Source: a virus | Lineage: Duplodnaviria; Heunggongvirae; Uroviricota; Caudoviricetes | Length of the DNA: 43,699 bases | Virus record (IMG/VR): IMGVR_UViG_2851982317_000004 | Reading direction: 5' to 3' (one strand) | Part shown: positions 1 to 43,699 of the stretch, piece after piece | Position numbering within the stretch: position 1 is the first letter of the stretch | Layout of the letters: each line of letters begins with the position of its first letter | The notes under the pieces: generated by a model | What the model was told of the DNA's origin: nothing | The model's input: the letters and a program-made list of their open reading frames with translations, nothing else | Database searches by the model: none | Position numbers and translations under genes: made by a program

Positions 1-1119
1 TCAAATAACCAACTTAACCCATTCCTGACCTCGAGTATCGTTATAGCGATCGGTGGTTGCCTGGACTTTATGCCCCAGTAATGTTTTTGTATCGACACCC
101 TGTGCCCGGTACAGCCGTTCTGACAGGGAACGTTGTTCATGAAATGTTGGTGGTGTTTTTCCTGCTGGTGGAATTATTCCAGCCAGGTCCCGTGCTTTGG
201 CAAAGTAATCGCTCAGGTTGTCTTTACTCATCGGCTTCGGTTGTTTCTGGTGCCGACTATGGATTAGATATGGACTTAATATTCTGTCTCGGCACCCATC
301 AATAACTTCTTTTAACGTTATCCCAATGGCATCACAGCGTAGTGTAAGCGGTAACGCCAGACGCATTCCGGTTTTTCCCTGGGTGATATGCAGGTGTTCG
401 TTCCACACATCTGAAAAACGCATGTGGCAAATGTCATCACGGCGCTGACCAGTAACAATCGCAAGAAGCATTGCGTTACGGATAAAGTGTTTTTCAGGCG
501 TTGCGTTGTAAATTTTTTGCCAGTCTTCCAGGGTGAGCCTGGCTCTGGTTACTTTAGGGATCGGTTTACGGGTAGCCTCCGGAGGATTCCATCCAGGAGG
601 AACTTCCCCTGCATGCTGTGCTTCTTTATAAATATCAACCCATAATCCACGATTTACTCTCGCTGTGCTGACCATGTCTTTATCCAGCCACTCATCCAGT
701 ATTAATGCAAAGTCTCTTACTTCCAGTTCTTTCAATGGGTGGTTTCCCAGACGGGAAACCAGGTATGCAGCCATTCGGGCTTTTTCTTTGTGAGTTGTAG
801 TTGCAATATCCCCATTTTTCAGTCGCGTGTCCTGTATTTTCAGATATCGATCAACCCATGCCTTTAATCTGATACCCCGACGTTTTGTTGCTGACGGACT
901 TTCATCAATTTTGCGCATGAAATATTCAGCTTCTGCTGCAGCTATTCGCTGATTGGCTGTGGAAGCGATTTTTTCTGCTTTGCCTTTGTCTGTTCCGAGA
1001 CCGTGAAATTTTCCAGTCACAGGGTTTTTATACTGGTAGTAAACCCTGCCAGTTCTGCGATCAAACTTTTCGTAAAGACCGGTTACGTCAGTGCTGTTTT
1101 TTCGTGGCCTCGGTGACAT
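1..1119 (-). CDS. int: Phage integrase, tyrosine recombinase
   Basis: 372 aa ORF at the prophage edge with integrase-like length and C-terminal region (HxxR-like ...LLGHKVQATTDRY...); stop codon at window positions 1-3; xis-like ORF overlaps its 5' end. Confidence 0.88.
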   Translation of the reverse strand: MSPRPRKNSTDVTGLYEKFDRRTGRVYYQYKNPVTGKFHGLGTDKGKAEKIASTANQRIAAAEAEYFMRKIDESPSATKRRGIRLKAWVDRYLKIQDTRLKNGDIATTTHKEKARMAAYLVSRLGNHPLKELEVRDFALILDEWLDKDMVSTARVNRGLWVDIYKEAQHAGEVPPGWNPPEATRKPIPKVTRARLTLEDWQKIYNATPEKHFIRNAMLLAIVTGQRRDDICHMRFSDVWNEHLHITQGKTGMRLALPLTLRCDAIGITLKEVIDGCRDRILSPYLIHSRHQKQPKPMSKDNLSDYFAKARDLAGIIPPAGKTPPTFHEQRSLSERLYRAQGVDTKTLLGHKVQATTDRYNDTRGQEWVKLVI

Positions 1120-1366
1120 GAGTTAAAATCTCCTTCAGTGCATCATCATCGCCAGTATGAATTTCCGGCGCAATTCCCGTTTCACCAGGTCCAACAAATA
1201 CTGCCCGGCGATCTATCAGCCAACGCCCACGAATTTTTTGTGGTCTTGGAACGATGTATCCTAGTTTTCCGTATTTCACCAGGGTAGTGTTTGTTATTGG
1301 GAGACTGAACCGTTTTGGTTTCCACTCATCGAGCGTTATCAGGTACTGTTCGCTCATGGCTATCAC
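1088..1366 (-). CDS. xis: Excisionase-like protein
   Basis: 92 aa ORF overlapping the int start by about 30 nt; N-terminal YLITLDEW resembles the YLTLQEW start of lambda Xis (from memory). Confidence 0.7.
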   Translation of the reverse strand: MIAMSEQYLITLDEWKPKRFSLPITNTTLVKYGKLGYIVPRPQKIRGRWLIDRRAVFVGPGETGIAPEIHTGDDDALKEILTHVTEATKKQH

Positions 1367-1418
1367 TCCGGAACGCGCCAGTTGCAGAATACCAACGACA
1401 ACTGGCGACGGTTGAACA

Positions 1419-3890
1419 TTAAAAATCAGCCTGATTCGGAATCAGTTTTTGCCAGATAGCTGAAACGTATTTTGCCTGGTAACGGGCGTCATCAAGTGCA
1501 TTATGGCGCTCACCTTCGAATGGAATAGCCGTTCTGGCATCGAAGTCTATGGCTTTCCCCAGCTCAACGATTGTGCGTACATCGCGATCGTTGTAGTAAC
1601 GCCACGGGCAGGGGATCCCCTGCCGTTCGTATGAACGGCGCAAAATCGTGTTGTCGAAGTTGGCTCCATTTCCCCAGACCTGAACAAAAAATTCACCGGA
1701 GTTTTCGTCGATAAATTCCCGCAATTGTAACAGTGCATCATCTAACGGGATTTCATCGGTCATAATGGCAGATTGCGCTTCGCGTGATTGCTTAAGCCAC
1801 CATTTAATGGTGTCCCGATCAATGACTCCGCCAGCAGTTTCCAGATCGATAGTCTTACTAAATTCCGGTCCCATATCTCCGGTTTGCGGATCGAAAAATA
1901 TTGCACCTATTGAGATAATCGGGGCATCAGGATTTTTTCCCATGGTTTCAAGGTCGATCATTAGATGGTCACACGTCCTACTGGCGGATGTGATTTCGTG
2001 ATGACCGTTCACCTTAATTGAGTGATCTGCCGTCTCGCCAGTTTCATTATCGCTATTGTGATGCTGATTGCCGCCAGTGTTCTTCTTGTTTGGATGTTCA
2101 GCGCCTTCCATTTCCTCCGGATCATCTTCCTGAACTTCAACCTGATACTCTTCATCGAATGTTTCCTGGTATGTTGCGTCGCCCATCACCGCGCCACAAT
2201 CAGGGCAGTTGCCGCCGCCGGTCTGACCGCAGGCGGTGCAGATCTTTTCCGGTTCCTGTTGCACTACTGGTTCAGGTTGTTTCGTTTCTTGCTCGTTTTG
2301 TAACGCATTTGGGCTGTTTTGTTCCGCTTTCTGGCCGTTCTGTTCCGTTTCTTGCTGGTTCTGGTTCACAGAATCGCGGGTTTCCATCCCCTTCACCCAT
2401 TTCGGATCATTCGGATCGCTAATTCCTACAACAAATTCACCACGTGATACTGCAAGCAGTTCATCGGCGTCAGGCTGGCTGATATTGGCTGCCTGCATAA
2501 TGTTGTTTACTTCGTCAGCGGTAACTTTTACCGGCCCTGGTTGTGCGGTCGTGTCAGATGCACCAGTATTTTGTTGTGAACCTGAGTATGTACTGTTTTT
2601 GCGGACGAAATATTCTTCTTTCGTGATTTCAGTAGCCCCGGCAGCCAGTGCCTTATCCAGACCAGAAAGTTTGTTTGCGCGACCGTATTTTTCACCATCC
2701 TTGTCGGTGAAGAGGAAGTAGAACGGCCCCTCACGCTCTACAGATGGTTCGACTTCCACTTTGCATTCGGTTTTTTCGTTGTCCGGAATTGCCGTTTCCA
2801 CTGCATCAGTTTCTGGTACTGGCGACGAGAGAGTATCAGTTGCGATCTGATTTGTTCCTTCATCTTCAAACACGCCCTTTGTAGTCAGGTATTCAGTAAT
2901 GTATTTGTTCAGTGCCACAGGGTCTTTGTGAATGTCGATCGGACGCTCACGGACAAGGCCAAAAATAGTCTGGCGGTCGTAGCGAAGGGCATCAGGCTGT
3001 TTGCGCATTGATGCTGAGATACGCTTCCAGTCTTCGCGGTCGTTGTTGATAACTTCATTTTTTGCCCAGCGATGGATGCTGCCGTCAATGTTTCCGGCAT
3101 CAATGTCACCAGGCCACAGAGCGTAGGCCAGTTCATCATCCAGTGTTTTCCATGTCTGCTTATATTCGCGACGAATGACTGCAGTGACAGGGGGGATATT
3201 TTCTGCTGAGTTTTCAGTGTGCTGTCGGTTGACTCTGGCGCGGGCGAGATCAACAGCAGACGTGTATTTTCCGGTTTCCTTGCGTTCACCTTCGCGACGT
3301 TTTTTCCAGATGCGCATCTCTGCCTGAATTTCGGGCCATTTAGCTCCAGGCTTACATTTATGCTTAACCCACCCGATGGCATGCAACTTAAGTTCTGGAT
3401 ACATGGCGTTAACTTCTGGCATTTTCATCAACGCTTCAACGATATGTCCGTCGAATGTTGCCATGTCTTCCTGCAACAGTTCCTGTGCACTAATCACCAT
3501 ATCAACGGTGATGTTTTCACATGTGTCGAACTTAACCATGACAGCGTTCTGTACTTCAGGGGCCAGCTTGTCAAAAGTGACGTTCATCGGATCTGATTCA
3601 GTCTCAACCGGGACAAAGGAAGCTGACTCCTCATCCCAGCGGTTTTCCTGCATATATTCAGCATCCCAGGAATCGAGGGCAGGGCGGGGTATACCGGGTT
3701 TATCCTCGCAAACAAGAAATTTATAAGCGCAGTCCTGAGCAGCCGGATATTGCTCCAGGAATTGCCAGGTAAATTTGGCACGGGCGCGGCGTTCGTCGCC
3801 AGCTTCAATGGCAGTGGCTACAGCGACTGCACCTTCTTCCTTTATTGCCTGTTCGTCCGGAATAGCGGCGCAAATAAAGACTTTACTCAT
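1419..3890 (-). CDS. Large exonuclease: RecE-like central region plus C-terminal DEDDh 3'-5' exonuclease domain
   Basis: 823 aa. C-terminal ~180 aa carry DnaQ-like motifs (MIDLETMG, WGNGANFD, HNALDDARY). The segment LLAVSRGEFVVGISDPNDPKWVKG resembles, from memory, a conserved stretch of Rac RecE. Sits directly upstream of xis/int. Confidence 0.75.
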   Translation of the reverse strand: MSKVFICAAIPDEQAIKEEGAVAVATAIEAGDERRARAKFTWQFLEQYPAAQDCAYKFLVCEDKPGIPRPALDSWDAEYMQENRWDEESASFVPVETESDPMNVTFDKLAPEVQNAVMVKFDTCENITVDMVISAQELLQEDMATFDGHIVEALMKMPEVNAMYPELKLHAIGWVKHKCKPGAKWPEIQAEMRIWKKRREGERKETGKYTSAVDLARARVNRQHTENSAENIPPVTAVIRREYKQTWKTLDDELAYALWPGDIDAGNIDGSIHRWAKNEVINNDREDWKRISASMRKQPDALRYDRQTIFGLVRERPIDIHKDPVALNKYITEYLTTKGVFEDEGTNQIATDTLSSPVPETDAVETAIPDNEKTECKVEVEPSVEREGPFYFLFTDKDGEKYGRANKLSGLDKALAAGATEITKEEYFVRKNSTYSGSQQNTGASDTTAQPGPVKVTADEVNNIMQAANISQPDADELLAVSRGEFVVGISDPNDPKWVKGMETRDSVNQNQQETEQNGQKAEQNSPNALQNEQETKQPEPVVQQEPEKICTACGQTGGGNCPDCGAVMGDATYQETFDEEYQVEVQEDDPEEMEGAEHPNKKNTGGNQHHNSDNETGETADHSIKVNGHHEITSASRTCDHLMIDLETMGKNPDAPIISIGAIFFDPQTGDMGPEFSKTIDLETAGGVIDRDTIKWWLKQSREAQSAIMTDEIPLDDALLQLREFIDENSGEFFVQVWGNGANFDNTILRRSYERQGIPCPWRYYNDRDVRTIVELGKAIDFDARTAIPFEGERHNALDDARYQAKYVSAIWQKLIPNQADF

Positions 3891-3969
3891 GTTGTTTTAA
3901 CCTCATTACAGATTTAAGGGTGAACAAATCCCTGCCATTGCTGGCATATAAAATGAAACCGGATATTAA

Positions 3970-4227
3970 TTACGGCGCTGTTTTAAGTCCTGCCGGGATT
4001 TCGTTATTATCCATGTGAATAACTTTATCGACCGGATAGCAGTTACCGGGAATTTTTTGTTCTGCTGCGGCAGCTATGCATTCTTTCATTGAACCGTAAA
4101 TGTTAATAACCATGTCAACAGGCTCGCCAGTATTAAGAAAAACAGTCAGAGTGAGGGCAATAGCAGTATTCATTGCCAGTATCCTTTTTGCATCGGGCGT
4201 AAACGGGCCAGCATTGAAAGAATGCAT
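3970..4227 (-). CDS. Small hypothetical protein with hydrophobic N-terminal segment
   Basis: ORF in the leftward early operon. An internal ATG near 4173 forms an ATGA overlap with the stop of the upstream ORF, suggesting the real product is ~67 aa (MNTAIALTLTVF...). Confidence 0.4.
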   Translation of the reverse strand: MHSFNAGPFTPDAKRILAMNTAIALTLTVFLNTGEPVDMVINIYGSMKECIAAAAEQKIPGNCYPVDKVIHMDNNEIPAGLKTAP

Positions 4228-4454
4228 ATTTTATTTAATAGCTCCCGTTCGTATTTTCTCTTATTAATGGCATCTTCAGTAAATACAGGGTTACTGATTC
4301 TGACACCAATTTCAAAACAACCTTCAGACGTATTGACGTTTGGTAATAACGTTTCCATTATCGCGTCCTCAACAATGAATTTTGTGATGCGGCGCCTGGT
4401 GCCTCCAGGTGACGTTAACCAGTTAACAATTAACGCCGGATACAGAGAACCCAC
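4170..4454 (-). CDS. Hypothetical early protein
   Basis: Track ORF starts with GTG; an internal ATG near 4358 has a GAGGA Shine-Dalgarno 6-7 nt upstream (METLLPNV..., ~62 aa). AT-rich. Confidence 0.35.
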   Translation of the reverse strand: MGSLYPALIVNWLTSPGGTRRRITKFIVEDAIMETLLPNVNTSEGCFEIGVRISNPVFTEDAINKRKYERELLNKICILSMLARLRPMQKGYWQ

Positions 4455-4540
4455 CCATAAGAACCAATACGGAAGTCAACTGGCCTTTTTAACTGTTCCG
4501 CGTGCGCTGAGCCGCATTCACCGCATCACAAAATTCACTT

Positions 4541-4587
4541 TAAAAAGGGCGGGTATCACAAGGGAAAACAAAAAACGGATACCCGCC
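4541..4587 (-). terminator. Candidate intrinsic terminator for leftward transcription
   Basis: Perfect 10-bp inverted repeat GGCGGGTATC / GATACCCGCC (about 4548-4557 and 4578-4587) followed on the minus strand by CTTTTTA; the loop is long (20 nt), which lowers confidence. Confidence 0.4.
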
Positions 4588-4927
4588 AAAAGGTAATCAG
4601 CATGGGTTGTTGCAGCGGAGTTGTCACTTAAGCGTATGGTCAACCTGACAACCCGGTGCTCCACAGGGGAGGGAGAATAGTACCCCTGCCATACTTACCG
4701 CCGCGCCATTTCGCGGATTGCCACAACCGGAAGCGTACGGTCGAATTAAATTTAACGACAAGCCTCATAGGTGAAGGCCTTCGCCGTACGCTTTCGTGTT
4801 ATGCCCTGACTTTTCAGGGATATATCCTTTCAGTAAACTGTCAGTGCCGGATGCTCACCCGTGTCCGGCGCACGCACTCCACCTCACCCGTGGAGAACTC
4901 CTTAATTACCAACCCTCAGGAGGGTGA

Positions 4928-5161
4928 ATGTTAAAATCAACTCTTATTGCTAAATGCCTTTATCAAAATCGCATGGTAAGCAGCATTTCAATAGGCGAGT
5001 CTGCAGTTAAAAGTATTTTCGAAGAGTACTTTTCCGGGCATGATTTTAATAAATGGAATACTAAATTACCGCCAGCAGTTTCAACGCGTATTCTGAAAGC
5101 AACTGAAAGAGCAAGTACAATTCGCGTTAACTATTTCATTAAAGATTTGTGGGATCTTTGA
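4928..5161 (+). CDS. Hypothetical 77 aa protein, rightward, opposite to the early-left operon
   Basis: ORF preceded by AGGAGG 5 nt upstream of the ATG; AT-rich coding sequence; 3' end overlaps the convergent 135 aa ORF by about 23 nt. Confidence 0.5.
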   Translation: MLKSTLIAKCLYQNRMVSSISIGESAVKSIFEEYFSGHDFNKWNTKLPPAVSTRILKATERASTIRVNYFIKDLWDL

Positions 5162-5546
5162 TATCCACAGAGCCTAAAGTATGTGCATATGGATGTGCTA
5201 TTGTGCGCCCCTGTAAATTTGCATCGTTTTCTAAATCTTTTGATTTCAACAGAACATCAGCAAGACTCTGAATCATGCAGAGATAATCAAAAGCAGTTGC
5301 CGTTTCTGTTCTGATTGCTGAAATAACATGACCATTCAGGCAAACAGAAATTACCCGTTCATCAATATCGTTTTCCTGTTTTTGATTATCAGAACCATAT
5401 AGCCCTGAAAAAGCATTGCGCACATTACGAACCATATTATCGATGGTTTCTTTTTTGGTGTATGCCGGGTCAATTTTCACCAGACTATCACCGAGTGTCG
5501 TTGCAGCAATTATCTGGATTTCTTTTGGTAAATCTTTAAATTCCAT
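5139..5546 (-). CDS. Hypothetical 135 aa protein
   Basis: ORF with GAGG 7 nt upstream of the ATG; begins right after the stop of the upstream ORF (5569); AT-rich; contains RTIAHPYAH, which only loosely resembles a HEPN-type R-x-H motif. Confidence 0.55.
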   Translation of the reverse strand: MEFKDLPKEIQIIAATTLGDSLVKIDPAYTKKETIDNMVRNVRNAFSGLYGSDNQKQENDIDERVISVCLNGHVISAIRTETATAFDYLCMIQSLADVLLKSKDLENDANLQGRTIAHPYAHTLGSVDIKDPTNL

Positions 5547-5568
5547 TATTAGCCTCGTTGGTTAGCCA

Positions 5569-5787
5569 TTAACGTGGGTATGTAATCATTCTGGCAATGC
5601 TTAATGCCGCTGCTTTTTCCAGATTGGTGATATCCTGCTCCAGAGCGGACAGATTTTCAGCTTGCTTAGCCCTGGCTTCATTGGCCCATTTCAGGTCCTG
5701 CGCAGCCTTAATTTTCTGGTGCATCCACTCATAAAGTTCATCATCGGTATAGTCTGGCGCGATGATGACGGGTTCTCGTTTCTGCAT
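5569..5787 (-). CDS. Hypothetical 72 aa early protein
   Basis: ORF in the leftward operon between the repressor region and the exonuclease; helical, charged composition. Confidence 0.5.
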   Translation of the reverse strand: MQKREPVIIAPDYTDDELYEWMHQKIKAAQDLKWANEARAKQAENLSALEQDITNLEKAAALSIARMITYPR

Positions 5788-5817
5788 ACTGATTCCTCGC
5801 GGTGCTGCTTCGCTTAT

Positions 5818-5945
5818 CAGCCGTTAGATTTTGCCGAGCTGGAAAGCGCCTGTATAAACTCACTGAAGCTGAGAGCTTCTTCGCCTTTGGCAAGGCCTTC
5901 GAAGTATTCTTCGTAAGCCTTTTCCATGATTGTGTCGAAATCCAT
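5818..5945 (-). CDS. Small hypothetical protein, ~42 aa (below track cutoff)
   Basis: Hand-translated minus-strand ORF MDFDTIMEKAYEEYFEGLAKGEEALSFSEFIQALSSSAKSNG; its ATG sits 2 nt after the stop of the upstream ORF (5947). Confidence 0.35.
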
Positions 5946-5946
5946 A

Positions 5947-6183
5947 TCACTCACCTGAGTTTCTTTCCAGCCAGCGACGGGCACCATTTTCGGTTTTAAA
6001 CGTTTTGCTTTTGGTATACGTCATCGCGGTGAACGTACCGTCCTGGTTGGGGAACACGCCACATACCAGAGATTCGTTGTTGCCAAGATCGATAGTATCC
6101 ATGTTGACCTCATTTCCCCTTAACGCCGGGGTAGCGGAACAAAAACCTGCTGCATAGTTATTAAAGTTGAACCCTGCCGTCAT
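5947..6183 (-). CDS. Hypothetical 78 aa protein, first gene of the leftward early operon
   Basis: ORF immediately downstream (leftward) of the candidate PL; not Arg-rich, so not an N-like antiterminator. Confidence 0.5.
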   Translation of the reverse strand: MTAGFNFNNYAAGFCSATPALRGNEVNMDTIDLGNNESLVCGVFPNQDGTFTAMTYTKSKTFKTENGARRWLERNSGE

Positions 6184-6283
6184 GTTCTTACGCCTCGGGC
6201 TGGCTACTTAACCCCTGACCACTGCCTAGTAACTCGAAGTATTGCCCTGCGTTCTGTGGGGCGGGGTGGGTTGATATGCAATA

Positions 6284-6312
6284 AATCTAAAAGTATTTAG
6301 TTTTATAGTCAA
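6284..6312 (-). promoter_or_regulatory. Candidate leftward early promoter (PL-like) overlapping operator repeats
   Basis: Minus strand reads TTGACT, 17 nt, TAGATT; AATCTAAA-type repeats overlap (about 6285 and 6318). Confidence 0.4.
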
Positions 6313-6332
6313 GTAAAAATCTAAATTAATTT

Positions 6333-6357
6333 AAAAAAAGGTCGGCATAACCGACCT
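6333..6357 (-). terminator. Intrinsic terminator downstream of the repressor gene
   Basis: 7-bp stem AGGTCGG / CCGACCT with 5-nt loop, followed on the minus strand by a T6 run. Confidence 0.5.
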
Positions 6358-6379
6358 TAAGTTCAAGAACATGGCAGGG

Positions 6380-7027
6380 TTATAGGTTGAACTGTACACC
6401 CTTTGCTACGGCAACAATTTTACACTCTGGCGTAAGCAAGGATGATTGATAGCGCGGATTGAGAGGGCTTAAATACACAAGTTTTCCATCAATAACTAAT
6501 TTTTTTATAGTCATAGACGGTTCATTTGTAAGAGGATCTGGAACTATTACAGCGACGATACTGCCATTTTTATAACTTTCTCCTGGTCTTAGGATCACAG
6601 TGGCACCAACTGGGATACTTGGCGACCCTGAGGGGTTATGCATAGTGTCATCAGGCATTGAAACGGCAAAATCACCTTCCACTACATCAAAGAATGTGGT
6701 GATCCTATCGACATTTCCCATTGTTTTCTCTCCTTCTAAGATTAGGAAAGAAATCGCGTCACCCCACGAAAAGTAGGGGATCTTGGTGCCTGGATTGCTC
6801 TGCACAAAAGATAGTTCAGGAGACGATACTCCATACAGGAGATAGGACTCAGTAGTTCCTAATGCTTGGGCTAACTTACTTAGAGCTTTGCTGCCGGGTT
6901 CGTTTAGATCTTTCTCCCAGTACCCTATAGTAACCCCAGTCACGCCTGAAAGCTTACCCAGTTCTACTTGGGTGAGTCCCTTATCTTTTCTGAGTTTCTT
7001 AAGCCTGATGCCAAGGCTTTCCATCAT
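6380..7027 (-). CDS. Phage repressor, cI/LexA-like (HTH plus S24 peptidase-like C-terminal domain)
   Basis: 215 aa; N-terminal HTH-like LTQVELGKLSGVTGVTIGYWEK; C-terminal half has the length and Ser...Lys spacing of an autocleaving S24 domain; divergent from the Cro-like gene with operator repeats on both sides. Confidence 0.85.
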   Translation of the reverse strand: MMESLGIRLKKLRKDKGLTQVELGKLSGVTGVTIGYWEKDLNEPGSKALSKLAQALGTTESYLLYGVSSPELSFVQSNPGTKIPYFSWGDAISFLILEGEKTMGNVDRITTFFDVVEGDFAVSMPDDTMHNPSGSPSIPVGATVILRPGESYKNGSIVAVIVPDPLTNEPSMTIKKLVIDGKLVYLSPLNPRYQSSLLTPECKIVAVAKGVQFNL

Positions 7028-7066
7028 TTTCTCCCGCGAGTTGAATATAAATTATTTTAGATTGCA

Positions 7067-7095
7067 TTGACCTAAAAAAAATTATCCTGTAATCT
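7067..7095 (+). promoter_or_regulatory. Candidate rightward early promoter (PR-like) with overlapping operator palindrome
   Basis: TTGACC, 17 nt, TAATCT about 30 nt upstream of the Cro-like ATG; the -10 overlaps the palindrome AATCTAAAAATACTTAGATT. Confidence 0.5.
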
Positions 7096-7123
7096 AAAAA
7101 TACTTAGATTTCAGGAGGGCGAA

Positions 7124-7351
7124 ATGCGAGTTGATGAACTTGTTCAGTTTTTTGGCTCTGTTCAGAGGGTCGCTGATTTTTATGGGATAACCCGCGAAGC
7201 TATTTACATGTGGCGTAAGCGCCCCGGTGAAATAGTTCCGAAAGGGAGAGCTGCGGAAGCTGCTGCATACTCCAAGGGAAAATTATCTTTGAACCCAGAG
7301 CTTTACAAAAAGAAGGATACCACTCAGAGCGAAAGGAAGAGTGATTCATGA
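7124..7351 (+). CDS. Cro-like small DNA-binding regulator
   Basis: 75 aa ORF divergent from the repressor, directly downstream of the PR-like promoter; HTH-like segment FYGITREAIYMWRKR. Confidence 0.65.
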   Translation: MRVDELVQFFGSVQRVADFYGITREAIYMWRKRPGEIVPKGRAAEAAAYSKGKLSLNPELYKKKDTTQSERKSDS

Positions 7352-7773
7352 AAATCAAGCATGAGCATATCCGCATGGCGATGAATGCCTGGGCGCGTCC
7401 TGATGGCGAAAAAGTTCCGGCAGCTGGAATAACCCAGGCTTATTTTGAGTTGGGTATGACGTTTCCTGAACTGTACGACGACAGCCATCCGGAAGCCCTG
7501 TCTCGTAATACCCAGAAAATTTTCCGCTGGGTAGAAAAAGACACCCCTGATGCGGTTAAAAAAATTCAGGCGTTGTTACCGGCGATCGAAAAAGCAATGC
7601 CGCCTCCGCTGGTGGCCCGAATGCGCAGCCACAGTTCGGAATATCACCGGGAGCTTGTCGAGCGACGGGAGCGCCTGGTGAAAGATATCGATGAGTTTGT
7701 TGCGGCAGCGATCGTGTTGTTCGATCAGATGAATCGTGGTGGTCCGGCGGGAAATGCCGTGGTGGCGCATTGA
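7348..7773 (+). CDS. YdaT-like protein (CII-position gene)
   Basis: 141 aa; start overlaps the Cro-like stop; the N-terminus MKIKHEHI matches my recollection of Rac YdaT; sits in the cII position. Confidence 0.5.
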   Translation: MKIKHEHIRMAMNAWARPDGEKVPAAGITQAYFELGMTFPELYDDSHPEALSRNTQKIFRWVEKDTPDAVKKIQALLPAIEKAMPPPLVARMRSHSSEYHRELVERRERLVKDIDEFVAAAIVLFDQMNRGGPAGNAVVAH

Positions 7774-7797
7774 TAACGTGTTCTGGGGGGGGGGAGG

Positions 7798-8763
7798 ATG
7801 AAGCTCCTTTTTGCTGAACGTCCGCTGGTTATAAACACGCAGCTGGCGATGAAAATTGGTCTGAACGAAGCCATCGTGTTGCAGCAGTTGCATTACTGGT
7901 TGAGAGATACCGGTTCCGGCATGGAATGTGATGGTGTTCGCTGGATTTATAACACAACAGAACAATGGCTGGAGCAGTTCCCGTTCTGGTCAGAGTCAAC
8001 GTTAAAACGCGCATTTGCAAGTCTGAAAACGCTGGGGCTTTTGCGTTGCGAAAAGCTCAATAAATCAAAGCGTGATATGACTAATTTTTACACGATTAAT
8101 TACGAGAGCGAGCTTTTAGATGGTGGCAAAGTGAGCGAATCCATCAGGTCAAAATGCGCTGCTCCATCAGGTCAGAATGACACGATGGAAGAGGCCAAAA
8201 TGGCACGTTCCATTGGTTCAAAACGACTCAATGTCATCGGGTCAAAATGGCCTGATGATCTTACAGAGAATACAACAGAGATTACTACAGAGAATAAAAA
8301 CACTTCTCGTCCGGAAGCTTCGCAACCGGACCCGCAGACGGTTGAACAGGATTTTTTAACCCGACACCCTGACGCGGTTGTGTTCAGTGCAAAAAAACGC
8401 CAGTGGGGCAACCAGGAAGATTTGGCGTGTGCGCAGTGGATCTGGGGGCGAATCGTGAGTCTTTACGAGCAGGCCGCCAGCGATGATGGCGAGATTTCGC
8501 GACCGAAAGAACCCAACTGGACCGCATGGGCCAACGACGTGCGCACAATGCGGATGCTGGATGGCAGAACTCACAGACAAATTTGTGAAATGTTTGGTCG
8601 GGTGCAGCGGGATCCATTCTGGGTAAAAAATATCATGAGTCCGTCAAAGCTTCGCGAAAAATGGGATGAACTGGTTATCCGCCTGGGGCGTTCGTCTGTA
8701 CAGCGTTGTGTGAATCATATTTCTGAGCCGGATACCGAAATTCCGCCGGGGTTCAGGGGGTAA
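7798..8763 (+). CDS. Replication initiation protein (lambda O / YdaU-position, replisome organiser-like)
   Basis: 321 aa ORF immediately upstream of the DnaC-like loader gene; central acidic low-complexity linker; position and order typical of initiator/loader pairs. Confidence 0.65.
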   Translation: MKLLFAERPLVINTQLAMKIGLNEAIVLQQLHYWLRDTGSGMECDGVRWIYNTTEQWLEQFPFWSESTLKRAFASLKTLGLLRCEKLNKSKRDMTNFYTINYESELLDGGKVSESIRSKCAAPSGQNDTMEEAKMARSIGSKRLNVIGSKWPDDLTENTTEITTENKNTSRPEASQPDPQTVEQDFLTRHPDAVVFSAKKRQWGNQEDLACAQWIWGRIVSLYEQAASDDGEISRPKEPNWTAWANDVRTMRMLDGRTHRQICEMFGRVQRDPFWVKNIMSPSKLREKWDELVIRLGRSSVQRCVNHISEPDTEIPPGFRG

Positions 8764-8769
8764 CGGGCC

Positions 8770-9516
8770 ATGAAAAATATCGCGGCAGGTGGTGTTCTTG
8801 AGCGTATCCGTAAGCTGACCCCGCAGCATGTAATCGCGCCGTACCGGACAGTGGATGAGTGGCGCGAGTGGCAACTGGCTGAAGGGCGAAAACGTAGCGA
8901 GGAGATCAACCGCCAGAATCGCCAGTTGCGGGTGGAAAAAATCCTGAATCGTTCGGGCATCCAGCCTCTGCACAGCAAATGCTCGTTTGCGAATTATCAG
9001 GTGCAGAACGACGGGCAAAAACATGCGCTGAGCCAGGCAAAATCCATCGCTGACGAACTGATGACCGGGTGCACGAATTTTGTGTTCAGCGGTAAGCCGG
9101 GTACCGGAAAGAACCACCTTGCAGCCGCCATTGGCAATCATCTTCTGGCGAAAGGTCGCAGCGTGATTGTGATAACGGTGGCTGATGTGATGCTGGCGTT
9201 ACACAACAGCTACGACAACAAAAACTCAGGCGAAAAATTTTTACAGGGGTTGTGTGATGTTGACCTGCTTGTCCTGGATGAAATCGGAATGCAGCGGGAT
9301 ACGCGCAACGAGCAGGTCACACTGAACCAGATAGTCGACCGCAGAACGGCTTCGATGCGTAGTGTCGGAATGCTGACGAACCTGAACCACGTAGCGATGA
9401 GTACGCTTCTTGGCGAGCGTGTGATGGACCGCATGGTCATGAACGGTGGTCGCTGGGTGAATTTTAACTGGGAGAGCTGGCGTTCGAATGTCAGACACCT
9501 GAGGGTTGTGAAGTAA
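8770..9516 (+). CDS. DnaC-like helicase loader (IstB-like AAA+ ATPase)
   Basis: Walker A GKPGTGKNHLAAA and Walker B LLVLDEIG visible; 248 aa; follows the initiator gene. Confidence 0.85.
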   Translation: MKNIAAGGVLERIRKLTPQHVIAPYRTVDEWREWQLAEGRKRSEEINRQNRQLRVEKILNRSGIQPLHSKCSFANYQVQNDGQKHALSQAKSIADELMTGCTNFVFSGKPGTGKNHLAAAIGNHLLAKGRSVIVITVADVMLALHNSYDNKNSGEKFLQGLCDVDLLVLDEIGMQRDTRNEQVTLNQIVDRRTASMRSVGMLTNLNHVAMSTLLGERVMDRMVMNGGRWVNFNWESWRSNVRHLRVVK

Positions 9517-9530
9517 TTTCAGGAGGACTT

Positions 9531-9947
9531 ATGGTAAAAGTTTTTACTCCCGAACAACGGGAAGAAGTAAAGGCGCGTATTGTGGAACTGGTACGCAGAG
9601 ATGGTAGGAAAACGCGTAAACAACTGGAAAATGAAACAGGGGCGACGAGACATCTGATTGAAGTTCTGGCGAAAGAACTGGTAGACAGTGGTGTTGTATA
9701 TGGTTCAGGGCATGGAATATTTCCTTCTGAGCAGGTACGTAAAGACTGGATAAAAGCCCATAAAGAGATGTCTAAAGGTGCAGCGAAAAAGAAGAGCGAC
9801 CCTGGCCTGATTTATTCATTACCAGATGGAGAGATACGCCACTACGACAGGCGTCAGAACATAATCTGTCTCGAGTGCCAGAAAAGCAAGGTTATGCAGC
9901 GTGTGCTGGCATTTTATCAGGGTAATTTTCAGGAGGTGATGGCGTGA
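9531..9947 (+). CDS. Hypothetical protein, nin-like region
   Basis: 138 aa ORF with AGGAGG Shine-Dalgarno upstream; no family recognised. Confidence 0.55.
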   Translation: MVKVFTPEQREEVKARIVELVRRDGRKTRKQLENETGATRHLIEVLAKELVDSGVVYGSGHGIFPSEQVRKDWIKAHKEMSKGAAKKKSDPGLIYSLPDGEIRHYDRRQNIICLECQKSKVMQRVLAFYQGNFQEVMA

Positions 9948-10249
9948 GGGTGAGGGTTTATATCGCCGGTCCAATGACGGGGTATGAAAATTTCAACCGT
10001 GAGGCGTTTCACAAGGCAGAAGAGGAACTGAAACGGGAAGGGCATACCGTTTTAAATCCGGCTGTGCTTCCGGATGGGCTGACACAGCCGCACTACATGG
10101 ATATTTGCATGGCAATGATTCGTTGTGTGGATGCGATTTACATGCTGAAAGGCTGGCGGCGGTCAGCAGGCGCTAAGGCAGAACTGGCGCTGGCGGAGAA
10201 ACTGGGGCATGCGGTGATTTTTCAGGAGACAGCCAGTGTGCAAGACTAA
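9944..10249 (+). CDS. Small protein, possibly nucleoside 2-deoxyribosyltransferase-like (DUF4406-type)
   Basis: 101 aa; GTG start overlapping the upstream stop with AGGAGG upstream; the family call is from memory of the motif RVYIAGPMTGYENFNREAF. Confidence 0.5.
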   Translation: MRVRVYIAGPMTGYENFNREAFHKAEEELKREGHTVLNPAVLPDGLTQPHYMDICMAMIRCVDAIYMLKGWRRSAGAKAELALAEKLGHAVIFQETASVQD

Positions 10250-10691
10250 TTACCAGGCATTACGTGAACGTTATTCACCAATTCAGGTGCCGGAATGTCC
10301 TGTTTGTGGCGATGAAATGTCGATACAGCGCATATTTCCCAGAACGCATATTGTGTATGCCTGCACAGGTGAGGGGGATGATGGATATTTTAAAACTGGT
10401 CGAACTTTTGCGGATGAACATTACCTGAAATCGCGCGTAACCGTCGTTGATGTTAGCGATCCTGACGTACTGGCTTTACTGAAAGAGCTGGAAGTTAAAG
10501 ACAAACGCATTGCAGAATTGACAGACGCGCTTACACAAATGATTAATGCGCACAAAACCACAATTCGTTTTGGTCATGAACGCATAACTGAATGTGGTGG
10601 TGATTGCGACTCGCCGGAAAAGATGATTTCAGAAAATCCGGATATCAGAATGGCAGAGGCTGTTTTGAGAGCAGGAATAAAAACTGAATAA
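10236..10691 (+). CDS. Hypothetical protein with N-terminal Cys-x2-Cys zinc-ribbon-like motif
   Basis: 151 aa; CPVCGDE motif followed by a coiled-coil-like segment; GTG start overlapping the upstream gene. Confidence 0.55.
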   Translation: MCKTNYQALRERYSPIQVPECPVCGDEMSIQRIFPRTHIVYACTGEGDDGYFKTGRTFADEHYLKSRVTVVDVSDPDVLALLKELEVKDKRIAELTDALTQMINAHKTTIRFGHERITECGGDCDSPEKMISENPDIRMAEAVLRAGIKTE

Positions 10692-10781
10692 TTAAATTTA
10701 GCACAGCAAATAAAATTTAATCCTTAACCGGAGGGATTTCTGCACCCTCAGAACATCAGGAGGCCGCCTGAAAGGGCGGTA

Positions 10782-11204
10782 ATGAAAATGACTGAATTAA
10801 CAAAAGAACAATTAATCGAAGAAGCCAAATTAAAAATAGCGATTACGAAATGCCACCCCAATTCAGGGATGGCGCGAGTAGAGGGCGAGTTATTCAAAAT
10901 TGCACTGGCATCGCTGGAAGCAGAGCCGATAGCGTGGCGATATCGCTACGTGAAAAAAGGTGTTATGGACTCTCAGGGGGAGTTGTGGGTTGGTGACTGG
11001 AAATATGTACCGAAAAAAGAGGATTGTAACGACAGGCCGAACTATGAAATTCAGGCCTTATTCACTGCCCCACCAGTCCCTGTTACATCAGAAGAACTGG
11101 TTAAAGCTGTGCACTTTTATGAACAACTAAAACGCGAAAATCCACCAGCATCCGGCAACCAGATTAATGGGTTAACTATGCCGGTTAAACGACCAGCCGA
11201 CTGA
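10782..11204 (+). CDS. Hypothetical protein
   Basis: 140 aa ORF with a hairpin plus AGGAGG region upstream; no family recognised. Confidence 0.55.
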   Translation: MKMTELTKEQLIEEAKLKIAITKCHPNSGMARVEGELFKIALASLEAEPIAWRYRYVKKGVMDSQGELWVGDWKYVPKKEDCNDRPNYEIQALFTAPPVPVTSEELVKAVHFYEQLKRENPPASGNQINGLTMPVKRPAD

Positions 11205-11415
11205 AAAACGGAAACCTGATTACAGATTCCCAGATAAGGCAATGAGCTACCTGGCGTAGAGTGGGCTGATAAGTATGGGGAATGTTTTACGATGAATATT
11301 TAGACTAAAGAGTTTGTAACGCTATGTAAGTGATTTTTTCTGGTTTAGATATTTATATGTCCGGCCAAATTGAGGTGTGTTTAAATGTAATTGCACATTG
11401 ATTGTAGGGGGAATA

Positions 11416-11595
11416 ATGAAAAACGCATTGCAGTTTTTGTTTGTTGCGTTCTGGTTGTTCGCATCATGTATGCCCATCATCTTCACAGCAAGGTATATGG
11501 AAAAAATTGATGTTTTGATATTAATGTTTGGACATATAAATGCCCTTTTTTTAGGGGTGTTCATGGCGGTCACGTGCATTGAATACTGGCGGTAA
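11416..11595 (+). CDS. Small hydrophobic membrane protein (~59 aa)
   Basis: Internal ATG of track ORF 11377..11595 with GGGGGA upstream; two hydrophobic segments; AT-rich island. Confidence 0.4.
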   Translation: MKNALQFLFVAFWLFASCMPIIFTARYMEKIDVLILMFGHINALFLGVFMAVTCIEYWR

Positions 11596-11854
11596 ATACA
11601 GCGAACGCTATTGGTTTAGTTGGATATTTACTGTGCCGGACAAAAACGGTTTGCAGGGAAATCTTAGTTAAGTAGAATGACTGTGGGTGCTTGAGGCTAT
11701 CTGTCTCAGGCATGAACACCAAAAGGCAGATAGAGAAAAGCCCCAGTTAACATTACGCGTCCTGCAAGACGCTTAACATTAATCTGAGGCTCAATCCATG
11801 CTGAACACATGTAGGTTAGCCTCTTACGTGCCGAAAGGCAAGGAGAAGCAGGCT

Positions 11855-12010
11855 ATGAAGCAGCAAAAGGCGATGTTAATCGCCCTTATCGTCATCTGTT
11901 TAACCGTCATAGTGACGGCACTGGTAACGAGGAAAGACCTCTGCGAGGTACGAATCCGAACCGGCCAGACGGAGGTCGCTGTCTTCACAGCTTACGAACC
12001 TGAGGAGTAA
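11855..12010 (+). CDS. hok: Hok/Gef-family type I toxin (51 aa)
   Basis: MKQQKAMLIALIVICLTVIVTALVTRKDLCEVRIRTGQTEVAVFTAYEPEE has the Hok/Gef signature (single TM segment, conserved Cys, C-terminal AYE) and matches my recollection of E. coli HokD/RelF; long structured leader upstream and an intrinsic terminator just downstream. Confidence 0.85.
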   Translation: MKQQKAMLIALIVICLTVIVTALVTRKDLCEVRIRTGQTEVAVFTAYEPEE

Positions 12011-12078
12011 GAGACCCGGCGGGGGAGAAATCCCTCGCCACCGCTGATGTGTCAGGCATCCTCAACGCACCCGCACTT

Positions 12079-12106
12079 AACCCGCTTCGGCGGGTTTTGT
12101 TTTTTC
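12079..12106 (+). terminator. Intrinsic terminator after hok
   Basis: Stem AACCCGC / GCGGGTT with loop TTCG followed by a T-rich run. Confidence 0.6.
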
Positions 12107-12177
12107 TGGTCGTTCTGGTTTACAATCCATCCGTCAGCCTGAACAACTGGCACCTGCTGCGCCAGCAGAGAAAACAG

Positions 12178-12456
12178 ATGGCGCACGATACCAAATTTTA
12201 CAATTCGGATAACTCTGCCGCCCCTGCCAGCAGGCACGGGCGGCGTTCTCATGCATTCAAATCTGACTGGTATCAGCACGACCCCTGCACCGAAGAACAG
12301 GCTGAATGGCTGATTCAGCGCTACCGCAGACACGGATACGAGATTAAGAAAGCCCTCAGCCTCGATTATCGTCACTGGATAATTTCCGTCAGACCCCCTT
12401 ATTCCGAACGCCCACCGCGTCCGTCCCGCACATTCCAGCAACGCATCTGGAGGTAA
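12178..12456 (+). CDS. Hypothetical ~92 aa protein
   Basis: The track ORF begins at 12049 and would run through the hok terminator; the internal ATG near 12178 (MAHDTKFYNSDN...) is the more plausible start. Confidence 0.45.
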   Translation: MAHDTKFYNSDNSAAPASRHGRRSHAFKSDWYQHDPCTEEQAEWLIQRYRRHGYEIKKALSLDYRHWIISVRPPYSERPPRPSRTFQQRIWR

Positions 12457-12457
12457 C

Positions 12458-13516
12458 GTGCGGGTATTACTTCGACCTGTTTCGGTACCGGAACTCGGGC
12501 TGGTGATCGTTAAGCCGGGCCGTGAATCCATGCCGGTATTCCACAATACCCGGGTACTGGTGGAGCCGGAACCGAAAAGCATGCGTAATCTGCCGTCCGG
12601 GGTCGTTCCTGCCGTTCGCCAGCCGCTGGCGGAGGATAAATCATTACTGCCATTTTTCAGCGATGAGCGGGTGATTCGTGCTGCTGGTGGTGCTGGTGCA
12701 CTGTCTGACTGGCTGTTACGCCACATTAAATCCTGCCAGTGGCCTCATGGTGACTACCATCACAGCGAAACCGTCATACATCGTTACGGTACCGGTGCAA
12801 TGGTGTTGTGCTGGCACTGCGACAACCAGCTGCGTGACCAGACTTCCGAATCACTCGAGCAACTTGCTCATCAAAACCTGTCAGCATGGATGATTGACGT
12901 CATACGCCATGCAATGAATGGCACGCAGGAGCGGGAATTATCGCTGGCTGAATTATCCTGGTGGGCGGTCTGCAATCAGGTGGCGGACGCGCTACCAGAG
13001 GCAGCATTACGCCGTTCGCTGGGGTTGCGTGCGGAAAAAATCCGCTCAATGTACCGTGAAAGCGACATCGTACCGGGAGAGCAGACCGCCACCAGCATAC
13101 TGAAGCAGCGCACAAAAAATATTGCGCCGTTGCCTCACGCCCACCAGCAACAGAATCCACCACAGGAAAAGACGGTGGTCAGCATTGCCGTTGATCCGGA
13201 GTCACCGGCTCAGTATCTCCAGCGCCAGAAACCACAACGGGAAGAGATGCCTGTATACACGCGTTGGGTAAAAACGCAGAAATGCATGACGTGTGGCAAT
13301 CAGGCAGATGATCCGCATCACATCATGGGTCATGGACTGGGAGGGATGGGAACAAAGGCTGATGATTTGTTTGTTATTCCGCTGTGCCGTAAATGCCATA
13401 GCGAACTACACGCCGGGGTAAAAGATTTTGAAGAAAAACACGGCAGCCAGCTGTTGTTGCTGATTCGTTTTTTAATGCACGCGAGAAATTCGGGTGTCCT
13501 GAAGTGGAAAGCATGA
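12458..13516 (+). CDS. DUF968/YdfU-like protein with C-terminal HNH-like Cys/His cluster
   Basis: 352 aa; GTG start with GGAGG 4 nt upstream; C-terminal CMTCGNQADDPHHIMGH...LCRKCHSELH; sits upstream of rusA as in Qin-like nin regions (from memory). Confidence 0.6.
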   Translation: MRVLLRPVSVPELGLVIVKPGRESMPVFHNTRVLVEPEPKSMRNLPSGVVPAVRQPLAEDKSLLPFFSDERVIRAAGGAGALSDWLLRHIKSCQWPHGDYHHSETVIHRYGTGAMVLCWHCDNQLRDQTSESLEQLAHQNLSAWMIDVIRHAMNGTQERELSLAELSWWAVCNQVADALPEAALRRSLGLRAEKIRSMYRESDIVPGEQTATSILKQRTKNIAPLPHAHQQQNPPQEKTVVSIAVDPESPAQYLQRQKPQREEMPVYTRWVKTQKCMTCGNQADDPHHIMGHGLGGMGTKADDLFVIPLCRKCHSELHAGVKDFEEKHGSQLLLLIRFLMHARNSGVLKWKA

Positions 13517-13882
13517 ATGACTGAACGCATAGAATTTGTTTTGCCTTACCCGCCAACGGTGAACACTTACTGGCGACGTCGTGGCAGCACATATTTTGTA
13601 TCAAAAGCCGGTGAGCGTTATCGCCGGGATGTGGCGCTTATTGTTCGCCAGCAGCGGCTGAAATTAAACCTGTCCGGAAGGCTGGCGATAAAGATTATTG
13701 CAGAGCCACCGGATAAACGTCGTCGTGACCTGGACAATATCCTGAAAGCACCACTGGATGCGCTGACGCATGCCGGACTTCTCATAGACGACGAGCAGTT
13801 TGATGAAATCAATATTGTGCGCGGTCAGCTCGTTCCTGGGGGGCGGCTGGGCGTGAAGATTTACAAAATTGAGAGTGAGTGA
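13517..13882 (+). CDS. rusA: RusA-family Holliday junction resolvase
   Basis: 121 aa with the RusA-type motif RRDLDNILKAPLDAL; typical position just upstream of the antiterminator gene. Confidence 0.88.
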   Translation: MTERIEFVLPYPPTVNTYWRRRGSTYFVSKAGERYRRDVALIVRQQRLKLNLSGRLAIKIIAEPPDKRRRDLDNILKAPLDALTHAGLLIDDEQFDEINIVRGQLVPGGRLGVKIYKIESE

Positions 13883-14433
13883 TCGTAAATATGATATACC
13901 CGGAAATTACAGGCAAAAGCGGCGAGCATTTACGTCTAAAAACGCTGGAAGCCGTCTGGATCCAGGGGAAATTACGGATGTGGGGGCGTTGGTCGTATAT
14001 AGGTGGTGGCAAACCAGGAAATATGTTCAATCAGTTGCTGGCATCCAAAAAACTGACAAAAACCGCAATCAATGAAGCCCTGCGTAGAATCAGAGAGTCA
14101 GGGATTGATAAACCAGAGCTGGAAGCATTCTTGCGAGAGATGATCGCTGGCAGACAGAAGAGCTGGTTGTCTCACTGTACTGATGCAGAGGCGTTACGCA
14201 TTGATGGGGTGATAAGTAAAGCGCTTGCACGTTATCCTGGATTGATTGATATCCTGCGGCAAAGGTACGAAGGGCGGGGGATGAGTAAACGCAAAATGGC
14301 TGAATTGTTGAATGAGGTTCACCCTGAGTGGTGCTATGCAACATGCCGCAATCGTATAGATATGTGGCTGAGAATAGCTGAGTTTATTCTGTATCCACTG
14401 ATGCGAGATGCATTTTCTTTTACTGACGCTTAG
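13879..14433 (+). CDS. Putative late-gene antiterminator (Q-like), called by position
   Basis: 184 aa ORF directly after rusA, followed by an intergenic region ending in a strong intrinsic terminator (tR'-like); not similar to lambda Q itself; GTG at 13879 or ATG at 13891. Confidence 0.45.
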   Translation: MIVNMIYPEITGKSGEHLRLKTLEAVWIQGKLRMWGRWSYIGGGKPGNMFNQLLASKKLTKTAINEALRRIRESGIDKPELEAFLREMIAGRQKSWLSHCTDAEALRIDGVISKALARYPGLIDILRQRYEGRGMSKRKMAELLNEVHPEWCYATCRNRIDMWLRIAEFILYPLMRDAFSFTDA

Positions 14434-14598
14434 AATCTGGAGGGCGTTTGTTGTTGCACGAAGAGGATTTTTGGCTGGTAGTAAGGTTTATGCAGTTTTA
14501 GAAAAAAAGCTTGTATTTTTAGCCATAAACTGTTTCAATCCAGCTACGCTTCGCAAAGCTGTACCGCGAGGCGAATAGCAGACATGGACACCTGAAAG

Positions 14599-14622
14599 AA
14601 CCCGCTTTATGCGGGTTTTTTT
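14599..14622 (+). terminator. Intrinsic terminator (tR'-like) downstream of the Q-like gene
   Basis: Stem AACCCGC / GCGGGTT with loop TTTAT followed by T7. Confidence 0.6.
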
Positions 14623-14745
14623 ATGCCTGAAAAACGGCACAGAACATTAAACGCGCTGGTAGTTGTGAATACTGGTCTTTCAGCTTGCTGGCTTTTTGGA
14701 CAAGAGTTATTGGTATGTCACGTTAACCGGAAAAGGGAAAAAGGC

Positions 14746-14943
14746 ATGCTAAAACAGCAGGATATGACCGAAACCGCCAGAGTGGTGTTTAATGAATTAA
14801 GCGTCACCGAACCGGCGACCGTCGGGGAAATTGCGCAGAATACTTACCTTTCACGCGAACGTTGCCAGTTAATACTGACTCAGCTTGTTATGGCGGGTCT
14901 GGCAGATTATCAGTTCGGTTGTTACAGACGCCTTCCGCAGTGA
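14746..14943 (+). CDS. Small hypothetical protein (~65 aa), first late-region ORF
   Basis: Internal ATG of track ORF 14623..14943 with AAAAGGGAAAAAGG upstream; the track ORF's first 40 codons overlap the terminator. Confidence 0.45.
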   Translation: MLKQQDMTETARVVFNELSVTEPATVGEIAQNTYLSRERCQLILTQLVMAGLADYQFGCYRRLPQ

Positions 14944-15093
14944 AGGCTTTTTAATTTGTGGTAATGGGCGGCTGGTGGGTGTTAGCGGCACCTGCCAGCC
15001 ATCTGCTCATGCGTTGGGGTCACAAGCAAACCTCAGGCCCATCTGCTTTGCGCAAAAGCGGTATGAGCCTATCAGAGAAGTGCTTATTGATCT

Positions 15094-16143
15094 ATGATTA
15101 ATACTGTAAAAATATCCAGTTGTGAGTTAATCAACGCTGATTGCCTGGAGTTTATCCAGACCTTACCGGAAAACTCTGTCGATCTGATAGTCACAGACCC
15201 GCCATACTTTAAAGTGAAGCCCGAGGGCTGGGATAACCAGTGGAAGGGCGACGATGATTACCTGAAATGGCTGGACCAGTGTCTGGCGCAGTTCTGGCGG
15301 GTACTGAAGCCTGCCGGAAGTCTTTACCTGTTCTGTGGTCATCGCCTGGCATCTGACACCGAAATCATGATGCGTGAGCGCTTTAATGTGCTGAACCACA
15401 TTATCTGGGCGAAGCCGTCCGGACGCTGGAACGGGTGCAATAAGGAAAGTCTGCGGGCGTATTTTCCGGCAACAGAGCGCATTCTGTTTGCAGAACATTA
15501 TCAGGGACCGTATCGCCCGAAAGATGATGGCTATGTGGCACAGGGGCGCGAGCTAAAACAGCACGTCATGGCCCCGCTGATTTCTTACTTTCGTGATGCG
15601 CGTAAATCACTGGGAATAACGTCAAAACAGATAGCGGAAGCCACCGGAAAGAAAAACATGGCTTCGCACTGGTTTGGTGCCAGTCAGTGGCAGTTACCGA
15701 ACGAGGGTGATTACAATAAATTGCAGGCGTTGTTTGCGCGTGTTGCGGCAGAAAAACATCAGCGCGGGGAACTGGAAAAGCCACACCACCAGCTGGTCAG
15801 CACATACAGTGAGCTGAACCGGCAGTACACGGAACTGCTGAGTGAATATAAAAATTTGCGGCGGTATTTCGGTGTGACGGCGCAGGTTCCGTACACCGAT
15901 GTCTGGACGCATAAACCGGTGCAGTACTATCCAGGAAAACATCCGTGCGAAAAACCGGCAGAAATGCTGCAGCAGATAATCAACGCGAGCAGTCGTCCGG
16001 GAGACCTGGTTGCAGATTTTTTTATGGGTTCAGGTTCAACGGTAAAAGCGGCGATGGCACTGGGGCGTTGTGCGATTGGTGTTGAGCTGGAGACAGGACG
16101 TTTTGAACAGACAGTCAGGGAAGTTCAGGATTTAATCGTTTGA
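15094..16143 (+). CDS. DNA N6-adenine (or N4-cytosine) methyltransferase, beta-class
   Basis: 349 aa; motif IV DPPY (VTDPPYF) near the N-terminus and motif I FxGxG (FFMGSGST) near the C-terminus. Confidence 0.88.
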   Translation: MINTVKISSCELINADCLEFIQTLPENSVDLIVTDPPYFKVKPEGWDNQWKGDDDYLKWLDQCLAQFWRVLKPAGSLYLFCGHRLASDTEIMMRERFNVLNHIIWAKPSGRWNGCNKESLRAYFPATERILFAEHYQGPYRPKDDGYVAQGRELKQHVMAPLISYFRDARKSLGITSKQIAEATGKKNMASHWFGASQWQLPNEGDYNKLQALFARVAAEKHQRGELEKPHHQLVSTYSELNRQYTELLSEYKNLRRYFGVTAQVPYTDVWTHKPVQYYPGKHPCEKPAEMLQQIINASSRPGDLVADFFMGSGSTVKAAMALGRCAIGVELETGRFEQTVREVQDLIV

Positions 16144-16192
16144 AACGGATGAGATTGCAGAATTAATTACGCACCATTATTATTCTGCTCCC

Positions 16193-16268
16193 GGCCCTTT
16201 AGCTCAGTGGTGAGAGCGAGCGACTCATAATCGCCAGGTCGCTGGTTCAAATCCAGCAAGGGCCACCA
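16193..16268 (+). tRNA. ileZ: tRNA with anticodon CAU, probably tRNA-Ile2 (lysidine type; ileX/ileZ-like), Met not excluded
   Basis: Hand-folded cloverleaf: acceptor GGCCCTT/AAGGGCC, D-arm GCTC/GAGC, anticodon loop CTCATAA, T-arm GCTGG-TTCAAAT-CCAGC, encoded CCA; close to E. coli ileX as I recall it. Confidence 0.85.
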
Positions 16269-16275
16269 TCACATA

Positions 16276-16352
16276 CCGCCATTAGCTCATCGGCAGAGAG
16301 CGTCAGCTTTCGAAACTGGCTGTGTGGGGCTCGGGTCCCCGATGGCAATCCA
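16276..16352 (+). tRNA. tRNA-like gene, non-canonical; possible tRNA-Arg (anticodon UCG, argN-like)
   Basis: Hand fold gives a D-arm GCTC/GAGC, anticodon loop TTTCGAA and encoded CCA, but positions 1-2 are unpaired C-A, the anticodon stem has a mismatch and the T-loop is CTCGGGT instead of TTCRANY. Confidence 0.4.
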
Positions 16353-16365
16353 TTATCTGCATTAT

Positions 16366-16442
16366 GCGTTGTTAGCTCAGCCGGACAGAGCAATTGCCTT
16401 CTAAGCAATCGGTCACTGGTTCGAATCCAGTACAACGCGCCA
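16366..16442 (+). tRNA. argO: tRNA-Arg (anticodon UCU, argU/argO-like)
   Basis: Hand-folded cloverleaf: acceptor GCGTTGT/ACAACGC, anticodon arm ATTGC-CTTCTAA-GCAAT, T-arm ACTGG-TTCGAAT-CCAGT, encoded CCA. Confidence 0.85.
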
Positions 16443-16617
16443 CGCTTATTTTTCCAGGCTCGCTTTGGCGGGCCTTTTTCATATCCGCGCCACGCCCGGC
16501 GCACATCAAAAAACCACAGAGCCTTTCAGGGGTGAGCTTACGGGATGGTCAGTGTGACTTTCTCTGTGGGCTGGTCACCCCCGGGCGCAGGCTCACCCAC
16601 TAAAAGGAAAAGTCACG

Positions 16618-17043
16618 ATGTTTGGTATTTTCAAAAAGAAAACCCGCAAGGCCATTACCGAAGTGAAGAAGATGGAGAACCGTGACGCAGTGGAGGCGAC
16701 CGTCTGGGGCGCGTACTCCATTGCATACGCTGACGGCACCTGTGACGCGAAAGAAATCGCGGTACTGGAAAAAACCATTGCAGCACTTCCTGCCTTTGCG
16801 CCGTTCTCCGGTGAGATTGCACAAATGAGTGCAAATATCCGCGCCCGTTATGAAGCGTCGCCGCGTTCTGCCAATGCCGAAGCTCTTCGTCAGCTGGCTG
16901 ATGTTGCCGGTACTGATGATGCAGTTAATGTGCTGTGCCTGTGTCTGGATATCGCTGACCAGGACGGTATCGCTCAGGAAGAAGAAGCGCAACTGAAGAA
17001 AATTGCGCAGGCGCTGCAGTTGCCGCTGGAGCAGTACCTGTGA
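16618..17043 (+). CDS. TerB-like domain protein (cargo at the late-promoter insertion site)
   Basis: 141 aa ORF immediately downstream of the tRNA block; the TerB-like call is from memory of the overall pattern (acidic helical protein, DGTCDAKEIAVLEKTIA...). Confidence 0.5.
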   Translation: MFGIFKKKTRKAITEVKKMENRDAVEATVWGAYSIAYADGTCDAKEIAVLEKTIAALPAFAPFSGEIAQMSANIRARYEASPRSANAEALRQLADVAGTDDAVNVLCLCLDIADQDGIAQEEEAQLKKIAQALQLPLEQYL

Positions 17044-17279
17044 AAAGTGCGCGCCTTGTGCTGGCTGTCATCCTGTTGTTTCTGGTAGTGGTGGTTGATT
17101 TCACCGGACGACTGATGTCGGTGCTGGCAGATGGTGTGCTGGTGGCGATGGCGCTGGTCGTGCTCCGGCCTTTACTGCGTAAATCTGAATAACATCACAC
17201 AAAAGGCATCTGCGGATGCCTTTGACGGGGTGTTTTTTTACGGGTCGCTGGTGGCCCTTTTTTATTTTCAGGAGGAAGT

Positions 17280-17672
17280 ATGTCTGAACCCTTATCCGGT
17301 TCCGGCACGGCTGCGGCGCTGGGTGGCGCGACGGTATTCGGGCTGTTTACCGGGATGGATTTCGGGATTGTGTTTGGCGCGTTCGCCGGGGCGTTATTTG
17401 TGGCAACAATGCCACAGTCACTTTCAGTCTGGCGCGTGGTGGCACATTTTCTGGTGTCGTTTATTGTCGGCGTGCTGGGAGCGCGTGTGCTGTCAGCCTG
17501 GATTGCATCAAAAACAGGGTATGACGCTACATCAGCAGATGCGCTTTGCGCGGTGCTGGTCTCGGTGGTGTCGGTGAAGATTCTCTCGTTCATCCACCAG
17601 CAGGATATTGCATCGCTGGTGTCCGGTGTGTTCTCCCGCCTGCGGGGTGGAGGAGGCGGCAATGTTAAGTAA
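17280..17672 (+). CDS. Putative holin (three predicted TM segments)
   Basis: 130 aa with three hydrophobic segments and a Gly-rich C-terminus; AGGAGG upstream; two genes upstream of the endolysin. Confidence 0.5.
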   Translation: MSEPLSGSGTAAALGGATVFGLFTGMDFGIVFGAFAGALFVATMPQSLSVWRVVAHFLVSFIVGVLGARVLSAWIASKTGYDATSADALCAVLVSVVSVKILSFIHQQDIASLVSGVFSRLRGGGGGNVK

Positions 17673-17937
17673 CCTTCCCGGATTGCTGAATGTGGCGTTA
17701 TGCGCGGTTATCGTGCTGACGCTCTTTTTTTATCGTCGCCGTGATTCCAGACATAAACCGCTGGTGTCATGGCTGGCCTGGCTGCTGATGCTGCTGTATG
17801 CCTTTGCGCCCCTCAGCTATCTGTGTGGTCGCCCGTTAGCAACGGGCTGGCTGGAAGTGTTTTTTAATCTGCTGTTCTGCGTGCTGGTGATACGCGCACG
17901 CGGGAACGTCACAAAAATCTTTCCATTGTTGAGGTGA
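17661..17937 (+). CDS. Membrane protein, second holin/antiholin-like lysis protein
   Basis: Internal ATG of track ORF 17608..17937, overlapping the upstream stop; three hydrophobic segments; its end overlaps the endolysin start. Confidence 0.45.
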
Positions 17938-18317
17938 ATATGCCGGGTAAATTCAGATTCAGCCGTCGCAGTGAAAAAAATCTGGAGGGTGTCAAACCAC
18001 AGCTGGTTGCTGTAGTTCGCCGTGCGCTGGAGCTGACGGAGGTTGATTTCGGTATTACGGAAGGCCTGCGCAGTAAGTATCGCCAGAAACAGCTGGTTGC
18101 GGAAGGGAAAAGCCAGACCATGAACAGCCGCCACCTGACCGGTGATGCGGTGGATGTTGTGGCCTACATTGGCAGTCAGGTGTCATGGGAGTGGCCTCTG
18201 TACGAGAAAATCGCACAGGCATTTAAGCAGGCTGCCGCAGAGCTGGGGATCGCTATCGAATGGGGCGGGGACTGGAAAACGCTGAAAGACGGACCTCACT
18301 TTCAGCTGAAGCGATAA
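17934..18317 (+). CDS. Endolysin, peptidase M15-type (L-alanyl-D-glutamate peptidase-like)
   Basis: 127 aa with zinc-ligand-like motifs SRHLTGDAVDV and DGPHFQL; follows the holin-like genes. Confidence 0.8.
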   Translation: MNMPGKFRFSRRSEKNLEGVKPQLVAVVRRALELTEVDFGITEGLRSKYRQKQLVAEGKSQTMNSRHLTGDAVDVVAYIGSQVSWEWPLYEKIAQAFKQAAAELGIAIEWGGDWKTLKDGPHFQLKR

Positions 18318-18326
18318 GTAAAACAA

Positions 18327-18358
18327 AACCCCGGCTGGGGGAACAGTCCGGGGTTTTT
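18327..18358 (+). terminator. Intrinsic terminator after the endolysin gene
   Basis: Stem AACCCCGG / CCGGGGTT followed by T5. Confidence 0.5.
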
Positions 18359-18449
18359 AGTTTTCACGTCAAAGGGGAAATTGTGATTAGTGAGTAGGGA
18401 GAAAATCCTCGTGGGAAAGTATAAAAGATTCTTTTTGAGGTTGTCCATT

Positions 18450-18563
18450 ATGAAAGGTATTGAAATGGAAACTCCCGCGAGCCTTGATTTGACAAGGGCT
18501 GCGGCCTTTGCAATTCGCCTTGTGGCGGTCGCTGTTCTGATTTGGGCTGTGCGTTGGTGGTGA
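18450..18563 (+). CDS. Small hydrophobic ORF (~37 aa), possible lysis accessory
   Basis: Hand-translated MKGIEMETPASLDLTRAAAFAIRLVAVAVLIWAVRWW; its stop lies 2 nt before the lipoprotein ATG. Confidence 0.25.
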   Translation: MKGIEMETPASLDLTRAAAFAIRLVAVAVLIWAVRWW

Positions 18564-18564
18564 T

Positions 18565-18747
18565 ATGGCGCGAAAACACTGGACACACAGAATGCCGCGA
18601 ACGGCGGTGAAACGGGCACTGGTAGCGATACTGGTGCCTTTTTTATTGGTGGGGTGCGTCAGCCTGGATAAGGCGCGCCAGCTTTTCGATACCGCGTCTC
18701 AGGTCTGTGAAATTGTCGACGGTGTTCGGCAGTGTCTGCAGAACTGA
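18565..18747 (+). CDS. Small lipoprotein candidate (possible spanin-like)
   Basis: 60 aa with a signal peptide and lipobox-like LLVGC; located after the endolysin where Rz/Rz1 usually sit, but too short for a canonical spanin. Confidence 0.35.
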   Translation: MARKHWTHRMPRTAVKRALVAILVPFLLVGCVSLDKARQLFDTASQVCEIVDGVRQCLQN

Positions 18748-19020
18748 TCGCCTGTAAGAGCAGAATATTTTGCTGAAAAATGAAGGGTGCGTCAGCGTCC
18801 GGAAAGCATGAAATTCTGCTGCGTGTGCCAATTTTATCTTATTCATTCTAAATCTTGCCGAATCAAGATGAACTTTGATCAACTGCCCGGCGGCAAGGGG
18901 CATTAAAACAGGAGAAAATTATGTGGAAACCTACAGGTGATAAGTTAATCACCGCGTTGATTGACGGCAAGCCACAATACTTACGCATTGAAATGAGCGG
19001 TCAACATGCTCGATTGATTC

Positions 19021-19440
19021 GTGAGTAACAGGCATTACAGCAGCTCTTCAGTGAGGGGCTGCGATAATGTCGGTATTAAGGAGATTCCAATGCCATCACG
19101 GATCCCCCGCGCCTGTCGTAAGCGAGGCTGCGCAGGCACAACAACAGACAGTTCTGGCTACTGTGGTAAACATCGTGGTGAAGGCTGGGTGCAGCACCAG
19201 CGCGGACTGAGCCGCCACCAGCGTGGCTATGGCTCAAAATGGACGGTGATTCGTGCCCGTATTCTGAAGCGCGATAAAGGTCTGTGTCAGTTGTGTCTGC
19301 GTGCCGGTGTGGTGAGCGAGGCGAAAACCGTCGACCACATCATCCCGAAAGCGCATGGCGGAACAGACGCAGACAGCAACCTGCAGAGTCTGTGCTGGCC
19401 CTGCCATAAAGCGAAAACAGCGCGCGAACGAATCAGGTGA
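19021..19440 (+). CDS. HNH endonuclease (terminase-associated); likely true start ATG at 19090
   Basis: HNH motif TVDHIIPKAHGGTDADSNLQSLCWPCHKAKT; the track ORF starts with GTG, and the internal ATG at 19090 has AAGGAG upstream; directly upstream of terS as in HK97-type packaging modules. Confidence 0.8.
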   Translation: MSNRHYSSSSVRGCDNVGIKEIPMPSRIPRACRKRGCAGTTTDSSGYCGKHRGEGWVQHQRGLSRHQRGYGSKWTVIRARILKRDKGLCQLCLRAGVVSEAKTVDHIIPKAHGGTDADSNLQSLCWPCHKAKTARERIR

Positions 19441-19555
19441 TAATTATTCTCACTTGTAGGGAGGGGCGGGGCAAATCCCTGCAGCCCTGGCTGTCCGGGA
19501 CCGCCCGCCTCGTCAAATTTTTACACCCGCGAAATTAAAAATTTCAGGATTTGAC

Positions 19556-20026
19556 ATGTCAGAAAAATCTGTTGCGCCCGGAAGAGGGAGAAAGCCGAAG
19601 CCGACTACCCGTAAGGAACTGGCAGGCAATCCCGGCAAGCGGGCATTAAATAAGTTTGAACCAAAATTCACGCCGATCACCCATGCTGAGCCTCCCGAGT
19701 GGTTTGATGAAACCGCTCGTCATATGTGGGACACCATTATTCGTGAGCTCTGTGCCCAGCGAGTTCTTTATGTTACTGATTTGCACAACGTCGTTGCATT
19801 CTGCACTGCTTTTCGCAACTGGCATGAGTCGCAGCAGGAGGTTATGCGCGTTGGGATTACGGTAGAGAGTGAGGCGGGGCCAAAGAAAAACCCGGCACTC
19901 ACGGCGGCAAATGAGGCCGCCAGACAAATGGTGACATTCGGTAGTTTATTAGGACTCGATCCTGCCAGTCGGCAGCGGCTTATCACGCCGAAGCAGGGGA
20001 GCGATAATCCATTTAAAAACCTATGA
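19556..20026 (+). CDS. Terminase small subunit
   Basis: 156 aa ORF immediately upstream of, and overlapping, the large terminase gene; basic N-terminus. Confidence 0.75.
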
Positions 20027-21753
20027 CACGAAAAAATTACGTGAACGTTAATGCCGCAAATCAGTATGCACGTGATGTGGTTCGCGGAAAAATTCAGGTT
20101 TGCCGTTATGTCGTTCTGGCCTGCCAGCGTCACCTTGATGACCTGGAAAATTCAGTTAAAAAAAACTATCCGTTTAAATTTGATAAAGATAAAGCTGAGC
20201 GGGTGGCGAAATTTATCCAGCTTTTGCCACACACCAAAGGGGAGTGGGCATTTAAGCGGATGCCCATTACGCTTGAACCCTGGCAGTTGTTCTGTATCTG
20301 TGTTGTGTTTGGGTGGGTGAGAAAAAAGAGCGGTCTGCGTCGATTTCGCGAGGCTTACAACGAAATACCCCGTAAAAACGGGAAATCAGCAATGTCTGCT
20401 GGCGTTGGTCTGTATATGTTTGCCTGCGATGATGAATTTGGCGCTGAAGTGTATTCCGGGGCCACAACAGAGAAACAGGCGTGGGAAGTTTTTCGTCCAG
20501 CCAGACTGATGGCGCAACGCACGGAGCCATTGCGTGAAGCATTTGGTATTGAAGTACATGCTCAAAGCATGAGCCGTCCGGAGGACGGTGCCCGTTTTGA
20601 ACCGTTGATTGGAGATCCCGGAGACGGCGCGTCGCCGAGTTGCGCTCTCATTGATGAATATCACGAGCATCAGACCGATGCACTTTACCAGACGATGCAA
20701 ACCGGGATGGGGGCGCGTCGTCAGCCGCTGATTTTTGGTATCACCACTGCGGGCTATAACATTGAAGGGCCATGCTACGACAAACGTCGTGAAGTGATCG
20801 AAATGCTTGAAGGGATTGTGCCCAATGATGAACTGTTCGGGATTATTTATACCATTGACGACGGGGATGACTGGACAGATCCGGCGGTATTGCGTAAAGC
20901 GAACCCCAATATGGGGATTTCTGTCTACAGTGATTACCTGTTATCTCAACAGCGCGCGGCAATTAACAACCCACGAAAAGTGGGCGTGTTCAAAACGAAA
21001 CATCTGAATATCTGGGTGGCAGCAAAAGACGCCTTCTTCAATCTTGTGAACTGGCAGAAATGTGAGGACAGGAGTCTGACGCTGGAGCGTTTTGAGGGGC
21101 ATACCTGCATTCTGGCGTTTGACCTTGCGCGAAAGCTGGATTTGAACGCAATGGTACGGCTTTTTACCCGAGAGATTGACGGTAAAACGCATTATTATTG
21201 TGTCGCACCCAAGTTTTTTGTTCCCTACGACACAATCTATAGCGCTGATGTGACAGACAGTCGCACAGCAGAACGTTATCAGAAGTGGGTTGAAGGGGGA
21301 TTTATTACCGTTACCGATGGTGCGGAAATTGATTACCGGGAGATCCTTGAGTCTGCGAAAGAAGCAAATCGCTTAAACGCAGTGGAGGAGTCACCTATAG
21401 ATCCCCACGGAGCCACAAACCTTTCTCACCACCTTGCTGATGAAAACTTAAACCCTATTACCATCATTCAGAACTACACCAATATGTCGGATCCCATGAA
21501 GGAACTTGAGGCGGCTATCGAGGCCGGGCGTTTTCATCATGATGGTAATCCTGTGATGACATGGTGTGTCAGCAACGTGATTGGAAAGCACATTCCCGGC
21601 GACGATGATGTTGTTCGTCCGATCAAACAAGGTAACGAAAACAAAATCGATGGTGCTGTGGCGCTGATTATGGCGATTGGTCGTTGCATGCTATTTGAGA
21701 AAGAAGACACGCTGTCTGATCACATTGAGTCCTACGGGATCCGCTCGCTGTAA
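20023..21753 (+). CDS. Terminase large subunit
   Basis: 576 aa ORF with ATPase N-terminal half and nuclease C-terminal half pattern; followed by the portal gene. Confidence 0.9.
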
Positions 21754-21764
21754 CTGAGGTAATT

Positions 21765-21947
21765 ATGATCATGCTGATTCTCGCGCCTCTGGTGGGCGTG
21801 CTGGGTGCGATTTTGCTGGCGTATGGTGCCTGGCTGATTTATCCCCCGGCGGGGTTTGTTGTTGCCGGGGCGTTGTGCCTGTTCTGGTCGTGGCTGGTGG
21901 CGCGATATCTCGACCGTACACAGTCGTCTGTCGGCGGAGGTAAATAG
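21765..21947 (+). CDS. Small membrane protein (60 aa)
   Basis: Two hydrophobic segments; lies between terL and portal. Confidence 0.4.
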
Positions 21948-23188
21948 TGTTCTTTTCGGGATTATTTCAACGAAAAAGTGACGCACCGGTGACCACGCCA
22001 GCAGAGCTGGCAGATGCTATCGGGCTGTCATACGACACCTATACCGGAAAGCAGATCAGCAGCCAGCGGGCCATGCGACTGACGGCGGTTTTTTCCTGCG
22101 TCAGGGTGCTGGCAGAGTCGGTCGGGATGTTGCCCTGCAATCTGTATCACCTGAACGGCAGCCTGAAACAGAGAGCCACCGGCGAACGTCTGCATAAGCT
22201 GATCTCCACGCATCCTAATGGCTATATGACGCCGCAGGAGTTCTGGGAGCTGGTGGTCACCTGTCTGTGTTTGCGGGGAAACTTTTACGCCTACAAAGTG
22301 AAAGCATTTGGCGAAGTGGCTGAACTGCTGCCCGTCGATCCCGGTTGTGTGGTACCGAAGCTTAACAGTAGCTGGGAGCCGGTCTATCAGGTCACATTCC
22401 CGGACGGCTCCACGGATGTGCTGAGCCAGGAGGATATCTGGCATGTGCGCACGCTGACGCTGGACGGACTGGTGGGGCTGAATCCCGTCGCCTATGCCCG
22501 CGAGGCAATATCGCTGGCGGCAGCGACCGAAGAGCACGGGGCCAGACTGTTCAGCAATGGTGCGGTGACGTCGGGTGTGTTGCGTACAGAGCAAACGCTG
22601 TCAGATCAGGCTTACGAGCGCCTGAAGAAAGATTTTGAGGAGCGTCACACCGGGCTTGGCAATGCTCACCGCCCGATGATCCTTGAGATGGGGCTGGACT
22701 GGAAGTCGATGGCGCTGAACGCCGAGGACAGCCAGTTCCTGGAAACCCGCAAGTTTCAGCTTGAAGAAATCTGTCGTCTGTTCCGGGTGCCGTTGCACAT
22801 GGTGCAGAACACCGATCGCGCCACCTTCAACAATATCGAAGAGCTGGGGCTGGGATTTATCAATTATTCACTGGTGCCGTATCTGACCCGCATCGAACAG
22901 CGGATCAACACCGGACTGGTACGAAAAAGTAAGCAGGGCGTTTATTACGCCAAATTTAACGCCGGGGCGTTACTGCGCGGAGATATGAAGTCCCGTTTTG
23001 AAGCCTACGCCACCGGGATCAACTGGGGAATTTACTCTCCCAATGACTGCCGTGACCTGGAAGATATGAATCCGCGTCCCGGTGGTGATGTCTATCTCAC
23101 ACCGATGAACATGACCACGAAACCCTCCGATGGCAGTAAAGCCGGTAAGCAGAAGGATAACGCCAATGCAGACGAAACAACGTCTTGA
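21947..23188 (+). CDS. Portal protein (HK97 family-like)
   Basis: 413 aa; GTG start with GGAGGT upstream; conserved-looking AVFSCVRVLAESVG near the N-terminus; sits between terL and the prohead protease. Confidence 0.88.
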   Translation: MFFSGLFQRKSDAPVTTPAELADAIGLSYDTYTGKQISSQRAMRLTAVFSCVRVLAESVGMLPCNLYHLNGSLKQRATGERLHKLISTHPNGYMTPQEFWELVVTCLCLRGNFYAYKVKAFGEVAELLPVDPGCVVPKLNSSWEPVYQVTFPDGSTDVLSQEDIWHVRTLTLDGLVGLNPVAYAREAISLAAATEEHGARLFSNGAVTSGVLRTEQTLSDQAYERLKKDFEERHTGLGNAHRPMILEMGLDWKSMALNAEDSQFLETRKFQLEEICRLFRVPLHMVQNTDRATFNNIEELGLGFINYSLVPYLTRIEQRINTGLVRKSKQGVYYAKFNAGALLRGDMKSRFEAYATGINWGIYSPNDCRDLEDMNPRPGGDVYLTPMNMTTKPSDGSKAGKQKDNANADETTS

Positions 23189-23816
23189 TGTACCGCTGAG
23201 TCTGAAGTCTGTCAGTGACTCCGGTGAGTTTGAAGGGTATGGCTCCGTCTTTGGTGTAAAGGACAGCCACGATGATGTGGTGATGTCCGGGGCATTTGCT
23301 GCTTCCCTGCGGGCGTGGAGTGACAGAAAAGCGTTACCTGCGCTGCTCTGGCAGCACCGCATGGATGAACCCATCGGTGTTTACACCGAAATGAAGGAAG
23401 ACGATGTCGGGCTTTACGTCAGGGGACGGTTGCTTATTGATGATGATCCCCTCGCAAAACGCGCACATGCACACATGAAGGCCGGTTCGTTAACCGGCCT
23501 TTCTATTGGGTACGTCCTGAAAGACTGGGAATACGACCGGAGCAAAGAAGCCTTTCTGCTGAAAGAAATCGACCTCTGGGAAGTCAGCCTGGTGACGTTC
23601 CCGTCTAACGACGAGGCGCGGATCAGCGACGTCAAGAACGCACTGGCCCGCGGGGAAATCCCCGAACAGAAAAAAATCGAAAGAGTCCTGCGTGATGTCG
23701 GACTCTCCCGTACCCAGGCCAAAGCATTCATGGCCGGGGGCTATGGCGCACTATCCCTGCGCGACGCTGAGGATGTGGGCTCTGCACTGAATGCACTGAA
23801 AAATCTGAACTTCTAA
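23130..23816 (+). CDS. Prohead protease (HK97 family-like)
   Basis: About 216-228 aa overlapping the portal 3' end (likely start ATG 23166); immediately upstream of the major capsid gene. Confidence 0.8.
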   Translation: MAVKPVSRRITPMQTKQRLDVPLSLKSVSDSGEFEGYGSVFGVKDSHDDVVMSGAFAASLRAWSDRKALPALLWQHRMDEPIGVYTEMKEDDVGLYVRGRLLIDDDPLAKRAHAHMKAGSLTGLSIGYVLKDWEYDRSKEAFLLKEIDLWEVSLVTFPSNDEARISDVKNALARGEIPEQKKIERVLRDVGLSRTQAKAFMAGGYGALSLRDAEDVGSALNALKNLNF

Positions 23817-23830
23817 TCAGGAGAAATACG

Positions 23831-25036
23831 ATGGCGGTTGATATTAAAGATGTCGAACAGGTCGCGCAGGAGCTGCAGCAGAAGTTTGACGACTTCAAAG
23901 CAAAGAACGACAAGCGCGTTGAGGCGATTGAGCAGGAAAAAGGCAAACTTGCCGGGCAGGTGGAAACCCTGAACGGAAAACTCAGCGAGCTGGAAAACCT
24001 CAAAAGCGACCTTGAAAAAGAGCTGCTTGAGCTGAAACGTCCGGCAGGTGGTGCGCAAAATAAACTGGCCACCGAGCACAAAGAGGCGTTTGTGGGCTTT
24101 CTGCGTAAAGGCCGTGAAGACGGTCTGCGCGATCTGGAGCGCAAGGCATTGCAGGTGGGCACCGATGAAGACGGCGGCTATGCCGTGCCGGAAGCACTGG
24201 ATCGCAACATTCTCACCCTGCTGAAAGATGAAGTGGTGATGCGCCAGGAAGCCACGGTGATCACCGTTGGTGGTTCCGACTACAAAAAACTGGTGAATCT
24301 GGGCGGCACGGCTTCCGGATGGGTTGGCGAGACTGACGCGCGCTCCCAGACTGCCACCTCAAAACTGGGACTAATTGAACCTTTCATGGGGGAAATCTAC
24401 GGTAACCCGCAGGCCACCCAGAAAATGCTGGATGATGCCTTTTTCAACGTGGAAGCCTGGATCAACAGCGAGCTGGCAACCGAATTTGCCGAACAGGAAG
24501 AAATTGCCTTTACCACCGGCGATGGCACCAAGAAGCCGAAAGGGTTCCTGGCGTATGAATCCACCAATGAAACCGATAAGGTCCGGGCGTTCGGCAAACT
24601 TCAGCATATTGTATCCGGCGACGCGACTGCGGTGACCGCAGACGCCATTATCAAACTGATTTACACGCTGCGAAAGGCACACCGCACTGGCGCGAAGTTC
24701 ATGATGAACAACAACAGCCTGTTTGCCATCCGTCTGCTGAAAGACACCGAGGGTAACTATCTGTGGCGTCCGGGGCTGGAGCTGGGGCAGCCATCCTCTC
24801 TGGCGGGTTACGGTATCGCTGAAAACGAACAGATGCCGGATATCGCCGCTGATGCGAAAGCCATTGCATTTGGTAACTTCAAACGGGGTTACACCATCGT
24901 TGACCGTATCGGCACCCGCATTCTGCGTGACCCGTACACCAATAAACCGTTTGTCGGTTTTTATACCACCAAGCGCACCGGCGGGATGCTGGTCGATTCG
25001 CAGGCCATCAAACTGCTGAAGATTGCAGCGGCGTAA
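23831..25036 (+). CDS. Major capsid protein, HK97-fold with N-terminal delta (scaffold) domain
   Basis: 401 aa; N-terminal ~100 aa coiled-coil-like then capsid body; follows the protease; hairpin terminator downstream. Confidence 0.9.
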   Translation: MAVDIKDVEQVAQELQQKFDDFKAKNDKRVEAIEQEKGKLAGQVETLNGKLSELENLKSDLEKELLELKRPAGGAQNKLATEHKEAFVGFLRKGREDGLRDLERKALQVGTDEDGGYAVPEALDRNILTLLKDEVVMRQEATVITVGGSDYKKLVNLGGTASGWVGETDARSQTATSKLGLIEPFMGEIYGNPQATQKMLDDAFFNVEAWINSELATEFAEQEEIAFTTGDGTKKPKGFLAYESTNETDKVRAFGKLQHIVSGDATAVTADAIIKLIYTLRKAHRTGAKFMMNNNSLFAIRLLKDTEGNYLWRPGLELGQPSSLAGYGIAENEQMPDIAADAKAIAFGNFKRGYTIVDRIGTRILRDPYTNKPFVGFYTTKRTGGMLVDSQAIKLLKIAAA

Positions 25037-25043
25037 TCATTCA

Positions 25044-25070
25044 GGGGCGCGGAACCGCGCCCCCTGTTCT
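25044..25070 (+). terminator. Hairpin downstream of the capsid gene (candidate partial terminator)
   Basis: GC-rich inverted repeat GGGGCGCGG / CCGCGCCCC followed by a T-rich stretch. Confidence 0.4.
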
Positions 25071-25085
25071 GACGGGTGAAGAATC

Positions 25086-25286
25086 ATGATCCTGAAACAA
25101 GATCTGAAATGGTCACCGGACGGTATGCGTGTTGAGGTCATTCGGGCCGGTGAGTATGACGACGGGGCGCTTCCTGCCCGGGTGCAGGAGATTGCACTTC
25201 AGGCCGGTTTAGCAGAGCGCGGAACCAGTGCAAAAAGCAGTAAAGCGGCAAAAGAGAAAAAAGCCACGGCCAGTAAAGAGGGCTGA
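25086..25286 (+). CDS. Small hypothetical protein with Lys/Ala-rich C-terminus
   Basis: 66 aa ORF between capsid and connector genes. Confidence 0.4.
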   Translation: MILKQDLKWSPDGMRVEVIRAGEYDDGALPARVQEIALQAGLAERGTSAKSSKAAKEKKATASKEG

Positions 25287-25288
25287 GT

Positions 25289-25612
25289 ATGCTTCTGACA
25301 ATGGAAGAGATTAAAGCCCAACTCCGGCTGGATGAGGATTTCGATGCTGATGACCGCCATCTGCAACTGCTGGCCTGTGCGGCACAAAAGCGGACGGAAA
25401 CGTATCTGAACCGGAAGCTCTATGCACCGGATGAAACCATTCCGGACAGCGATCCGGACGGGCTGCACCTGCCGGATGATATTCGTCTGGGGATGCTGAT
25501 GCTTATCAGCCATTTTTACGAAAACCGCTCGTCGGTTACGGAAGTGGAGAAACTCGACATGCCGCAGAGTTTTGGCTGGCTTGTCGGCCCGTACAGGTAC
25601 TTTCCGCAATGA
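25289..25612 (+). CDS. Head-tail connector protein (gp6-like)
   Basis: 107 aa ORF immediately after the capsid region; size and position typical. Confidence 0.65.
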   Translation: MLLTMEEIKAQLRLDEDFDADDRHLQLLACAAQKRTETYLNRKLYAPDETIPDSDPDGLHLPDDIRLGMLMLISHFYENRSSVTEVEKLDMPQSFGWLVGPYRYFPQ

Positions 25613-26019
25613 AAATTCGTCAGGCGCAGACCTGCGCAACCTACATTCTGCCGGACCCCGGCGAACTGAATAAACGCGTCCTGATCCGCCTGCGGGTGGA
25701 TATGCCCGCGGATAACTTTGGCGTGGAGCCTCAATACCCGGTTACGTTCCGGACATGGGCGAAGGTTATCCAGACCAGTGCCACCACCTGGCAGGAAACC
25801 GCGCAGACCGGGGACGCCATCACCCATTACATCACCATTCGTTACCGCCGGGGGATCACCGCTGATTATGAGGTGATCTGCGGTGACAGTGTGTACCGCG
25901 TGAAACGTCAGCGCGATCTGAACGGGGCACGGCGTTTTCTGCTGCTGGAGTGTACGGAGCTGGGCGAATGTAGGCAGAATCACGGAGGCAACAATGACGA
26001 CTTCCTTTTTGCACGTTGA
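25609..26019 (+). CDS. Head closure / head-tail adaptor protein
   Basis: 136 aa ORF overlapping its neighbours in the head-completion block. Confidence 0.55.
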   Translation: MKIRQAQTCATYILPDPGELNKRVLIRLRVDMPADNFGVEPQYPVTFRTWAKVIQTSATTWQETAQTGDAITHYITIRYRRGITADYEVICGDSVYRVKRQRDLNGARRFLLLECTELGECRQNHGGNNDDFLFAR

Positions 26020-26500
26020 TTTTCAGCAGCCCGCGGAGATGCGCTTTAACCGCGCCCGTGTCCGGCGGGCGTTTGTCTCGATTGGTCAGCGTCATATGCG
26101 TGATGCCCGTCGGCTGGTGATGCGCCGTGCGCGGTCGGCACCGGGTGAAAACCCCGGTTATCAGACCGGACGCCTGGCTCGTTCGATTGGTTACATGGTA
26201 CCCAGAGCCAGTAAAAAGCGAGCCGGTTTTATGACACGCATTGCCCCTAACCAGCGCAACGGGAAGGGGAACCGGATGATCTCTGGTGACTTCTATCCGG
26301 CGTTTCTGTTTTTTGGTGTCCGGGGAGGAGCAAAACGTCGTCGTAGTCATCATCGTGGTGCATCCGGTGGCAGCGGCTGGCGACTGGCTCCACGTAATAA
26401 CTTCATGGTGGAAACGCTTGAAAAGAACCGCAGCTGGACACGCTATTTTCTGGCGCGGGAATTGCGTAAATCACTGAAGCCGGAGCGACGACGCAGATGA
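25994..26500 (+). CDS. Virion morphogenesis / tail completion protein (HK97 gp10-like)
   Basis: 168 aa basic protein; the segment ENPGYQTGRLARSIGY is typical of this family as I recall it. Confidence 0.5.
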   Translation: MTTSFLHVDFQQPAEMRFNRARVRRAFVSIGQRHMRDARRLVMRRARSAPGENPGYQTGRLARSIGYMVPRASKKRAGFMTRIAPNQRNGKGNRMISGDFYPAFLFFGVRGGAKRRRSHHRGASGGSGWRLAPRNNFMVETLEKNRSWTRYFLARELRKSLKPERRRR

Positions 26501-27057
26501 AACTGACGCCTGTTATTGCTGCGCTGCGTGTCCGCTGCCCGTATTTTGAAAACCGGGTGGCAGGCGCGGCACAGTTCAAAAATCTGCCGGAGGTCGGAAA
26601 GCTGAGACTCCCGGCGGCGTATGTGGTACCGGGGGATGACTCTCCGGGAGAAAACAAAAGCCAGACCGACTACTGGCAGGAGCTGAAAGAGGGCTTCTCC
26701 GTGGTTGTCATACTGAGTAACGGGCGTGATGAGCGCGGTCAGTTTGCCTCGTATGATGTGGTGGACGATGTCCGGCAGATGCTCTTTAAGGCTCTGCTGG
26801 GCTGGAACCCGGAAGCGTGCGGTAACCCGATTACCTATGACGGCGGCACGCTGCTGGATCTGAATCGTCATGAGCTGATTTATCAGTTCGATTTTTCGGT
26901 CATCAGCGAGCTGACCGAAGACGATACCCGCCAGCAGGATGACCTGAACAGTCTGGATGAACTGCAAACGCTGGCGATTGATGTTGATTATCTCGAGCCC
27001 GGTAACGGGCCTGACGGCGATATCGAACATCACACCGAAATAACCCTTCCTTCCTGA
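26497..27057 (+). CDS. Structural protein, tail terminator/completion-like
   Basis: 186 aa acidic protein between head-completion genes and the sheath-like gene. Confidence 0.45.
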   Translation: MKLTPVIAALRVRCPYFENRVAGAAQFKNLPEVGKLRLPAAYVVPGDDSPGENKSQTDYWQELKEGFSVVVILSNGRDERGQFASYDVVDDVRQMLFKALLGWNPEACGNPITYDGGTLLDLNRHELIYQFDFSVISELTEDDTRQQDDLNSLDELQTLAIDVDYLEPGNGPDGDIEHHTEITLPS

Positions 27058-27065
27058 GGATCCTC

Positions 27066-27236
27066 ATGTTTGTCAAACCTGTTAAAGGGCGGTCAGTGCC
27101 TGACCCTGCCCGCGGCGACCTTTTGCCCGCCGAAGGGCGAAATGTTGACGAGAACAACTACTGGCTGCGCCGTGAAGCAGCGGGTGATATCCGGCGCGTG
27201 AATAAAAAGGTGAATACCGATGACGATAAGCTTTAA
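27066..27236 (+). CDS. Small protein (~56 aa) preceding the sheath-like gene (DUF2635-like)
   Basis: Hand-translated MFVKPVKGRSVPDPARGDLLPAEGRNVDENNYWLRREAAGDIRRVNKKVNTDDDKL; GAGGA upstream; overlaps the next gene start; resembles the small proteins that precede sheath genes in Mu-like tail clusters (from memory). Confidence 0.4.
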   Translation: MFVKPVKGRSVPDPARGDLLPAEGRNVDENNYWLRREAAGDIRRVNKKVNTDDDKL

Positions 27237-28716
27237 CACCATTCCGTCGAATACGCTGGTTCCGTTGTTTTATGCGGAAATGGATAACCAGGCGGCGAAT
27301 ACTGCACAGGACAGCGGAGCATCGCTGCTGATTGGTCATGCCAATAACGGTGCAGAGATTATTGCCAACAGTCTGGTACTGATGCCGTCGGCAGACTATG
27401 CACGCCAGATTTGTGGTGCGGGAAGTCAGCTGGCGCGTATGGTCGAGGCTTATCGCCAGACTGACCCGTTTGGCGAGCTGTATGTGATTGCCGTTCCGGA
27501 AGCCACAGGCGCGGCGGCAACGGTTACGCTGACGGTGACCGGGGCGGCAACCGAAACCGGCACGGTGAATGTTTATGTGGGACGTACCCGCGTGCAGGCA
27601 CCGGTGACCAATGGCGATAACGTCGCGACGATTGCCGGCAGTATCCAGGATGCCATCAATGCTGTTCCGGCCCTGCCGTTTACGGCCTCATCTTCGGCTG
27701 GTGTGGTCACACTGACCGCGCGTCATAAGGGGCTTTGCGGGAATGAAATTCCTGTCAGCCTCAATTACTACGGCTTCGGTGGGGGAGAAGTGCTGCCTGC
27801 GGGCGTACAGATTGCCGTGGCGGCGGGAACCGCCGGAACGGGGGCTCCTGTTCTCACCGGCGCGGTGGCTGCAATGGCGGATGAGCCGTTTGATTATATC
27901 GGTCTGCCGTTCAACGACACGGCCTCCGTTAACACGCTGGTGACCGAGATGAACGATACCAGCGGTCGCTGGAGCTATGCGCGTCAGCTGTATGGTCATG
28001 TGTATACGGCAAAGATCGGCACGCTGTCAGAACTGGTGACCGCAGGTGACCAGTTTAACCAGCAGCACATTACCCTGGCGGGGTACGAAAAAGAGACCCA
28101 GACGCCTGCCGACGAGCTGGCGGCAAGCCGTACCGCCCGCGCAGCGGTGTTTATTCGCAACGATCCGGCACGTCCCACGCAGACCGGTGAGCTGGTGGGT
28201 ATGCTGCCTGCGCCGAAGGGGAAACGGTTCACGATGACCGAACAACAGACCCTGCTGTCTCATGGCGTGGCAACGGCGTATGTCGAAAGCGGGGTACTGC
28301 GCATTCAGCGTGATGTCACCACGTACAGGAAAAACGCTTACGGGGTTGCGGATAACAGTTACCTCGACAGTGAGACGCTGCATACCAGCGCGTATGTACT
28401 GCGCAAACTGAAATCCGTCATTACCAGTAAGTACGGGCGTCACAAGCTTGCCAGCGACGGTACCCGCTTTGGTCCCGGTCAGGCGATTGTCACCCCGGCG
28501 GTAATCAAAGGGGAACTGCTGGCAACCTATCGTCAGCTCGAGCGTGCGGGGATCGTGGAAAACTACGAACTGTTTAAGCAGTACCTGGTTGTGGAGCGTG
28601 ATGCCAGCGATCCGAACCGCCTGAACACGCTGTTCCCGCCTGACTATGTTAACCAGTTGCGTGTCTTTGCCGTGGTTAACCAGTTCCGTCTTCAGTATTC
28701 AGAGGAGTCTGCATAA
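27220..28716 (+). CDS. Tail sheath-like protein (Mu gpL-like); large siphovirus major tail protein not excluded
   Basis: 498 aa; size, position (before a ~118 aa tube-like protein, chaperone and tape measure) and C-terminal region (...YRKNAYGV..., ...RVFAVVNQFRLQY) fit a contractile sheath. Confidence 0.55.
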   Translation: MTISFNTIPSNTLVPLFYAEMDNQAANTAQDSGASLLIGHANNGAEIIANSLVLMPSADYARQICGAGSQLARMVEAYRQTDPFGELYVIAVPEATGAAATVTLTVTGAATETGTVNVYVGRTRVQAPVTNGDNVATIAGSIQDAINAVPALPFTASSSAGVVTLTARHKGLCGNEIPVSLNYYGFGGGEVLPAGVQIAVAAGTAGTGAPVLTGAVAAMADEPFDYIGLPFNDTASVNTLVTEMNDTSGRWSYARQLYGHVYTAKIGTLSELVTAGDQFNQQHITLAGYEKETQTPADELAASRTARAAVFIRNDPARPTQTGELVGMLPAPKGKRFTMTEQQTLLSHGVATAYVESGVLRIQRDVTTYRKNAYGVADNSYLDSETLHTSAYVLRKLKSVITSKYGRHKLASDGTRFGPGQAIVTPAVIKGELLATYRQLERAGIVENYELFKQYLVVERDASDPNRLNTLFPPDYVNQLRVFAVVNQFRLQYSEESA

Positions 28717-29072
28717 TGGCCCGTATCGGGGGAACCTGTTATTTCAAAATTGACGGTCAGCAGCTATCGCTGACCGGCGGCATTGAGGTGCCCATGAACA
28801 GGACGGTCAATGATGACATCATCGGCCTGGACGGTTCAGTGGACCGCAAGGAAACTCACCGTGCGCCTTATGTCAAAGGGACCTTCAAGGTGCCGAAGAA
28901 TTTTCCGGTGGGCAAAATCACCTCGTCTGATGAGATGACCATCACTGCCGAGCTGGCGAACGGTCAGGTCTATGTACTGTCGTCTGCCTGGCTGCACGGC
29001 GAAGCGAACCATAATGCCGAAGAAGGCACGGTTGATCTTGAGTTCCACGGTGAAGAAGGGGATTACCAGTAA
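28716..29072 (+). CDS. Tail tube-like protein (or G-type chaperone)
   Basis: 118 aa, beta-rich composition; start overlaps the sheath stop; stop overlaps the next ATG. Confidence 0.5.
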   Translation: MARIGGTCYFKIDGQQLSLTGGIEVPMNRTVNDDIIGLDGSVDRKETHRAPYVKGTFKVPKNFPVGKITSSDEMTITAELANGQVYVLSSAWLHGEANHNAEEGTVDLEFHGEEGDYQ

Positions 29073-29413
29073 TGAAAGAGCTTGAGTTAAAGAAACCGAT
29101 TACTGCTCATGGCGAGACACTCTCCGTACTGGAGTTTGATGAGCCCACCGGGAAGGATGTCCGCGAGCTGGGGTATCCCTACCAGATGAATCAGGATGAG
29201 TCCGTCAGACTTCTGGCGCATGTGGTGTCGAAATACATTGTGCGGCTGGCGAAAGTGCCGCAAAGCTCTGTCGACCAGATGTCTCCGGCAGATTTCAGCC
29301 TTTTACCGGAAGAGAACGGGATACCGGAGCGAACGGACGAAGAACTGATGCATCTTGGGGAAGGTATTTCCGGAGGTGTGCGTTATGGACCAGATAGCCA
29401 ACCTGGTCATTGA
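29072..29413 (+). CDS. Tail assembly chaperone
   Basis: 113 aa acidic protein immediately upstream of, and overlapping, the tape measure gene; in the -1 frame relative to the preceding ORF. Confidence 0.5.
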   Translation: MKELELKKPITAHGETLSVLEFDEPTGKDVRELGYPYQMNQDESVRLLAHVVSKYIVRLAKVPQSSVDQMSPADFSLLPEENGIPERTDEELMHLGEGISGGVRYGPDSQPGH

Positions 29414-32400
29414 TTTGGGGATTGATGCGGCAGAGTTTAAAAATGAAATTCCCCGTATCAAAAACCTTCTGAATGGTGCAGCCAGCGATGCAGAACGGTC
29501 TTCTGCCCGTATGCAGCGTTTTATGGAGCGTCAGACTCAGGCCGCCCGGCAGACAACGCAGGCGGCTTCTTCGGCTGCAACAGCCGCATCCGTCCATGCG
29601 CAGACGGTGGAGAAGAACGCACAGGCTCATGAACGCATGGCCCGCGAGGTGGAGAAAACCCGCCAGCGCATGGAGGCGCTGAGCCAGAAAATGCGCGAGG
29701 AACAGGCGCAGGCCATGGCTCTGGCGGAGGCTCAGGATAAAGCGGCTGCTGCGTTTTATCGTCAGATTGACAGTGTGAAACAGGCCAGTGCGGGGCTGCA
29801 GGAATTACAGCGTATTCAGCAGCAGATCCGACAGGCCAGAAACAGTGGCGGGATTGGTCAGCAGGATTATCTGGCGCTGATTTCTGAGGTTACGGCGAAA
29901 ACCCGTGTTCTTACGCAGGCTGAGGAAGAGGCTACCCGACAGAAAGTGGCGTTTATCCGTCAGCTTAAAGAGCAGGCAACCCGCCAGAATCTTTCTTCTT
30001 CTGAGTTGCTTCGTGCTAAGGCTGCCCAGCTGGGGGTAAGCAGTGCTGCAGAAGTGTATATCCGCAAAATGGAGCAGGCAGGAAAAGCCACGCATTCGCT
30101 GGGTCTGAAAAGTGCAGCGGCCCGCCAGGAGATAGGCGTTCTGATAGGTGAACTGGCCCGCGGCAATTTAGGTGCGCTGAGGGGATCCGGGATAACGCTG
30201 GCTAACCGTGCCGGATGGATAGACACACTGATGTCACCGAAAGGCATGATGCTTGGCGGGGTTATTGGCGGTATTGCCGCGTCCGTCTATGGTCTGGGTA
30301 AAGCCTGGTATGACGGTCAGAAGGAGGGGGAAGAATTTAACCGCCAGCTGTCGCTGACGGGGCATTATGCCGGAGTCACTGCCGGGCAGCTGTGGACGCT
30401 CAGTCGTGCTATTTCCGGGAATGGTATCACGCAACATGCTGCAGCCGGTGCGCTGGCTCAGGTGGTGGGGAGTGGTGCATTTCGTGGAAACGATATCGGT
30501 ATGGTAGCGAGAGCTGCCGCACAGATGGAGCGATCGGTTGGCCAGTCGGTCAGCGATACCATAAATCAGTTTAAGCGGCTGAAGGATGATCCTGTAAATG
30601 CCGCGAAGGCTCTGGACAATGAGCTGCATTTTCTTACTGCCACTCAGCTTGAGCAGATACGTGTCCTTGGGGATCAGGGACGGTCCAGTGATGCTGCACG
30701 GATAGCCATGTCTGCACTGGCAGAGGAAACCGGTCGGCGTACTGCGGATATTGATAATAACCTCAATGCGCTTGGCAGTACGCTGAAGTATCTGTCTGAT
30801 TTGTGGAGTCGTTTCTGGGATGCGGCCATGAATATTGGTCGTGAAGACTCGCTGGATGAACAGATTGCCGCTTTACAGGAGAAAGTGTCGCGGGCGAAAA
30901 GACTCCCCTGGACGGCATCATCTTCTCAGGTTGAATACGATCAGCAGCGTCTTAACGATCTTCAGGAGAAAAAACGCCAGAAGGATTTGCAGGATGCAAA
31001 AGAGCAGGCAGAGCGGAATTATCAGGAGCAACAGAAACGACGTAATGCTGAAAATGCTGCACTGAACCGGATGAATGAAACGGAAGCAGCACGACATCAG
31101 CGTGAAATTGCGCGTATTAATTCCATGCAGTACGCCGATCAGGCTGTCAGGGATGCAGCGATACAACGTGAAAATGAACGTTACGAGAAAGCCCTGGCAT
31201 CCGGTAAGAAAAAAACACGCGAAACCCGTAATGATGAGGCCACCAGGTTATTGCTGCAGTACAGTCAGCAACAGGCACAGGTGGAAGGACAGATTGCTGC
31301 TGCAAGACAGTCAGCAGGCATTGCCACTGAAAAGATGACAGAAGCGCATAAACAGCTTCTGGCTCTGCAGCAGCGCATCAGCGATCTGGACGGGAAAAAA
31401 CTGACGGCAGATGAAAAGAGTGTGCTGGCCCGTAAAGATGAACTGATTCAGGCACTGATGCTGCTGGATGTAAAACAGCAGGAGCTTCAGAAACAGACGG
31501 CACTCAACGATCTGAAGAAAAAAACAATTCAGCTGACCAGTCAACTGGCTGAAGAAGAGCGCGCTCAGCGTCAGCAACATGACCTGGATATCGCCACGGT
31601 GGGTATGGGTGATCAGCAGCGGCAGCGATATCAGGTACAACTGAGTCTTCGCCAGAAATACCAGCAACAGCTGGAGCAGTTGAGGCGGGATAGTGAGCAG
31701 AAAGGGACATATAACACGGATGACTACAGAAAGGCCGAGCAGGCGCTGACGGAGAGCCTGAACCGACAACTGAATGAGAATCGCCGTTACTGGCAACAGC
31801 TTGAAATTGCTCAGGGTGACTGGAAAAACGGAGTCCTGCGTGCACTCCAGAATGTCACTGAGAATGCGGATAACACAGCCGGGACAGTGGAACAGTTGTT
31901 CACGTCTGCGTTCAGTAGCATGAGTGACTGGCTGGCGACATTCTGTACTACAGGCAAACTCAATTTCAAATCCTTCACCTCTTCTGTGCTGTCAGATATG
32001 TCCAGAATCATGGCTCAGATAGCTTTAATGAAAGCGGTAAAAGGCATTGCTTCCGCGCTGCCTTTTGATTTTGTAGCCAATGCTGATGGCGGTGTTTATC
32101 AGTCGGCTGATTTGAGTCGCTACAGTGGCACGGTGGTTAACCGTCCGACGTTTTTTGCTTTTGCAAAAGGCGCGGGTGTGATGGGGGAAGCTGGACCTGA
32201 AGCCATTCTGCCACTGCGTCGTGGTGCTGACGGTAAGCTGGGGGTTGTGGCGGATATTGGTGGTTCAGGTATGGCGATGTTTGCCCCGCAGTACAACATC
32301 GAGATCAATAACGATGGCACGAACGGGCAGATAGGTCCGGCTGCCCTGAAGGTGGTTTATGACCTTGGGAAAAAAGCGGCAGCGGACTTTATGCAACAGC

Positions 32401-32441
32401 AGGCCCGTGATGGTGGTCGGTTAAGTGGAGCATATCGGTAA
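29355..32441 (+). CDS. H: Tail tape measure protein (lambda H-like); likely true start ATG at 29385
   Basis: 1028 aa, coiled-coil, Ala/Gln/Glu-rich; N-terminal LVIDLGIDAAEF and C-terminal NNDGTNGQIGPAALKVVYD resemble lambda H as I recall it; the track start is TTG, and ATG 29385 has GGAGGT upstream. Confidence 0.85.
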   Translation: MGKVFPEVCVMDQIANLVIDLGIDAAEFKNEIPRIKNLLNGAASDAERSSARMQRFMERQTQAARQTTQAASSAATAASVHAQTVEKNAQAHERMAREVEKTRQRMEALSQKMREEQAQAMALAEAQDKAAAAFYRQIDSVKQASAGLQELQRIQQQIRQARNSGGIGQQDYLALISEVTAKTRVLTQAEEEATRQKVAFIRQLKEQATRQNLSSSELLRAKAAQLGVSSAAEVYIRKMEQAGKATHSLGLKSAAARQEIGVLIGELARGNLGALRGSGITLANRAGWIDTLMSPKGMMLGGVIGGIAASVYGLGKAWYDGQKEGEEFNRQLSLTGHYAGVTAGQLWTLSRAISGNGITQHAAAGALAQVVGSGAFRGNDIGMVARAAAQMERSVGQSVSDTINQFKRLKDDPVNAAKALDNELHFLTATQLEQIRVLGDQGRSSDAARIAMSALAEETGRRTADIDNNLNALGSTLKYLSDLWSRFWDAAMNIGREDSLDEQIAALQEKVSRAKRLPWTASSSQVEYDQQRLNDLQEKKRQKDLQDAKEQAERNYQEQQKRRNAENAALNRMNETEAARHQREIARINSMQYADQAVRDAAIQRENERYEKALASGKKKTRETRNDEATRLLLQYSQQQAQVEGQIAAARQSAGIATEKMTEAHKQLLALQQRISDLDGKKLTADEKSVLARKDELIQALMLLDVKQQELQKQTALNDLKKKTIQLTSQLAEEERAQRQQHDLDIATVGMGDQQRQRYQVQLSLRQKYQQQLEQLRRDSEQKGTYNTDDYRKAEQALTESLNRQLNENRRYWQQLEIAQGDWKNGVLRALQNVTENADNTAGTVEQLFTSAFSSMSDWLATFCTTGKLNFKSFTSSVLSDMSRIMAQIALMKAVKGIASALPFDFVANADGGVYQSADLSRYSGTVVNRPTFFAFAKGAGVMGEAGPEAILPLRRGADGKLGVVADIGGSGMAMFAPQYNIEINNDGTNGQIGPAALKVVYDLGKKAAADFMQQQARDGGRLSGAYR

Positions 32442-32770
32442 TGGAGACGTTTCACTGGAAAGTGCGCCCGGATATGAATGTGGTATCAGAGCCGAAAGTG
32501 GTGACAGTGAAGCTGGGCGATGGTTATGAACAGCGTCGTGCGGCGGGACTGAATAACCAGTTGTCGACTTACAGCGTGACGATACGTGTTCGTAAATGTG
32601 AACACCCATCTTTGAAAGCCTTTCTGGAACGGCACGGTGGCGTCCGCGCATTTCAGTGGATGCCACCTTATGACTGGAAGCCGATCACGGTGGTTTGTCG
32701 TAAATGGTCGGCAAGCGTGGGGGCGCTGTGGGTAACCATAACGGCAGATTTTGAACAGGTCGTGGCATAG
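32441..32770 (+). CDS. M: Minor tail protein M
   Basis: 109 aa, same length as lambda M with matching motifs (WKV.P, GDGY.QR, EFEQVV) as I recall them. Confidence 0.88.
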   Translation: METFHWKVRPDMNVVSEPKVVTVKLGDGYEQRRAAGLNNQLSTYSVTIRVRKCEHPSLKAFLERHGGVRAFQWMPPYDWKPITVVCRKWSASVGALWVTITADFEQVVA

Positions 32771-32779
32771 GAGGCCCTG

Positions 32780-33478
32780 ATGCAGGATATTCCACAGGAA
32801 ACACATCATGAGACGACACGCCTTACTCAGTCAGCCCAGGTGGTGCTCTGGGAAATCGATCTGACAGAGGTCGGTGGTGAACGTTATTTTTTCTGTAATG
32901 AGCAGAACGAAAAAGGTGAGCCGGTCACCTGGCAGGGGCGGCAGTATCAGGCATACCCCATTCAGGGGACGGGATTTGAACTGAACGGTAAGGGCAGTGC
33001 TGCCCGTCCGACACTGACGGTCTCTAACCTGCACGGCATGGTCACCGGGATGGCGGAAGACCTGCAGAGTCTGGTCGGCGGAACGGTGGTCAGGCGTAAG
33101 GTTTACGCCCGTTTTCTGGATGCGGTGAACTTCGTCAACGGAAACAGCGACGCCGATCCGGAGCAGGAGGTGATCAGCCGCTGGCGTATTGAGCAGTGCA
33201 GCGAACTGAGCGCGGTCAGTGCCTCCTTTGTACTGTCCACGCCGACGGAAACGGACGGCGCTGTTTTTCCGGGGCGCATCATGCTTGCTAATACCTGCAC
33301 CTGGACCTATCGCGGTGATGAGTGCGGTTATCACGGTCCGGCTGTCGCGGATGAATATGACCAGCCAACGTCCGATATCACGAAGGATAAATGCAGCAAA
33401 TGCCTGAGCGGTTGTAAGTTCCGCAATAACGTCGGCAACTTTGGCGGCTTCCTTTCCATTAACAAACTTTCGCAGTAA
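32780..33478 (+). CDS. L: Minor tail protein L
   Basis: 232 aa, near-colinear with lambda L as I recall it (VVLWEIDLTEVGGERYFFCNEQNEKGEPVTWQGRQYQ, C-terminal Cys cluster). Confidence 0.9.
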   Translation: MQDIPQETHHETTRLTQSAQVVLWEIDLTEVGGERYFFCNEQNEKGEPVTWQGRQYQAYPIQGTGFELNGKGSAARPTLTVSNLHGMVTGMAEDLQSLVGGTVVRRKVYARFLDAVNFVNGNSDADPEQEVISRWRIEQCSELSAVSASFVLSTPTETDGAVFPGRIMLANTCTWTYRGDECGYHGPAVADEYDQPTSDITKDKCSKCLSGCKFRNNVGNFGGFLSINKLSQ

Positions 33479-33483
33479 ATCCC

Positions 33484-34227
33484 ATGACACAGACAGAATC
33501 AGCGATTCTGGCGCACGCCCGGCGATGTGCGCCAGCGGAGTCGTGCGGCTTCGTGGTGAGAACACCGGAGGGGGAAAGATATTTTCCCTGCGTGAATATT
33601 TCCGGTGAGCCGGAGGAGTATTTCCGGATGGCTCCGGAGGACTGGCTGCAGGCAGAGATGCAGGGTGAGATTGTGGCGCTGGTCCACAGCCACCCCGGTG
33701 GTCTGCCCTGGCTGAGTGAGGCCGACCGGCGGCTGCAGGTGCAGAGTGATTTGTCGTGGTGGCTGGTCTGCCGCGGGGCGATTCATAAGTTCCGCTGTGT
33801 GCCGCATCTCACCGGGCGGCGCTTTGAGCACGGGGTGACGGACTGTTACACGCTGTTCCGGGACGCTTACCATCTGGCGGGAATTGAGATGCCAGATTTT
33901 CATCGTGAGGACGACTGGTGGCGTAATGGTCAGAATCTCTATCTGGATAATCTGGAGGCTACAGGGCTGTATCAGGTGCCGTTGTCAACGGCGCAGCCGG
34001 GCGATGTGCTGCTGTGCTGTTTTGGTTCATCGGTGCCGAATCATGCCGCCATTTACTGTGGTGACGGCGAGCTGCTGCACCATATTCCTGAACAACTGAG
34101 TAAACGAGAGAGGTACACCGACAAATGGCAGCGACGCACACACTCCCTCTGGCGTCACCGGGCATGGCACGCATCTGCCTTTACGGGGATTTGCAGCGAT
34201 TTGGCCGCCGCATCGACCTTCGTGTGA
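33484..34227 (+). CDS. K: Tail assembly protein K (JAB/MPN plus NlpC/P60-like)
   Basis: 247 aa with HSHP metal-binding-like motif (VALVHSHPGG) and a Cys/His peptidase-like C-terminal half; lambda K position. Confidence 0.88.
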   Translation: MTQTESAILAHARRCAPAESCGFVVRTPEGERYFPCVNISGEPEEYFRMAPEDWLQAEMQGEIVALVHSHPGGLPWLSEADRRLQVQSDLSWWLVCRGAIHKFRCVPHLTGRRFEHGVTDCYTLFRDAYHLAGIEMPDFHREDDWWRNGQNLYLDNLEATGLYQVPLSTAQPGDVLLCCFGSSVPNHAAIYCGDGELLHHIPEQLSKRERYTDKWQRRTHSLWRHRAWHASAFTGICSDLAAASTFV

Positions 34228-34772
34228 AAACGGGGGCCGAAGCCATCCGGGCACTGGCCACACAGCTCCCGGCATTTCGTCAGAAACTGAGCGACGGCTG
34301 GTATCAGGTGCGCATTGCCGGGCGTGATGCAGGCGAAAATGAATTATCTGCCCGTCTTAATGAACCGCTGGCAAATGGTGCCGTGATCCACATCGTTCCG
34401 CGTCTGGCGGGTGCCAAAAGTGGCGGTGTGTTTCAGGCGGTGCTGGGTGCGGCGCTGATTGCGGTGGCATGGTGGAACCCTGTGGGCTGGCTGGGGACCG
34501 CGGCTGTATCGGGTATGTATGCAGCAGGAGCCAGTATGATCCTGGGTGGTGTGGCGCAGATGCTGGCACCGAAAGCCAGGACGCCCACGGCAGCCAGTAC
34601 AGATAACGGCAAACAGAACACGTATTTCTCGTCACTGGATAACATGGTTGCCCAGGGTAATGTTCTGCCTGTTCTGTACGGGGAAATGCGCGTGGGGTCA
34701 CGTGTGGTTTCTCAGGAGATCAGCACGGCAGACGAAGGGGATGGTGGTCAGGTTGTGGTGATTGGTCGCTGA
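34125..34772 (+). CDS. I: Tail assembly protein I
   Basis: About 200 aa with a hydrophobic central segment; overlaps the K 3' end (likely start near 34164); lambda I position. Confidence 0.8.
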   Translation: MAATHTLPLASPGMARICLYGDLQRFGRRIDLRVKTGAEAIRALATQLPAFRQKLSDGWYQVRIAGRDAGENELSARLNEPLANGAVIHIVPRLAGAKSGGVFQAVLGAALIAVAWWNPVGWLGTAAVSGMYAAGASMILGGVAQMLAPKARTPTAASTDNGKQNTYFSSLDNMVAQGNVLPVLYGEMRVGSRVVSQEISTADEGDGGQVVVIGR

Positions 34773-34832
34773 TGCAAAATGTTTTATGTGAAACCGCCTG
34801 CGGGCGGTTTTGTCGTTTATGGAGCGTGAGGA

Positions 34833-37800
34833 ATGGGTAAAGGCAGCAGTAAGGGGCATACCCCGCGCGAAGCGAAGGACAACCTGAAGTCCACGCAGCT
34901 GCTGAGTGTGATCGATGCCATCAGTGAAGGGCCGGTTGAAGGTCCGGTGGATGGATTAAAAAGCGTGCTGCTGAACAGTACGCCGGTGCTGGACAATGAG
35001 GGGAATACCAACATCTCCGGCGTCACGGTGGTGTTCCGGGCAGGTGAGCAGGAGCAGTCACCGCCGGAGGGGTTTGAATCCTCCGGCTCCGAGACGGTGC
35101 TGGGTACGGAAGTGAAATATGACACGCCGATCACCCGGACCATCACGTCGGCAAACATCGACCGTCTGCGCTTTACCTTCGGTGTACAGGCACTGGTGGA
35201 AACCACCTCAAAGGGAGACAGGAATCCGTCGGAAGTCCGCCTGCTGGTTCAGATACAGCGTAACGGTGGCTGGGTGACAGAAAAAGACATCACCATTAAG
35301 GGCAAAACCACGTCGCAGTATCTGGCCTCAGTGGTGGTGGATAACCTGCCGCCGCGCCCGTTTAATATCCGGATGCGCAGGATGACGCCGGACAGCACCA
35401 CAGACCAGCTGCAGAACAAAACGCTCTGGTCGTCATACACCGAAATTATCGATGTGAAACAGTGCTACCCGAACACGGCACTGGTCGGCGTGCAGGTGGA
35501 CTCGGAGCAGTTCGGCAGCCAGCAGGTGAGCCGTAATTATCATCTGCGCGGGCGTATTCTGCAGGTGCCGTCGAATTATAACCCGCAGACGCGGCAATAC
35601 AGCGGTATCTGGGACGGAACGTTTAAACCGGCATACAGCAACAACATGGCCTGGTGTCTGTGGGATATGCTGACCCACCCGCGCTACGGCATGGGGAAAC
35701 GTCTTGGTGCGGCAGATGTGGATAAATGGGCGCTGTATGTTATCGGCCACTACTGCGACCAGTCGGTGCCGGACGGCTTTGGCAGCACGGAGCCGCGCAT
35801 CACCTGTAATGCCTGGCTGACCACACAGCGCAAGGCGTGGGATGTGCTCAGCGATTTCTGCTCGGCGATGCGCTGTATGCCGGTATGGAACGGGCAGACG
35901 CTGACGTTCGTGCAGGACCGGCCATCGGATAAGGTGTGGACCTATAACCGCAGTAATGTGGTGATGCCGGATGATGGCGCGCCGTTCCGCTACAGCTTCA
36001 GCGCCCTGAAGGACCGCCATAATGCCGTTGAGGTGAACTGGATTGACCCGAATAACGGCTGGGAGACGGCGACAGAGCTTGTGGAGGACACGCAGGCCAT
36101 TGCCCGTTACGGTCGTAACGTCACGAAGATGGATGCCTTTGGCTGTACCAGCCGGGGGCAGGCACACCGCGCCGGGCTGTGGCTGATTAAAACGGAACTG
36201 CTGGAAACGCAGACCGTGGATTTCAGCGTGGGTGCTGAAGGGCTTCGCCATGTACCGGGCGATGTCATTGAAATCTGTGATGATGACTATGCCGGTATCA
36301 GCATCGGCGGGCGCGTGCTGGCGGTGAACAGCCAGACCCGGACGCTGACGCTCGACCGTGAAATCACGCTGCCATCCTCCGGTACCACGCTGATAAGCCT
36401 GGTTGACGGAAGTGGCAATCCGGTCAGCGTGGAGGTCCAGTCCGTCACCGACGGCGTGAAGGTAAAAGTGAGCCGTGTTCCTGACGGCGTTGCCGGATAC
36501 AGCGTGTGGGGGCTGAAGCTGCCGACGCTGCGCCAGCGCCTGTTCCGCTGCGTGAGTATCCGTGAGAACGACGACGGCACGTATGCCATCACCGCCGTGC
36601 AGCATGTACCGGAAAAAGAAGCCATCGTGGATAACGGGGCGCACTTTGACGGCGACCAGAGCGGCACGGTGAATGGTGTCACGCCGCCAGCAGTGCAGCA
36701 CCTGACTGCCGAAGTCACCGCAGACAGCGGGGAGTATCAGGTACTGGCCCGCTGGGATACGCCGAAGGTGGTGAAGGGCGTGAGCTTCCTGCTCCGTCTG
36801 ACCGTAACAGCGGATGACGGCAGTGAGCGGCTGGTCAGCACGGCCCGGACGACGGAAACCACATACCGCTTCACGCAACTGGCGCTGGGGCGGTACACGC
36901 TGACAGTCCGGGCGGTAAATGCGTGGGGACAGCAGGGCGATCCGGCATCGGTATCGTTCCGGATTGCCGCACCGGTAGCACCGTCGCGGATTGAGCTGAC
37001 GCCGGGGTATTTTCAGATAACCGCCACGCCGCATCTTGCGGTTTATGATCCGACGGTACAGTTTGAGTTCTGGTTCTCGGAAAAGCGGATTACCGATATC
37101 AGGCAGGTTGAAACCAGCGCGCGTTATCTTGGTACGGGGCTGTACTGGATAGCTGCCAGTATCAATATCAAACCGGGCCATGATTATTACTTTTATATCC
37201 GCAGTGTGAACACCGTTGGCAAATCGGCATTCGTGGAGGCTGTTGGTCAGCCGAGTGATGACGCATCCGGCTATCTGGATTTTTTCAAAGGCGAGATAGG
37301 GAAAACCCATCTGGCTCAGGAGCTGTGGACGCAGATTGATAACGGTCAGCTTGCGCCTGACCTGGCTGAAATCAGGACATCCATTACGGATGTCAGCAAT
37401 GAAATCACACAGACCGTCAATAAGAAACTGGAAGACCAGAGTGCAGCGATCCAGCAGATACAGAAGGTTCAGGTTGATACAAATAATAATCTGAACAGCA
37501 TGTGGGCTGTGAAGCTGCAGCAGATGCAGGACGGACGCCTTTATATTGCGGGTATCGGTGCCGGTATTGAGAACACCCCCGACGGCATGCAGAGTCAGGT
37601 GCTGCTGGCGGCAGACAGGATTGCGATGATTAATCCTGCAAATGGCAACACAAAACCGATGTTTGTTGGTCAGGGTGATCAGATATTCATGAACGACGTG
37701 TTCCTGAAACGCCTGACGGCCCCCACCATTACCAGCGGCGGTAATCCTCCGGCATTTTCCCTGACACCGGACGGGCGGCTGACGGCGAAAAATGCCGATA

Positions 37801-38093
37801 TCAGCGGTAACGTGAATGCGAACTCCGGGACGCTCAACAACGTCACGATTAACGAGAACTGTCGGGTTCTGGGAAAATTGTCCGCCAACCAGATTGAAGG
37901 CGATCTCGTTAAAACAGTGGGCAAAGCTTTCCCCGGGACTCCCGTGCACCGGAACGGTGGCCATCAGGGACCATCACCGTCAGGGTTTATGACGATCAGC
38001 CGTTTGACCGGCAGATTGTTATTCCGGCGGTGGCATTCAGCGGCGCTAAACATGAGCGGGAGAATAACGATATTTATTCGTCATGCCGCCTGA
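34833..38093 (+). CDS. J: Host specificity / tip attachment protein J, frame lost near the 3' end
   Basis: 1086 aa ORF with lambda J-like N-terminus; the last ~55 codons read as nonsense, and the conserved J C-terminus continues in a different frame (ORF 38030..38311). Confidence 0.85.
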
Positions 38094-38311
38094 TAGTACG
38101 GAAAAACGGTGCTGAAATTTATAACCGTACCGCGCTGGATAATACGCTGATTTACAGTGGTGTTATTGATATGCCAGCTGGTCGCGGCCACATGACGCTG
38201 GAGTTTTCGGTGTCAGCATGGCTGGTAAATAACTGGTATCCCACAGCAAGTATCAGCGATTTGCTGGTTGTGGTGATGAAGAAAGCCACCGCAGGCATCA
38301 GTATCAGCTGA
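38030..38311 (+). CDS. J: C-terminal segment of J in a shifted frame (pseudogene fragment or sequencing error)
   Basis: The frame reads ...[92 protein letters not shown], matching the lambda J C-terminal receptor-binding end as I recall it. Confidence 0.7.
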
Positions 38312-38329
38312 ATTTTATAACCCATATAC

Positions 38330-38354
38330 GGGCGCCAGAAATGGCGCCTTTTTT
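38330..38354 (+). terminator. Intrinsic terminator after J
   Basis: Stem GGGCGCC / GGCGCC with 6-nt loop followed by T6. Confidence 0.55.
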
Positions 38355-38378
38355 ATTGCAGAAAAGCGAGAGGTAATT

Positions 38379-38978
38379 ATGCGTAAAGTTTGTTCAGCCA
38401 TTTTGTCCGCAGCCATCTGTCTGGCCGTATCCGGTGCACCTGCATGGGCGTCTGAGCAGCAGGCCACACTGAGCGCAGGGTATCTTCATGCCCGTACGAA
38501 CGCTCCCGGCAGCGATAATCTGAACGGGATTAACGTGAAATACCGTTATGAGTTTACGGACACGCTGGGGCTGATTACGTCATTCAGTTATGCCAACGCT
38601 GAAGATGAGCAAAAAACGCATTACAGCGATACCCGCTGGCATGAAGATTCCGTGCGTAACCGCTGGTTCAGCGTGATGGCGGGGCCGTCTGTGCGCGTGA
38701 ATGAATGGTTCAGCGCGTATGCGATGGCGGGTATGGCTTACAGCCGTGTTTCGACTTTCTCCGGAGATTATATCCGCGTAACTGACAACAAGGGGAAAAC
38801 GCACGATGTGCTGACCGGAAGTGATGACGGTCGCCACAGCAACACGTCTCTGGCGTGGGGAGCTGGCGTGCAGTTTAACCCGACCGAATCCGTGGTTATT
38901 GATGTCGCTTATGAAGGCTCCGGCAGTGGTGACTGGCGCACTGACGGTTTCATCGTGGGTGTCGGTTATAAATTCTGA
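38379..38978 (+). CDS. lom: Lom-like outer membrane protein (Ail/Lom/PagC family)
   Basis: 199 aa with N-terminal signal peptide (…[10 protein letters not shown]), beta-barrel-like alternating pattern and C-terminal YKF; lambda lom position between J and stf. Confidence 0.85.
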
Positions 38979-39004
38979 TTAGCCAGGTAACACAGTGTTA
39001 TGAC

Positions 39005-39033
39005 AGCCCGCCGGTTCAGGCGGGCTTTTTTGT
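39005..39033 (+). terminator. Intrinsic terminator after lom
   Basis: Stem AGCCCGCC / GGCGGGCT with 6-nt loop followed by T6. Confidence 0.6.
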
Positions 39034-39036
39034 GGG

Positions 39037-42000
39037 GTGAATATGGCAGTAAAGATTTCAGGTGTACTGAAAGACGGCACAGGAAAACCGGTACAGAACT
39101 GCACAATCCAGCTGAAAGCAAAACGTAACAGTACCACTGTGGTGGTGAACACGCTGGCCTCAGAAAATCCGGATGAAGCCGGGCGTTACAGTATGGACGT
39201 TGAGTACGGTCAGTACAGCGTTATTCTGTTGGTGGAGGGATTCCCGCCGTCACATGCCGGGACCATCACCGTGTATGAAGATTCTCAACCCGGTACGCTG
39301 AATGATTTTCTCGGTGCCATGACGGAGGATGATACCCGTCCGGAGGCACTGCGACGTTTTGAACTGATGGTGGAAGAGGTGGCGCGTAACGCGTCCGCGG
39401 TGGCACAGAACACAGCAGCCGCGAAGAAGTCAGCCAGCAATGCCAGCACATCAGCCCGTGAGGCGGCAACCCATGCGACTGATGCTGCAGGCTCAGCACG
39501 CGCAGCCAGCACGTCAGCCGGACAGGCCGCGTCGTCGGCTCAGTCAGCGTCTTCCAGCGCAGGAACGGCATCAGCAAAGGCCACTGAAGCATCAAAAAGT
39601 GCTGCCGCTGCAGAGTCCTCAAAAAGCGCGGCGGCTACCAGTGCCGGTGCGGCGAAAACGTCAGAAACGAATGCGGCAGCGTCACAACAATCTGCAGCCA
39701 CTTCTGCATCCGCCGCGACCACAAAGGCGTCAGAAGCTGCCACCTCAGCCCGGGATGCGGCGGCCTCAAAAGAGGCAGCGAAATCATCAGAAACGAACGC
39801 ATCATCAAGCGCCAGTAGTGCCGCTTCCTCGGCAACGGCGGCAGGAAATTCCGCGAAGGCGGCAAAGACGTCCGAGACGAACGCCAGGTCTTCTGAAACG
39901 GCAGCGGAACAGAGTGCCTCCGCAGCAGCAGGCTCAAAAACAGCGGCTGCGTCGTCTGCCAGTGCAGCGTCAACAAGTGCCGGGCAGGCCTCAGCCAGTG
40001 CCACTGCCGCCGGAAAATCGGCAGAAAGCGCTGCATCGTCCGCTTCAACAGCTACAACGAAGGCTGGCGAAGCCGCTGAACAGGCCAGCGCAGCAGCGAG
40101 GTCTGCATCCGCAGCGAAGACATCCGAAACGAATGCGAAAGCGTCGGAAACCAGTGCAGAATCCTCAAAAACGGCAGCCGCATCGTCAGCCAGTTCGGCG
40201 GCGTCATCGGCATCATCGGCGTCTGCTTCAAAAGATGAGGCGACCAGACAGGCGTCAGCAGCGAAGGGCAGCGCCACGACGGCATCCACGAAGGCGACAG
40301 AGGCAGCTGGCAGTGCGACGGCGGCAGCACAGAGCAAAAGTACAGCAGAATCCGCGGCAACGCGCGCCGAGACAGCAGCAAAACGGGCAGAGGATATTGC
40401 ATCCGCCGTGGCGCTGGAGGATGCGAGCACGACGAAAAAGGGGATAGTACAGCTCAGCAGTGCAACAAACAGCACCAGTGAAAAGCTGGCGGCAACGCCA
40501 AAGGCAGTTAAAACTGTTAAAGATAGTTCAGTTCAAAAAACTGGCGACACAATGGGAGGGCAGTTAAAAATCAGCACGATAAATGCTCTTCGAATATTCA
40601 ACCAAGCCTTTGGCCTTATTTTTAGGCGTTCCGAAGATCATCTTCATCTTATTCCGACTAATGAAGGAGAGGGGGAAAATGGAGACATCGGTTCATTAAG
40701 ACCATTCTCTATAAACTTAAGATCAGGGTTGGTGTCCATCGGTAATGGACTAAAAGTTGGTGGTAGTGTTACTGGTAATTTGACCGGAAACGCAGATACT
40801 GCGACCAAGATCAAGACAGCACGTAAGATTGGGGGCGTGGCATTTGATGGATCGGCAGATATCAACTTGCCTGGAGTCAACGCTACCGGTAATCAAAACA
40901 CTACAGGTAATGCTGCGACCGCCACGAAACTTCAGGCAGCCAGAACGATTAACGGTGTGTCATTTGATGGTAGTGCAAATATCACATTGACCCCTTCAAA
41001 TATTGGGGCATTGGCATTAACTGGAGGGACTCTTTCAGGTGGTTTAACTGCTGCTGGTGAGGTTATTTCAAGGTCAGCAAATGGTCTGCGTATTGCCTAT
41101 GGCAACTATGGATTCTTTATCCGAAATGATGGATCAAACACATATTTTATGTTGACAGATTCGGGTAACAGTCTTGGTACGTACAATAGCTTAAGGCCGT
41201 TTATAATTAGTAACCATACTGGCAATGTTACAATTGCAACTAAATTAAACGCGAGTGGTGGTATCACTGGATCTTTATCGGGTAATGCAAGCACAGCAAC
41301 CAAATTGCAAACTGCAAGGACAATTAACGGCGTAAAATTTGACGGCTCGGCAAATATTGAAGCGTTTCCGCCAGGTGTTCCGCTGCCGTGGCCATCAGAT
41401 ACACCACCTGCAGGTTATGCAATCATGCAGGGGCAGACGTTTGATAAGGCAGCATATCCGAAACTGGCTATTGCCTATCCTTCAGGTGTTATTCCAGATA
41501 TGCGCGGCTGGACAATCAAGGGCAAACCCGCCAGTGGCCGGGCCGTATTGTCTCAGGAACAGGACGGCATTAAATCGCACACCCACAGCGCCAGCGCATC
41601 CAGTACGGATTTGGGGACGAAAACCACATCGTCGTTTGATTACGGCACTAAATCCACGAATAACACCGGGGCGCATACGCACAGTCTGAGTGGCTCTACG
41701 GGGTCTGCCGGTGTTCATACTCATGGTAATGGTATTCGTTGGCCAGGAGGCGGCGGTTCTGCGTTAGCATTTTATGATGGCGGTGGGTTCACTTATGTCC
41801 AGAATTCACAGTATCAAGTAAGCCCGGAGACTTCTTCCTATAGATCGTATTATCAACGTATTCAGACACAGTCAGCAGGTGCTCATACCCACTCGCTGTC
41901 TGGTACTGCAGCAAGTTCTGGCGCACATGCACATACTGTAGGTATTGGTGCGCATACGCACTCCGTTGCGATTGGTTCACATGGACACACCATCACCGTT

Positions 42001-42069
42001 AACGCTGCGGGTAACGCGGAAAACACCGTCAAAAACATCGCATTTAACTATATTGTGAGGCTTGCATAA
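39037..42069 (+). CDS. stf: Side tail fibre protein Stf (mosaic); likely true start ATG at 39043
   Basis: N-terminus [26 protein letters not shown] matches lambda Stf as I recall it; long Ala/Ser-rich repeat region; three tandem ~45 aa repeats (TGN..TATK..TAR.I.GV.FDGSA.I); C-terminal His-rich GAHTHS repeats ending [11 protein letters not shown]. Confidence 0.9.
39380..40450 (+). repeat. Degenerate in-frame tandem repeats encoding the Ala/Ser/Thr-rich Stf shaft
   Basis: Repeated SA..S.TNA..S..SA-type units in the Stf translation; the GC-rich periodic DNA also creates long spurious ORFs on other frames. Confidence 0.6.
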
Positions 42070-42653
42070 TGGCATTCAGAATGAGTGAACAAGCACGGAC
42101 CATAAAAATTTATAATCTGCTGGCCGGAACTAATGAATTTATTGGTGAAGGTGACGCATATATTCCGCCTCATACAGGTCTGCCAGCAAACAGTACCGAT
42201 ATTGCACCACCAGATATTCCTGCTGGCTTTGTGGCTGTTTTCAACAGTGATGAGGCATCGTGGCATCTCGTTGAAGACCATCGGGGTAAAACGGTTTATG
42301 ACGTAGCGTCAGGGGACGAGTTATTTATTTCTGAACTCGGTCCGTTACCGGAAAATGTTACCTGGTTATCGCCGGAAGGGGAGTTTCAGAAGTGGAACGG
42401 CACAGCCTGGGTGAAGGATACGGAAGCAGAAAAACTGTTCCGGATCCGGGAGGCGGAAGAAACAAAAAACAACCTGATGCAGGTAGCCAGTGAGCATATT
42501 GCGCCGCTTCAGGATGCTGCAGATCTGGAAATTGCAACGGAGGAAGAAACCTCATTGCTGGAAGCCTGGAAAAAGTATCGGGTGTTGCTGAACCGTGTTG
42601 ATACATCAACTGCACCTGATATTGAGTGGCCTACGAACCCTGTCAGGGAGTAA
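42069..42653 (+). CDS. tfa: Tail fibre assembly protein Tfa
   Basis: 194 aa; ATG overlaps the stf stop (TAATG); colinear with lambda Tfa as I recall it (MAFRMSEQ..., C-terminal IAPLQDA...IEWP). Confidence 0.85.
42492..42653 (+). repeat. Direct repeat copy 1 (tfa 3' end)
   Basis: About 160 bp highly similar to 43541..43699 (the reading frame is preserved in both copies). Confidence 0.7.
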
Positions 42654-42667
42654 TCATTGGGATTATG

Positions 42668-42700
42668 CCGCAGCACGTCTTAAGCAAGAACGTGCTGCGG
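42668..42700. terminator. Perfect 11-bp hairpin between convergent tfa and the methyltransferase gene
   Basis: CCGCAGCACGT / ACGTGCTGCGG with 11-nt loop; a T6 run follows about 10 nt downstream on the plus strand. Confidence 0.4.
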
Positions 42701-42707
42701 TTGGATG

Positions 42708-43376
42708 CTATTTTTTCCCTGAAGCGGAAAACATTACTACAGTACCTTGAACCTTGGTTTTAACATTCTCGAAATGCTCTGAGAGTATATGTGTTAAGCC
42801 TTCTTCGGAATCTTTTGTGTTTGAAAAGATGCCTTTCTGATTGTAAATGCGCATCAGTTTTTGACCGAAGCTATTGTGCACAACTCCATCGCCAAGAATT
42901 GTGGCTCCGTATAGAGTTCCATCGTCAGTTAAGGCCTGCGCCGCATTGCGTATTACACAGCTTTTTGTAGATATATTTCCAGGCAGGCAGTGAAGAAGGT
43001 AAAACATGGAAATGGAATCAAATTGACCATGTAACGCCGCGGGATAAGGTTCAAAAACATCATGGCTAATTTTATGTTTAATTTTTGATTCCCCAGCCCT
43101 TGTCGATGCCGCGTTCAGGCTAGCTTCGTTCAAATCCATTAAAGATATCAGACTACTCTCAGGTACGTGAGTAAGGTAAAACCCAGTTCCAACACCAATA
43201 TCCAGATGGTTGTTACCTACATGTTCCAGAAAGTGTGGAAGAAGGTGTTCCTTTGTAGGACATCCCCATGCAAGCCGATTTGATACTCCCAAAACCCACC
43301 AGTCATAAAGCTTTAGGGTAAGTGGTGTGTAAATTTTAGCCCCATCATCTGTGTTTTTTTTCATTGATTTCACCAT
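42708..43376 (-). CDS. Class I SAM-dependent methyltransferase (cargo gene)
   Basis: 222 aa with motif I-like LDIGVGTGFY; AT-rich relative to the flanking tail genes; start may be the second ATG (43364), which has a GGTGA Shine-Dalgarno-like site. Confidence 0.65.
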   Translation of the reverse strand: MVKSMKKNTDDGAKIYTPLTLKLYDWWVLGVSNRLAWGCPTKEHLLPHFLEHVGNNHLDIGVGTGFYLTHVPESSLISLMDLNEASLNAASTRAGESKIKHKISHDVFEPYPAALHGQFDSISMFYLLHCLPGNISTKSCVIRNAAQALTDDGTLYGATILGDGVVHNSFGQKLMRIYNQKGIFSNTKDSEEGLTHILSEHFENVKTKVQGTVVMFSASGKK

Positions 43377-43432
43377 GTTATAGTTTTATTTGTGAATTAA
43401 ATCAATTATGGCGATGAATTACAAGGGGTTAA

Positions 43433-43699
43433 ATGCTGCCGCAGCATAGCGATATTGAAATAGCCTGGTATGCTTCGATACAGCAGGAGCCGAATGGCTG
43501 GAAGACCGTCACCACACAGTTCTACATCCAGGAATTCAGTGAGTATATTGCGCCACTGCAGGATGCTGTAGATCTGGAAATCGCAACGGAGGAAGAAAGA
43601 TCGTTGCTGGAGGCATGGAATAAATATCGGGTATTGTTGAATCGTGTTGATACATCAACTGCACCTGATATTGAGTGGCCGACTTCACCTGCAGAGTAA
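43433..43699 (+). CDS. Tfa-like C-terminal fragment (second, divergent tfa remnant)
   Basis: 88 aa ORF whose last ~52 aa ([52 protein letters not shown]) closely match the Tfa C-terminus; the upstream part is unrelated; the stop coincides with the window end. Confidence 0.55.
43541..43699 (+). repeat. Direct repeat copy 2 (tfa-like 3' end)
   Basis: Matches 42492..42653 with scattered substitutions; the two copies bracket the methyltransferase gene. Confidence 0.7.

Follow-up and report, generated by a model that had tools for sequence, protein, structure and literature searches.

A palindrome-rich early-left segment of a lambdoid prophage as a probable dicF locus with a variant small RNA

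The segment at positions 4455-4927 of IMG/VR record IMGVR_UViG_2851982317_000004, a stretch of 43,699 nucleotides that we refer to as the window, is very probably (roughly 85%) the untranslated ydfC–dicF–dicB intercistronic region of a Qin-like dicBF early-left operon, encoded on the minus strand. The locus is a known system carrying an undescribed version of its sRNA. Among prophage sRNAs, DicF is one of a small number that are known to influence the division and metabolism of the host and the virulence of EHEC. The new elements are a recurrent, unannotated variant of the DicF slot that fails the family model, a defined four-way-junction scaffold that is common to phage P1, and a set of modular tails. 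A preliminary description of this DNA had pointed to the density of inverted repeats in the segment and had judged that no nameable feature explained them; the dicF locus with its processed leader, known since 1990 from the Qin prophage of K-12, is such a feature. The structured non-coding RNA that the same description had listed among its options is borne out, in that the conserved repeats keep their pairing, and do so as minus-strand RNA.

Operon context and the dicF slot

The minus strand of the window carries a lambdoid early-left operon at ~1400-7000. The annotation of a RefSeq genome that is 100% identical gives, in order of transcription, a cI-like repressor, a DUF1391 protein (YdfA-like), YdfB, and YdfC, followed by a hypothetical protein of 135 aa, another of 77 aa encoded on the opposite strand, and an unannotated gap, and then by DicB, a DUF1482 (YdfD-like) protein, and a large exonuclease. 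With the repressor, DUF1391/ydfB/ydfC, dicB, DUF1482, and exonuclease genes all annotated on the minus strand of this identical record, the early-left setting that had been proposed from the letters is right. By annotation and alignment together, the segment has ydfC on one side and dicB on the other and lies on the coding strand of an early-left operon under repressor control; strand and position are those of dicF in the cryptic prophage Qin, where the order is ydfA-ydfB-ydfC, 340 nt, dicF, 175 nt, dicB-ydfD-ydfE. The present copy differs from Qin in having 2 extra genes between ydfC and the leader, one of 135 aa (−) and one of 77 aa (+). DicF is annotated at the homologous place in phage Tritos, and sequences resembling the segment occur in 4,722 of 5,426 complete E. 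coli genomes. A search of genome contigs for DicB returned 7 loci, all from Escherichia/Shigella save one contig labelled as a Veillonella MAG, and added little diversity.

Aligning the window with K-12 and Tritos gives a mosaic of identities by part. The leader upstream of the slot is 84-93% identical to K-12 and the spacer downstream of it 86%, whereas the linker and terminator between these flanks are only 48% identical; from this pattern we conclude that the flanks have been conserved and the body of the sRNA replaced. The layout is the same as in K-12, a structured domain (here domain X) being followed by a linker and a terminator (Table 1), and the RNase III hairpin ahead of domain X is homologous as well. 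Canonical DicF, UUUCUGGUGACGUUUGGCGG..., is replaced here by ...CCCAUGCUGAUUACCUUUUGGCGGGUAUCC...; the linker stands where canonical DicF has its 5' part, with ~10 nt of the canonical 5' seed absent, and the loop differs. The 3' end of the slot is a Rho-independent terminator hairpin with a U-run, in the same alignment position as the DicF terminator of K-12. The hairpin had already been taken for a minus-strand terminator in the preliminary description, and its 10-bp stem (−18.5 kcal/mol, z −3.5) followed by C and UUUUU agrees with that assignment. The slot is preceded both by the ~137-nt 5' extension of the 190-nt precursor, which is domain X, and by the homologous RNase III hairpin; in K-12, domain X and DicF together make up this known 190-nt DicF precursor.

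The Rfam model of DicF (RF00039, gathering threshold 48 bits) has no match in the present copy even at E ≤ 10, while the same model scores 76.7 bits on K-12 and 58.9 bits on a second kind of slot, type E. More broadly, a scan of the window with Rfam returned no family for the leader, for domain X, or for the variant sRNA, either at gathering thresholds or at E ≤ 10. We call the variant in the present copy type B. It recurs, with 89-100% identity and in every case unannotated, in 131 of the 5,426 complete E. coli genomes, and its type of linker and terminator is conserved in about 10 IMG/VR loci. The unpaired linker, U-rich stretch, hairpin, and U-tail are the form of an Hfq-type regulator, making it plausible that type B acts as a base-pairing sRNA of this kind with targets other than those of canonical DicF. 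Full-length RNAduplex predictions for ten tail types against the ftsZ start region gave z +0.24 relative to shuffled sequences for type B as compared with z −0.95 for genuine DicF, so that neither stood out from the shuffles by this crude measure, which ignores intramolecular structure; pairing of type B with ftsZ is not evident. Faubladier and Bouché reportedly treated dicF-related prophage sequences in 1994, and some of the dicF-slot variants may already have been described then.

Downstream of the terminator lies the dicB leader. It bears a sub-threshold likeness, at 4381-4535 (−), to the Gammaproteobacterial sRNA STnc100 of Rfam (28.5 bits against a gathering threshold of 47, E 4e-4), a weak similarity that falls mostly outside the palindrome-rich part. 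A P1-like plasmid has the same STnc100-like module on the downstream side of its tRNA array (L091, 3635-3772). A sigma-70-like site, TTGACG-17-CATTAT, lies within the dicB start at 4333-4361 (+) and, if active, would drive an RNA antisense to the dicB leader, the sRNA, and domain X; such sites are no more frequent in the region than expected by chance (3 found versus 4.8 expected).

Table 1. Coordinates of the features of the segment and its surroundings, given as positions of the window
Feature	Position	Strand	Evidence or remark
dicB, cell-division inhibitor, downstream of the terminator	4170-4358	−	identical RefSeq annotation; protein aligns with K-12 DicB loci
5' part of the dicF–dicB spacer (dicB leader, continuing to 4359)	4455-4541	−	spacer 86% identical to K-12
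Rho-independent terminator of the DicF slot	4542-4587; stem 4578-4587/4548-4557, 20-nt U-rich loop, C + UUUUU 4542-4546	−	
Single-stranded U-rich linker AACCCAUGCUGAUUACCUUUU, 21 nt; candidate seed of the variant sRNA	4588-4608	−	predicted unpaired
Domain X, 119-nt four-way-junction RNA	4609-4727	−	fold and covariation
X closing helix P1	4720-4727 with 4609-4616	−	
X hairpin P2	4712-4716 with 4701-4705	−	
X arm P3	4697-4700 with 4654-4657	−	
X variable hairpin P3a, borne on P3	4683-4688 with 4664-4669	−	
X hairpin P4	4647-4653 with 4619-4625	−	
X candidate pseudoknot, P3 internal loop to P4 loop	GUAUGG 4689-4694 with CCAUAC 4634-4639	−	
Long hairpin closed by the 10-bp repeat, variable interior	4728-4796; arms 4728-4740/4784-4796	−	arm pairing kept
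Upstream half of the ydfC–dicF leader	4797-4915	−	93% identical to K-12 Qin
Candidate leader hairpins	CUCCAC/GUGGAG 4877-4895; GCCGGA/UCCGGC 4846-4869; CUGAC/GUCAG or CCCUGA/UCAGGG 4804-4844	−	
Junction ending leader conservation; AGGAGG ribosome-binding site of the 77-aa gene	4916-4927	+	K-12 alignment
Inverted repeat GGCGGGTATC/GATACCCGCC	4548-4557/4578-4587		repeat search
Inverted repeat CTCCAC/GTGGAG	4877-4882/4890-4895		repeat search
Palindromes	4746-4755, 4770-4785, 4818-4827		repeat search
Inverted repeat CAGGGG/CCCCTG	4664-4669/4683-4688		repeat search; not in the preliminary description
Inverted repeat GTTGTCA/TGACAAC	4620-4626/4646-4652		repeat search; not in the preliminary description
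Inverted repeat GTATGG/CCATAC	4634-4639/4689-4694		repeat search; not in the preliminary description
Inverted repeat GCCGGA/TCCGGC	4846-4851/4864-4869		repeat search; not in the preliminary description

Processing hairpin, domain X, and upstream leader

A repeat search of the window recovered every inverted repeat previously reported for the segment, together with 4 more (Table 1). The repeats are denser than expected by chance, and both strands of 4540-4930 fold better than dinucleotide-shuffled controls: the minus strand reaches −151.1 kcal/mol against −126.5 ± 5.3 for the shuffles (z −4.63, none of 100 shuffles as good), and the plus strand z −4.60, again with no shuffle as good. Neither ARAGORN nor the Rfam models place a tRNA or tmRNA in the segment, the only tRNAs of the window being three at 16193-16442, and a promoter scan found no promoter-like site on the minus strand inside it.

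The 10-bp core that closes the long hairpin extends to arms of 13 nt with 92% complementarity and 43 nt between them. Of 58 homologues, 49 keep all 10 pairs of the core and the others keep 9. Two double changes have occurred independently, one position being U-A here and C-G in most sequences and another going from G-C to A-U in three; the resulting compensatory variants of the arms are GUACGG/CCGUAC and GCACAG/CUGUGC. The K-12 arms carry a G-U variant, which pairs only in the minus-strand RNA. The interior of the hairpin is far more variable (58% identical to K-12). The preliminary description had also listed three short perfect palindromes, and here conservation divides: the 10-bp repeat is kept with compensatory changes, and the palindromes are not. 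TTAAATTTAA is retained as a palindrome in 11 of 58 sequences, GAAGGCCTTC in 1 of 58, and GGATATATCC in 11 of 48; all three are incidental to the present copy.

The processing of DicF in K-12 has been described (Faubladier et al. 1990; Ragunathan et al. 2023). The 190-nt DicF species owes its 5' end to RNase III, the 53-nt form is produced by RNase E, and no internal promoter was found (Ragunathan et al. 2023). In K-12, the point 190 nt before the DicF 3' end falls at CCGUGCG|CUU, within the 3' arm of the homologous stem. The hairpin at 4728-4796 is therefore likely to be the stem at which RNase III cuts to generate the 5' end of a long DicF-type precursor, and we infer by analogy that the present copy is cut as the K-12 copy is. 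Natural variants without the processing stem exist: in three dicBF loci (L039, L090, and L147) the RNase III hairpin and the 5' strand of helix P1 of domain X have been deleted, apparently by recombination between two CGCGAAA repeats.

Domain X is predicted to be a four-way junction closed by helix P1. Its pairing holds in 97.1% of cells over 37 diverse sequences, against 28-54% in slid controls, and two-sided changes affect five of its pairs where shuffles give 1.7 (6 of 500), a covariation that is drawn from close relatives collected in part with a pattern fixing two of the motifs of the domain. Compensatory and G-U changes are seen in P1, P3a, P4, and the pseudoknot. Support for the likely pseudoknot comes from a single covarying position, which reads U-A in 34 sequences, U-G in 2, and C-G in 1. 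Domain X is 84% identical to K-12 overall and its hairpin P3a 48%; the latter occurs with 45 distinct inserts, at least 40 of which fold as one stem-loop. A covariance model of domain X built here finds one copy in the window (136 bits) and further copies in K-12, in an e14-like prophage, and in P1-type elements.

The 5' strand of helix P1 (GUUGUGGC, 4722-4727) has an alternative partner. Instead of pairing within 4609-4616 it can pair with CAUAAC at 4797-4802, immediately 5' of the RNase III stem, and would thereby make that stem longer. Folding of the single sequence favours the pairing of 4722-4727 with 4797-4802, whereas folding of the alignment favours P1, and the switch between them could be a refolding step that depends on processing.

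Structure in the upstream half of the leader is plausible. Its candidate stems are 98% paired over 59 sequences, and no compensatory change was found among these sequences, the stems being almost invariant and thus leaving no room for covariation. Homologues of the leader end at varying 5' points (q24, 42, 53, 97, and 102). In the present copy the conservation ends at a junction, 4916-4930, with the sequence CCTCAGGAGGGTGA-ATG, where the 77-aa gene begins on the plus strand (4928-5161; its product hits phrog_10348, E 2.7e-46). Other prophages have the same junction ahead of plus-strand cargo genes that are unrelated (P0011, ...PQEGE-MASKNVNIQF; P0021, ...PQDGE-MSTENDEIINS), an arrangement suggestive of a hot spot at which convergently oriented cargo genes (morons) insert. 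These cargo genes have no evident promoter.

The mechanism best supported by these data is that of a processed, structured leader delivering an sRNA of the DicF family, whose 5' end would be made by RNase III and whose 3' end would be set by the terminator, with read-through into dicB. What the data show directly is that the locus is homologous to that of K-12 and shares its architecture, that pairing is conserved, and where the K-12 cut falls. Transcription would run right to left from a repressor-controlled promoter near 6300, and the polycistronic RNA would fold into the leader. RNase III would cut the long hairpin closed by the 10-bp repeat and thereby release an RNA of ~180-190 nt consisting of domain X, the short single-stranded linker, and the terminator hairpin. 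Transcription would either stop at the terminator, giving the 3' end of the sRNA, or read through into dicB, and RNase E may trim the product further to a short sRNA.

Alternative readings of the segment

The only long ORF of the segment is 4656-4934 on the plus strand, as had been reported, and the conservation of the leader could in principle reflect coding constraint if this ORF, or its C-terminal half, encoded a small protein, possibly coupled to the 77-aa gene whose ATG its stop codon overlaps. We consider this highly improbable. One antisense frame is nearly free of stops in all 37 full-length homologues, gene callers sometimes call the ORF, and over 4800-4915 this frame has the highest synonymous share of the plus-strand frames; the counts there are 9 synonymous to 14 non-synonymous changes, as compared with 26 to 27 for dicB, and the distribution over codon positions (7/5/11) is a bias that is not significant for 23 events. 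Against these points, tracking of the frame shows that the N-terminal two thirds of the ORF change frame between homologues, owing to indels in P3a and the hairpin interior that are not multiples of three. Scans against PHROG and Pfam assign it to no family, while the neighbouring genes have PHROG families, and RefSeq leaves it unannotated both in K-12 and in the identical genome. A search of 5.8 billion proteins returned 83 related protein clusters, all from Escherichia, Shigella, or Salmonella, which range from 51 to 157 aa and cover 23-73% of the query, some of them being start-codon extensions of unrelated downstream genes. As a conserved gene ORF 4656-4934 is accordingly rejected for its frame shifts, its lack of a family, and inconsistent gene calls confined to close relatives; its C-terminal half is weakly ambiguous, and here a residual doubt remains. 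The earlier view that the segment holds no convincing ORF stands, no convincing gene having been found in it, whereas the suggestion of a decayed gene does not fit, given that none of the homologues has a consistent intact gene at this place. The several perfect 10-bp palindromes within 100 bp, which had also prompted the idea of a cluster of protein-binding sites, might be DNA sites for a phage regulator such as the repressor or Cro, or part of a recombination or origin structure. To this we give almost no credence: most homologues have lost the three perfect palindromes as palindromes, and the repeats that are conserved hold their pairing through compensatory changes and tolerate G-U, a pair possible only in minus-strand RNA, in a segment 1.4 kb away from the repressor/cro control region.

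The remaining alternative concerns what domain X is for. It could be a cis-acting RNA, either a put-like processive antiterminator or an attenuator, that controls the adjoining terminator and with it the access of polymerase to dicB and the rest of the operon, the sRNA then being a by-product. Several observations are in keeping with such a role. Domain X is better conserved than the sRNA part attached to it (84% versus 48% identity to K-12), and a strong intrinsic terminator follows it after 7-34 nt in three unrelated operon contexts, in one case 180 nt into the ban operon of P1. The identical record has no N-like gene annotated between the repressor and ydfA, and HK022 shows that lambdoid phages without N can use RNA antiterminators. 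The putL and putR sites of HK022 resemble domain X in being structured RNAs that lie in the early operons of N-less lambdoid phages upstream of terminators. The put element, however, is ~70 nt with two stem-loops and occurs as similar copies downstream of both pL and pR, so that both early operons of HK022 are served, whereas domain X is a 119-nt four-way junction present once in the window; the two match neither in sequence nor in structure, and a search of the HK022 immunity region with the covariance model of domain X gave no hit at E ≤ 10. Moreover, a 190-nt RNA ending at the terminator accumulates in K-12, meaning that termination does occur there, and no experimental result hints at antitermination by domain X. 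We therefore judge this control function with a by-product sRNA to be improbable, and retain the processed leader that delivers a DicF-family sRNA as the preferred reading.

A related proposal is that domain X is a functional RNA module in its own right, common to Qin-like and e14-like prophages and to P1-like phage-plasmids, which would act either as a cis-acting read-through element or as an sRNA scaffold. This is tentative, and as a whole we find it doubtful. As a cis element it could govern read-through of the adjoining terminator and so serve as an antitermination or attenuation device in N-less lambdoid phages and in the ban operon of P1. As a scaffold it could carry interchangeable cassettes of seed and terminator, giving rise to a family of early-lytic sRNAs with different host targets.

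Distribution of domain X and its tails

A pattern scan of IMG/VR, together with loci fetched beforehand, yielded 197 instances of domain X with 72 distinct tails, 69 of which have a hairpin and T-run that start 7-34 nt after the domain. The tails fall into at least 8 types, including hybrids that join the linker of one type to the hairpin of another, and among these types the Rfam model of DicF recognises only the canonical one and one other. The dicF slot is thus a mosaic: its seed and terminator can be exchanged, and the elements for processing and scaffolding that border them are conserved. Most tail types escape the DicF model and carry no annotation in genomes. Should the variants be active, prophage regulators that act on other targets have gone unrecognised in many E. 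coli strains. The model of domain X is a reliable means of finding such loci during annotation.

Domain X also occurs apart from dicB. In an e14-like prophage it lies between the repressor and yfdP, and in phage P1 it lies directly behind the C1-controlled Pban promoter and upstream of tRNA genes, where the record notes a "dicF-like region"; the P1 form is present in 499 PLSDB plasmids. This region of P1 and P1-like phage-plasmids (downstream of Pban/Op72) has the same domain X (89.7-109 bits), followed as in the present copy by a short linker and a strong terminator, and both are under the control of a phage repressor. The P1 region differs in starting at a promoter rather than at an RNase III cut, in having a closing helix built from a different sequence, and in bearing a tail unrelated in sequence, and it continues into tRNA genes and ban instead of dicB.

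Two further loci from IMG/VR have tails of particular form. In one contig (L124) the terminator loop, GUUUCUCUCC, is an exact complement of the ftsZ Shine-Dalgarno region, GGAGAGAAAC, and matches ftsZ better than canonical DicF does, yet the Rfam DicF model misses this locus. In a prophage (L178, 747-1359), isrK (RF01394) and a C4 antisense RNA (RF01695) come ~300 nt after a domain X that has a tail type of its own, so that three phage regulatory RNAs are clustered there.

Other RNA features lie elsewhere in the window on the plus strand. A match to the sok antitoxin RNA of Rfam at 11685-11860 (118.9 bits) implies a hok/sok-type toxin-antitoxin module in the prophage, the three tRNA genes at 16193-16442 are Met-CAT, Arg-TCG, and Arg-TCT, and a full-length match to Rfam IS009 is found at 42412-42610 (225 bits).

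Follow-up and report, generated by a model that had tools for sequence, protein, structure and literature searches.

The closest described counterpart of the locus reported here is the antisense "noncontiguous operon" tha-1/ith-1 of S. aureus 80alpha, in which, as demonstrated experimentally, an effector/inhibitor pair is tied to the phage life cycle through its antisense layout (Rostol et al., 2024; PMC11087260). Its two genes are convergent and overlap by 64 nt at their 3′ ends. In lambda and P22, the roughly 190-aa membrane protein SieB is accompanied by Esc, which is made from within the gene for SieB. BstA/aba combines prophage abortive infection with self-immunity, the antidote being a DNA element (PMC8585504). 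In the Qin prophage, the dicBF operon runs in the order ydfA-ydfB-ydfC-dicF-dicB-ydfD (PMC5069750).

Here we describe two small convergent genes, designated A and B, that lie within an operon of the dicBF type. The window (the whole stretch of DNA analyzed, 43,699 nt) contains DicB (Pfam, 3e-37), DUF1391/YdfA, YdfB, YdfC, DUF1482/YdfD and a long dicF leader, and this gene set sits downstream of a cI-type repressor gene. Full-text literature searching found no description of A or B.

Results

A convergent gene pair within an early-left operon

The locus is composed of the following features (position in the window, strand, description).

4545..4596, minus: DicF-position small RNA of variant sequence, with a hairpin and U-run; same operon, downstream of the cassette
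4600..4914, no strand assigned: long dicF leader, found in phages with and without the cassette (PMC5069750)
4915..5548, no strand assigned: A/B cassette, 634 bp present or absent as one unit between ydfC and the dicF leader, from alignment with Tritos, PPompW and Evi
4918..4923, plus: AGGAGG ribosome-binding site of A, from the sequence, 4 nt ahead of the ATG
4928..5161, plus: gene A (phrog_10348), encoding an all-helical protein of 77 aa in antisense orientation within the early-left operon
5139..5161, no strand assigned: convergent 3′ overlap of A and B, 23 nt
5139..5546, minus: gene B, a 135-aa early-left protein (phrog_1363) in which a linker joins an N-module to a conserved core
5142..5360, minus: B core, residues 63-135, the part always paired with A; 41% identity to Klebsiella B
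5376..5546, minus: B N-module, residues 1-57 (MEFKDLP...), common to forward proteins of other cassettes
5569..5787, minus: ydfC, the upstream neighbor of B (named YdfC by PGAP)
6284..6312, minus: candidate PL promoter, TTGACT-17-TAGATT, from a promoter scan; drives ydfA-ydfB-ydfC-B-dicF-dicB
6338-6358, minus: terminator of the repressor gene, with the candidate PL just downstream
6380-7027, minus: cI-type gene, from ORF listing and PGAP

A preliminary description, made from the letters of this DNA, had singled out the two ORFs as an AT-rich, 3′-overlapping pair and a candidate accessory module. ORF listing bears out both reading frames, each beginning with ATG; the overlap, estimated at about 23 nt, is exactly that, and the strong AGGAGG site ascribed to the 77-aa ORF is present at 4918-4923. 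B has its own ribosome site, GAGG at 5553-5556 on the minus strand, 6 nt ahead of its ATG, and PGAP calls both genes in RefSeq (WP_001735122.1 and WP_001735123.1). The AT-richness is indeed marked: the cassette has a GC content of 37.2%, the window averaging 51.6% (sd 5.1% among 634-nt windows), which places it in the bottom 0.1% of such windows across the 43.7 kb, and GC3 is 0.28 in A and B compared with 0.51 in neighboring ydfC.

Alignment also identifies the pair as an accessory insert, for phage Tritos differs by an exact indel of the 634-bp unit 4915-5548, while PPompW and Evi have the cassette. In K-12 Qin, as in Tritos, ydfC directly adjoins the leader with no insert between them; because both are viable in this form, the pair is dispensable. 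Among 5426 complete E. coli genomes, 677 (about one in eight) carry the cassette, whose genes are always labelled "hypothetical" in their annotations. One carrier is prophage PPompW of O157:H7, which is an integration target of Stx2a phages. A and B occur in 12 of 50,697 phage records, none of them virulent, and were seen in temperate phages and prophages only. By these genomic comparisons, A/B is a mobile, conserved two-gene cassette, and its ORFs are more than chance because the proteins are conserved across genera under purifying selection.

Gene A

Gene A matches phrog_10348, a PHROG of unknown function, over its full length (positions 1-77 of 77, E 2.7e-46), and all 77 sampled members of its family hit this PHROG. 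We found 156 family representatives; homologues occur in many genera at an essentially fixed length of 74-80 aa, keep the start codon and the N-terminus MLKSTLIAKCL, and evolve with a dN/dS of about 0.1-0.15, indicative of purifying selection. AlphaFold models A with a pLDDT of 96.8 from only 22 sequences. Selection, conserved N-terminus and confident fold together argue that A is clearly a genuine protein-coding gene. The idea that the 77-aa ORF is a chance antisense frame that goes untranslated, which the preliminary description had named as a way in which its proposal could fail, is refuted for practical purposes by the 156 representatives, their length, their substitution pattern and the model. 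The alignment of distant A members is too diverse for pattern scanning.

The protein had no match in Pfam, NCBIfam, PADLOC or PDB sequences, and Pfam searches with 77 diverse family members were equally without a match. At least 10 distant loci carry A without B, and in one of these (L104) the stand-alone homologue adjoins an integrase gene. An excisionase-like role was considered for this reason and rejected, since the family is acidic (median pI 5.8) and mostly distant from int.

Gene B

Gene B matches phrog_1363 (positions 1-130 of 139, E 3.5e-42), again a PHROG of unknown function, and is modular. Its 73-aa core is represented by about 130 clusters across Enterobacterales, bears the motifs VNG, T..A..DY and LE.EAN..G[KR]T[IL].H, and is 41% identical (E 2e-18) to a stand-alone Klebsiella B of 77 aa. 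N-terminal to the core, fusions vary among a ClpX zinc finger, YdfC and the MEFKDLP module; the N-module of the window's B is in turn joined to unrelated C-terminal domains in six other proteins (P0042, P0044, P0045, P0046, P0049 and P0051). B evolves about twice as fast as A, with a dN/dS of 0.1-0.35 in the core, and alleles within E. coli are mosaic, dS being 0.42 in the B core compared with 0.02-0.06 in A. The AlphaFold model (pLDDT 76) consists of a helical hairpin at residues 8-47, disorder at 51-62, and a beta-hairpin followed by two helices at 65-111.

The preliminary description recognized neither protein as belonging to a known family, and the profile searches and monomer structure predictions it proposed leave that judgment in place: B, like A, had no match in Pfam, NCBIfam, PADLOC or PDB sequences, PADLOC-DB v2.0.0 returned 0 defense families for either protein at E <= 10, and the predicted folds (pLDDT 97 for A, 76 for B) had no match among solved or viral structures. 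Nor did Pfam or NCBIfam link A or B to the SieB, Kil, Gam or Ral families, the last three being the ordinary early proteins to which homology would have spoken against an undescribed module. Both proteins are acidic (the B core mostly so) and returned no HTH-type fold matches; a role as DNA-binding regulators was therefore set aside, and by sequence neither looks like a DNA binder.

One further suggestion, that the string RTIAHPYAH in B hints at a HEPN domain, did not survive. Were B a HEPN-type RNase toxin with A as its partner, this string, which is present in the window's protein, would be the only support. Most homologues have Lys in place of its Arg, and the motif that is conserved among them is G-[KR]-T-[ILF]-x-H; the spacing is R-x3-H, not R-x4-6-H; the core is predicted as a beta-hairpin and two helices, not a HEPN helical bundle; and Pfam, PADLOC and PDB are without matches. 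We regard the HEPN reading as effectively refuted.

Pairing of A and B

We surveyed 91 A loci, of which 4 with a truncated or cut A were left out of the pairing count. B is present in all 87 loci with an intact A, 83 scored by script and 4 from Proteus with a GTG start that was directly read only in L013. Reciprocally, 70 of 74 B loci have a convergent A; the other 4 have B without it, and a 201-aa form of B is accompanied by a different small convergent gene in 8 E. coli genomes. The pair also occurs in the distant loci L102, L110, L115, L119 and L121/122. It thus spans E. coli cassettes of 37% GC and phages of 55-65% GC (L102, L121/122), and persists even though synonymous sites are saturated and the genomes highly mosaic. 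At the level of genome comparison, these data show that A and the B core are co-inherited as a convergent overlapping pair from E. coli to GC-rich Proteobacteria.

The overlap measures 23 nt in 84 of the 91 loci and 26 nt in 3, and varies between 20 and 69 nt in phages further afield. The B stop codon, TAA, is the complement of conserved Ile-Lys codons of A (ATTAA), which explains the constant 23 nt mechanically. A conserved bidirectional terminator in the overlap was considered and rejected, as the AAAGAT/ATCTTT stem is weak and lacks conservation in other genera; a scan found no terminator between the convergent genes and none for A.

Transcriptional context

In the window, B is the fourth gene of the early-left operon, after ydfA, ydfB and ydfC. 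In other genera it leads the operon, for example in Klebsiella (L004), where it lies about 40 nt downstream of PL; there the cI terminator is followed by TTGACC-18-TATTAT with flanking ACAG-N7-CTGT operators common to OR. In 50 of the 74 contigs that carry B, the gene immediately upstream is cI. Together, these arrangements place B in the early-left (PL) operon, which CI represses. Because A is antisense inside this operon, each PL transcript that reaches dicF and dicB must cross A head-on. YdfC is probably a functional partner of B, judging from L094/L095, where the B core carries a fused YdfC-like domain (E 1e-10), and from Proteus, where a YdfC-like protein is encoded as a separate gene just upstream of B (E 4e-10).

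A DicF-type RNA lies immediately beyond A in the PL direction in E. coli, Klebsiella and Yersinia-like phages. In the window, the RNA at this position includes a terminator-like site at 4587-4574 and has no match to the Rfam DicF model even at E <= 1; across 4350-5650, Rfam returned no RNA family, only a sub-threshold STnc100 match outside the cassette. The palindromic segment adjacent to A, which the preliminary description had counted as part of the module, turns out to be the ordinary untranslated ydfC-dicF leader (4600-4914), kept in cassette-less phages. As the sole place available on the plus strand, this leader probably supplies the promoter and 5′ UTR of A. Expression of A in the lysogen from such a promoter, which the preliminary description thought likely, is plausible given the layout. 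Plus-strand RNA from 4840-4945 folds at -36.5 kcal/mol (z = -3.5). A sigma-70 scan of the E. coli leader found no strong or consensus match for an A promoter; a weak candidate picked out by eye, TTTTCA-17-TAAACT at 4811-4839, has 8 of 12 matches and falls below the scan threshold. Upstream of A in seven genera there is a conserved extended -10, TGgTATCTT, with a CTTGG/CCAAG inverted repeat; conservation of this extended -10 is confined to genera outside E. coli.

Sibling cassettes in the same slot

The slot also accommodates no fewer than four further cassettes of like design, each with two convergent genes, in 600, 387, 169 and 8 genomes; the 208/69, 179/80 and 133/92 cassettes are among them. 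Two have small genes (63 and 92 aa, unrelated to A) that are preceded by the leader and ribosome-binding site of A, while the small genes of 69 and 80 aa use CAATGGAGGATAAA instead as ribosome site. Pfam searches on the sibling-cassette proteins gave nothing useful. That the pair is ancient and widespread, that B is modular and that sibling cassettes make the slot a hotspot are points that go beyond the preliminary description.

Discussion

We tentatively propose that A and B are cognate antagonists whose expression is mutually exclusive, A being made in the lysogen and B once the prophage is induced, a reading that we regard as plausible rather than probable. In a lysogen, with PL repressed, A would be expressed from a promoter of its own; upon induction or infection, B would be made at once from PL, and PL transcription would silence A through polymerase collision and antisense RNA. 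In the polarity that we prefer, A would be a small acidic protein that, in the lysogen, binds a conserved target belonging to host or phage, its action on that target yielding an exclusion or defense-like benefit, and B, often fused to an oligomerizing module or to YdfC, would be an immediate-early neutralizer that spares the phage's own lytic cycle. An effector role for A fits the stand-alone A genes, which point to a function independent of B, and B behaves like an evolving antidote in its roughly twofold faster change, mosaic alleles and variable N-terminal fusions. The sibling cassettes of like design, the conserved extended -10 upstream of A and the precedent in 80alpha also favor the model. 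Several points count against it: co-inheritance of neighboring phage genes can be passive; phages with B only, which would gain a cost-free antidote, are rare (the 4 loci and 8 E. coli genomes noted above); relatives that lack the cassette are viable; neither a consensus sigma-70 promoter in the E. coli leader nor a terminator was found for A; and the polarity of the studied precedent is the opposite one.

The same architecture could operate with the opposite polarity, B (with YdfC) being an effector of the early lytic phase that does harm when PL is leaky and A a lysogen inhibitor that neutralizes leaked B and could blunt superinfecting phages dependent on B. The studied precedent argues for this, since in tha/ith it is the small antisense gene that inhibits the convergent operon gene (PMC11087260); dependency of a toxin on its antidote would likewise be expected to leave B nearly never without A (70 of 74 loci) and A sometimes alone, and early-left operons abound in toxic host-takeover genes, here dicB and a dicF-type RNA. 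We nevertheless place the reversed polarity on the unlikely side, because A is more conserved than B and widespread without it, and so must have a target other than B, and because dicB, kil and other toxic early genes cope without a dedicated antidote. Improbable, in our judgment, is a transcriptional brake or insulator, in which convergent transcription from the A promoter keeps leaky PL transcription out of dicF and dicB in lysogens and the A protein is secondary. The position of A directly before the DicF-type RNA in three groups of phages and the missing terminator between the convergent genes would suit such a device, and collision-based control mattered in 80alpha (PMC11087260), but the strong purifying selection on the A protein and its confident fold speak against it, as do cassette-less phages with the same dicF/dicB genes and A-family members outside such operons.

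A and B could also be two unrelated accessory genes back to back, A an independent small moron and B an ordinary early gene, with the overlap reflecting compaction and the linkage passive. Several observations lean this way: A stands alone in several distant contexts, once beside an integrase gene; the 201-aa form pairs the B core with another small convergent gene; recombination breakpoints inside B mean that A and B share no single history in E. coli; and the fixed 23 nt is mechanical. The pairing has, however, outlasted the shift from 37% to 55-65% GC, the saturation of synonymous sites and overlaps varying from 20 to 69 nt, and five unrelated cassettes in the slot keep a forward C-domain with a small convergent gene, which makes passive linkage, to our minds, unlikely.

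Extending the antagonist-pair model to the sibling cassettes, the slot between ydfC (or cI/PL) and the dicF RNA might be an unrecognized hypervariable lambdoid locus that stores swappable, life-cycle-coupled antagonist pairs, each cassette combining a lysogen-expressed effector or immunity protein with an immediate-early partner in convergent wiring. A/B would be its founding and most ancient pair, with two new folds and a superinfection-exclusion or defense function with self-immunity. This wider reading is possible, if somewhat doubtful; if true, between about one tenth and one third of E. coli strains, including O157:H7, would have an exclusion/defense system of this kind. With at least four siblings of the same design, the locus offers a compact, tractable source of genes for phage-phage and phage-host antagonism. 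The A/B cassette itself is common (677 of 5426 E. coli genomes) and housed within the classic dicBF operon, and the culturable cassette phage Evi, with its close cassette-less relative Tritos, makes the hypothesis directly testable. Should it hold, the antisense noncontiguous-operon logic would have a Gram-negative counterpart in A/B, with an activity on in lysogeny and off in lysis, achieved with two families without known relatives or folds.

The likeness to tha/ith is one of architecture. In both systems a small antisense gene is nested in a phage operon and faces a convergent, 3′-overlapping partner, both are prophage-borne, and in both the small gene long went unannotated or misannotated. 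The 66-aa gene of tha/ith has its own promoter and antagonizes its partner, with expression exclusive between lysogeny and lysis; the resemblance of A/B ends at the layout. BLASTP gives no sequence similarity (A against Ith-1, E 0.76; B against Tha-1, E 3.0). Tha is a 301-aa HEPN RNase, whereas B has a 73-aa core without an enzymatic motif; the host operon is reversed, tha/ith lying in the cI operon, on in lysogeny, and A/B in the PL operon, on in lysis; and the hosts are Gram-positive in one case and Proteobacteria in the other.

Like the proposed A/B, SieB/Esc and BstA/aba combine a lysogen-expressed anti-phage function with a phage-encoded escape, and their genes too are neighbors of the repressor and the early-left region. 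Neither SieB nor BstA is homologous, Pfam and PADLOC being empty for both A and B; A is a 77-aa soluble helical protein whose proposed antidote is encoded separately, by the convergent gene. A/B resembles type II toxin-antitoxin systems in consisting of two small cognate proteins on a mobile element, and B nearly never occurs without A. Unlike them, A/B is convergent, not a co-directional autoregulated bicistron, and its mostly acidic proteins have no DNA-binding antitoxin domain, known toxin fold or toxin-antitoxin Pfam match. Compared with dicBF of Qin, the operon in the window is the same, with the 634-bp A/B cassette added and a variant RNA in the DicF position.

A 634-bp insert in the early-left operon of a Qin-like prophage

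The window is an E. coli lambdoid prophage with an early-left operon of the Qin dicBF type. Read leftward from the repressor, the region is arranged as follows.

6380-7027 (-), cI-type repressor gene
6338-6358 (-), terminator of the cI-type repressor gene
6284-6312 (-), PL-like promoter
(-), between the PL-like promoter and ydfC, a ydfA-like gene (DUF1391), then ydfB
5569-5787 (-), ydfC, directly ahead of B
5139..5546 (-), gene B, 135 aa
4928..5161 (+), gene A, 77 aa, antisense
4600-4914, structured leader of 315 nt, after B and antisense A
about 4545-4596 (-), DicF-position small RNA
(-), last in order, dicB (Pfam, 3e-37), a ydfD-like DUF1482 gene and an exonuclease gene

The ORF listing contains both reading frames of the preliminary description, each with an ATG start, and their 3′ ends share 23 nt, as it had claimed. 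The AGGAGG site it assigned to A lies at 4918-4923, 4 nt upstream of the start codon; B has GAGG 6 nt ahead of its ATG. The reported AT-richness was also confirmed: cassette GC is 37.2% against a window mean of 51.6%, within the lowest 0.1% of all 634-nt windows of the 43.7 kb, and GC3 is 0.28 in both A and B and 0.51 in the adjoining ydfC.

We mapped the indel by aligning the window with phages Tritos, PPompW and Evi. In Tritos, which lacks the cassette, ...TTAATTACCAACC is joined directly to TTAGC..., the sequence downstream of ydfC; at this junction the window, PPompW and Evi carry 634 additional bases (window 4915-5548) whose only content is A and B. The proposal of an undescribed accessory module thus holds, given this exact indel and database labels that all read 'hypothetical', but its inclusion of the adjacent palindromic segment does not, because that segment lies outside the insert. 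We rejected the segment as a cassette component: it is the GC-rich, ordinary dicF leader, conserved in phages without the cassette. Over 4915-5549 the sequence matches strain ATCC 43886 at 100% identity. Because the right end of their dicF leader resembles the A leader of other genera (see below), phages without the cassette, Tritos and K-12 Qin among them, may once have carried A/B and since deleted them.

The DicF-position RNA is a sequence variant (…UUGGCGGGUAUCCGUUUUUUGUUUUCCCUUGUGAUACCCGCCCUUUUU) that keeps the hairpin and U-run; the Rfam DicF model did not match it even at E <= 1, and it may act on a different range of targets from K-12 DicF. A further variant occurs in an E. coli prophage contig, L010. 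Between this RNA and dicB, the Rfam model of the sRNA STnc100 gives a match below threshold (4381-4535 (-), 28.5 bits against a gathering score of 47, E 5.7e-4). Elsewhere in the window are a full-length sok antitoxin RNA (RF01794; 11685-11860 (+), 118.9 bits), which indicates a hok/sok-type type I toxin-antitoxin locus within the prophage, an IS009 RNA family match (42412-42610 (+), 225 bits) and two phage-borne tRNA genes (16193-16265 (+) and 16366-16439 (+)).

A and B are conserved protein families

A and B are real genes. Homologues of A are nearly always 77 aa long; those from Klebsiella, Serratia, Dickeya, Xenorhabdus, Yersinia, Morganella, Salmonella and Proteus show 53-71% identity, with near-invariant ends (N-terminal MLKSTLIAKCL.Q, C-terminal FIKDLW). 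Against other genera dN is 0.33-0.39 and dS is saturated, for a dN/dS of roughly 0.1-0.15. AlphaFold, working from only 22 sequences, predicted a five-helix domain (pLDDT 96.8, pTM 0.86). Clustered at 50% identity, the family found by an exhaustive profile search has 156 representatives, almost all of them stand-alone proteins 74-80 aa long. The median pI of the family is 5.8, and 76% of its members are acidic. Every member sampled belongs to phrog_10348, and Pfam matched none of them. One distant member (L104, 74-313 (+)) stops exactly where an integrase gene (314-1498 (+)) starts, a slot in which genes are usually annotated xis.

B belongs to phrog_1363 and is modular. Residues 1-57 (MEFKDLP...) form a helical hairpin that also starts proteins with quite different C-terminal halves, residues 51-62 are predicted to be disordered, and residues 63-135 make up a conserved core, predicted as a beta-hairpin and two helices, with the motifs VNG, T..A..DY and LE.EAN..G[KR]T[IL].H. 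The core family comprises about 130 clusters across Enterobacterales, every one annotated hypothetical, and the preliminary view that neither protein matches a recognised family was borne out. Its weak HEPN-like hint in RTIAHPYAH was not: most homologues have Lys in place of the Arg of RTIAH, the motif is spaced R-x3-H, and the predicted fold has no HEPN helical bundle. The core is under purifying selection (dN/dS 0.1-0.35), evolving at about twice the rate of A. Among E. coli sequences A hardly varies (dS 0.02-0.06) whereas B-core alleles diverge (dS 0.42), so recombination breakpoints fall within B.

Core-only forms of B (77-87 aa; 41% identity to residues 64-131 of the B encoded in the window, E 2e-18) occur in Klebsiella, Serratia, Xenorhabdus, Photorhabdus and Proteus. 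At its N terminus the core is fused to the MEFKDLP module in E. coli; other fusions join it to a ClpX-type C4 zinc finger (PF06689) in Citrobacter-type phages (P0174-P0180; L086 4212-4682 (-)) and to a YdfC-like domain in Yersinia-like phages (L094/L095 4212-4823 (-), E 1e-10). Because ydfC is a separate gene immediately upstream of B in E. coli and Proteus, the last fusion suggests, from gene arrangement, that YdfC and B act jointly.

A and B occur as a reciprocal pair

Among 91 loci with an A gene, four with a truncated or cut A were left unscored; a convergent B was present in all of the remaining 87 (83 by script; four in Proteus, with a GTG start, read directly in L013 only). A and B overlap by 23 nt in 84 loci; in the three with a 78-aa A, the overlap measures 26 nt. 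Conversely, a non-E. coli B profile retrieved 74 viral contigs, and in 70 of these B has a convergent partner ORF of the A family, overlapping by 23, 26, 33, 51, 53 or 69 nt, with one pair 52 nt apart; of the four without A, two encode a B extended at its C terminus, and in another the locus is close to the end of the contig. Further pairs occur in L102, L110, L115, L119 and L121/122, at GC from 38% to 65%, and more distant A homologues are often stand-alone. By these surveys the pairing is ancient and reciprocal. The constant 23-nt overlap arises because the stop codon of B, TAA, is complementary to the conserved Ile-Lys codons of A (ATTAA), and no spacer separates the A stop from the conserved B-core end. 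Only 12 of 50,697 GenBank phage records (Evi, PPompW prophages) contain A and B, and no virulent phage among those records carries either gene.

The ydfC/dicF-leader slot as a hotspot for cassettes of one design

In other E. coli prophages the slot between ydfC and the leader is filled by different inserts built on the A/B plan. In each, the forward gene combines the MEFKDLP start with an unrelated C-terminal domain, and a small unrelated convergent gene follows the dicF leader common to all.

Table. Cassettes in the ydfC/dicF-leader slot, counted among 5426 complete E. coli genomes (forward / small protein; gene junction; genomes; example).
135 aa (B) / 77 aa (A); 23-nt overlap; 677/5426
208 aa / 69 aa; abutting; 600/5426; L096 2013-2849
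179 aa / 80 aa; 20-nt overlap; 387/5426; L098 2501-3263
133 aa / 92 aa; 41-nt overlap; 169/5426; L101 2501-3140
201 aa / 63 aa; 23-nt overlap; 8/5426; L010 4001-4775

The 201-aa form is B with its final 7 residues exchanged for a 73-aa extension. Upstream of A and of the 63-aa and 92-aa genes the ribosome-binding region is CTCAGGAGGGTGA; ahead of the 69-aa and 80-aa genes it is replaced by CAATGGAGGATAAA. The products of these last two genes both start with MPN[RK]P and both carry the motif G-R-x-G-P at the C terminus; the 80-aa protein also has a CPxC...CPxH zinc-ribbon-like motif. RefSeq labels the proteins of all five cassettes hypothetical, and no sibling-cassette protein matched Pfam above noise.

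B follows a CI-repressed promoter and A lies antisense within the operon

A cI/S24 repressor gene is directly upstream of B, on the same strand, in 50 of the 74 B contigs. The 183-nt cI-B gap of a Klebsiella locus (L004) holds the cI terminator, a strong promoter match (TTGACC-18-TATTAT) and ACAG-N7-CTGT operators that recur at OR, and B starts about 40 nt past the -10 element. B is thus CI-repressed and immediate-early and opens the leftward operon, in the position held by N in lambda. All PL transcription must then traverse A head-on before reaching a DicF-like RNA and recombination genes. A DicF-like hairpin and U-run (…AAAAAGGGCGG…CCGCC, + strand) lies directly upstream of A in L004 (about 3870-3915) and recurs in Yersinia-like L094/L095 (upstream of 4001), so the order B, antisense A, DicF-type RNA is kept beyond E. 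coli.

The + strand of the dicF leader is the sole possible site of the A promoter and 5′ UTR. In seven non-E. coli genera the candidate promoter is a conserved extended -10 element, TGgTATCTT, followed by a CTTGG/CCAAG inverted repeat beside the ribosome-binding site. A consensus scan of the E. coli leader found no promoter; it has only a weak 8/12 match (TTTTCA-17-TAAACT, 4811-4839). Its right end (4880-4914, CTCCACCTCA…GTGGAG…ACCAACC) resembles the conserved A leader of other genera (L086/L094 3940-3990, CTCCACCTCAGGCGGCGGTGG…ACAACCAAG). A weak terminator-like site lies within ydfC (5592-5620 (+)), in a region where such sites do not exceed shuffled expectation; termination there would leave an A transcript antisense to all of B, including its ribosome-binding site.

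A possible antagonist pair

A and B are thus a mobile, conserved pair, one gene in a CI-repressed early operon and the other nested antisense within it. Expression would be mutually exclusive, A being made when PL is off and B when PL fires. On the precedent of tha-1/ith-1 in S. aureus phage 80alpha, and on this layout, we propose that A and B may be cognate antagonists coupled to the life cycle through convergent transcription. Both families are mostly acidic and show no DNA-binding folds, which makes protein-protein action likelier than gene regulation.

We lean, tentatively, towards A as the lysogen-expressed effector and B as its immediate-early neutraliser, because A is the more conserved partner and works without B elsewhere, and because B evolves fast and gains oligomerising fusions. 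The reverse polarity has the 80alpha precedent and the near-absence of B without A in its favor, and we regard it as a doubtful but serious contender. That A and B are unrelated genes in passive linkage appears unlikely. A mainly transcriptional brake against read-through into dicF/dicB is made less likely by the strong constraint on the A protein sequence, and we consider it quite improbable.

The closest studied system to A/B is tha-1/ith-1. There, a small antisense gene in a life-cycle-controlled operon encodes an inhibitor of the convergent gene's product, and experiments established that the switch between lysogeny and lysis requires this antisense layout (PMC11087260). The two systems have in common a convergent 3′ overlap, of 64 nt in the 80alpha record and 23 nt in A/B. 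For a long time ith-1 was wrongly annotated as xis, the usual label for genes in the position that the A homologue of L104 holds beside its integrase gene. We found no sequence similarity between the two pairs, and a full-text literature search returned no paper describing the A/B genes. The arrangement is already known in kind, namely an accessory gene pair of a prophage organised as a noncontiguous operon; what is new is the families to which the A and B proteins belong, the reversal of the operon polarity, the Gram-negative setting within a dicBF operon and the hotspot of sibling cassettes.

What the first reader, a model, noticed from the sequence alone, without database searches (positions are those of the whole stretch)
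11600..12110. Hok/Gef-family type I toxin locus inside the prophage nin-like region
A 51 aa Hok-type toxin is encoded at 11855..12010, with a ~250 nt structured leader upstream and an intrinsic terminator (12079-12106) downstream. An in-frame ATG at 11798 would add 19 codons (mok-like overlap or a spurious extension). An antisense Sok-like RNA would be expected opposite roughly 11760-11860 but cannot be confirmed by eye. A type I toxin-antitoxin on a prophage could stabilise the element or act in abortive infection.
Basis: partly seen in the sequence, partly recalled or inferred. Interest (0 to 1): 0.5.

Follow-up and report, generated by a model that had tools for sequence, protein, structure and literature searches.

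The report
Complete hokD/mok/sok toxin–antitoxin locus
This is an ordinary, already well-described hok/sok-type RNA-controlled toxin–antitoxin cassette sitting in the early (nin-like) region of a lambdoid E. coli prophage. It is the complete version of the hokD gene that survives only as a truncated remnant in E. coli K-12.

Summary
The ORF at 11855-12010 encodes a 51-aa Hok/Gef toxin (Pfam PF01848, E 1.2e-23). It is 100% identical to E. coli K-12 HokD (RelF) and 92% identical to HokW of phage 933W/Sp5.

The leader matches Rfam RF01794 (118.9 bits, 11685-11860). All canonical hok/sok parts can be placed:
- hok promoter, 11650-11678
- mRNA, 11685-12106
- tac (11685-96) pairing with fbi (12060-72), supported by compensatory changes in relatives
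- ucb, mok Shine-Dalgarno and dcb switch elements
- in-frame mok ORF from 11798
- terminator, 12079-12106
- antisense Sok-like gene on the minus strand: -35 at 11841-36, -10 at 11818-13, RNA about 11806 to 11736

The leader is about 170 nt, not about 250. Sok lies about 40 nt further left than guessed.

The Sok RNA differs from the experimentally validated SokW by one loop base, and its promoter is identical. The K-12 copy keeps only 11841-12106, so this copy is complete. At least 80% of the region is present in 3818 of 5426 complete E. coli genomes, where it is annotated hokD. Verdict: already known, low interest.

The parts
11650..11678 (+). hok mRNA promoter: -35 TTTGCA (11650-55), 17-nt spacer, -10 TAGAAT (11673-78)
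   Evidence: Promoter scan, 9 of 12 matches. The -10 lies 7 nt before the first base of the Rfam model match at 11685. A -10-like hexamer sits at the same distance from the GGG start in relatives (alignment A3).
11685..12106 (+). Full-length hok (hokD-type) mRNA, about 422 nt
   Evidence: Bounded by the promoter and Rfam start at the 5' end and the terminator at the 3' end. MFE -173 kcal/mol, z = -8.1 against shuffles.
11685..11696 (+). tac (translational activator element), GGGTGCTTGAGG
   Evidence: Pairs with 12060-12072 in the MFE, base-pair probability at least 0.97. A 12-bp tac-fbi duplex is present in all 32 relatives with an intact leader, with compensatory changes. It pairs with ucb in the 3'-truncated fold and with the sequence just downstream in the nascent 36-nt transcript.
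11739..11744 (+). ucb / anti-SD (AGCCCC)
   Evidence: Pairs with the mok SD (11786-91) in the full-length fold and with tac in the truncated fold. Nearly invariant in A3.
11736..11806 (-). Sok-like antisense RNA (about 71 nt): 5' single-stranded tail covering the mok start codon, then a long hairpin and a U-run
   Evidence: Aligns with the annotated 71-nt sokW of phage 933W, with 1 difference in the apical loop at 11763. Folds at -36.2 kcal/mol, z = -6.0. Transcription was not tested here.
11813..11841 (-). Sok promoter: -35 TTGCCT (11841-11836), 17-nt spacer, -10 TAACCT (11818-11813); start at G 11806
   Evidence: Read from the minus strand. The 39-nt string 11810-11848 is identical in 933W. 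Takada et al. abolished sokW antitoxin activity by mutating exactly this -10 (primers YO-421/422, PMC8621323). It falls below the generic scan threshold, with only 3 of 6 matches in the -10.
11786..11789 (+). mok Shine-Dalgarno GAGG
   Evidence: Lies 8 nt upstream of ATG 11798. A GAGG is seen upstream of the mok ATG in all 33 relatives that have one. Sequestered by ucb in the full-length fold and by dcb in the truncated fold.
11798..12010 (+). mok-like ORF (70 codons, in frame with hok)
   Evidence: ORF list. Annotated mokW at the homologous position in 933W. The ATG is conserved in 33 of 34 intact leaders, while the frame relative to hok varies (0, +1 or +2), so initiation rather than the peptide is what is conserved.
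11818..11823 (+). dcb (downstream complementary box), overlapping the Sok -10
   Evidence: Pairs with the mok SD region 11786-91 in the 3'-truncated fold, forming the Sok-target hairpin.
11855..12010 (+). hok (hokD) toxin gene, 51 aa; SD GGAG at 11842-45
   Evidence: Pfam PF01848, E 1.2e-23. 100% identical to K-12 HokD and 92% to HokW. Annotated hokD in a 100%-identical genome.
11993..11998 (+). TACGAA: Tyr47 codon plus GAA, a candidate TadA A-to-I editing site (Tyr to Cys)
   Evidence: Invariant at nucleotide level in all 39 aligned loci. The flanking 3-bp arms show compensatory changes but are thermodynamically weak. K-12 hokD mRNA is reported to be edited at 6% (PMC12214031). Editing was not tested here.
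12060..12072 (+). fbi (fold-back inhibitory element), CCTCAA(C)GCACCC
   Evidence: Pairs with tac with one bulged C. Covaries with tac at pair 4 (U-A 25, C-G 9, U-G 3 rows, none unpaired) and at pair 12 (G-C / A-U).
12079..12106 (+). Intrinsic terminator of the hok mRNA
   Evidence: Stem of 7 bp (5 G-C), loop of 4, then TTGTTTTTTC. Retained in the K-12 hokD copy.

Best explanation
Identity. The region is a complete hok/mok/sok-family type I toxin-antitoxin cassette of the hokD/hokW type. It is carried as an autonomous unit, with its own promoter and terminator, in the nin-like early region of a lambdoid (Qin/Rac-like) E. coli prophage.

Mechanism, inferred by homology and in-silico folding.
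- A constitutive promoter makes a roughly 422-nt hok mRNA.
- While nascent, its 5' tac element is held in a metastable hairpin.
- In the full-length RNA, tac pairs with the 3' fbi element and the mok Shine-Dalgarno is sequestered by ucb. This form is neither translated nor bound by Sok.
- Slow 3' trimming removes fbi. tac then pairs with ucb, and the mok SD moves into a hairpin with dcb. This hairpin is the Sok target and allows mok translation, to which hok translation is coupled.
- A short, unstable antisense Sok RNA (about 11806 to 11736) pairs across the mok start region. It blocks translation and leads to RNase III cleavage.
- When Sok synthesis stops, the stable mRNA pool yields the 51-aa HokD peptide. 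The peptide inserts into the inner membrane and collapses it.

Physiological role, inferred (about 0.4-0.5). As shown for the near-identical hokW-sokW of Sp5, Sok is lost on prophage induction and Hok speeds host shutdown, lysis and phage release. Stabilisation of the prophage or exclusion of other phages are possible additional effects.

What is shown and what is not. Shown here: sequence identity and homology, placement of all elements, predicted alternative folds, and covariation. Not shown here: transcription of either RNA, 3' processing, toxicity, or any phenotype.
For: - Toxin: Pfam HOK_GEF E 1.2e-23; PHROG 251, 2.8e-33; 100% identical to K-12 HokD and 92% to HokW.
- Leader: Rfam RF01794, 118.9 bits, full model 1-157.
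- Relatedness: 93% DNA identity over 11642-12082 to the 933W locus annotated mokW/hokW/sokW. 100% DNA identity to E. coli chromosomes annotated hokD.
- Ends of the transcript: promoter and terminator scans.
- Folds: the full-length fold has tac-fbi (probability at least 0.97) and ucb-SDmok. The truncated fold has tac-ucb and SDmok-dcb. The nascent transcript forms a metastable hairpin. These match the R1 model as summarised in PMC9841398.
- Covariation: tac-fbi is kept in 32 of 32 intact relatives with compensatory changes. The mok ATG and SD are conserved in 33 of 34.
- Sok: the promoter string is identical to that of sokW. For sokW, the RNA was detected by Northern blot, -10 mutations abolished antitoxin activity, HokW was toxic and located in the inner membrane, and deleting the locus halved phage release (PMC8621323).
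Against: - No expression data exist for this particular copy.
- The Sok -10 (TAACCT) is weak by consensus and missed by the generic scan.
- Chromosomal hok loci tested earlier did not mediate post-segregational killing, as cited in the preprint 10.1101/2025.08.07.668861.
- HokD carries Tyr, not Cys, at position 47, and K-12 hokD mRNA is edited at only 6%, so toxicity may be attenuated.
- The lysis-helper role was shown for a locus at a different map position (near attR of Sp5/933W) and was only a two-fold effect.
- NCBIfam Hok models score below their curated cut-offs.
Confidence: 0.9

Rival explanations
1. Silent relic. The cassette is structurally intact but physiologically inert, like the chromosomal hok loci of K-12. 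It is carried along by phage recombination without giving any phenotype.
For: [quoted passage not shown] K-12 hokD is a truncated remnant. Degenerate copies exist: L006 has a decayed tac, and L044 and L048 have frameshifted hok genes. Tyr47 needs RNA editing to become Cys, and editing is reported at 6%.
Against: All regulatory elements are intact and under visible constraint: compensatory tac-fbi changes, a conserved mok ATG and SD, and an invariant TACGAA. The near-identical hokW-sokW is toxic, is regulated, and affects phage release. At least 80% of the region is kept in 3818 of 5426 E. coli genomes.
Confidence: 0.1
2. The main role is addiction (post-segregational killing). Cells that lose the prophage lose the unstable Sok but keep the stable hok mRNA, and die, which stabilises the prophage.
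For: This is the classical function of plasmid hok/sok, and the same RNA architecture is present here. hok genes are about four-fold enriched in prophages (preprint).
Against: Integrated prophages are not lost by segregation. Chromosomal hok loci failed post-segregational killing tests. In Sp5, deleting hokW-sokW had no effect on growth without induction, and the phenotype that was seen was at induction.
Confidence: 0.2
3. The main role is abortive infection or superinfection exclusion. A lytic phage that shuts off host transcription depletes Sok, so Hok kills the cell before the invader matures.
For: R1 hok/sok on a high-copy plasmid reduced T4 plating by 42% and plaque size by about 85% (cited in PMC8621323). 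Prophage 'moron' positions often hold defence genes. PHROG files the family under moron/host takeover.
Against: There is no PADLOC model hit for Hok or its neighbours. The preprint found no enrichment of hok near defence systems. The R1 effect is weak and was seen at high copy number. There are no data for hokD/hokW.
Confidence: 0.15

Closest known systems
hokW-mokW-sokW of Stx2 phage 933W / Sakai prophage Sp5
   Same: 93% DNA identity over 11642-12082. The toxin is 92% identical. The mok ORF has the same length and frame. Sok RNA is 70 of 71 nt identical. The Sok promoter string, tac and fbi are identical. This relative has been characterised experimentally (PMC8621323).
   Different: Four C-terminal residues differ (TAYEPEE here against VDYESEK). 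The 3' end beyond fbi differs: the terminator at 12079-12106 is not shared with 933W. The map position differs: the nin-like region here, against the right end near attR in 933W.
hokD (relF) of E. coli K-12 cryptic prophage Qin
   Same: The toxin is 100% identical. The DNA is near-identical over 11841-12106, including the hok SD, ORF, fbi and terminator. The neighbourhood is the same type, upstream of the DUF968/YdfU and Q-like genes.
   Different: In K-12, relBE abuts the hok SD. The promoter, tac, ucb, mok start, Sok target and Sok -10 are all missing, and no Rfam sok hit is found. The window copy is the complete form.
hok/sok of plasmid R1 and IncF plasmids (archetype)
   Same: The element order is the same, and the predicted conformational switch is the same: tac/fbi, ucb/SDmok, tac/ucb, SDmok/dcb. 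An IncF plasmid hok leader aligns element by element and hits the same Rfam model.
   Different: The toxin is only distantly similar; HokW against R1 Hok is 44% identical according to PMC8621323. mok is in frame with hok here. The Sok hairpin carries a roughly 20-nt extension that is absent from the plasmid and hokC types. The carrier is a prophage, not a plasmid.
hokB/sokB and TadA-edited hok mRNAs
   Same: There is a conserved Tyr codon inside a TACG(AA) motif at the position where other Hok proteins have Cys.
   Different: The edited position is C-terminal (Tyr47 here), not Tyr29 as in hokB. The reported editing level for hokD is low, at 6%.

Membership tests
Hok/Gef toxin family (Pfam PF01848) | Profile match above the curated threshold | tested here: met
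   82.9 bits against a cut-off of 22, E 1.2e-23, covering profile positions 1-42 of 42. PHROG 251, E 2.8e-33. NCBIfam Hok subfamily models score below their cut-offs (48.5 against 73).
Hok/Gef toxin family (Pfam PF01848) | Peptide of about 50 aa with an N-terminal hydrophobic helix and a conserved C-terminal part (RKDLCEV...TEVAVF..YE) | tested here: met
   The translation and alignment with 38 relatives show the conserved core.
Hok/Gef toxin family (Pfam PF01848) | Kills or arrests cells through inner-membrane damage when expressed | not testable with these tools
   Shown for HokW, which is 92% identical (PMC8621323).
[quoted passage not shown] | hok mRNA leader with the family's sequence and structure | tested here: met
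   Rfam RF01794, 118.9 bits against a gathering score of 59, full-length model. The hit is on the hok-sense strand, so it validates the leader, not antisense transcription.
[quoted passage not shown] | Overlapping mok reading frame with its own SD upstream of hok | tested here: met
   ATG at 11798 with GAGG 8 nt upstream. Conserved in 33 of 34 intact relatives in varying frames. Annotated mokW in 933W.
[quoted passage not shown] | cis-encoded antisense Sok gene (promoter, roughly 65-70-nt RNA, terminator hairpin) opposite the mok translation start region | tested here: met
   The sequence elements are present and identical or near-identical to the validated sokW (PMC8621323). Actual transcription cannot be tested here.
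[quoted passage not shown] | Long-range 5'-3' tac-fbi pairing that locks the full-length mRNA | tested here: met
   12 bp with one bulge, base-pair probability at least 0.97. Present in 32 of 32 intact relatives with compensatory changes.
[quoted passage not shown] | Alternative ucb/SDmok, tac/ucb and SDmok/dcb pairings (the conformational switch), and the metastable 5' hairpin | tested here: met
   All are recovered in MFE folds of the full-length, 3'-truncated and nascent RNAs. This is in silico only. The ucb-SD pairs are mostly invariant, so covariation is weak.
[quoted passage not shown] | 3' exonucleolytic processing, RNase III cleavage of the duplex, and differential RNA stability | not testable with these tools
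   Partial RNase III and Hfq dependence is reported for hokW-sokW.
hokD orthologue group | Protein identity with K-12 HokD and a Qin-like genomic setting | tested here: met
   51 of 51 residues identical. The setting is upstream of DUF968/YdfU, RusA and Q-like genes. RefSeq annotates the identical DNA as hokD.
TadA-edited bacterial mRNAs | Target adenosine in a TACG motif presented in a tRNA-Arg2-anticodon-like hairpin loop | tested here: inconclusive
   TACGAA is invariant in 39 of 39 loci. The 3-bp flanking arms pair in 8 of 9 distinct variants, with compensatory changes, but the predicted stability is about 0 kcal/mol. Editing itself is not testable here.

The most novel reading that the evidence does not exclude
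The cassette may act as a sensor of prophage induction through its orientation. It lies sense to the early rightward operon, with no predicted +-strand terminator between 7172 and its own terminator at 12079. It was co-oriented with the flanking early genes in all seven contexts examined. De-repressed early transcription would therefore run head-on into the weak Sok promoter and also flood the cell with Sok-target RNA. Either effect would extinguish Sok and release Hok early in the lytic cycle. This would explain the unexplained RecA-dependent disappearance of sokW RNA. TadA editing of Tyr47 to Cys could add a second, growth-state-dependent gate on toxicity.
Probability: 0.2. Interest if true: 0.45.

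Novelty: already known. Interest (0 to 1): 0.12.

Why it matters
It matters little beyond correct annotation. RefSeq annotates only the hokD CDS in the identical genome. The mok frame, the Sok RNA gene and the regulatory RNA elements are left unmarked. The locus is useful as the intact reference form of hokD, whose K-12 copy lacks its promoter, tac, mok start and Sok. It is also a convenient natural case for two experiments: asking how prophage induction switches off Sok, and asking whether TadA editing tunes Hok toxicity.

Tried and rejected
- Loci in Python: run_python could not read most fetched loci; /data held only the window, the alignments and the two loci L001 and L137. All comparative work therefore went through DNA alignment outputs.
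- Full tac-fbi helix in the count of structure pairs: it could not be counted in one register, because Photorhabdus and Pantoea copies lack the bulged C. I counted the six outer pairs with the tool and the whole helix with RNAduplex.
- Generic promoter scan: it does not report the Sok promoter, because the -10 matches only 3 of 6. I relied instead on identity with the mutated and validated sokW promoter.
- NCBIfam: only sub-threshold Hok hits.
- PADLOC: nothing for Hok, the upstream 59-aa ORF or the downstream 92-aa ORF.
- 'Spurious extension' reading of ATG 11798: rejected, because the ATG and SD are conserved even where the frame differs.
- Leader starting at 11600: rejected, because homology and the promoter place the start at 11685.
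- Structure prediction and large protein-database searches: not run, because the protein is identical to a named, characterised protein.

Full report

Yes. The ORF list shows a 51-aa ORF at 11855-12010 and the same frame extended to an ATG at 11798, giving 70 aa.

- The 51-aa product matches Pfam HOK_GEF over the whole profile (E 1.2e-23, 82.9 bits against a cut-off of 22).
- It also matches PHROG 251 'MokW-like host killing' (E 2.8e-33).
- A scan of the whole window against Rfam places the 'sok' family RF01794 at 11685-11860 on the + strand, with the full model matched (118.9 bits against a gathering score of 59, E 1.2e-26).

None of this is a chance pattern.

**2. What it is**

The 511-bp region is 100% identical to chromosomes of several human E. 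coli isolates, where the CDS is annotated hokD. At least 80% of it is present in 3818 of 5426 complete E. coli genomes.

In the identical genome the locus lies in a prophage integrated next to potC. The gene order is integrase, excisionase, exonuclease, dicB, cI-like and Cro-like repressors, O-like and DnaC-like replication genes, Ea22-like, hokD, DUF968, RusA, DUF1133, two tRNAs, lysis genes and head genes. The 'nin-like region of a prophage' description therefore holds.

The protein is 51/51 identical to K-12 HokD (RelF) and 47/51 identical to HokW of phage 933W. Over 11642-12082 the DNA is 93% identical to the 933W locus. The authors of that record annotated mokW, hokW and a 71-nt antisense sokW there.

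**3. Anatomy**

*Promoter and transcript start.* A promoter-like site, TTTGCA-17-TAGAAT, lies at 11650-11678. It puts the transcript start at about 11685, which is exactly the first base of the Rfam match. The leader is therefore about 170 nt, not about 250 nt. The sequence from 11600 to 11641 is not shared with 933W.

*Full-length mRNA.* The RNA from 11685 to 12106 folds far better than shuffles (-173 kcal/mol, z = -8.1).
- Its first 12 bases (tac, GGGUGCUUGAGG) pair with 12060-12072 (fbi, CCUCAA-C-GCACCC) at a base-pair probability of at least 0.97.
- The mok Shine-Dalgarno (GAGG, 11786-89) is paired with AGCCCC at 11739-44 (ucb).

*3'-truncated and nascent RNA.* When the 3' end is removed (11685-12050), the prediction switches. 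tac pairs with ucb, and the SD region pairs with 11818-23 (dcb), forming a hairpin that presents the mok start region. The first 36 nt alone form a hairpin that ties up tac.

These three states are those of the published R1 hok model: a metastable nascent form, a closed full-length form and an open truncated form, as summarised in PMC9841398.

*Sok on the minus strand.* The sequence reads TTGCCT (11841-36), a 17-nt spacer, TAACCT (11818-13), then a G at 11806 seven bases downstream.
- The RNA from 11806 has a single-stranded 5' tail complementary to the mok start codon.
- This is followed by a long hairpin and a U-run ending near 11736 (-36.2 kcal/mol, z = -6.0).
- This coincides with the annotated sokW.
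- It differs from sokW by one base in the apical loop.

**4. Comparative tests**

I aligned the locus with 38 relatives from Escherichia, Shigella, Kluyvera, Pseudocitrobacter, Citrobacter, Pantoea and Photorhabdus genomes.

- *tac-fbi.* All 32 loci with an intact leader can form the 12-bp duplex at the homologous place. Pair 4 is U-A in 25 distinct rows, C-G in 9 and U-G in 3, and is never unpaired. Pair 12 switches between G-C and A-U.
- *mok.* The ATG and its GAGG are present in 33 of 34 intact leaders. The distance to the hok ATG is 57, 58 or 56 nt, so the frame differs between relatives. Initiation at that site, not a Mok peptide, is what is conserved, so 11798 is a mok equivalent and not a spurious extension.
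- *Sok promoter.* The hexamers are TTGCCT or TTGACC, and TAACCT or TAATCT, in most relatives.
- *K-12 copy.* The K-12 Qin copy shares only 11841-12106. relE abuts the hok SD, and the promoter, tac, ucb, mok start, Sok target and Sok -10 are gone. It gives no Rfam hit. This agrees with the literature statement that hokD was inactivated by rearrangement (PMC12214031). The window therefore holds the complete form.
- *Viral contigs.* Of the 80 best IMG/VR contigs returned, all encoding the identical toxin, 47 carry the exact Sok-promoter string and 2 carry the K-12 junction.
- *Plasmid archetype.* An IncF plasmid hok locus aligns element by element in the leader and hits the same Rfam family.

**5. 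How it most likely works**

By homology, Sok represses mok-coupled hok translation of the processed mRNA. Loss of Sok releases a membrane-damaging peptide.

Direct experiments exist for hokW-sokW, which has an identical Sok promoter and tac/fbi (PMC8621323):
- HokW arrests growth and localises to the inner membrane.
- sokW expressed from its own promoter neutralises it.
- Mutating the TAACCT -10 abolishes protection.
- Protection depends partly on RNase III and Hfq.
- After mitomycin C, sokW RNA disappears in a RecA-dependent way.
- HokW then appears about 1 h before the endolysin.
- Deleting the locus delays growth arrest and halves phage release.

I therefore take 'helper of host shutdown and lysis at induction' as the most likely role here (about 0.4-0.5). 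Addiction and phage exclusion are less supported alternatives, and inertness is unlikely given the visible constraint on the RNA elements.

One caution applies. In 933W the cassette sits near attR, not in the nin region.

**6. Extra features**

TACGAA (Tyr47 codon plus GAA, 11993-98) is invariant at nucleotide level in all 39 loci. It corresponds to the TadA editing motif. K-12 hokD mRNA is reported to be edited at 6%, turning this Tyr into the Cys that other Hok proteins encode directly. The flanking 3-bp arms covary but are weak.

In seven contexts the cassette is co-oriented with the flanking early genes: the window, K-12 Qin, 933W and four other phages. In six of these it lies upstream of DUF968/RusA/Q. 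No +-strand terminator-like site is predicted between 7172 and 12079. This prompts, but does not prove, the idea that early read-through transcription silences Sok.

**7. Comparison, novelty and verdict**

[quoted passage not shown] It is orthologous to hokD and near-identical to the characterised hokW-mokW-sokW. hok enrichment in prophages is already documented (preprint 10.1101/2025.08.07.668861).

Nothing categorically new is present. The only added value is the complete element map, and the point that RefSeq annotates just the CDS. Novelty: already known. Interest: 0.12.

Noticed in passing
window 11416-11595 (+): An unannotated 59-aa ORF with a good SD (GGGGGAATAATG) and two hydrophobic stretches, in a low-GC tract (36-39%) directly upstream of the hok promoter. 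It is not called by PGAP in the identical genome. It is conserved at 91-93% aa identity, again right next to hok, in three phage records (PhiR42_1, vB_EcoS-813R8, vB_EcoS-640R1). No Pfam, PHROG or PADLOC hit.
   Followed up: partly
window 42412-42610 (+): Full-length Rfam hit to the sRNA candidate family IS009 (RF02111, 225 bits, E 3e-55), near the end of the window.
   Followed up: no
window 16193-16265 and 16366-16439 (+): Two tRNA genes, annotated tRNA-Ile and tRNA-Arg in the identical genome. They lie between a DNA methyltransferase gene and the TerB/holin/lysis genes of the prophage.
   Followed up: no
L137 777-924 (IncFIB Salmonella plasmid CP074641.1): A group II intron D1-D4-7 match (111.6 bits) starts right after the stop codon of a plasmid hok gene, where the fbi and 3' UTR would be expected. 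An intron insertion may have displaced the 3' lock of that hok mRNA.
   Followed up: no
L018, L023, and hit H23: E. coli-type hokD sequence appears on tiny contigs of an Acinetobacter idrijaensis assembly (275 bp, 96% protein identity) and a Xanthomonas pisi assembly (431 bp, 100% protein identity). A 95.9%-identical locus appears in an 'Actinobacillus phage' record. These look like assembly contamination or host mis-assignment rather than real spread.
   Followed up: no
L006, L044, L048 (E. coli / Shigella chromosomes): Decayed hok copies in the same genomes that hold intact ones. L006 has a degenerate tac and leader. L044 is a relE-adjacent copy with a frameshifted hok (15 aa). L048 is a hokC-type copy with frameshifts and a broken fbi.
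   Followed up: partly
window 11949-11954 (+): A second TACGAA lies inside hok (codons Val32-Arg33, GTA CGA). Editing there would be synonymous, and the motif is not conserved in hokC-type or Kluyvera relatives.
   Followed up: no

Follow-up and report, generated by a model that had tools for sequence, protein, structure and literature searches.

Positions 13879-17192 of the analysed stretch of viral DNA (43,699 nucleotides, hereafter the window) are where the late operon of a mosaic prophage begins; this prophage combines a lambdoid early region with a late region of the phiP27 type. The slot that holds stx in Shiga-toxin (Stx) phages is filled here by tciA/tciB of the phage P1 type, which are already annotated, and a conserved folded leader is possibly the only new item. 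We estimate a probability of roughly 60% for the complete reading, namely a late-operon start with tciAB in the stx slot, acting as a membrane module of the lytic phase and replaced by stx2e in the phiP27 lineage.

A prophage in the RefSeq-annotated chromosome of enterotoxigenic Escherichia coli (ETEC) strain E2528-C1 matches the window at 100% identity; ETEC is the host and the prophage is chromosomal. The element is an unremarkable prophage of E. coli with close relatives among the Stx phages. The sequence-only reading had proposed a succession of Q-like gene, tR'-like terminator, methyltransferase, three tRNAs and cargo, and all of these elements were found at or beside their proposed positions. 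A chance match is excluded by tRNA E-values of about 1e-14 and Stx-phage homology at E = 0. The order of features is as follows (strand in brackets):

13891..14433 (+), Q-like late antiterminator, DUF1133 family (RefSeq WP_001398904.1, Pfam, PHROG)
14511..14622 (+), short unit of pR'-like promoter, short leader and tR'-like intrinsic terminator (read from the sequence)
14746..14943 (+), small conserved ORF of 65 aa, homologue of phiP27 L23 (PHROG 331, E 1e-37; RefSeq WP_000917767.1)
15094..16143 (+), orphan DNA N6/N4 amino-methyltransferase (Pfam N6_N4_Mtase, E 2e-44; PADLOC MTase_II, E 2e-160)
16193..16268 (+), tRNA with anticodon CAT (tRNA-Ile, ileZ type; ARAGORN, Rfam 72.5 bits, RefSeq and phiP27 annotation)
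16276..16352 (+), degenerate tRNA-Arg(TCG)-like argN remnant (ARAGORN, Rfam 26.4 bits)
16366..16442 (+), tRNA-Arg(TCT), argO type (ARAGORN, Rfam 70.1 bits)
16456..16480 (+), terminator-like hairpin with T-run at the 5' edge of the cargo (scan match)
16481..16617 (+), conserved structured 5' leader of tciA, 137 nt (conservation, covariation, covariance model R1)
16618..17043 (+), tciA, TerB-fold protein of 141 aa, orthologue of P1 TciA (tblastn, PHROG, Pfam, AlphaFold)
17040..17192 (+), tciB, 50 aa with two hydrophobic helices (Pfam DUF3927, E 1e-14; hydropathy profile)
17203..17267 (+), two hairpins with T-runs (17203-17222; 17242-17257 plus T-run; sequence and scan)
17280-17672 (+), holin, first gene of the lysis cassette (17280..18317; Pfam Phage_holin_8, Phage_holin_3_7 and Peptidase_M15_4)
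17662-17937 (+), holin, lysis cassette (context, not cargo)
17940-18317 (+), M15 endolysin, lysis cassette (context, not cargo)

For the Q-like gene the start was earlier placed at GTG 13879, against ATG 13891 in RefSeq/PGAP. The ORF matches DUF1133 (E 2e-101), Phage_antitermQ (27.8 bits, cut-off 26) and PHROG 753 ('anti-termination protein Q-like'), and the Q21 structures 6P18 and 6JNX show weak matches to its N- and C-terminal ends. Downstream we infer a promoter at 14511-14539 from TTGTAT (14511-14516), TG (14531-14532) and TTCAAT (14534-14539); the match to pR' is weak, with three of six positions in the -35 hexamer and a -10 TTCAAT preceded by TG. The tR'-like terminator (stem 14599-14605/14611-14617, T-run to 14622) was missed by the automatic scan at 14599-14622, probably because stem extension consumes the T-run. 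The block 14511-14622 is kept in the O157:H7 and B7A prophages despite differing upstream sequence.

No partner nuclease was seen near the methyltransferase, and NCBIfam adenine-methyltransferase models match it with scores below their cut-offs. The tRNAs are real: ARAGORN calls all three and the outer two score well in Rfam. The middle one had been called degenerate, correctly so given its score below the Rfam gathering value of 29, the lack of a RefSeq annotation here and an intact copy in strain B7A, relative to which the window copy has substitutions in the acceptor stem and T-loop.

The resemblance of this layout to Stx phages goes beyond the mirrored arrangement that had been pointed out, as nucleotide comparison indicates direct homology. 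Positions 14611-16491 are 89.9% identical to Stx2e phage phiP27 (NC_003356), with homology beginning at 14611, and 80-90% identical to Stx2a/2c/2d phages; the Stx-phage alignments share one left junction at 16491. Homology to phiP27 is found again at 17098-18311 (90.2% identity; 3' end of tciB, holins and endolysin), such that stxA2e/stxB2e of phiP27 occupy the exact position of 16492-17097 in the window. Across the phiP27 late region L23-L30 (small ORF, methyltransferase, tRNAs, holins and endolysin) identity is about 90%, and P27-type HNH and terminase genes follow in both. The slot itself differs: 1,512 bp with stxA2e/stxB2e in phiP27, against 606 bp with leader, tciA and 5' tciB in the window. 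Other differences are the upstream part of phiP27, with another Q gene plus a GIY-YIG nuclease gene, and its early region, which is unrelated to that of the window. As had been noticed, the cargo position holds a TerB-like protein rather than stxAB, and the window contains no stx gene; conversely, none of the records labelled as Stx-converting phages has TciA. In phiP27 only a frameshifted 3' relic of tciB remains, which aligns with the final ~95 nt of the gene and has a deletion of 1 nt. Judged from these alignments, the stx2e cassette would have displaced tciA in the phiP27 lineage, along with the greater part of the leader and the 5' portion of tciB.

The profile search confirmed TerB for the 16618..17043 protein (32.2 bits, cut-off 24.4), and the cargo turned out to be named already, as P1 tciA/tciB. 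TciA is 85.8% identical to P1 TciA (tblastn), matches PHROG 632 (E 5e-64) and has two conserved acidic D-G-x(5)-E stretches; its AlphaFold model (pLDDT 85.5) has 2H5N as best PDB match (probability 1.00, TM 0.54-0.57). The earlier mention of small membrane ORFs as cargo holds for 17040-17192 (TciB, PHROG 1470 'TciB-like') but not for the next two membrane ORFs, which are holins. The GTG start of tciB overlaps the TGA stop codon of tciA, and tciB lies directly 3' of tciA in 19 of the 21 loci (from different Enterobacterales) that extend beyond tciA. The pair is also present in N4-like phages (Schitoviridae) and Erwinia jumbo phages.

As in the window, P1 (tciA-tciB-tciC) has a TciB-like DUF3927 gene directly after tciA and tRNA genes close to the pair. 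With TciB as tblastn query (E <= 0.01) P1 itself was not returned, and related P1-like phages match at ~50-55% over residues 20-50. In contrast to P1 the window lacks tciC, whereas P1 lacks the structured leader (no match to covariance model R1), has divergent predicted promoters at that position and provides a phage-plasmid context instead of a Q-controlled late operon. TerB of terZABCDEF (IncHI2 R478, O157 islands) and the TerB domains of the Shango, Bunzi and Dionysus systems share Pfam PF05099 and the helical fold with TciA, but TciA is stand-alone with a 50-aa membrane peptide as sole constant partner, and the window has no TerC, TerD, TerZ, helicase, ATPase or pore-forming partner. Among the ~40 plasmid matches listed by tblastn none originates from a ter operon; the plasmids matching TciA are almost all non-mobilizable, which fits phage-plasmids.

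No experimentally tested function of tciA/tciB is reported in the papers and database results examined. In P1, CRISPRi scored tciA, tciB and tciC as non-essential (PMC10695390), and natural deletions and pseudogenes exist; the module is most likely accessory, and its frequent loss argues for a conditional benefit, if there is one. Published work describes TerB as membrane-associated or amphitropic, and by this analogy, together with the hydrophobicity of TciB, the two proteins most likely constitute a small membrane-associated module.

Given that tciAB lies directly upstream of two holin genes, and that TciB resembles many holin regulators in its tiny size and two membrane helices, it might be argued that both genes are functional components of the lysis cassette, perhaps an antiholin-like or lysis-timing device. 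We consider this highly improbable. The cassette (PHROGs 198, 217 and 465; 90% identical to phiP27 L28-L30) does not include 16618..17043, which is absent from phiP27 and from the strain 504237 prophage and is found next to three different lysis cassettes. phiP27 also lacks an intact tciB, and in the prophage of strain 504237, otherwise near-identical to the window, tciAB is missing and the leader is followed directly by the same holins and endolysin. An esterase gene of 1.85 kb lies between tciB and the holin in O157:H7, JLK-2012 and CD45, and P1, N4-like and jumbo phages carry the pair far from their lysis genes. In O114:H49 strain 90-9280 the prophage copy of the TerB-like gene has lost its 5' end and is a pseudogene; ETEC H10407 shows the same match pattern.

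The reading of tciAB as late-operon cargo is consistent with the signals around it. The hairpin at 16456-16480 accompanies the tciA leader also in places where a gene other than a tRNA lies upstream, and a non-homologous hairpin with T-run precedes the leader family in 65 of 86 distinct instances. The hairpins at 17203-17267 separate cargo and lysis cassette and are kept in phiP27 downstream of the tciB relic; this decayed 3' relic persists there downstream of stxB2e. No sigma-70 match was obtained on the + strand anywhere in 13500-18800, nor in the leader with a relaxed scan; a weak promoter-like site at 16155-16183, ahead of the tRNAs, might allow a degree of read-through in lysogens. Classical HK97/lambda morons (promoter-gene-terminator) are likewise extra gene units between late-operon modules, but the window cassette opens with a terminator and has no detectable promoter, which is the reverse arrangement. 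Because of the flanking terminators, the absence of a detected promoter and the occurrence of the same pair in strictly virulent phages (PMC3728262, PMC4319500), the cargo is probably made only during lytic growth. The suggestion that it may be expressed on induction fits the sequence, and such expression would be Q-dependent.

In the proposed course of events, transcription from pR' would halt at tR' in the lysogen, and any tRNA transcript at the 16456-16480 hairpin. Upon induction Q would render RNA polymerase terminator-resistant, and tciA-tciB would be transcribed within the late transcript, just ahead of the lysis genes. The leader, with its two possible folds, probably limits or times translation of tciA, to which that of tciB would be coupled because of the start-stop overlap. 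TciA, a putative soluble or peripheral TerB-fold protein, and TciB, a predicted two-helix inner-membrane micro-protein, might then act on the envelope during lytic growth, possibly in stress protection, exclusion of incoming phages or colicins, or interference with TerB-based membrane surveillance of the host.

Alternatively, tciA/tciB might be lysogenic-conversion or defence genes that the resident prophage expresses for the protection of its lysogen, for instance by excluding superinfecting phages or by conferring resistance to pore-forming colicins, tellurite or oxidative stress. Such a role is suggested by the P1 gene names and the phenotypes of the R478 ter operon. In its favour are also the TerB domains in Shango, Bunzi and Dionysus, which are validated defence systems, the weak site ahead of the tRNAs, and the slot 3' of Q, a classical moron site for Stx and other genes benefiting lysogens (PMC4104026). 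We nonetheless regard it as unlikely: the leader has no promoter and directly follows a terminator, lysogen protection is meaningless in the strictly virulent N4-like and jumbo phages, and the P1 record annotates tciA/tciB within a repressor-controlled lytic operon, the C1-repressed ban operon. Moreover, PADLOC found no defence-system match for tciAB and the further ter genes that tellurite resistance requires are missing, an argument also made for a lone terB by the PMBT3 authors.

The leader is 76-97% identical in nucleotides upstream of two tciA alleles whose proteins are ~42% identical, and the leader family precedes diverse phage cargo genes. It has a fold z-score of -3.1 and no match in Rfam. 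Its elements are:

16487-16491/16498-16502 (+), P0 hairpin
16514-16521/16562-16569 (+), Stem A
16522-16526/16603-16607 (+), H1, anti-SD CCUUU with SD AAAGG
16530-16539/16589-16598 (+), H2

In our model the leader may adopt two alternative folds, a long hairpin in which the SD AAAGG pairs with CCUUU, or Stem A with the SD free; by fold energies the minimum-energy fold of the window leader does not exactly match either of them. Most H1 pairs are invariant and uninformative either way. Kinetically controlled leaders, with the SD paired to an upstream complement and a competing fold, include the 5' UTR of the phage MS2 maturation gene and hok mRNA; the likeness is an analogy only, with no sequence or Rfam relationship to either.

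Rather unlikely is the view that the leader is not a functional RNA, but module-boundary sequence kept alike by homologous recombination or cassette shuffling between phages. It lies exactly at joints where varied upstream modules (tRNAs, a RelE/HTH toxin-antitoxin pair, other ORFs) meet varied cargo, the Stx-phage breakpoint falls inside it, and an 'empty' prophage retains it. Against this, compensatory changes preserve the helices: Stem A shows several versions (CACAGAG/CUCUGUG, CGUAGAG/CUCUACG, CGCAGAG/UCUGCG, GAAAG/CUUUC, GAGAG/CUCUC), one H3 pair is found in four forms (CG 16, GC 14, UG 9, GU 2) and the G-U pairs fit sense-strand RNA only. The distance from motif to start codon is fixed in nearly all instances, and Erwinia jumbo phages whose TciA is only ~41% identical still carry a recognisable motif. 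The functional-RNA and module-boundary readings are compatible.

The layout occurs in ~150 of 5,426 complete E. coli genomes, to which a second allele in this slot in O157:H7 is to be added. The slot is used under at least three Q types and with three lysis cassettes (examples are JLK-2012, O157:H7, 09-00049, 442/2, EC416 and CD45). The non-Stx lambdoid prophages JLK-2012 (O55:H7) and that of O157:H7 strain 17B6-2 share the order of Q, tRNAs, same leader, tciA and tciB, with the cargo in the same position relative to the late promoter; 17B6-2 also has a DUF1133 Q-like gene. They differ from the window in carrying the second tciA allele (~42% aa identity), followed by the esterase gene (nanS-p type) and a lambda-type S/R/Rz lysis cassette, and the tRNAs of JLK-2012 are -Asn, -Thr and -Gly, against Ile/Arg/Arg in the window.

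RefSeq annotation describes the 43.7-kb window as a single complete prophage. The early region carries integrase, excisionase, exonuclease, dicB, cI/cro-like and O/P-like replication genes, hokD/sok, DUF968 and RusA, followed in the middle by a DUF1133 protein, a methyltransferase, two annotated tRNAs, a 'tellurite resistance TerB family protein', a DUF3927 protein, two holins and an M15 peptidase. The late region consists of an HNH endonuclease, a 'terminase small subunit P27 family' protein, the large terminase, HK97-type head genes and tail genes. Positions 13879-18400 match the chromosome of the human stool isolate E. coli E2528-C1 at 100% identity. Prophages of many further strains match at 97-99.7%, and several of these strains carry ETEC names (ETEC6, B7A and H10407 among them). 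We put the probability at about 90% that identity and layout are those of a non-Stx prophage of the phiP27/lambdoid kind, whose toxin slot is occupied by the known tciAB gene pair. As a feature this is ordinary, a routine relative of the Stx phages without stx and no cryptic toxin locus, and tciAB is already annotated across hundreds of genomes and phage-plasmids. The parts that are worth follow-up are the leader RNA family to which the region 5' of tciA belongs and a tciB relic in phage phiP27.

The sequence-only reading had listed a Q-like gene, a terminator, a methyltransferase, three tRNA genes and a cargo gene, all of which are present. The elements referred to below are (strand where recorded; terminator-like hairpins from sequence and scan):

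13891-14433, Q-like gene
14511-14622, pR'/tR'-like block
14599-14622, terminator-like hairpin (tR'-like)
14930-14947, terminator-like hairpin
15094-16143, methyltransferase gene
16193-16442, three tRNA genes
16456-16480, terminator-like hairpin
16481-16617, leader of tciA
16618-17043, plus strand, tciA (TerB-like cargo gene)
17040-17192, plus strand, tciB (DUF3927)
17203-17267, terminator-like hairpin
17280-18317, lysis cassette
18333-18351, terminator-like hairpin

The region was compared by megablast with 50,697 phage records. Matches were found in 312 of these (172 with names beginning with 'Stx'), the best being the Stx2e phage phiP27. Two blocks align with phiP27: window 14611-16491 at 89.9% identity (spanning a small ORF, the methyltransferase and the tRNAs with the hairpin that follows) and window 17098-18311 at 90.2%. 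Between these blocks phiP27 has 1,512 bp containing stxA2e and stxB2e, against 606 bp in the window. The left block is 80-90% identical at the nucleotide level to Stx2a, 2c, 2d and 2e phages, and the Stx2a, 2c and 2d alignments, which cover the same block, all end at 16491. Given the aligned flanks, the shared junction and the toxin genes in the gap, the cargo position is therefore the stx position in the strict sense, and direct comparison up to the cargo slot confirms the Stx-phage-like layout that had been proposed. No stx ORF and no stx homology was found in the slot, which is occupied by tciA and tciB; together with a Pfam TerB match this agrees with the earlier description of the cargo as TerB-like and not stxAB. 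Thus, the window shares with Stx-converting phages the methyltransferase and the ileZ/argN/argO-type tRNAs 5' of the cargo, but lacks stxA/stxB; conversely, TciA was not found among records named as Stx-converting phages. The late/packaging module (two holins and M15 endolysin, HNH, P27-family small terminase, large terminase) is shared with phiP27 at 90-97% nucleotide identity.

The cargo was also found to be distinct from the conserved lysis cassette; the sequence-only reading had named membership of the ORF at 16618..17043 in that cassette as a ground for rejection. The same holins and endolysin are present in phiP27, where tciA is absent. In a near-identical prophage of strain 504237 (locus L013, 2644-2835) tciA and tciB are precisely deleted while most of the leader is kept, leaving the holin gene directly 3' of it. 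The O114:H49 strain 90-9280 (L005, 2506-2709) carries a 5'-deleted tciA pseudogene with an intact tciB, and ETEC H10407 gives the same match pattern. Elsewhere the cassette precedes lysis genes of other types (class II holin / YdfR / lysozyme / Rz, or two holins with GH108), and in some prophages a 1.85-kb esterase gene lies between cargo and holin.

The right-hand homology with phiP27 begins at window 17098, inside tciB, which means that phiP27 holds the last ~95 nt of tciB right after stxB2e. This relic (L001, the phiP27 locus, 6395-6490, equal to window 17098-17192) has a one-base deletion and lies beneath an unrelated annotated minus-strand ORF. It is seen by DNA alignment only; tblastn with TciB missed it because the sequence is short and of low complexity. 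On the left side, phiP27 and the Stx2 phages match the window through the hairpin and its T-run and over the first ~10 nt of the leader, beyond which they diverge. With the relic in place, the simplest reading of the alignments is that the toxin cassette would have replaced a resident leader-tciA-tciB cassette in the phiP27 lineage. Relic and Stx2 left junction together would give a concrete picture of a toxin cassette displacing resident cargo, and point to where the recombination joints should be sought. In 933W-type Stx2a phages, compared via JLK-2012, no tciB remnant was found at the megablast level; here homology does not resume before the nanS-p gene.

The Q-like ORF matches Pfam DUF1133 (E 2e-101), scores above the Phage_antitermQ threshold and is assigned to PHROG 753, and both ends of the protein weakly resemble the solved Q21 antiterminator (E about 0.009). 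An intrinsic terminator is located 166 nt 3' of the Q stop, with stem AACCCGC/GCGGGTT (14599-14605/14611-14617), a 5-nt loop and a T-run to 14622; it was read from the sequence, and the automatic terminator scan misses it. The block that contains it opens with TTGTAT, 17 nt and TG-n-TTCAAT (14511-14539), and both strain B7A and an O157:H7 prophage keep it together with the terminator, though the sequences 5' of the block differ (B7A has two additional genes between Q and the block). We infer that 14511-14622 is a pR'/tR' unit, with a promoter part that matches the consensus weakly, being a weak extended -10 candidate only; neither a Q-binding nor a pause element could be delineated. Of the parts of a lambda-type Q unit (Q, constitutive promoter, short transcript, terminator), a Q-like protein and a terminator are plainly present, and the promoter is a weak candidate. 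The interval between the Q gene and this block forms a second cargo slot, which is empty in the window and holds two hypothetical genes (396 and 177 aa) in B7A (L006, 1148-2871) and a GIY-YIG nuclease gene in phiP27 (L001, 1689-2918).

Profile matches identify the methyltransferase as an N6/N4 amino-methyltransferase. For the tRNAs, ARAGORN predicts three genes, the outer two of which are strongly backed by Rfam. The middle, Arg-like gene is indeed degenerate, as had been noted: its 26.4 bits fall short of the gathering score of 29, and it differs from the intact B7A copy by substitutions in the acceptor stem and the T-loop. The idea that the tRNAs serve the codon usage of the cargo was rejected for tciA and tciB, as neither gene contains a single ATA, AGA or AGG codon. 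Just 5' of the first tRNA a weak promoter-like site is present (TTGCAG, 17 nt, TATTAT; 16155-16183), which could allow transcription of the tRNAs in the lysogen, stopping at the hairpin 16456-16480. In one lambdoid prophage of E. coli CD45 (L011, 2623-3318) a RelE/HTH toxin-antitoxin pair takes the place of the three tRNAs, directly 5' of the same leader and a second tciA allele.

TciA (141 aa) shares 85.8% identity with its phage P1 counterpart and aligns with PHROG 632 from end to end. The profile search proposed for this protein returned Pfam TerB (PF05099) at 32.2 bits against a cut-off of 24.4, with residues 11-57 only aligned; all close TciA homologues carry PF05099. An AlphaFold model (pLDDT 85.5) has six helices, and in a fold search the only confident PDB match is 2H5N (probability 1.00, TM 0.54-0.57, E 0.05), which we take to be a TerB-like protein. 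The predicted fold of TciA is in agreement with a TerB-like all-helical fold. A sequence search against PDB chains yielded only spurious PNPase and histone matches, which made the fold search necessary. From P1 to N4-like phages two acidic stretches are conserved: A-D-G-x-C-x(3)-E and D-G-I-x(3)-E. The tciB ORF overlaps tciA by 4 nt and encodes a 50-aa DUF3927 protein (PF13064; PHROG 1470, 'TciB-like') with two hydrophobic segments that have basic ends. A natural TciA-TciB fusion exists in P0060, a 196-aa protein from a Logan assembly with TerB and DUF3927 domains in a single ORF, which probably arose from a one-base change at the overlapping stop/start and could be used for modelling the pair. 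NCBIfam has no model matching the Q-like protein, TciA, TciB or the holins, and PADLOC-DB 2.0 has no family for TciA or TciB at E <= 0.1, the methyltransferase alone giving a match (MTase_II).

Unlike the ter tellurite-resistance operon, where terC/terD/terE are partners, tciA stands without other ter genes: none (terC/terD/terE; terZABCDEF) occurs in the RefSeq annotation of the window. In P1, tciA-tciB-tciC belong to the C1-controlled ban operon and have tRNA genes on either side. A TciA orthologue directly followed by a DUF3927 gene is common to P1 and the window. The third P1 gene, tciC, is absent from the window, where hairpins and then the holin gene come after tciB and the cassette contains no other small ORF. 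In a genome-wide CRISPRi screen of P1 all three genes were non-essential (PMC10695390), and later papers still call the function of tciA/tciB unclear (PMC9603915; PMC4319500). By analogy, TciA and TciB may constitute a membrane-associated accessory module made in lytic growth, a proposal that we hold somewhat below an even chance. The pair spans temperate lambdoid phages, P1-like phage-plasmids, and N4-like and jumbo phages with no experimental function reported. TerB domains are now emerging in anti-phage systems. The prophage offers a simple inducible system for studying what tciAB does.

Among 5,426 complete E. coli genomes, the 709-bp cassette is present at >= 80% coverage in 164, and the tRNA-cassette-holin arrangement in 147. 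A second tciA allele (about 42% identical) is located behind the same tRNAs and leader in EHEC O157:H7, O26, O145 and O55:H7. Plasmids with tciA number 800, of which 782 are non-mobilizable; this fits phage-plasmids. In other Enterobacterales tciB directly follows tciA in 19 of 21 informative loci. Virulent Schitoviridae (FSL SP-058) carry the pair as well, as do Erwinia jumbo phages. In three of the latter (Asesino, Caitlin and pEa_SNUABM_6; L037-L039, ~990-1830; virulent, 240-kb) the order is tRNA-Cys, leader, tciA, tciB. P1 has tRNA-Asn/Thr upstream and tRNA-Ile downstream of tciAB, and JLK-2012 has Asn/Thr/Gly beside it, showing a recurrent linkage of tciAB with tRNA genes across the Erwinia phages, P1 and JLK-2012. 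A further copy is found in PP818812.1 (Actinobacillus phage vB_Apl-pPE4), in which 16385-19310 is 91% identical in DNA to the E. coli prophage region (leader 98.6%, TciA 97%); the assignment to the deposited host, Actinobacillus pleuropneumoniae, looks doubtful.

Scanning 13500-18800 gave no plus-strand sigma-70 promoter match. Under a relaxed scan still no leader promoter was obtained, the only weak candidate being the site upstream of the tRNAs (16155-16183). Together with the array of terminators, this absence has the pattern of a late operon under Q antitermination. The promoter and terminator pattern, the operon context in P1 and the occurrence of the pair in virulent phages point to lytic growth, and not the resident-prophage state, as the time when tciAB is expressed. 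A classical moron, in the definition of Juhala et al., reportedly has its own promoter upstream and a terminator downstream; the tciAB cassette shares the downstream terminator, but no promoter was found and a terminator stands upstream instead. In O157 prophages, anti-sRNAs of the AsxR/AgvB kind are described in the gap that separates moron genes from the following ORF (PMC4104026); the corresponding interval (window 17193-17279) has no Rfam match.

The 137 nt 5' of tciA are conserved at 76-97% nucleotide identity upstream of both tciA alleles. The leader occurs in Escherichia, Citrobacter, Klebsiella, Enterobacter, Pantoea, Franconibacter, Buttiauxella and Pseudescherichia, and is still detectable in the Erwinia jumbo phages (about 72%). 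Its fold is more stable than that of shuffled sequences (z = -3.1), and three elements are backed by compensatory changes: Stem A (16514-16521/16562-16569), with the variants CCACAGAG/CUCUGUGG, CCGUAGAG/CUCUACGG and CCGCAGAG/UCUGCGG; the long helix H2 (16530-16539/16589-16598), with an AU to UA swap; and H3, seen in the wider family, where one pair is found as CG (16), GC (14), UG (9) and GU (2). Covariation scores exceed those of all 500 shuffles and all slid controls, subject to the related-sequence caveats of the tool. In a further helix, H1, the Shine-Dalgarno sequence AAAGG (16603-16607) pairs with CCUUU (16522-16526), and is almost invariant. Since the 5' strand of Stem A abuts H1 and its 3' strand is located in the apical region, Stem A and the long hairpin look like alternative folds, with computed energies of -42.6 and -51.0 kcal/mol, respectively, and a minimum of -54.4 kcal/mol. 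The first RNAalifold structures were discordant between the alignments of 6 and 21 sequences and were discarded; helix 3 of the 21-sequence structure is absent in the Erwinia phages and was replaced by Stem A. Searching 16440-17300 against Rfam 15 (E <= 1) gave nothing relevant for the leader, and a type-2 leader copy had no match at E <= 10; matches to STnc100, isrB and Hammerhead_II were far below their gathering scores and were taken as noise.

A covariance model built from the tciA leaders detected weaker second copies in two prophages, 5' of a different gene. Scanning IMG/VR with a 15-base core yielded at least 120 stretches. Run over the 80 loci listed, the model gave 75 matches with E <= 0.01, nearly all full-length at the pattern site and with the start codon of a downstream ORF at the position defined by the model; the 72 downstream proteins fall into 13 unrelated clusters. 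Besides tciA, the leader family stands 5' of phage cargo genes from at least 12 other unrelated families. Members include window 16481-16617, L017 6477-6599, L033 7448-7566, L086 3696-3818 and ~75 IMG/VR loci (L042-L121). A stable hairpin with T-run stands 5' of 65 of 86 distinct leader instances, the hairpin sequences being mutually non-homologous. In the family the Shine-Dalgarno sequence pairs with an upstream CCUUU/UCUUU, and in the wider consensus the minimum-energy fold is the hairpin that hides it. A search of the literature, though not exhaustive, found no paper describing this family.

It might be argued, with a likelihood only just short of even, that these are undescribed cis-acting leader RNAs that mark cargo cassettes in the late operons of enterobacterial phages and switch access to the ribosome-binding site. 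Such a cassette would consist of an intrinsic terminator, a structured leader and a variable cargo gene; the leader would alternate between two folds, with the ribosome-binding site hidden in one and exposed in the other; and the Stx2 cassette would have reached Stx phages by replacing a cassette of this type. Should the leader prove to be a genuine regulatory RNA, phage accessory genes would share a common, unrecognised control element, and its sequence could be used as a handle for spotting prophage cargo genes.

Two other elements were observed in the window. A hok/sok type I toxin-antitoxin locus is located in the nin-like region (11685-12010), with an Rfam sok match of 118.9 bits at 11685-11860 and the hokD CDS at 11855-12010. 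At 42412-42610 (plus strand) a full-length Rfam match to IS009 (225 bits) falls in the tail-fibre assembly gene region, according to coordinates converted from the RefSeq annotation.

Follow-up and report, generated by a model that had tools for sequence, protein, structure and literature searches.

The locus described here raises the question of whether a contractile tail can be joined to the tail tip of a siphovirus. In the DNA analyzed (43,699 nucleotides of a viral record; hereafter the window), sheath- and tube-like genes directly precede a lambda-type H-M-L-K-I-J module. A first-pass annotation had left two readings open, namely an unusual architecture, if the 498-aa protein is a sheath, or a conventional siphovirus module, if it represents a major tail protein of large size, with a G-type chaperone as its 118-aa neighbor.

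Sheath, tube, and tail tip

The 498-aa protein is a true tail sheath of the Mu/SfV type, and the 118-aa protein is a true Mu-type tail tube. The former possesses three sheath domains (PF04984, 1e-33; PF17482, 1e-21; PF17481, 7e-11) and matches over its full length both phrog_165 “tail sheath” (E 2e-231) and, in a PDB sequence search, the solved sheath of phage Mu (9khy_a; E 9e-81). The AlphaFold model of the latter (pLDDT 85) finds its top PDB matches in the tube chains of Mu (9khy_A, 9ki1_4, and 9lj8_S; TM 0.77–0.81). Both genes share 97–98% nucleotide identity with those of SfI, SfII, and SfV, and the small protein encoded upstream corresponds to SfV orf10, which is annotated as “similar to Mu GP38”. 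A contractile tail has been documented for SfI by electron microscopy, and SfV and SfII have been assigned to Myoviridae (PMC3636060). The alternative of a conventional siphovirus module, for which no supporting points were found, is refuted by Pfam, PHROGs, PDB sequence, and fold searches, which assign sheath and tube over their full length, and is at odds with the high identity to phages described as contractile-tailed; it retains virtually no probability.

Other elements of the first-pass annotation hold. The open reading frames lie where it had placed them, and their family assignments are strong (Table 1). The head genes upstream of the tail module are indeed of the HK97 type (Phage_portal, Peptidase_S78, and Phage_capsid), and according to tblastn, Pfam, and the RefSeq annotation, not a single baseplate gene intervenes between sheath and tube and the lambda-type genes H, M, L, K, I, and J. 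All members of this tape measure and tip set were identified by Pfam and PHROG; the start codons of the tape measure (29385) and the gpI-type protein (34224) follow the RefSeq annotation. The gene of the gpJ-type fiber is split in the window by a one-base difference at position 37935 (C4 in the window versus C5 in NZ_CP035870.1, by indel mapping) but is whole in the RefSeq record (1159 aa). All prophage open reading frames are intact in that record, which is expected for a recent event.

Table 1. Tail genes, parental blocks, and recombination breakpoint of the prophage (positions in the window).
Feature	Coordinates	Strand	Evidence or content
Block A	13520..29292	+	SfV-like myophage origin; late regulators, tRNAs, lysis, HNH/P27-type terminase, HK97-type head, to chaperone 5' part
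Block A, tail part	within 13520..29292	+	tail terminator, DUF2635, sheath, tube, chaperone 5' part
Tail terminator, SfV orf9 type	26497..27057	+	PF23840 Phage_tail_terminator, E 1.6e-25
DUF2635 small protein, 56 aa, Mu gp38 / SfV orf10 type	27066..27236	+	PF10948, E 1e-16; phrog_208
Tail sheath, 498 aa, Mu gp39/L, SfV orf11 type	27220..28716	+	PF04984, PF17482, PF17481; phrog_165; PDB 9khy_a
Tail tube, 118 aa, Mu gp40 type	28716..29072	+	PF10618 Tail_tube, 9.5e-33; phrog_185; AF2 model
Chimeric tail-assembly chaperone, 113 aa	29072..29413	+	Phage_TAC_7 and weak Phage_tail_T; DNA alignment; tblastn; RefSeq WP_064763519.1
Recombination breakpoint	29291..29292	.	three-way alignment of SfV, window, and PhiR55_1
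Block B	29287..43699	+	lambdoid siphophage origin; T 3' end, H, M, L, K, I, J, Lom, Stf, Tfa
Block B, right end	within 29287..43699	+	methyltransferase, tfa remnant, up to attR at potB
Tape measure protein, 1018 aa, lambda-H type	29385..32441	+	PF06791, PF24622, PF09718 (TMP_2, Tape_meas_lam_C); phrog_24
gpM-type distal tail protein	32441..32770	+	PF05939, E 7e-39
gpL-type hub protein	32780..33478	+	PF05100, E 2e-99
gpK-type JAB/NlpC-P60 peptidase	33484..34227	+	PF14464, PF00877
gpI-type tail assembly protein	34224..34772	+	PF06805, E 3e-24
gpJ-type central fiber	34833..38312	+	gpJ Pfam domains; split in window

Neither the contractile-tail nor the lambda-tail gene set is complete in the hybrid. 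A tblastn search of the window with SfV proteins found no tape measure, N, P, or gp45–48, all of which are present in normal SfV-like prophages. Likewise, a Mu-type tape measure, tube initiator (gp43/N), hub (gp44/P), and spike (gp45) are absent from the window (tblastn) and from the RefSeq annotation, and there is no tblastn or Pfam match in the window to wedge proteins, including the sheath initiator (gp46, gp47, and gp48; equivalents of T4 gp25/gp6/gp7). On the lambda side, Z (completion), U (terminator), and V (major tail protein) are missing from the window (tblastn with PhiR55_1 proteins), as is G, and T is reduced to its C-terminal end (tblastn and DNA alignment); Z, U, V, and G are all present in a normal lambdoid relative. 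In phage Mu, the wedge protein gp46 anchors the first sheath ring, and the tube begins on gp43 (PMC11915804). Wedges and a gp25-like sheath initiator are retained even in the minimal baseplate of XM1 (PMC10457771). The gpM ring of lambda attaches to the gpV tube by specific electrostatic contacts (PMC10721106).

A breakpoint within the chaperone gene

The transition between the two tail types lies within an open reading frame of 113 aa between tube and tape measure that had been overlooked in the first-pass annotation. Its product is an in-frame fusion of residues 1–74 of SfV orf13 with the C-terminal ~42 residues of a T protein of the lambda type; Phage_TAC_7 matches aa 4–78, whereas a weak Phage_tail_T match to aa 67–103 covers only profile positions 40–73 of 73. 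No similarity could be detected between the chaperone proteins of the two parents. The slippery heptamer of SfV (T_TTT_TTC) and its −1 frame extension are located 3' of the breakpoint and were therefore lost, and a slippery-site scan of the fused reading frame found no XXXYYYZ heptamer. A chaperone pair of the Mu/SfV type, produced by a programmed −1 frameshift, is accordingly not encoded.

The sequence at the breakpoint reads CCGGCAGA on the SfV side, immediately followed by TTTCAGCC on the lambdoid side, and the two megablast halves join at query positions 2222–2227. The sole exact overlap of the parents at the crossover is a GA dinucleotide (GGCAGA versus GGCTGA). That the parents have only these 2 bp in common at this point identifies the event as illegitimate recombination. 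The abrupt change from one extant parent type to the other, where they have hardly any homology, is the pattern expected of a recent chimeric prophage. By chance alone, one such join in three would preserve the reading frame.

Both parental types are readily identified. Positions 13520–29292 form one continuous alignment (99.59% identity) with a complete SfV-like prophage inserted at yecE/yecD in strain 100117, and this alignment ends exactly at 29292. Positions 29287–43699 match, with 99.90% identity across 14.4 kb, a conventional lambdoid prophage that the closely related strain 203740 carries at potB/potC and in which Z, U, V, G, and T are located upstream of H. Among phages, Block A is 92–98% identical to SfI, SfII, SfIV, and SfV (97–98% to SfI, SfV, and SfII for positions 27066–29292), and Block B is 95–99% identical to PhiR55_1, HannyBb, cdtI, and mEp460 (for positions 29287–32441, 98–99% to the first three and 96% to mEp460). 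No phage record containing both halves was found. Between strains E2528-C1 and 203740, the chromosomal flank (99.988%) and the right arm of the prophage (99.90%) are nearly identical, whereas the left arm is only 97% identical or non-homologous, which fits the placement of a foreign left and middle part on a resident right arm.

Distribution, origin, and function of the hybrid

The junction occurs in one of 5,426 complete Escherichia coli genomes, 2,469 of which contain either half alone, and was not found in phage records, IMG/VR, GTDB representative genomes, or metagenome contigs. The fused chaperone protein is encoded on only four contigs, and the named strains among them are E2528-C1, an O25:NM strain (PMC6663128), and O25:NM str. 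E2539C1. Both are enterotoxigenic E. coli (ETEC), so that the distribution is narrow and clonal. Among the 80 closest sheath loci in IMG/VR, none is accompanied by lambda tip genes, whereas Mu-type tail genes are present in 70–77, the remainder being shorter loci; a Mu-type baseplate also accompanies 12 sheath loci from other enterobacterial genera, down to a sheath identity of 79%.

The junction is real. Its presence in a single complete genome, and the existence of further prophages of both types in the same strain, might suggest that two prophages were mis-joined by the assembler. However, the same junction is present in the separate draft assembly of a second isolate (E2539C1), whose sequence around the junction does not differ from that of the window, and the fused protein is encoded on four contigs. 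Moreover, assembler mis-joins occur at long repeats and not at 2 bp, the prophage is correctly bounded by potC and potB in an intact chromosomal context, and the reciprocal junction was not found. An assembly artifact is therefore extremely unlikely.

The locus is very probably a recent, clone-restricted chimeric prophage that arose in one illegitimate recombination event and is probably defective in its tail. In this event, an SfV-like myophage would have contributed the left and middle part (everything from the early genes to lysis, the HK97-type head, the terminator, sheath, and tube genes, and 74 codons at the 5' end of the chaperone gene), and a lambda-like siphophage prophage already present at potB/potC the right arm (the last ~42 T codons, followed by H, M, L, K, I, J, Lom, Stf, and Tfa), with the crossover on the GA dinucleotide only and the reading frame preserved by chance. 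The simplest route would be a deletion between two tandem prophages at potB/potC; equivalently, an SfV-like genome entering the cell could have undergone one illegitimate crossover with the prophage already in place. A tandem-lysogen intermediate was not observed, which counts against this account. Upon induction, the prophage should produce heads and perhaps lambda-type tip precursors but presumably no functional tails of its own, and it would be maintained by vertical inheritance within one clone. The gene content thus points to a probable loss of tail function.

Several features of the locus count against such a defect. Its head-proximal end is coherent (SfV-type connectors, terminator, sheath, and tube), as is its distal end with a complete H-M-L-K-I-J-Stf set, leaving only a few heterologous interfaces. 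The tail-tube fold is common to gpM, gpV, and the Mu-type tube, so that the tube might be able to grow on a gpM ring.

The same features, together with intact reading frames and an in-frame chaperone fusion, are the basis for regarding the locus as a functional hybrid contractile tail, in which SfV-type tube and sheath polymerize on the lambda-type tip to form a myovirus without a wedge baseplate. Such a tail would, however, have to dispense with the sheath initiator and wedges (gp46/47/48 type), the tube initiator, and the hub, which are retained by all solved contractile tails cited here. It would also lack the chaperone frameshift and possess only a truncated T domain. The flanks are 99.6–99.9% identical to ordinary parents, with no sign of co-adaptation beyond that divergence, and both the restriction of the junction to one clone and the absence of the sheath and lambda tip pairing from every other locus examined argue against a working particle. 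We consider this reading very unlikely; in a viable chimera of this kind, the fused chaperone, with its SfV N-terminus and lambda T C-terminus, would link the lambda tape measure with the foreign tube. Hence, the unusual architecture suggested by the first-pass annotation is supported as gene content, with sheath and tube next to a lambda-type tip, but not as a tail architecture, because a single illegitimate breakpoint in a chaperone gene separates two nearly identical extant parent types, essential parts of both tail systems are missing, the hybrid is confined to one ETEC clone, and the same sheath is followed by a Mu-type baseplate wherever else it was examined.

Somewhat less improbable, although still unlikely, is that the prophage is tail-defective on its own but mobilizable, its SfV-type heads being combined with the tails of a second, SfV-like prophage at yecE/yecD, or that a sheathless tube on the lambda tip forms a non-contractile tail. 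E2528-C1 does harbor a complete but diverged SfV-like prophage with a full set of Mu-type tail genes (at about 425–466 kb), and a late/lysis region of 5.2 kb is 98.8% identical between the two prophages, which may therefore be co-expressed. However, their head–tail joining proteins are only 58–68% identical and their sheath and tube 81–83%, spread beyond one clone was not found, and both variants are purely speculative.

Implications and comparison with known phages

Reading the locus as a recent chimera guards against the attractive but probably wrong interpretation that a siphovirus tip bears a contractile tail. According to models of phage mosaicism, unselected junctions that break modules should arise in large numbers, yet their failure to spread means that few are encountered. 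The present case provides a base-level record of how the genomes of a myophage and a siphophage were recently joined by illegitimate recombination in a bacterial chromosome, with parents identifiable at 99.6–99.9% identity. Since E2528-C1 is an ETEC strain used in human challenge, the probable tail defect of its prophage is also useful for strain annotation. Were the hybrid viable after all, it would represent the first case of a siphovirus tip that carries a contractile tail, observed soon after its origin, and would bear directly on the interconversion of contractile and non-contractile tails.

The closest relatives of the left part are the SfV-like temperate myophages (SfI, SfII, SfIV, SfV, and E. 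coli prophages), which share the same sequence from the terminase to chaperone codon 74 (92–98% identity) and likewise possess an HK97-type head, terminator, DUF2635, sheath, and tube, arranged in an identical order. In SfV, these are followed by the frameshifted chaperone extension, a tape measure of ~610 aa, homologs of Mu N, P, gp45, gp46, gp47, and gp48, and the fibers, none of which are present in the window. From the last 42 T codons to attR, by contrast, the sequence is 95–99.9% identical to lambda-like siphophages of the cdtI/mEp460/PhiR55_1 type and to the lambdoid prophage at potB/potC of strain 203740, which occupies the same integration site as the prophage in the window. The lambda-type terminase, portal, head, Z, U, V, G, and full T of those phages are replaced here by the SfV-type head, sheath, and tube. 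The contractile tail of phage Mu, which has a simple baseplate (9khy, 9ki1, 9lj8), provides a full-length homolog of the sheath and a tube of the same fold (TM ~0.8). Mu tails cannot do without the tube initiator gp43, the hub gp44, the spike gp45, and the wedges gp46/47/48, and the window has no counterparts of these.

Mosaic junctions that survive usually lie at the boundaries of genes or modules and keep interacting genes together. The junction in the window differs from these in that it cuts a gene and separates interacting parts of the tail, as expected of an unselected product. At the level of the DNA, it resembles the mosaic junctions that arise in lambdoid phages by illegitimate or relaxed recombination (for example, PMC2327257, PMC3945230, and PMC9836094), which likewise show an abrupt switch with almost no shared bases and adjoin long stretches that are nearly identical to other phages.

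Sheath and tube genes joined to a lambda-type tip

The first-pass annotation had placed DUF2635-like, sheath-like, and tube-like ORFs ahead of a lambda-H-type tape measure and M, L, K, I, and J. All of them are found in this order (see table), the former with support from Pfam, PHROG, and PDB, and the latter downstream of the tube gene without intervening baseplate genes. The 498-aa protein contains all three sheath domains in a Pfam search, matches PHROG 165 (“tail sheath”) over its full length (E 2e-231), and aligns via residues 3–490 with the 495-aa sheath of phage Mu (PDB 9khy_a; E 9e-81). A phmmer search of PDB with the 118-aa tube protein yielded no match; in the structure prediction that the annotation had proposed for this protein (AlphaFold model built on 32 homologs; pLDDT 85), the best neighbors obtained by fold search are Mu tube chains (TM 0.77–0.81), followed by tubes from other contractile systems, and the resemblance to lambda gpV is much weaker (TM 0.46–0.59). 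Together, the sheath domains, the PHROG assignment, and the matches to the sheath and tube of Mu therefore refute the alternative that the 498-aa protein is a siphovirus major tail protein and the module conventional. Among the SfV-like temperate phages, SfI has a tail that is contractile by electron microscopy, and SfV and SfII have been placed in the Myoviridae (PMC3636060).

Tail genes of the hybrid prophage and their coordinates in the window
Gene product	Coordinates	Remarks
DUF2635 protein, 56 aa	27066–27236	PF10948, E 1e-16
Tail sheath, 498 aa (WP_032200231.1)	27220–28716	PF04984, E 1e-33; PF17482, E 1e-21; PF17481, E 7e-11
Tail tube, 118 aa	28716–29072	PF10618 (Tail_tube), E 9.5e-33; PHROG 185
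Chaperone ORF, 113 aa	29072–29413	between tube and tape measure
Lambda-H-type tape measure, 1018 aa	29385–32441	
gpM	32441–32770	
gpL	32780–33478	
gpK	33484–34227	
gpI	34224–34772	
gpJ	34833–38312	

The gene for gpJ is followed by those for Lom, Stf, and Tfa. Neither Mu-type baseplate genes nor lambda Z, U, V, and G were detected anywhere in the window by Pfam and tblastn searches. A one-base homopolymer difference (CCCC at 37931–37935 versus CCCCC in NZ_CP035870.1) shifts the reading frame at 37935 and splits J into two ORFs in the window (34833–38093 and 38030–38311); it is either a homopolymer sequencing error or early gene decay, and the RefSeq entry for the hybrid prophage shows every ORF intact. 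An 843-aa antisense ORF located wholly inside J (35433–37964, minus strand), in a stretch of 58–62% GC, must almost certainly be regarded as spurious. Further downstream, two copies of a 144-bp direct repeat (89.6% identical; 42488–42631 and 43537–43680), representing the 3′ terminus of tfa and a remnant of this gene adjoining attR, enclose a SAM-dependent methyltransferase gene in opposite orientation (42708–43376), an arrangement that looks like the scar of an older tail-fiber module exchange or of a cargo insertion.

Parent types and breakpoint

Comparison with related phages, another check named in the first-pass annotation, traced long sequences on either side of the breakpoint to near-identical, ordinary parent types. 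Window positions 13520–29292 form one block with 99.59% identity to an SfV-like prophage at yecE/yecD of strain 100117, and the alignment ends exactly at 29292. The prophage of strain 100117 is complete; next in it come a chaperone of 89 aa, a tape measure of 610 aa, and a DNA-circularization (Mu N) protein, followed further downstream by baseplate proteins P and V, gp46, gp47, gp48, and fibers. Positions 29287–43699 are 99.90% identical over 14.4 kb to the prophage of strain 203740, a conventional lambdoid at the same potB/potC site that carries lambda-type terminase, portal, and head genes and Z, U, V, G, and T, all upstream of H; M, L, I, J, Lom, Stf, and Tfa have identical RefSeq accessions in this prophage and in the hybrid. 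A megablast search of the region against 50,697 phage records retrieved SfI, SfV, and SfII for 27066–29292 (97–98% identity) and the lambda-like siphophages PhiR55_1, HannyBb, and cdtI (98–99%) and mEp460 (96%) for 29287–32441; both halves together occur in none of these records.

In a three-way alignment, the crossover sequence reads ATGTCTCCGGCAGA on the left and TTTCAGCC on the right of the breakpoint, and the only bases exactly common to the parental sequences (GGCAGA and GGCTGA) are the GA at 29291–29292. A tblastn alignment that seemed to reach into the SfV part had pointed to remote homology of the chaperones and thus to a homeologous crossover, an explanation rejected for the lack of BLASTP similarity between SfV orf13 and lambda-type T (E 23). 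Because only GA is common to the parents and their proteins lack detectable similarity, the join is the product of illegitimate rather than homologous recombination.

The fusion is in frame and combines residues 1–74 of the 89-aa SfV chaperone with the last ~42 residues of T, whose Pfam domain is reduced to profile positions 40–73 of 73. The slippery heptamer of SfV (T_TTT_TTC) and the −1 frame extension are located 3′ of the breakpoint and hence absent from the hybrid, and a slippery-site scan found no XXXYYYZ site in the fused ORF, which therefore has no such frameshift site for a second chaperone form. Lambda tail assembly needs both chaperone forms.

Several smaller features were observed in the SfV-like part. 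Identity to the prophage of strain 100117 is 98.6–100% at 14000–19500 and falls to 96.4% in one 500-bp bin of the sheath gene (27500–28000; neighboring bins, 99.4–100%), a drop that marks a small patch of mosaicism within or close to the beta-sandwich domain. Positions 16835–18818 share 98.4% identity with the lambdoid prophage of strain 203740, and positions 14282–19509 (late regulators, tRNAs, and lysis) are 98.8% identical to the 5.2-kb late/lysis region of a co-resident prophage at yecE; such a long segment common to prophages could support homologous exchange between myophage and siphophage types. ARAGORN predicts three tRNA genes at 16193–16442 (CAT, Arg-TCG, and Arg-TCT), of which RefSeq lists only two, omitting the one at 16276–16352; the CAT tRNA is assigned to Met by ARAGORN and to Ile by RefSeq.

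Occurrence and origin of the junction

From position 8690 onward, the window differs from NZ_CP035870.1, the genome of E. coli E2528-C1, only at 37935; positions 1–8837 are 100% identical to the adjoining stretch of this record. The hybrid prophage (~44.6 kb) is located between potC (integrase side) and potB (tail-fiber side). Its host, of serotype O25:NM, is an LT-only ETEC that stems from an outbreak on a cruise ship and subsequently served in volunteer challenge studies (PMC6663128).

One half or the other is present in 2,469 of 5,426 complete E. coli genomes, and the junction in a single one. No copy of the 34-mer that spans it (CAGATGTCTCCGGCAGATTTCAGCCTTTTACCGG) occurs among the GTDB representative genomes, in IMG/VR, or on JGI metagenome contigs, and the fused chaperone (WP_064763519.1) is recorded on four contigs only. 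Among these are the complete genome of E2528-C1 and, from the draft assembly of E. coli O25:NM str. E2539C1, a contig identical to window 19177–29556, through the junction. An assembly mis-join would need a long repeat; since the overlap comprises only 2 bp and the junction recurs in independent assemblies, such an artifact is very unlikely.

The partners of this sheath family were surveyed in 80 IMG/VR and 12 GTDB loci. H, M, L, K, I, and J are present in none of the 80 closest IMG/VR loci (sheath 99–100% identical), 70–77 of which contain SfV/Mu tape measure and baseplate genes; the remainder are shorter. Lambda tip genes are also absent from all 12 GTDB representative loci (sheath identity down to 79%), which stem from Edwardsiella, Citrobacter, Kluyvera, Kosakonia, Enterobacter, Shigella, and further Enterobacteriaceae and encode Mu-type tail genes wherever there is enough downstream sequence.

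The chromosomal flank of strain 203740 is 99.988% identical to that of E2528-C1, and both strains have the same IS1 insertion beside icd; the left arms of their prophages are 97% identical or non-homologous. The simplest history would be a single fusion, in which one illegitimate event joined the left arm and middle of an SfV-like genome to the right arm of a resident lambdoid prophage; such a hybrid could have arisen by a deletion spanning two tandem prophages at potB/potC. A cassette replacement in a resident resembling that of strain 203740, by homologous exchange in the lysis region combined with an illegitimate crossover in the chaperone, would fit the close sizes of the swapped segments, which differ by 25 bp: 10,468 bp in the hybrid (window 18819–29286; SfV-type packaging, head, sheath, and tube) and 10,443 bp in strain 203740 (9552–19994 of its prophage, L088; lambda-type packaging, head, and V-G-T). 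However, the left arm is only 97% identical or non-homologous, against 99.988% identity for the chromosomal flank and 99.90% for the right arm, and a history in which a foreign left and middle part met the resident right arm at one junction is simpler. A chromosomal inversion between two prophages is argued against by the absence of the predicted reciprocal junction, which as a synthetic query was covered in none of the 5,426 complete genomes. An e14-like element at icd was considered as a possible supplier of Mu-type tail genes, but none is present there.

A second SfV-like prophage of E2528-C1 (L104; yecE/yecD, about 425–466 kb in NZ_CP035870.1) was located by synteny-guided look-up, the strain not being among the best 60 matches to the Mu-type baseplate region. 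It is complete but diverged and possesses a full set of Mu-type tail and baseplate genes. Its sheath, tube, and terminator proteins are 83%, 81%, and 68% identical to those of the hybrid, and with only 74% nucleotide identity over these genes, it was rejected as donor of the sheath, although it could in principle be a further recombination partner. In this prophage and two SfV-like prophages of other strains (L007 and L089), RefSeq flags a missing C-terminus of the gp48/YmfQ-family baseplate gene, which is followed by a gap of ~400 bp; the cause may be either systematic misannotation or a genuine property of this prophage type.

Prospects of tail assembly

The unusual module suspected in the first-pass annotation exists at the level of genes, with a sheath and tube joined to a lambda-type tip, but it probably does not represent a new tail architecture. 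The best explanation of the hybrid is a recent illegitimate recombination, restricted to one clone, that broke the tail module midway, which makes it a further example of a mosaic or defective lambdoid prophage. The case provides a base-level reconstruction of an unselected myophage–siphophage junction and guards against over-reading such modules as novel tail types.

Because the flanks are 99.6–99.9% identical to ordinary parent types, nothing indicates a co-adaptation of the two halves beyond the level of parental divergence. It is highly improbable that the hybrid forms a functional contractile tail, despite intact ORFs in the RefSeq record and coherent head-proximal and distal ends with few heterologous interfaces; the slender chance left to it reflects the common fold of gpM, gpV, and the Mu-type tube. 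With a tape measure of 1018 rather than ~610 aa, such a tail would be expected to exceed that of SfI (~110 nm) in length. Helper mobilization, with the yecE prophage supplying tails in trans, or a tube-only variant are speculative and, even taken together, improbable.

The first sheath ring of phage Mu is held on the wedge protein gp46 via beta-sheet augmentation, the tube begins on a gp43 hexamer, and the baseplate is completed by hub, spike, and wedges (gp44–48) (PMC11915804); the minimal baseplate of XM1 keeps a gp25-like sheath initiator and a (gp6)2-gp7-like wedge (PMC10457771). In lambda, the gpM ring docks to the gpV tube by specific electrostatic contacts (PMC10721106). Differing in tblastn searches from Mu and XM1 by having no counterpart of sheath anchor, tube initiator, hub, spike, and wedges, and from lambda by having no major tail protein V, terminator U, Z, and G, the hybrid, judged by its genes, probably builds neither kind of tail.

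Follow-up and report, generated by a model that had tools for sequence, protein, structure and literature searches.

The tip attachment gene J of the window, that is, the whole stretch of 43,699 nucleotides analysed here, was found to be split by one missing base: a run of C had four letters, while five were present in every otherwise identical copy of the gene. This shortened run (C4, as opposed to C5) was a singleton on this J haplotype, private to this sequence, and it put the last part of the gene, encoding the C-terminal receptor-binding domain, out of frame. Judged from the comparison with public genomes, the loss would probably have arisen in the pipeline rather than in the cell, as a homopolymer under-call during the sequencing or assembly of an ETEC genome of the E2528-C1 type. 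A one-base homopolymer discrepancy in a well-known gene is ordinary either way and nothing new in kind. The features concerned, in window coordinates, were as follows.

34833..38093, + strand: J (tip attachment / host specificity) frame as it stands, 1086 codons (list of open reading frames and translation).
37928..37934, + strand: in-phase X_XXY_YYZ heptamer T_TTC_CCC, its phase counted from 34833, where the ORF begins.
37931..37934, + strand: the lesion, a four-C run in the context TTT-CCCC-GGG, with five C in every otherwise identical copy (pairwise alignments).
37934..38311, + strand: rest of the J coding sequence, in the -1 frame, corresponding to residues 1035-1159 of the intact protein and to the C-terminal receptor-binding domain (PF12421).
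38030..38311, + strand: mechanical ORF of 93 codons inside this -1 frame segment (list of open reading frames), in a frame open already from 37913.
38330..38359, + strand: strong G+C hairpin resembling a terminator (GGGCGCC...GGCGCC) with a T run (T6) after it, lying past the true stop of J and ahead of lom.
38379..38978, + strand: lom (Ail/Lom outer-membrane protein), conserved downstream neighbour of J and the handle for retrieving independent copies of the tail module.

By its series of domains and its place in the order of tail genes, downstream of L, K (C40 peptidase) and I and upstream of lom and the side tail fibre gene, the feature is the lambda-type tip attachment protein J (gpJ). Counting codons from 34833, the sequence reads GCT (37926) TTC CCC (37932-37934) GGG, and the frames part after codon 1034 (Pro1034). 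In translation, codons 1-1034 were authentic and were followed by 52 out-of-frame codons and the stop at 38093, frame 0 ending in ...IFIRHAA* when the three forward frames of 37800-38311 were compared. A Pfam search of the frame-0 product detected five domains (FNIII-A_GpJ, Phage-tail_3, Ig_J, Ig_J_second and Phage_Tail_Tip), Ig_GpJ_C (PF12421) being absent from it, while the -1 frame segment 37913-38308 matched precisely this C-terminal receptor-binding domain with E=1.6e-39. Moreover, all six J domains, including Ig_GpJ_C, were found in the protein repaired by one base. As PF12421 spans residues 1029-1159 in the intact relative, the break falls within the first residues of the receptor-binding domain. 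The first-pass annotation had described a split J frame whose recognisable C-terminus continues in another frame, which was borne out both by the translations and by PF12421 in the -1 frame; the out-of-frame tail that it put at about 55 nonsense codons is real, its length being 52 codons plus the stop.

The position of the lesion was established by comparison with public genomes. Among complete E. coli genomes, the top matches aligned 801 query bases to 802 subject bases with 99.9% identity, and the global alignment between the 3,479-nt J of the window and the 3,480-nt gpJ of strains 203740 and E2528-C1 presented one difference, a C missing from GCTTTCCCCCGGGAC. Every other nucleotide of the 3,480-nt gene is common to the window and to these ETEC prophages, whose gpJ is WP_032222074.1 (NZ_CP035870.1 EW999_RS06170 in E2528-C1; NZ_CP025913.1 CXW72_RS15970 in 203740), and inserting one C gave a protein identical to it, residue for residue, over its 1159 aa. 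The neighbours of the gene are also shared with both strains, namely the C40 peptidase (K), the tail assembly protein (I), lom, the side tail fibre and tfa; in contrast, the two strains have C5 and one ORF of 1159 aa, whereas the window has C4 and a split frame. The claim that four C stand where five would give a single frame was therefore upheld, since the intact gpJ of 203740 and E2528-C1 differs only there in 3,480 nt.

The identity extended well beyond J. The window corresponded to the complement of NZ_CP035870.1 1216037..1259736 (E. coli E2528-C1) with 0 mismatches, the missing C being the sole difference in 43,699 positions, and no other indel was found anywhere in the 43.7 kb of the window against this record. 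An ETEC challenge strain (LT-only, O25:NM; PMC6663128), E2528-C1 carries this entire prophage between potB and potC. The window itself comprised a complete lambdoid prophage located between these two genes, from the integrase to a partial tail fibre assembly gene, and its ends coincided exactly with annotated gene ends in NZ_CP035870.1. Independent copies of J were retrieved through the neighbouring Lom protein identical to that of the window, and C5 was present in all 10 contigs encoding it. Five of them, from independent assemblies, had C5 together with a J showing 0 mismatches to the window (CP035870.1, AAVTZQ010000032.1, JBODBV010000065.1, Logan ERR1937616 and ABZDAR010000061.1). The truncated 1086-aa J product was not found in any record, and the 93-aa fragment appeared on three contigs, all of them with other J haplotypes. 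Hence, the J frame was broken at 37931-37934 in the window and intact in all otherwise identical copies.

Regarding the segment that was put out of frame, lambda J (NP_040600.1; PDB 8iyk, 8xcj/8xck) belongs to the same family as the J of the window and has the same domain order, with 83% identity overall and a length of 1132 aa compared to 1159 aa for the intact window-type J, and the lost segment aligns to lambda J residues 1003-1131 (8iyk). However, the receptor-binding domain of the window scored 139 bits against its best solved relative, ‘A8 gpJ’ (9wca), and 90 bits against lambda 8iyk. Being closer to 9wca than to lambda, it need not recognize LamB; on these alignment scores it is of another type than the lambda (LamB) one and would probably bind a different receptor. 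Consequently, the match of the restored C-terminus to lambda J, as given in the first-pass annotation, was right as to a lambdoid-prophage J and not as to the sequence of lambda itself, from which the receptor-binding domain has much diverged.

The occurrence of C4 in public sequences was low. An exact match to a 66-mer carrying C4 was found in 10 of the 2,706 complete E. coli records considered (5,191 places), nearly all the others being one base longer. In IMG/VR, one C4 copy was detected against at least 117 with C5, and this single copy, identified with a C4 31-mer, was located on a J 92% identical to that of the window. The same 31-mer had no match among metagenome contigs (0 vs. at least 120 with C5) and none among species-representative genomes (0 vs. 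3). At least eight J haplotypes (11-170 differences in segments on the kb scale) were represented among the public C4 copies, which are therefore not one inherited allele. In addition, seven of the 10 C4 records fell into three groups by strain-name prefix or country of isolation, consisting of three UID strains (Bangkok, three haplotypes), two UT strains (USA) and two identical copies (Taiwan), so that C4 seems to track the data source rather than ancestry, as judged from strain names and countries and not from stated platforms.

Public C4 copies were mostly accompanied by other frameshifted genes. In particular, 04-00955 had five frameshifted genes within 24 kb near J, including prfC, the C40 peptidase adjoining the C4 J of UID2404240036 was also frameshifted, and a Logan contig with C4 presented a second homopolymer deletion 8 nt downstream. 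Several gpJ pseudogenes annotated as ‘frameshifted’ by PGAP (NZ_CM143255.1 ACYTVD_RS24505, NZ_CP035498.1 EQO00_RS27085, NZ_CP148746.1 WHU70_RS20240 and NZ_CP166186.1 AB8K37_RS08380) showed the same one-base shortening of the C run and the same effect on the frame as the window; in contrast, they belong to other J haplotypes, with 28-170 differences over about 1 kb, and usually lie amid further frameshifted genes, whereas the window had no other lesion. The grouping of the C4 records and the adjoining frameshifted genes together form the pattern of a context-specific homopolymer miscall at TTTCCCCCGGG. As a control, the neighbouring C5 run of the same gene (37720-37724) was shortened in silico by one base, and 0 exact matches were obtained among 1,695 near-exact records (Fisher p=0.008 vs. 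the lesion run). The lack of shortened copies of this control run points to an effect of the TTTCCCCCGGG context, and suggests that the T3-C5-G3 run (window 37928-37937, TTTCCCCGGG) shows either a context-specific miscall or a hot spot.

Some individual C4 records presented further peculiarities. In SCU-484 (NZ_CP051744.1 4693224-4701293), C4 was accompanied by further indels and nearly every gene of the tail region was frameshifted (C40 peptidase, I, J, lom and fibre genes), which indicates an indel-rich assembly within the ‘complete genome’ set. On the other hand, the C4 J of UTAK-23 (NZ_CP169003.1, 12261-14596 of the retrieved locus) was also cut in its 3′ part by ISEc22 (IS66 family) and is a truly decayed copy. 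In C25 (NZ_CP127314.1, 12024-12170 of the retrieved locus) and UID2309220031 (NZ_CM142673.1), C4 was combined with a change from (GA)4 to (GA)3 about 125 nt downstream, by which the frame is regained after a 42-codon out-of-frame patch in the receptor-binding domain, and in the PGAP annotation both J genes count as intact. Only four complete-genome records had (GA)3, three of them with C4. This strong association was examined as a possible sign of selection for frame restoration, which would speak for real C4 alleles; SCU-484 is among these records, however, and argues instead for assemblies rich in indels, a common lack of assembly quality accounting for the association no less well. No second, compensating change was present in the J of the window, on which the (GA) observation has no bearing.

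Three alternatives had been put forward in the first-pass annotation for the split frame, namely a defective tail tip, a sequencing error or a slippery site, and the comparisons described above ranked them without settling them. A sequencing error is favoured, given that a public prophage identical base for base has C5, and a defective tail tip is possible. This C5 copy comes near to the resequencing outcome that had been named beforehand as refuting the split. According to the favoured explanation, the real prophage would keep an intact 1159-residue J, and one C would have been dropped from the TTTCCCCCGGG run during sequencing or assembly, with no biological event involved. The window equals NZ_CP035870.1 except for one C, which implies that this genome, or one clonal with it, was read as C5 before; moreover, C4 is a singleton on this haplotype and the run behaves likewise in other assemblies, for which reasons the artefact was preferred. 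In line with a homopolymer error, the difference from the independent copy was confined to the length of the C run, and the shortening recurred in unrelated assemblies, on at least eight haplotypes, in the three name or country groups and with extra frameshifts nearby. However, not one more indel was present in the 43.7 kb of the window, so its source assembly was otherwise accurate; Illumina or HiFi errors would usually need a run longer than five; and homopolymer runs are genuine mutational hot spots as well, so some of the C4 pattern could be due to true deletions that arose repeatedly in decaying prophages. The competing explanation is a real deletion, strand slippage having removed one C in the source isolate very recently. 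The prophage would then be freshly defective, its 1086-residue J keeping the body of the tail tip, with residues 1035-1159 replaced by 52 junk residues. We consider this possible but somewhat doubtful. The sequence itself leaves no doubt about the lesion, a window that is perfect elsewhere speaks for an assembly of good quality, and the segment lost is exactly the PF12421 receptor-binding domain; besides, E. coli prophages commonly contain gpJ genes broken by frameshifts, which PGAP annotates as pseudogenes, and some J decay is certainly real, as in UTAK-23, whose J is cut by ISEc22. Against this, with zero other differences from E2528-C1 in 43.7 kb, the deletion would have to be extremely recent and, as the single change, to have hit a run whose length is also misreported in public assemblies, while no second assembly carries C4 on this haplotype and the rest of the prophage presents neither compensating nor secondary decay. 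If the deletion were real, the prophage would have just lost its receptor-binding domain and, according to the domain map, its particles could not adsorb or spread through J. If it were not, a one-base homopolymer discrepancy would be enough to make an intact, probably inducible ETEC prophage look like a pseudogene-bearing remnant. Calls of prophage ‘intactness’ should not rest on a single discrepancy of this kind, and TTTCCCCCGGG in gpJ is flagged here as a place where public assemblies repeatedly report C4.

The remaining explanations were far less probable. The C4 allele might be decoded by -1 ribosomal frameshifting at T_TTC_CCC, with tRNA-Phe in the P site moving from UUC to UUU and tRNA-Pro in the A site exchanging one CCC for another, so that some ribosomes would make the 1159-residue J and the allele would be leaky or regulated instead of null; we hold this to be very improbable. 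The phase of the heptamer is correct, and ribosomes slipping to -1 on the C4 allele and going on with CGG GAC would make the intact wild-type protein (...AFPRDSR...) residue for residue. In this respect, the window resembles the programmed -1 sites of lambda G/GT and of IS911/IS3/dnaX, which have an in-phase X_XXY_YYZ heptamer and a meaningful -1 product, but unlike them its heptamer is poor, has no convincing stimulator and is not conserved. Indeed, UUUCCCC is inefficient in E. coli, with frameshifting values of 0.125% alone, 0.185% with the IS911 stimulators and 0.98% with the IS3 pseudoknot (Sharma et al.; PMC4066793 supplement), and it is over-represented in this phase in E. coli genes (z=12; PMC4066793) and thus not avoided as shifty. 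The T_TTC_CCC heptamer exists in the C5 allele too. Moreover, no convincing downstream stimulator was found in the pseudoknot-free fold of 37928-38030 (z=-1.9), which presented a weak 4-bp first helix overlapping the site and a modest hairpin about 21 nt after the heptamer. The two-frame layout was not conserved either, as the close relatives were all single C5 ORFs, and it is one mutation old. At 0.125%, J trimers wholly of full-length chains were computed to be about 2e-9 of the total, and about 0.4% would include one or more such chains. Recoding at T_TTC_CCC is therefore negligible, in agreement with the place that the slippery site had been given as the less likely option. Transcriptional slippage was rejected as well, for it needs long A or T runs and not C4. 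A combined scenario, in which C4 is real, a slip of about 0.1% on the chance-made U_UUC_CCC leaves a leaky J with about 0.4% of trimers having at least one receptor-binding domain, and TTTCCCCCGGG is a true hot spot repeatedly switching the infectivity of lambdoid prophages off, would be just as far-fetched. Even less credit was given to phase variation, with the C run acting as a contingency tract for turning J on and off, despite the recurrence of C4 on several haplotypes and its being more frequent than at the control C5 run. Five bases lie below the length at which frequent slipped-strand switching occurs, the off state would be represented by 0.2-0.4% of copies and was absent from at least 120 metagenome contigs, and the occurrences track submitters (by strain name or country) and error-rich assemblies. 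A contingency locus, with its long tract and both lengths common, was accordingly discarded for a 5-nt tract with C4 in 10 of 2,706 records, in one copy vs. at least 117 with C5, and in none vs. at least 120 with C5. Equally hard to credit is that J truly ends at 38093 in this lineage, 38030..38311 being a separate small gene, for which the mechanical ORF calls speak and nothing further. In all relatives, one 1159-aa protein is encoded up to the position matching 38311, the 52-codon tail has no similarity to J while the -1 frame encodes its receptor-binding domain, and the terminator-like hairpin at 38330..38359 comes after 38311 and fits a gene ending there. This ending was refuted by the single-base difference in the alignments, the intact C5 relatives and PF12421 in the -1 frame. 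The alignment to intact J genes, proposed beforehand as a check, gave relatives ending at the equivalent of 38311 and not of 38093, so the diagnosis of a frameshift stands.

Finally, an antisense ORF of 843 codons was observed on the - strand (window 35433-37964), wholly within J, which is probably a by-product of the codon composition of J and not a gene.
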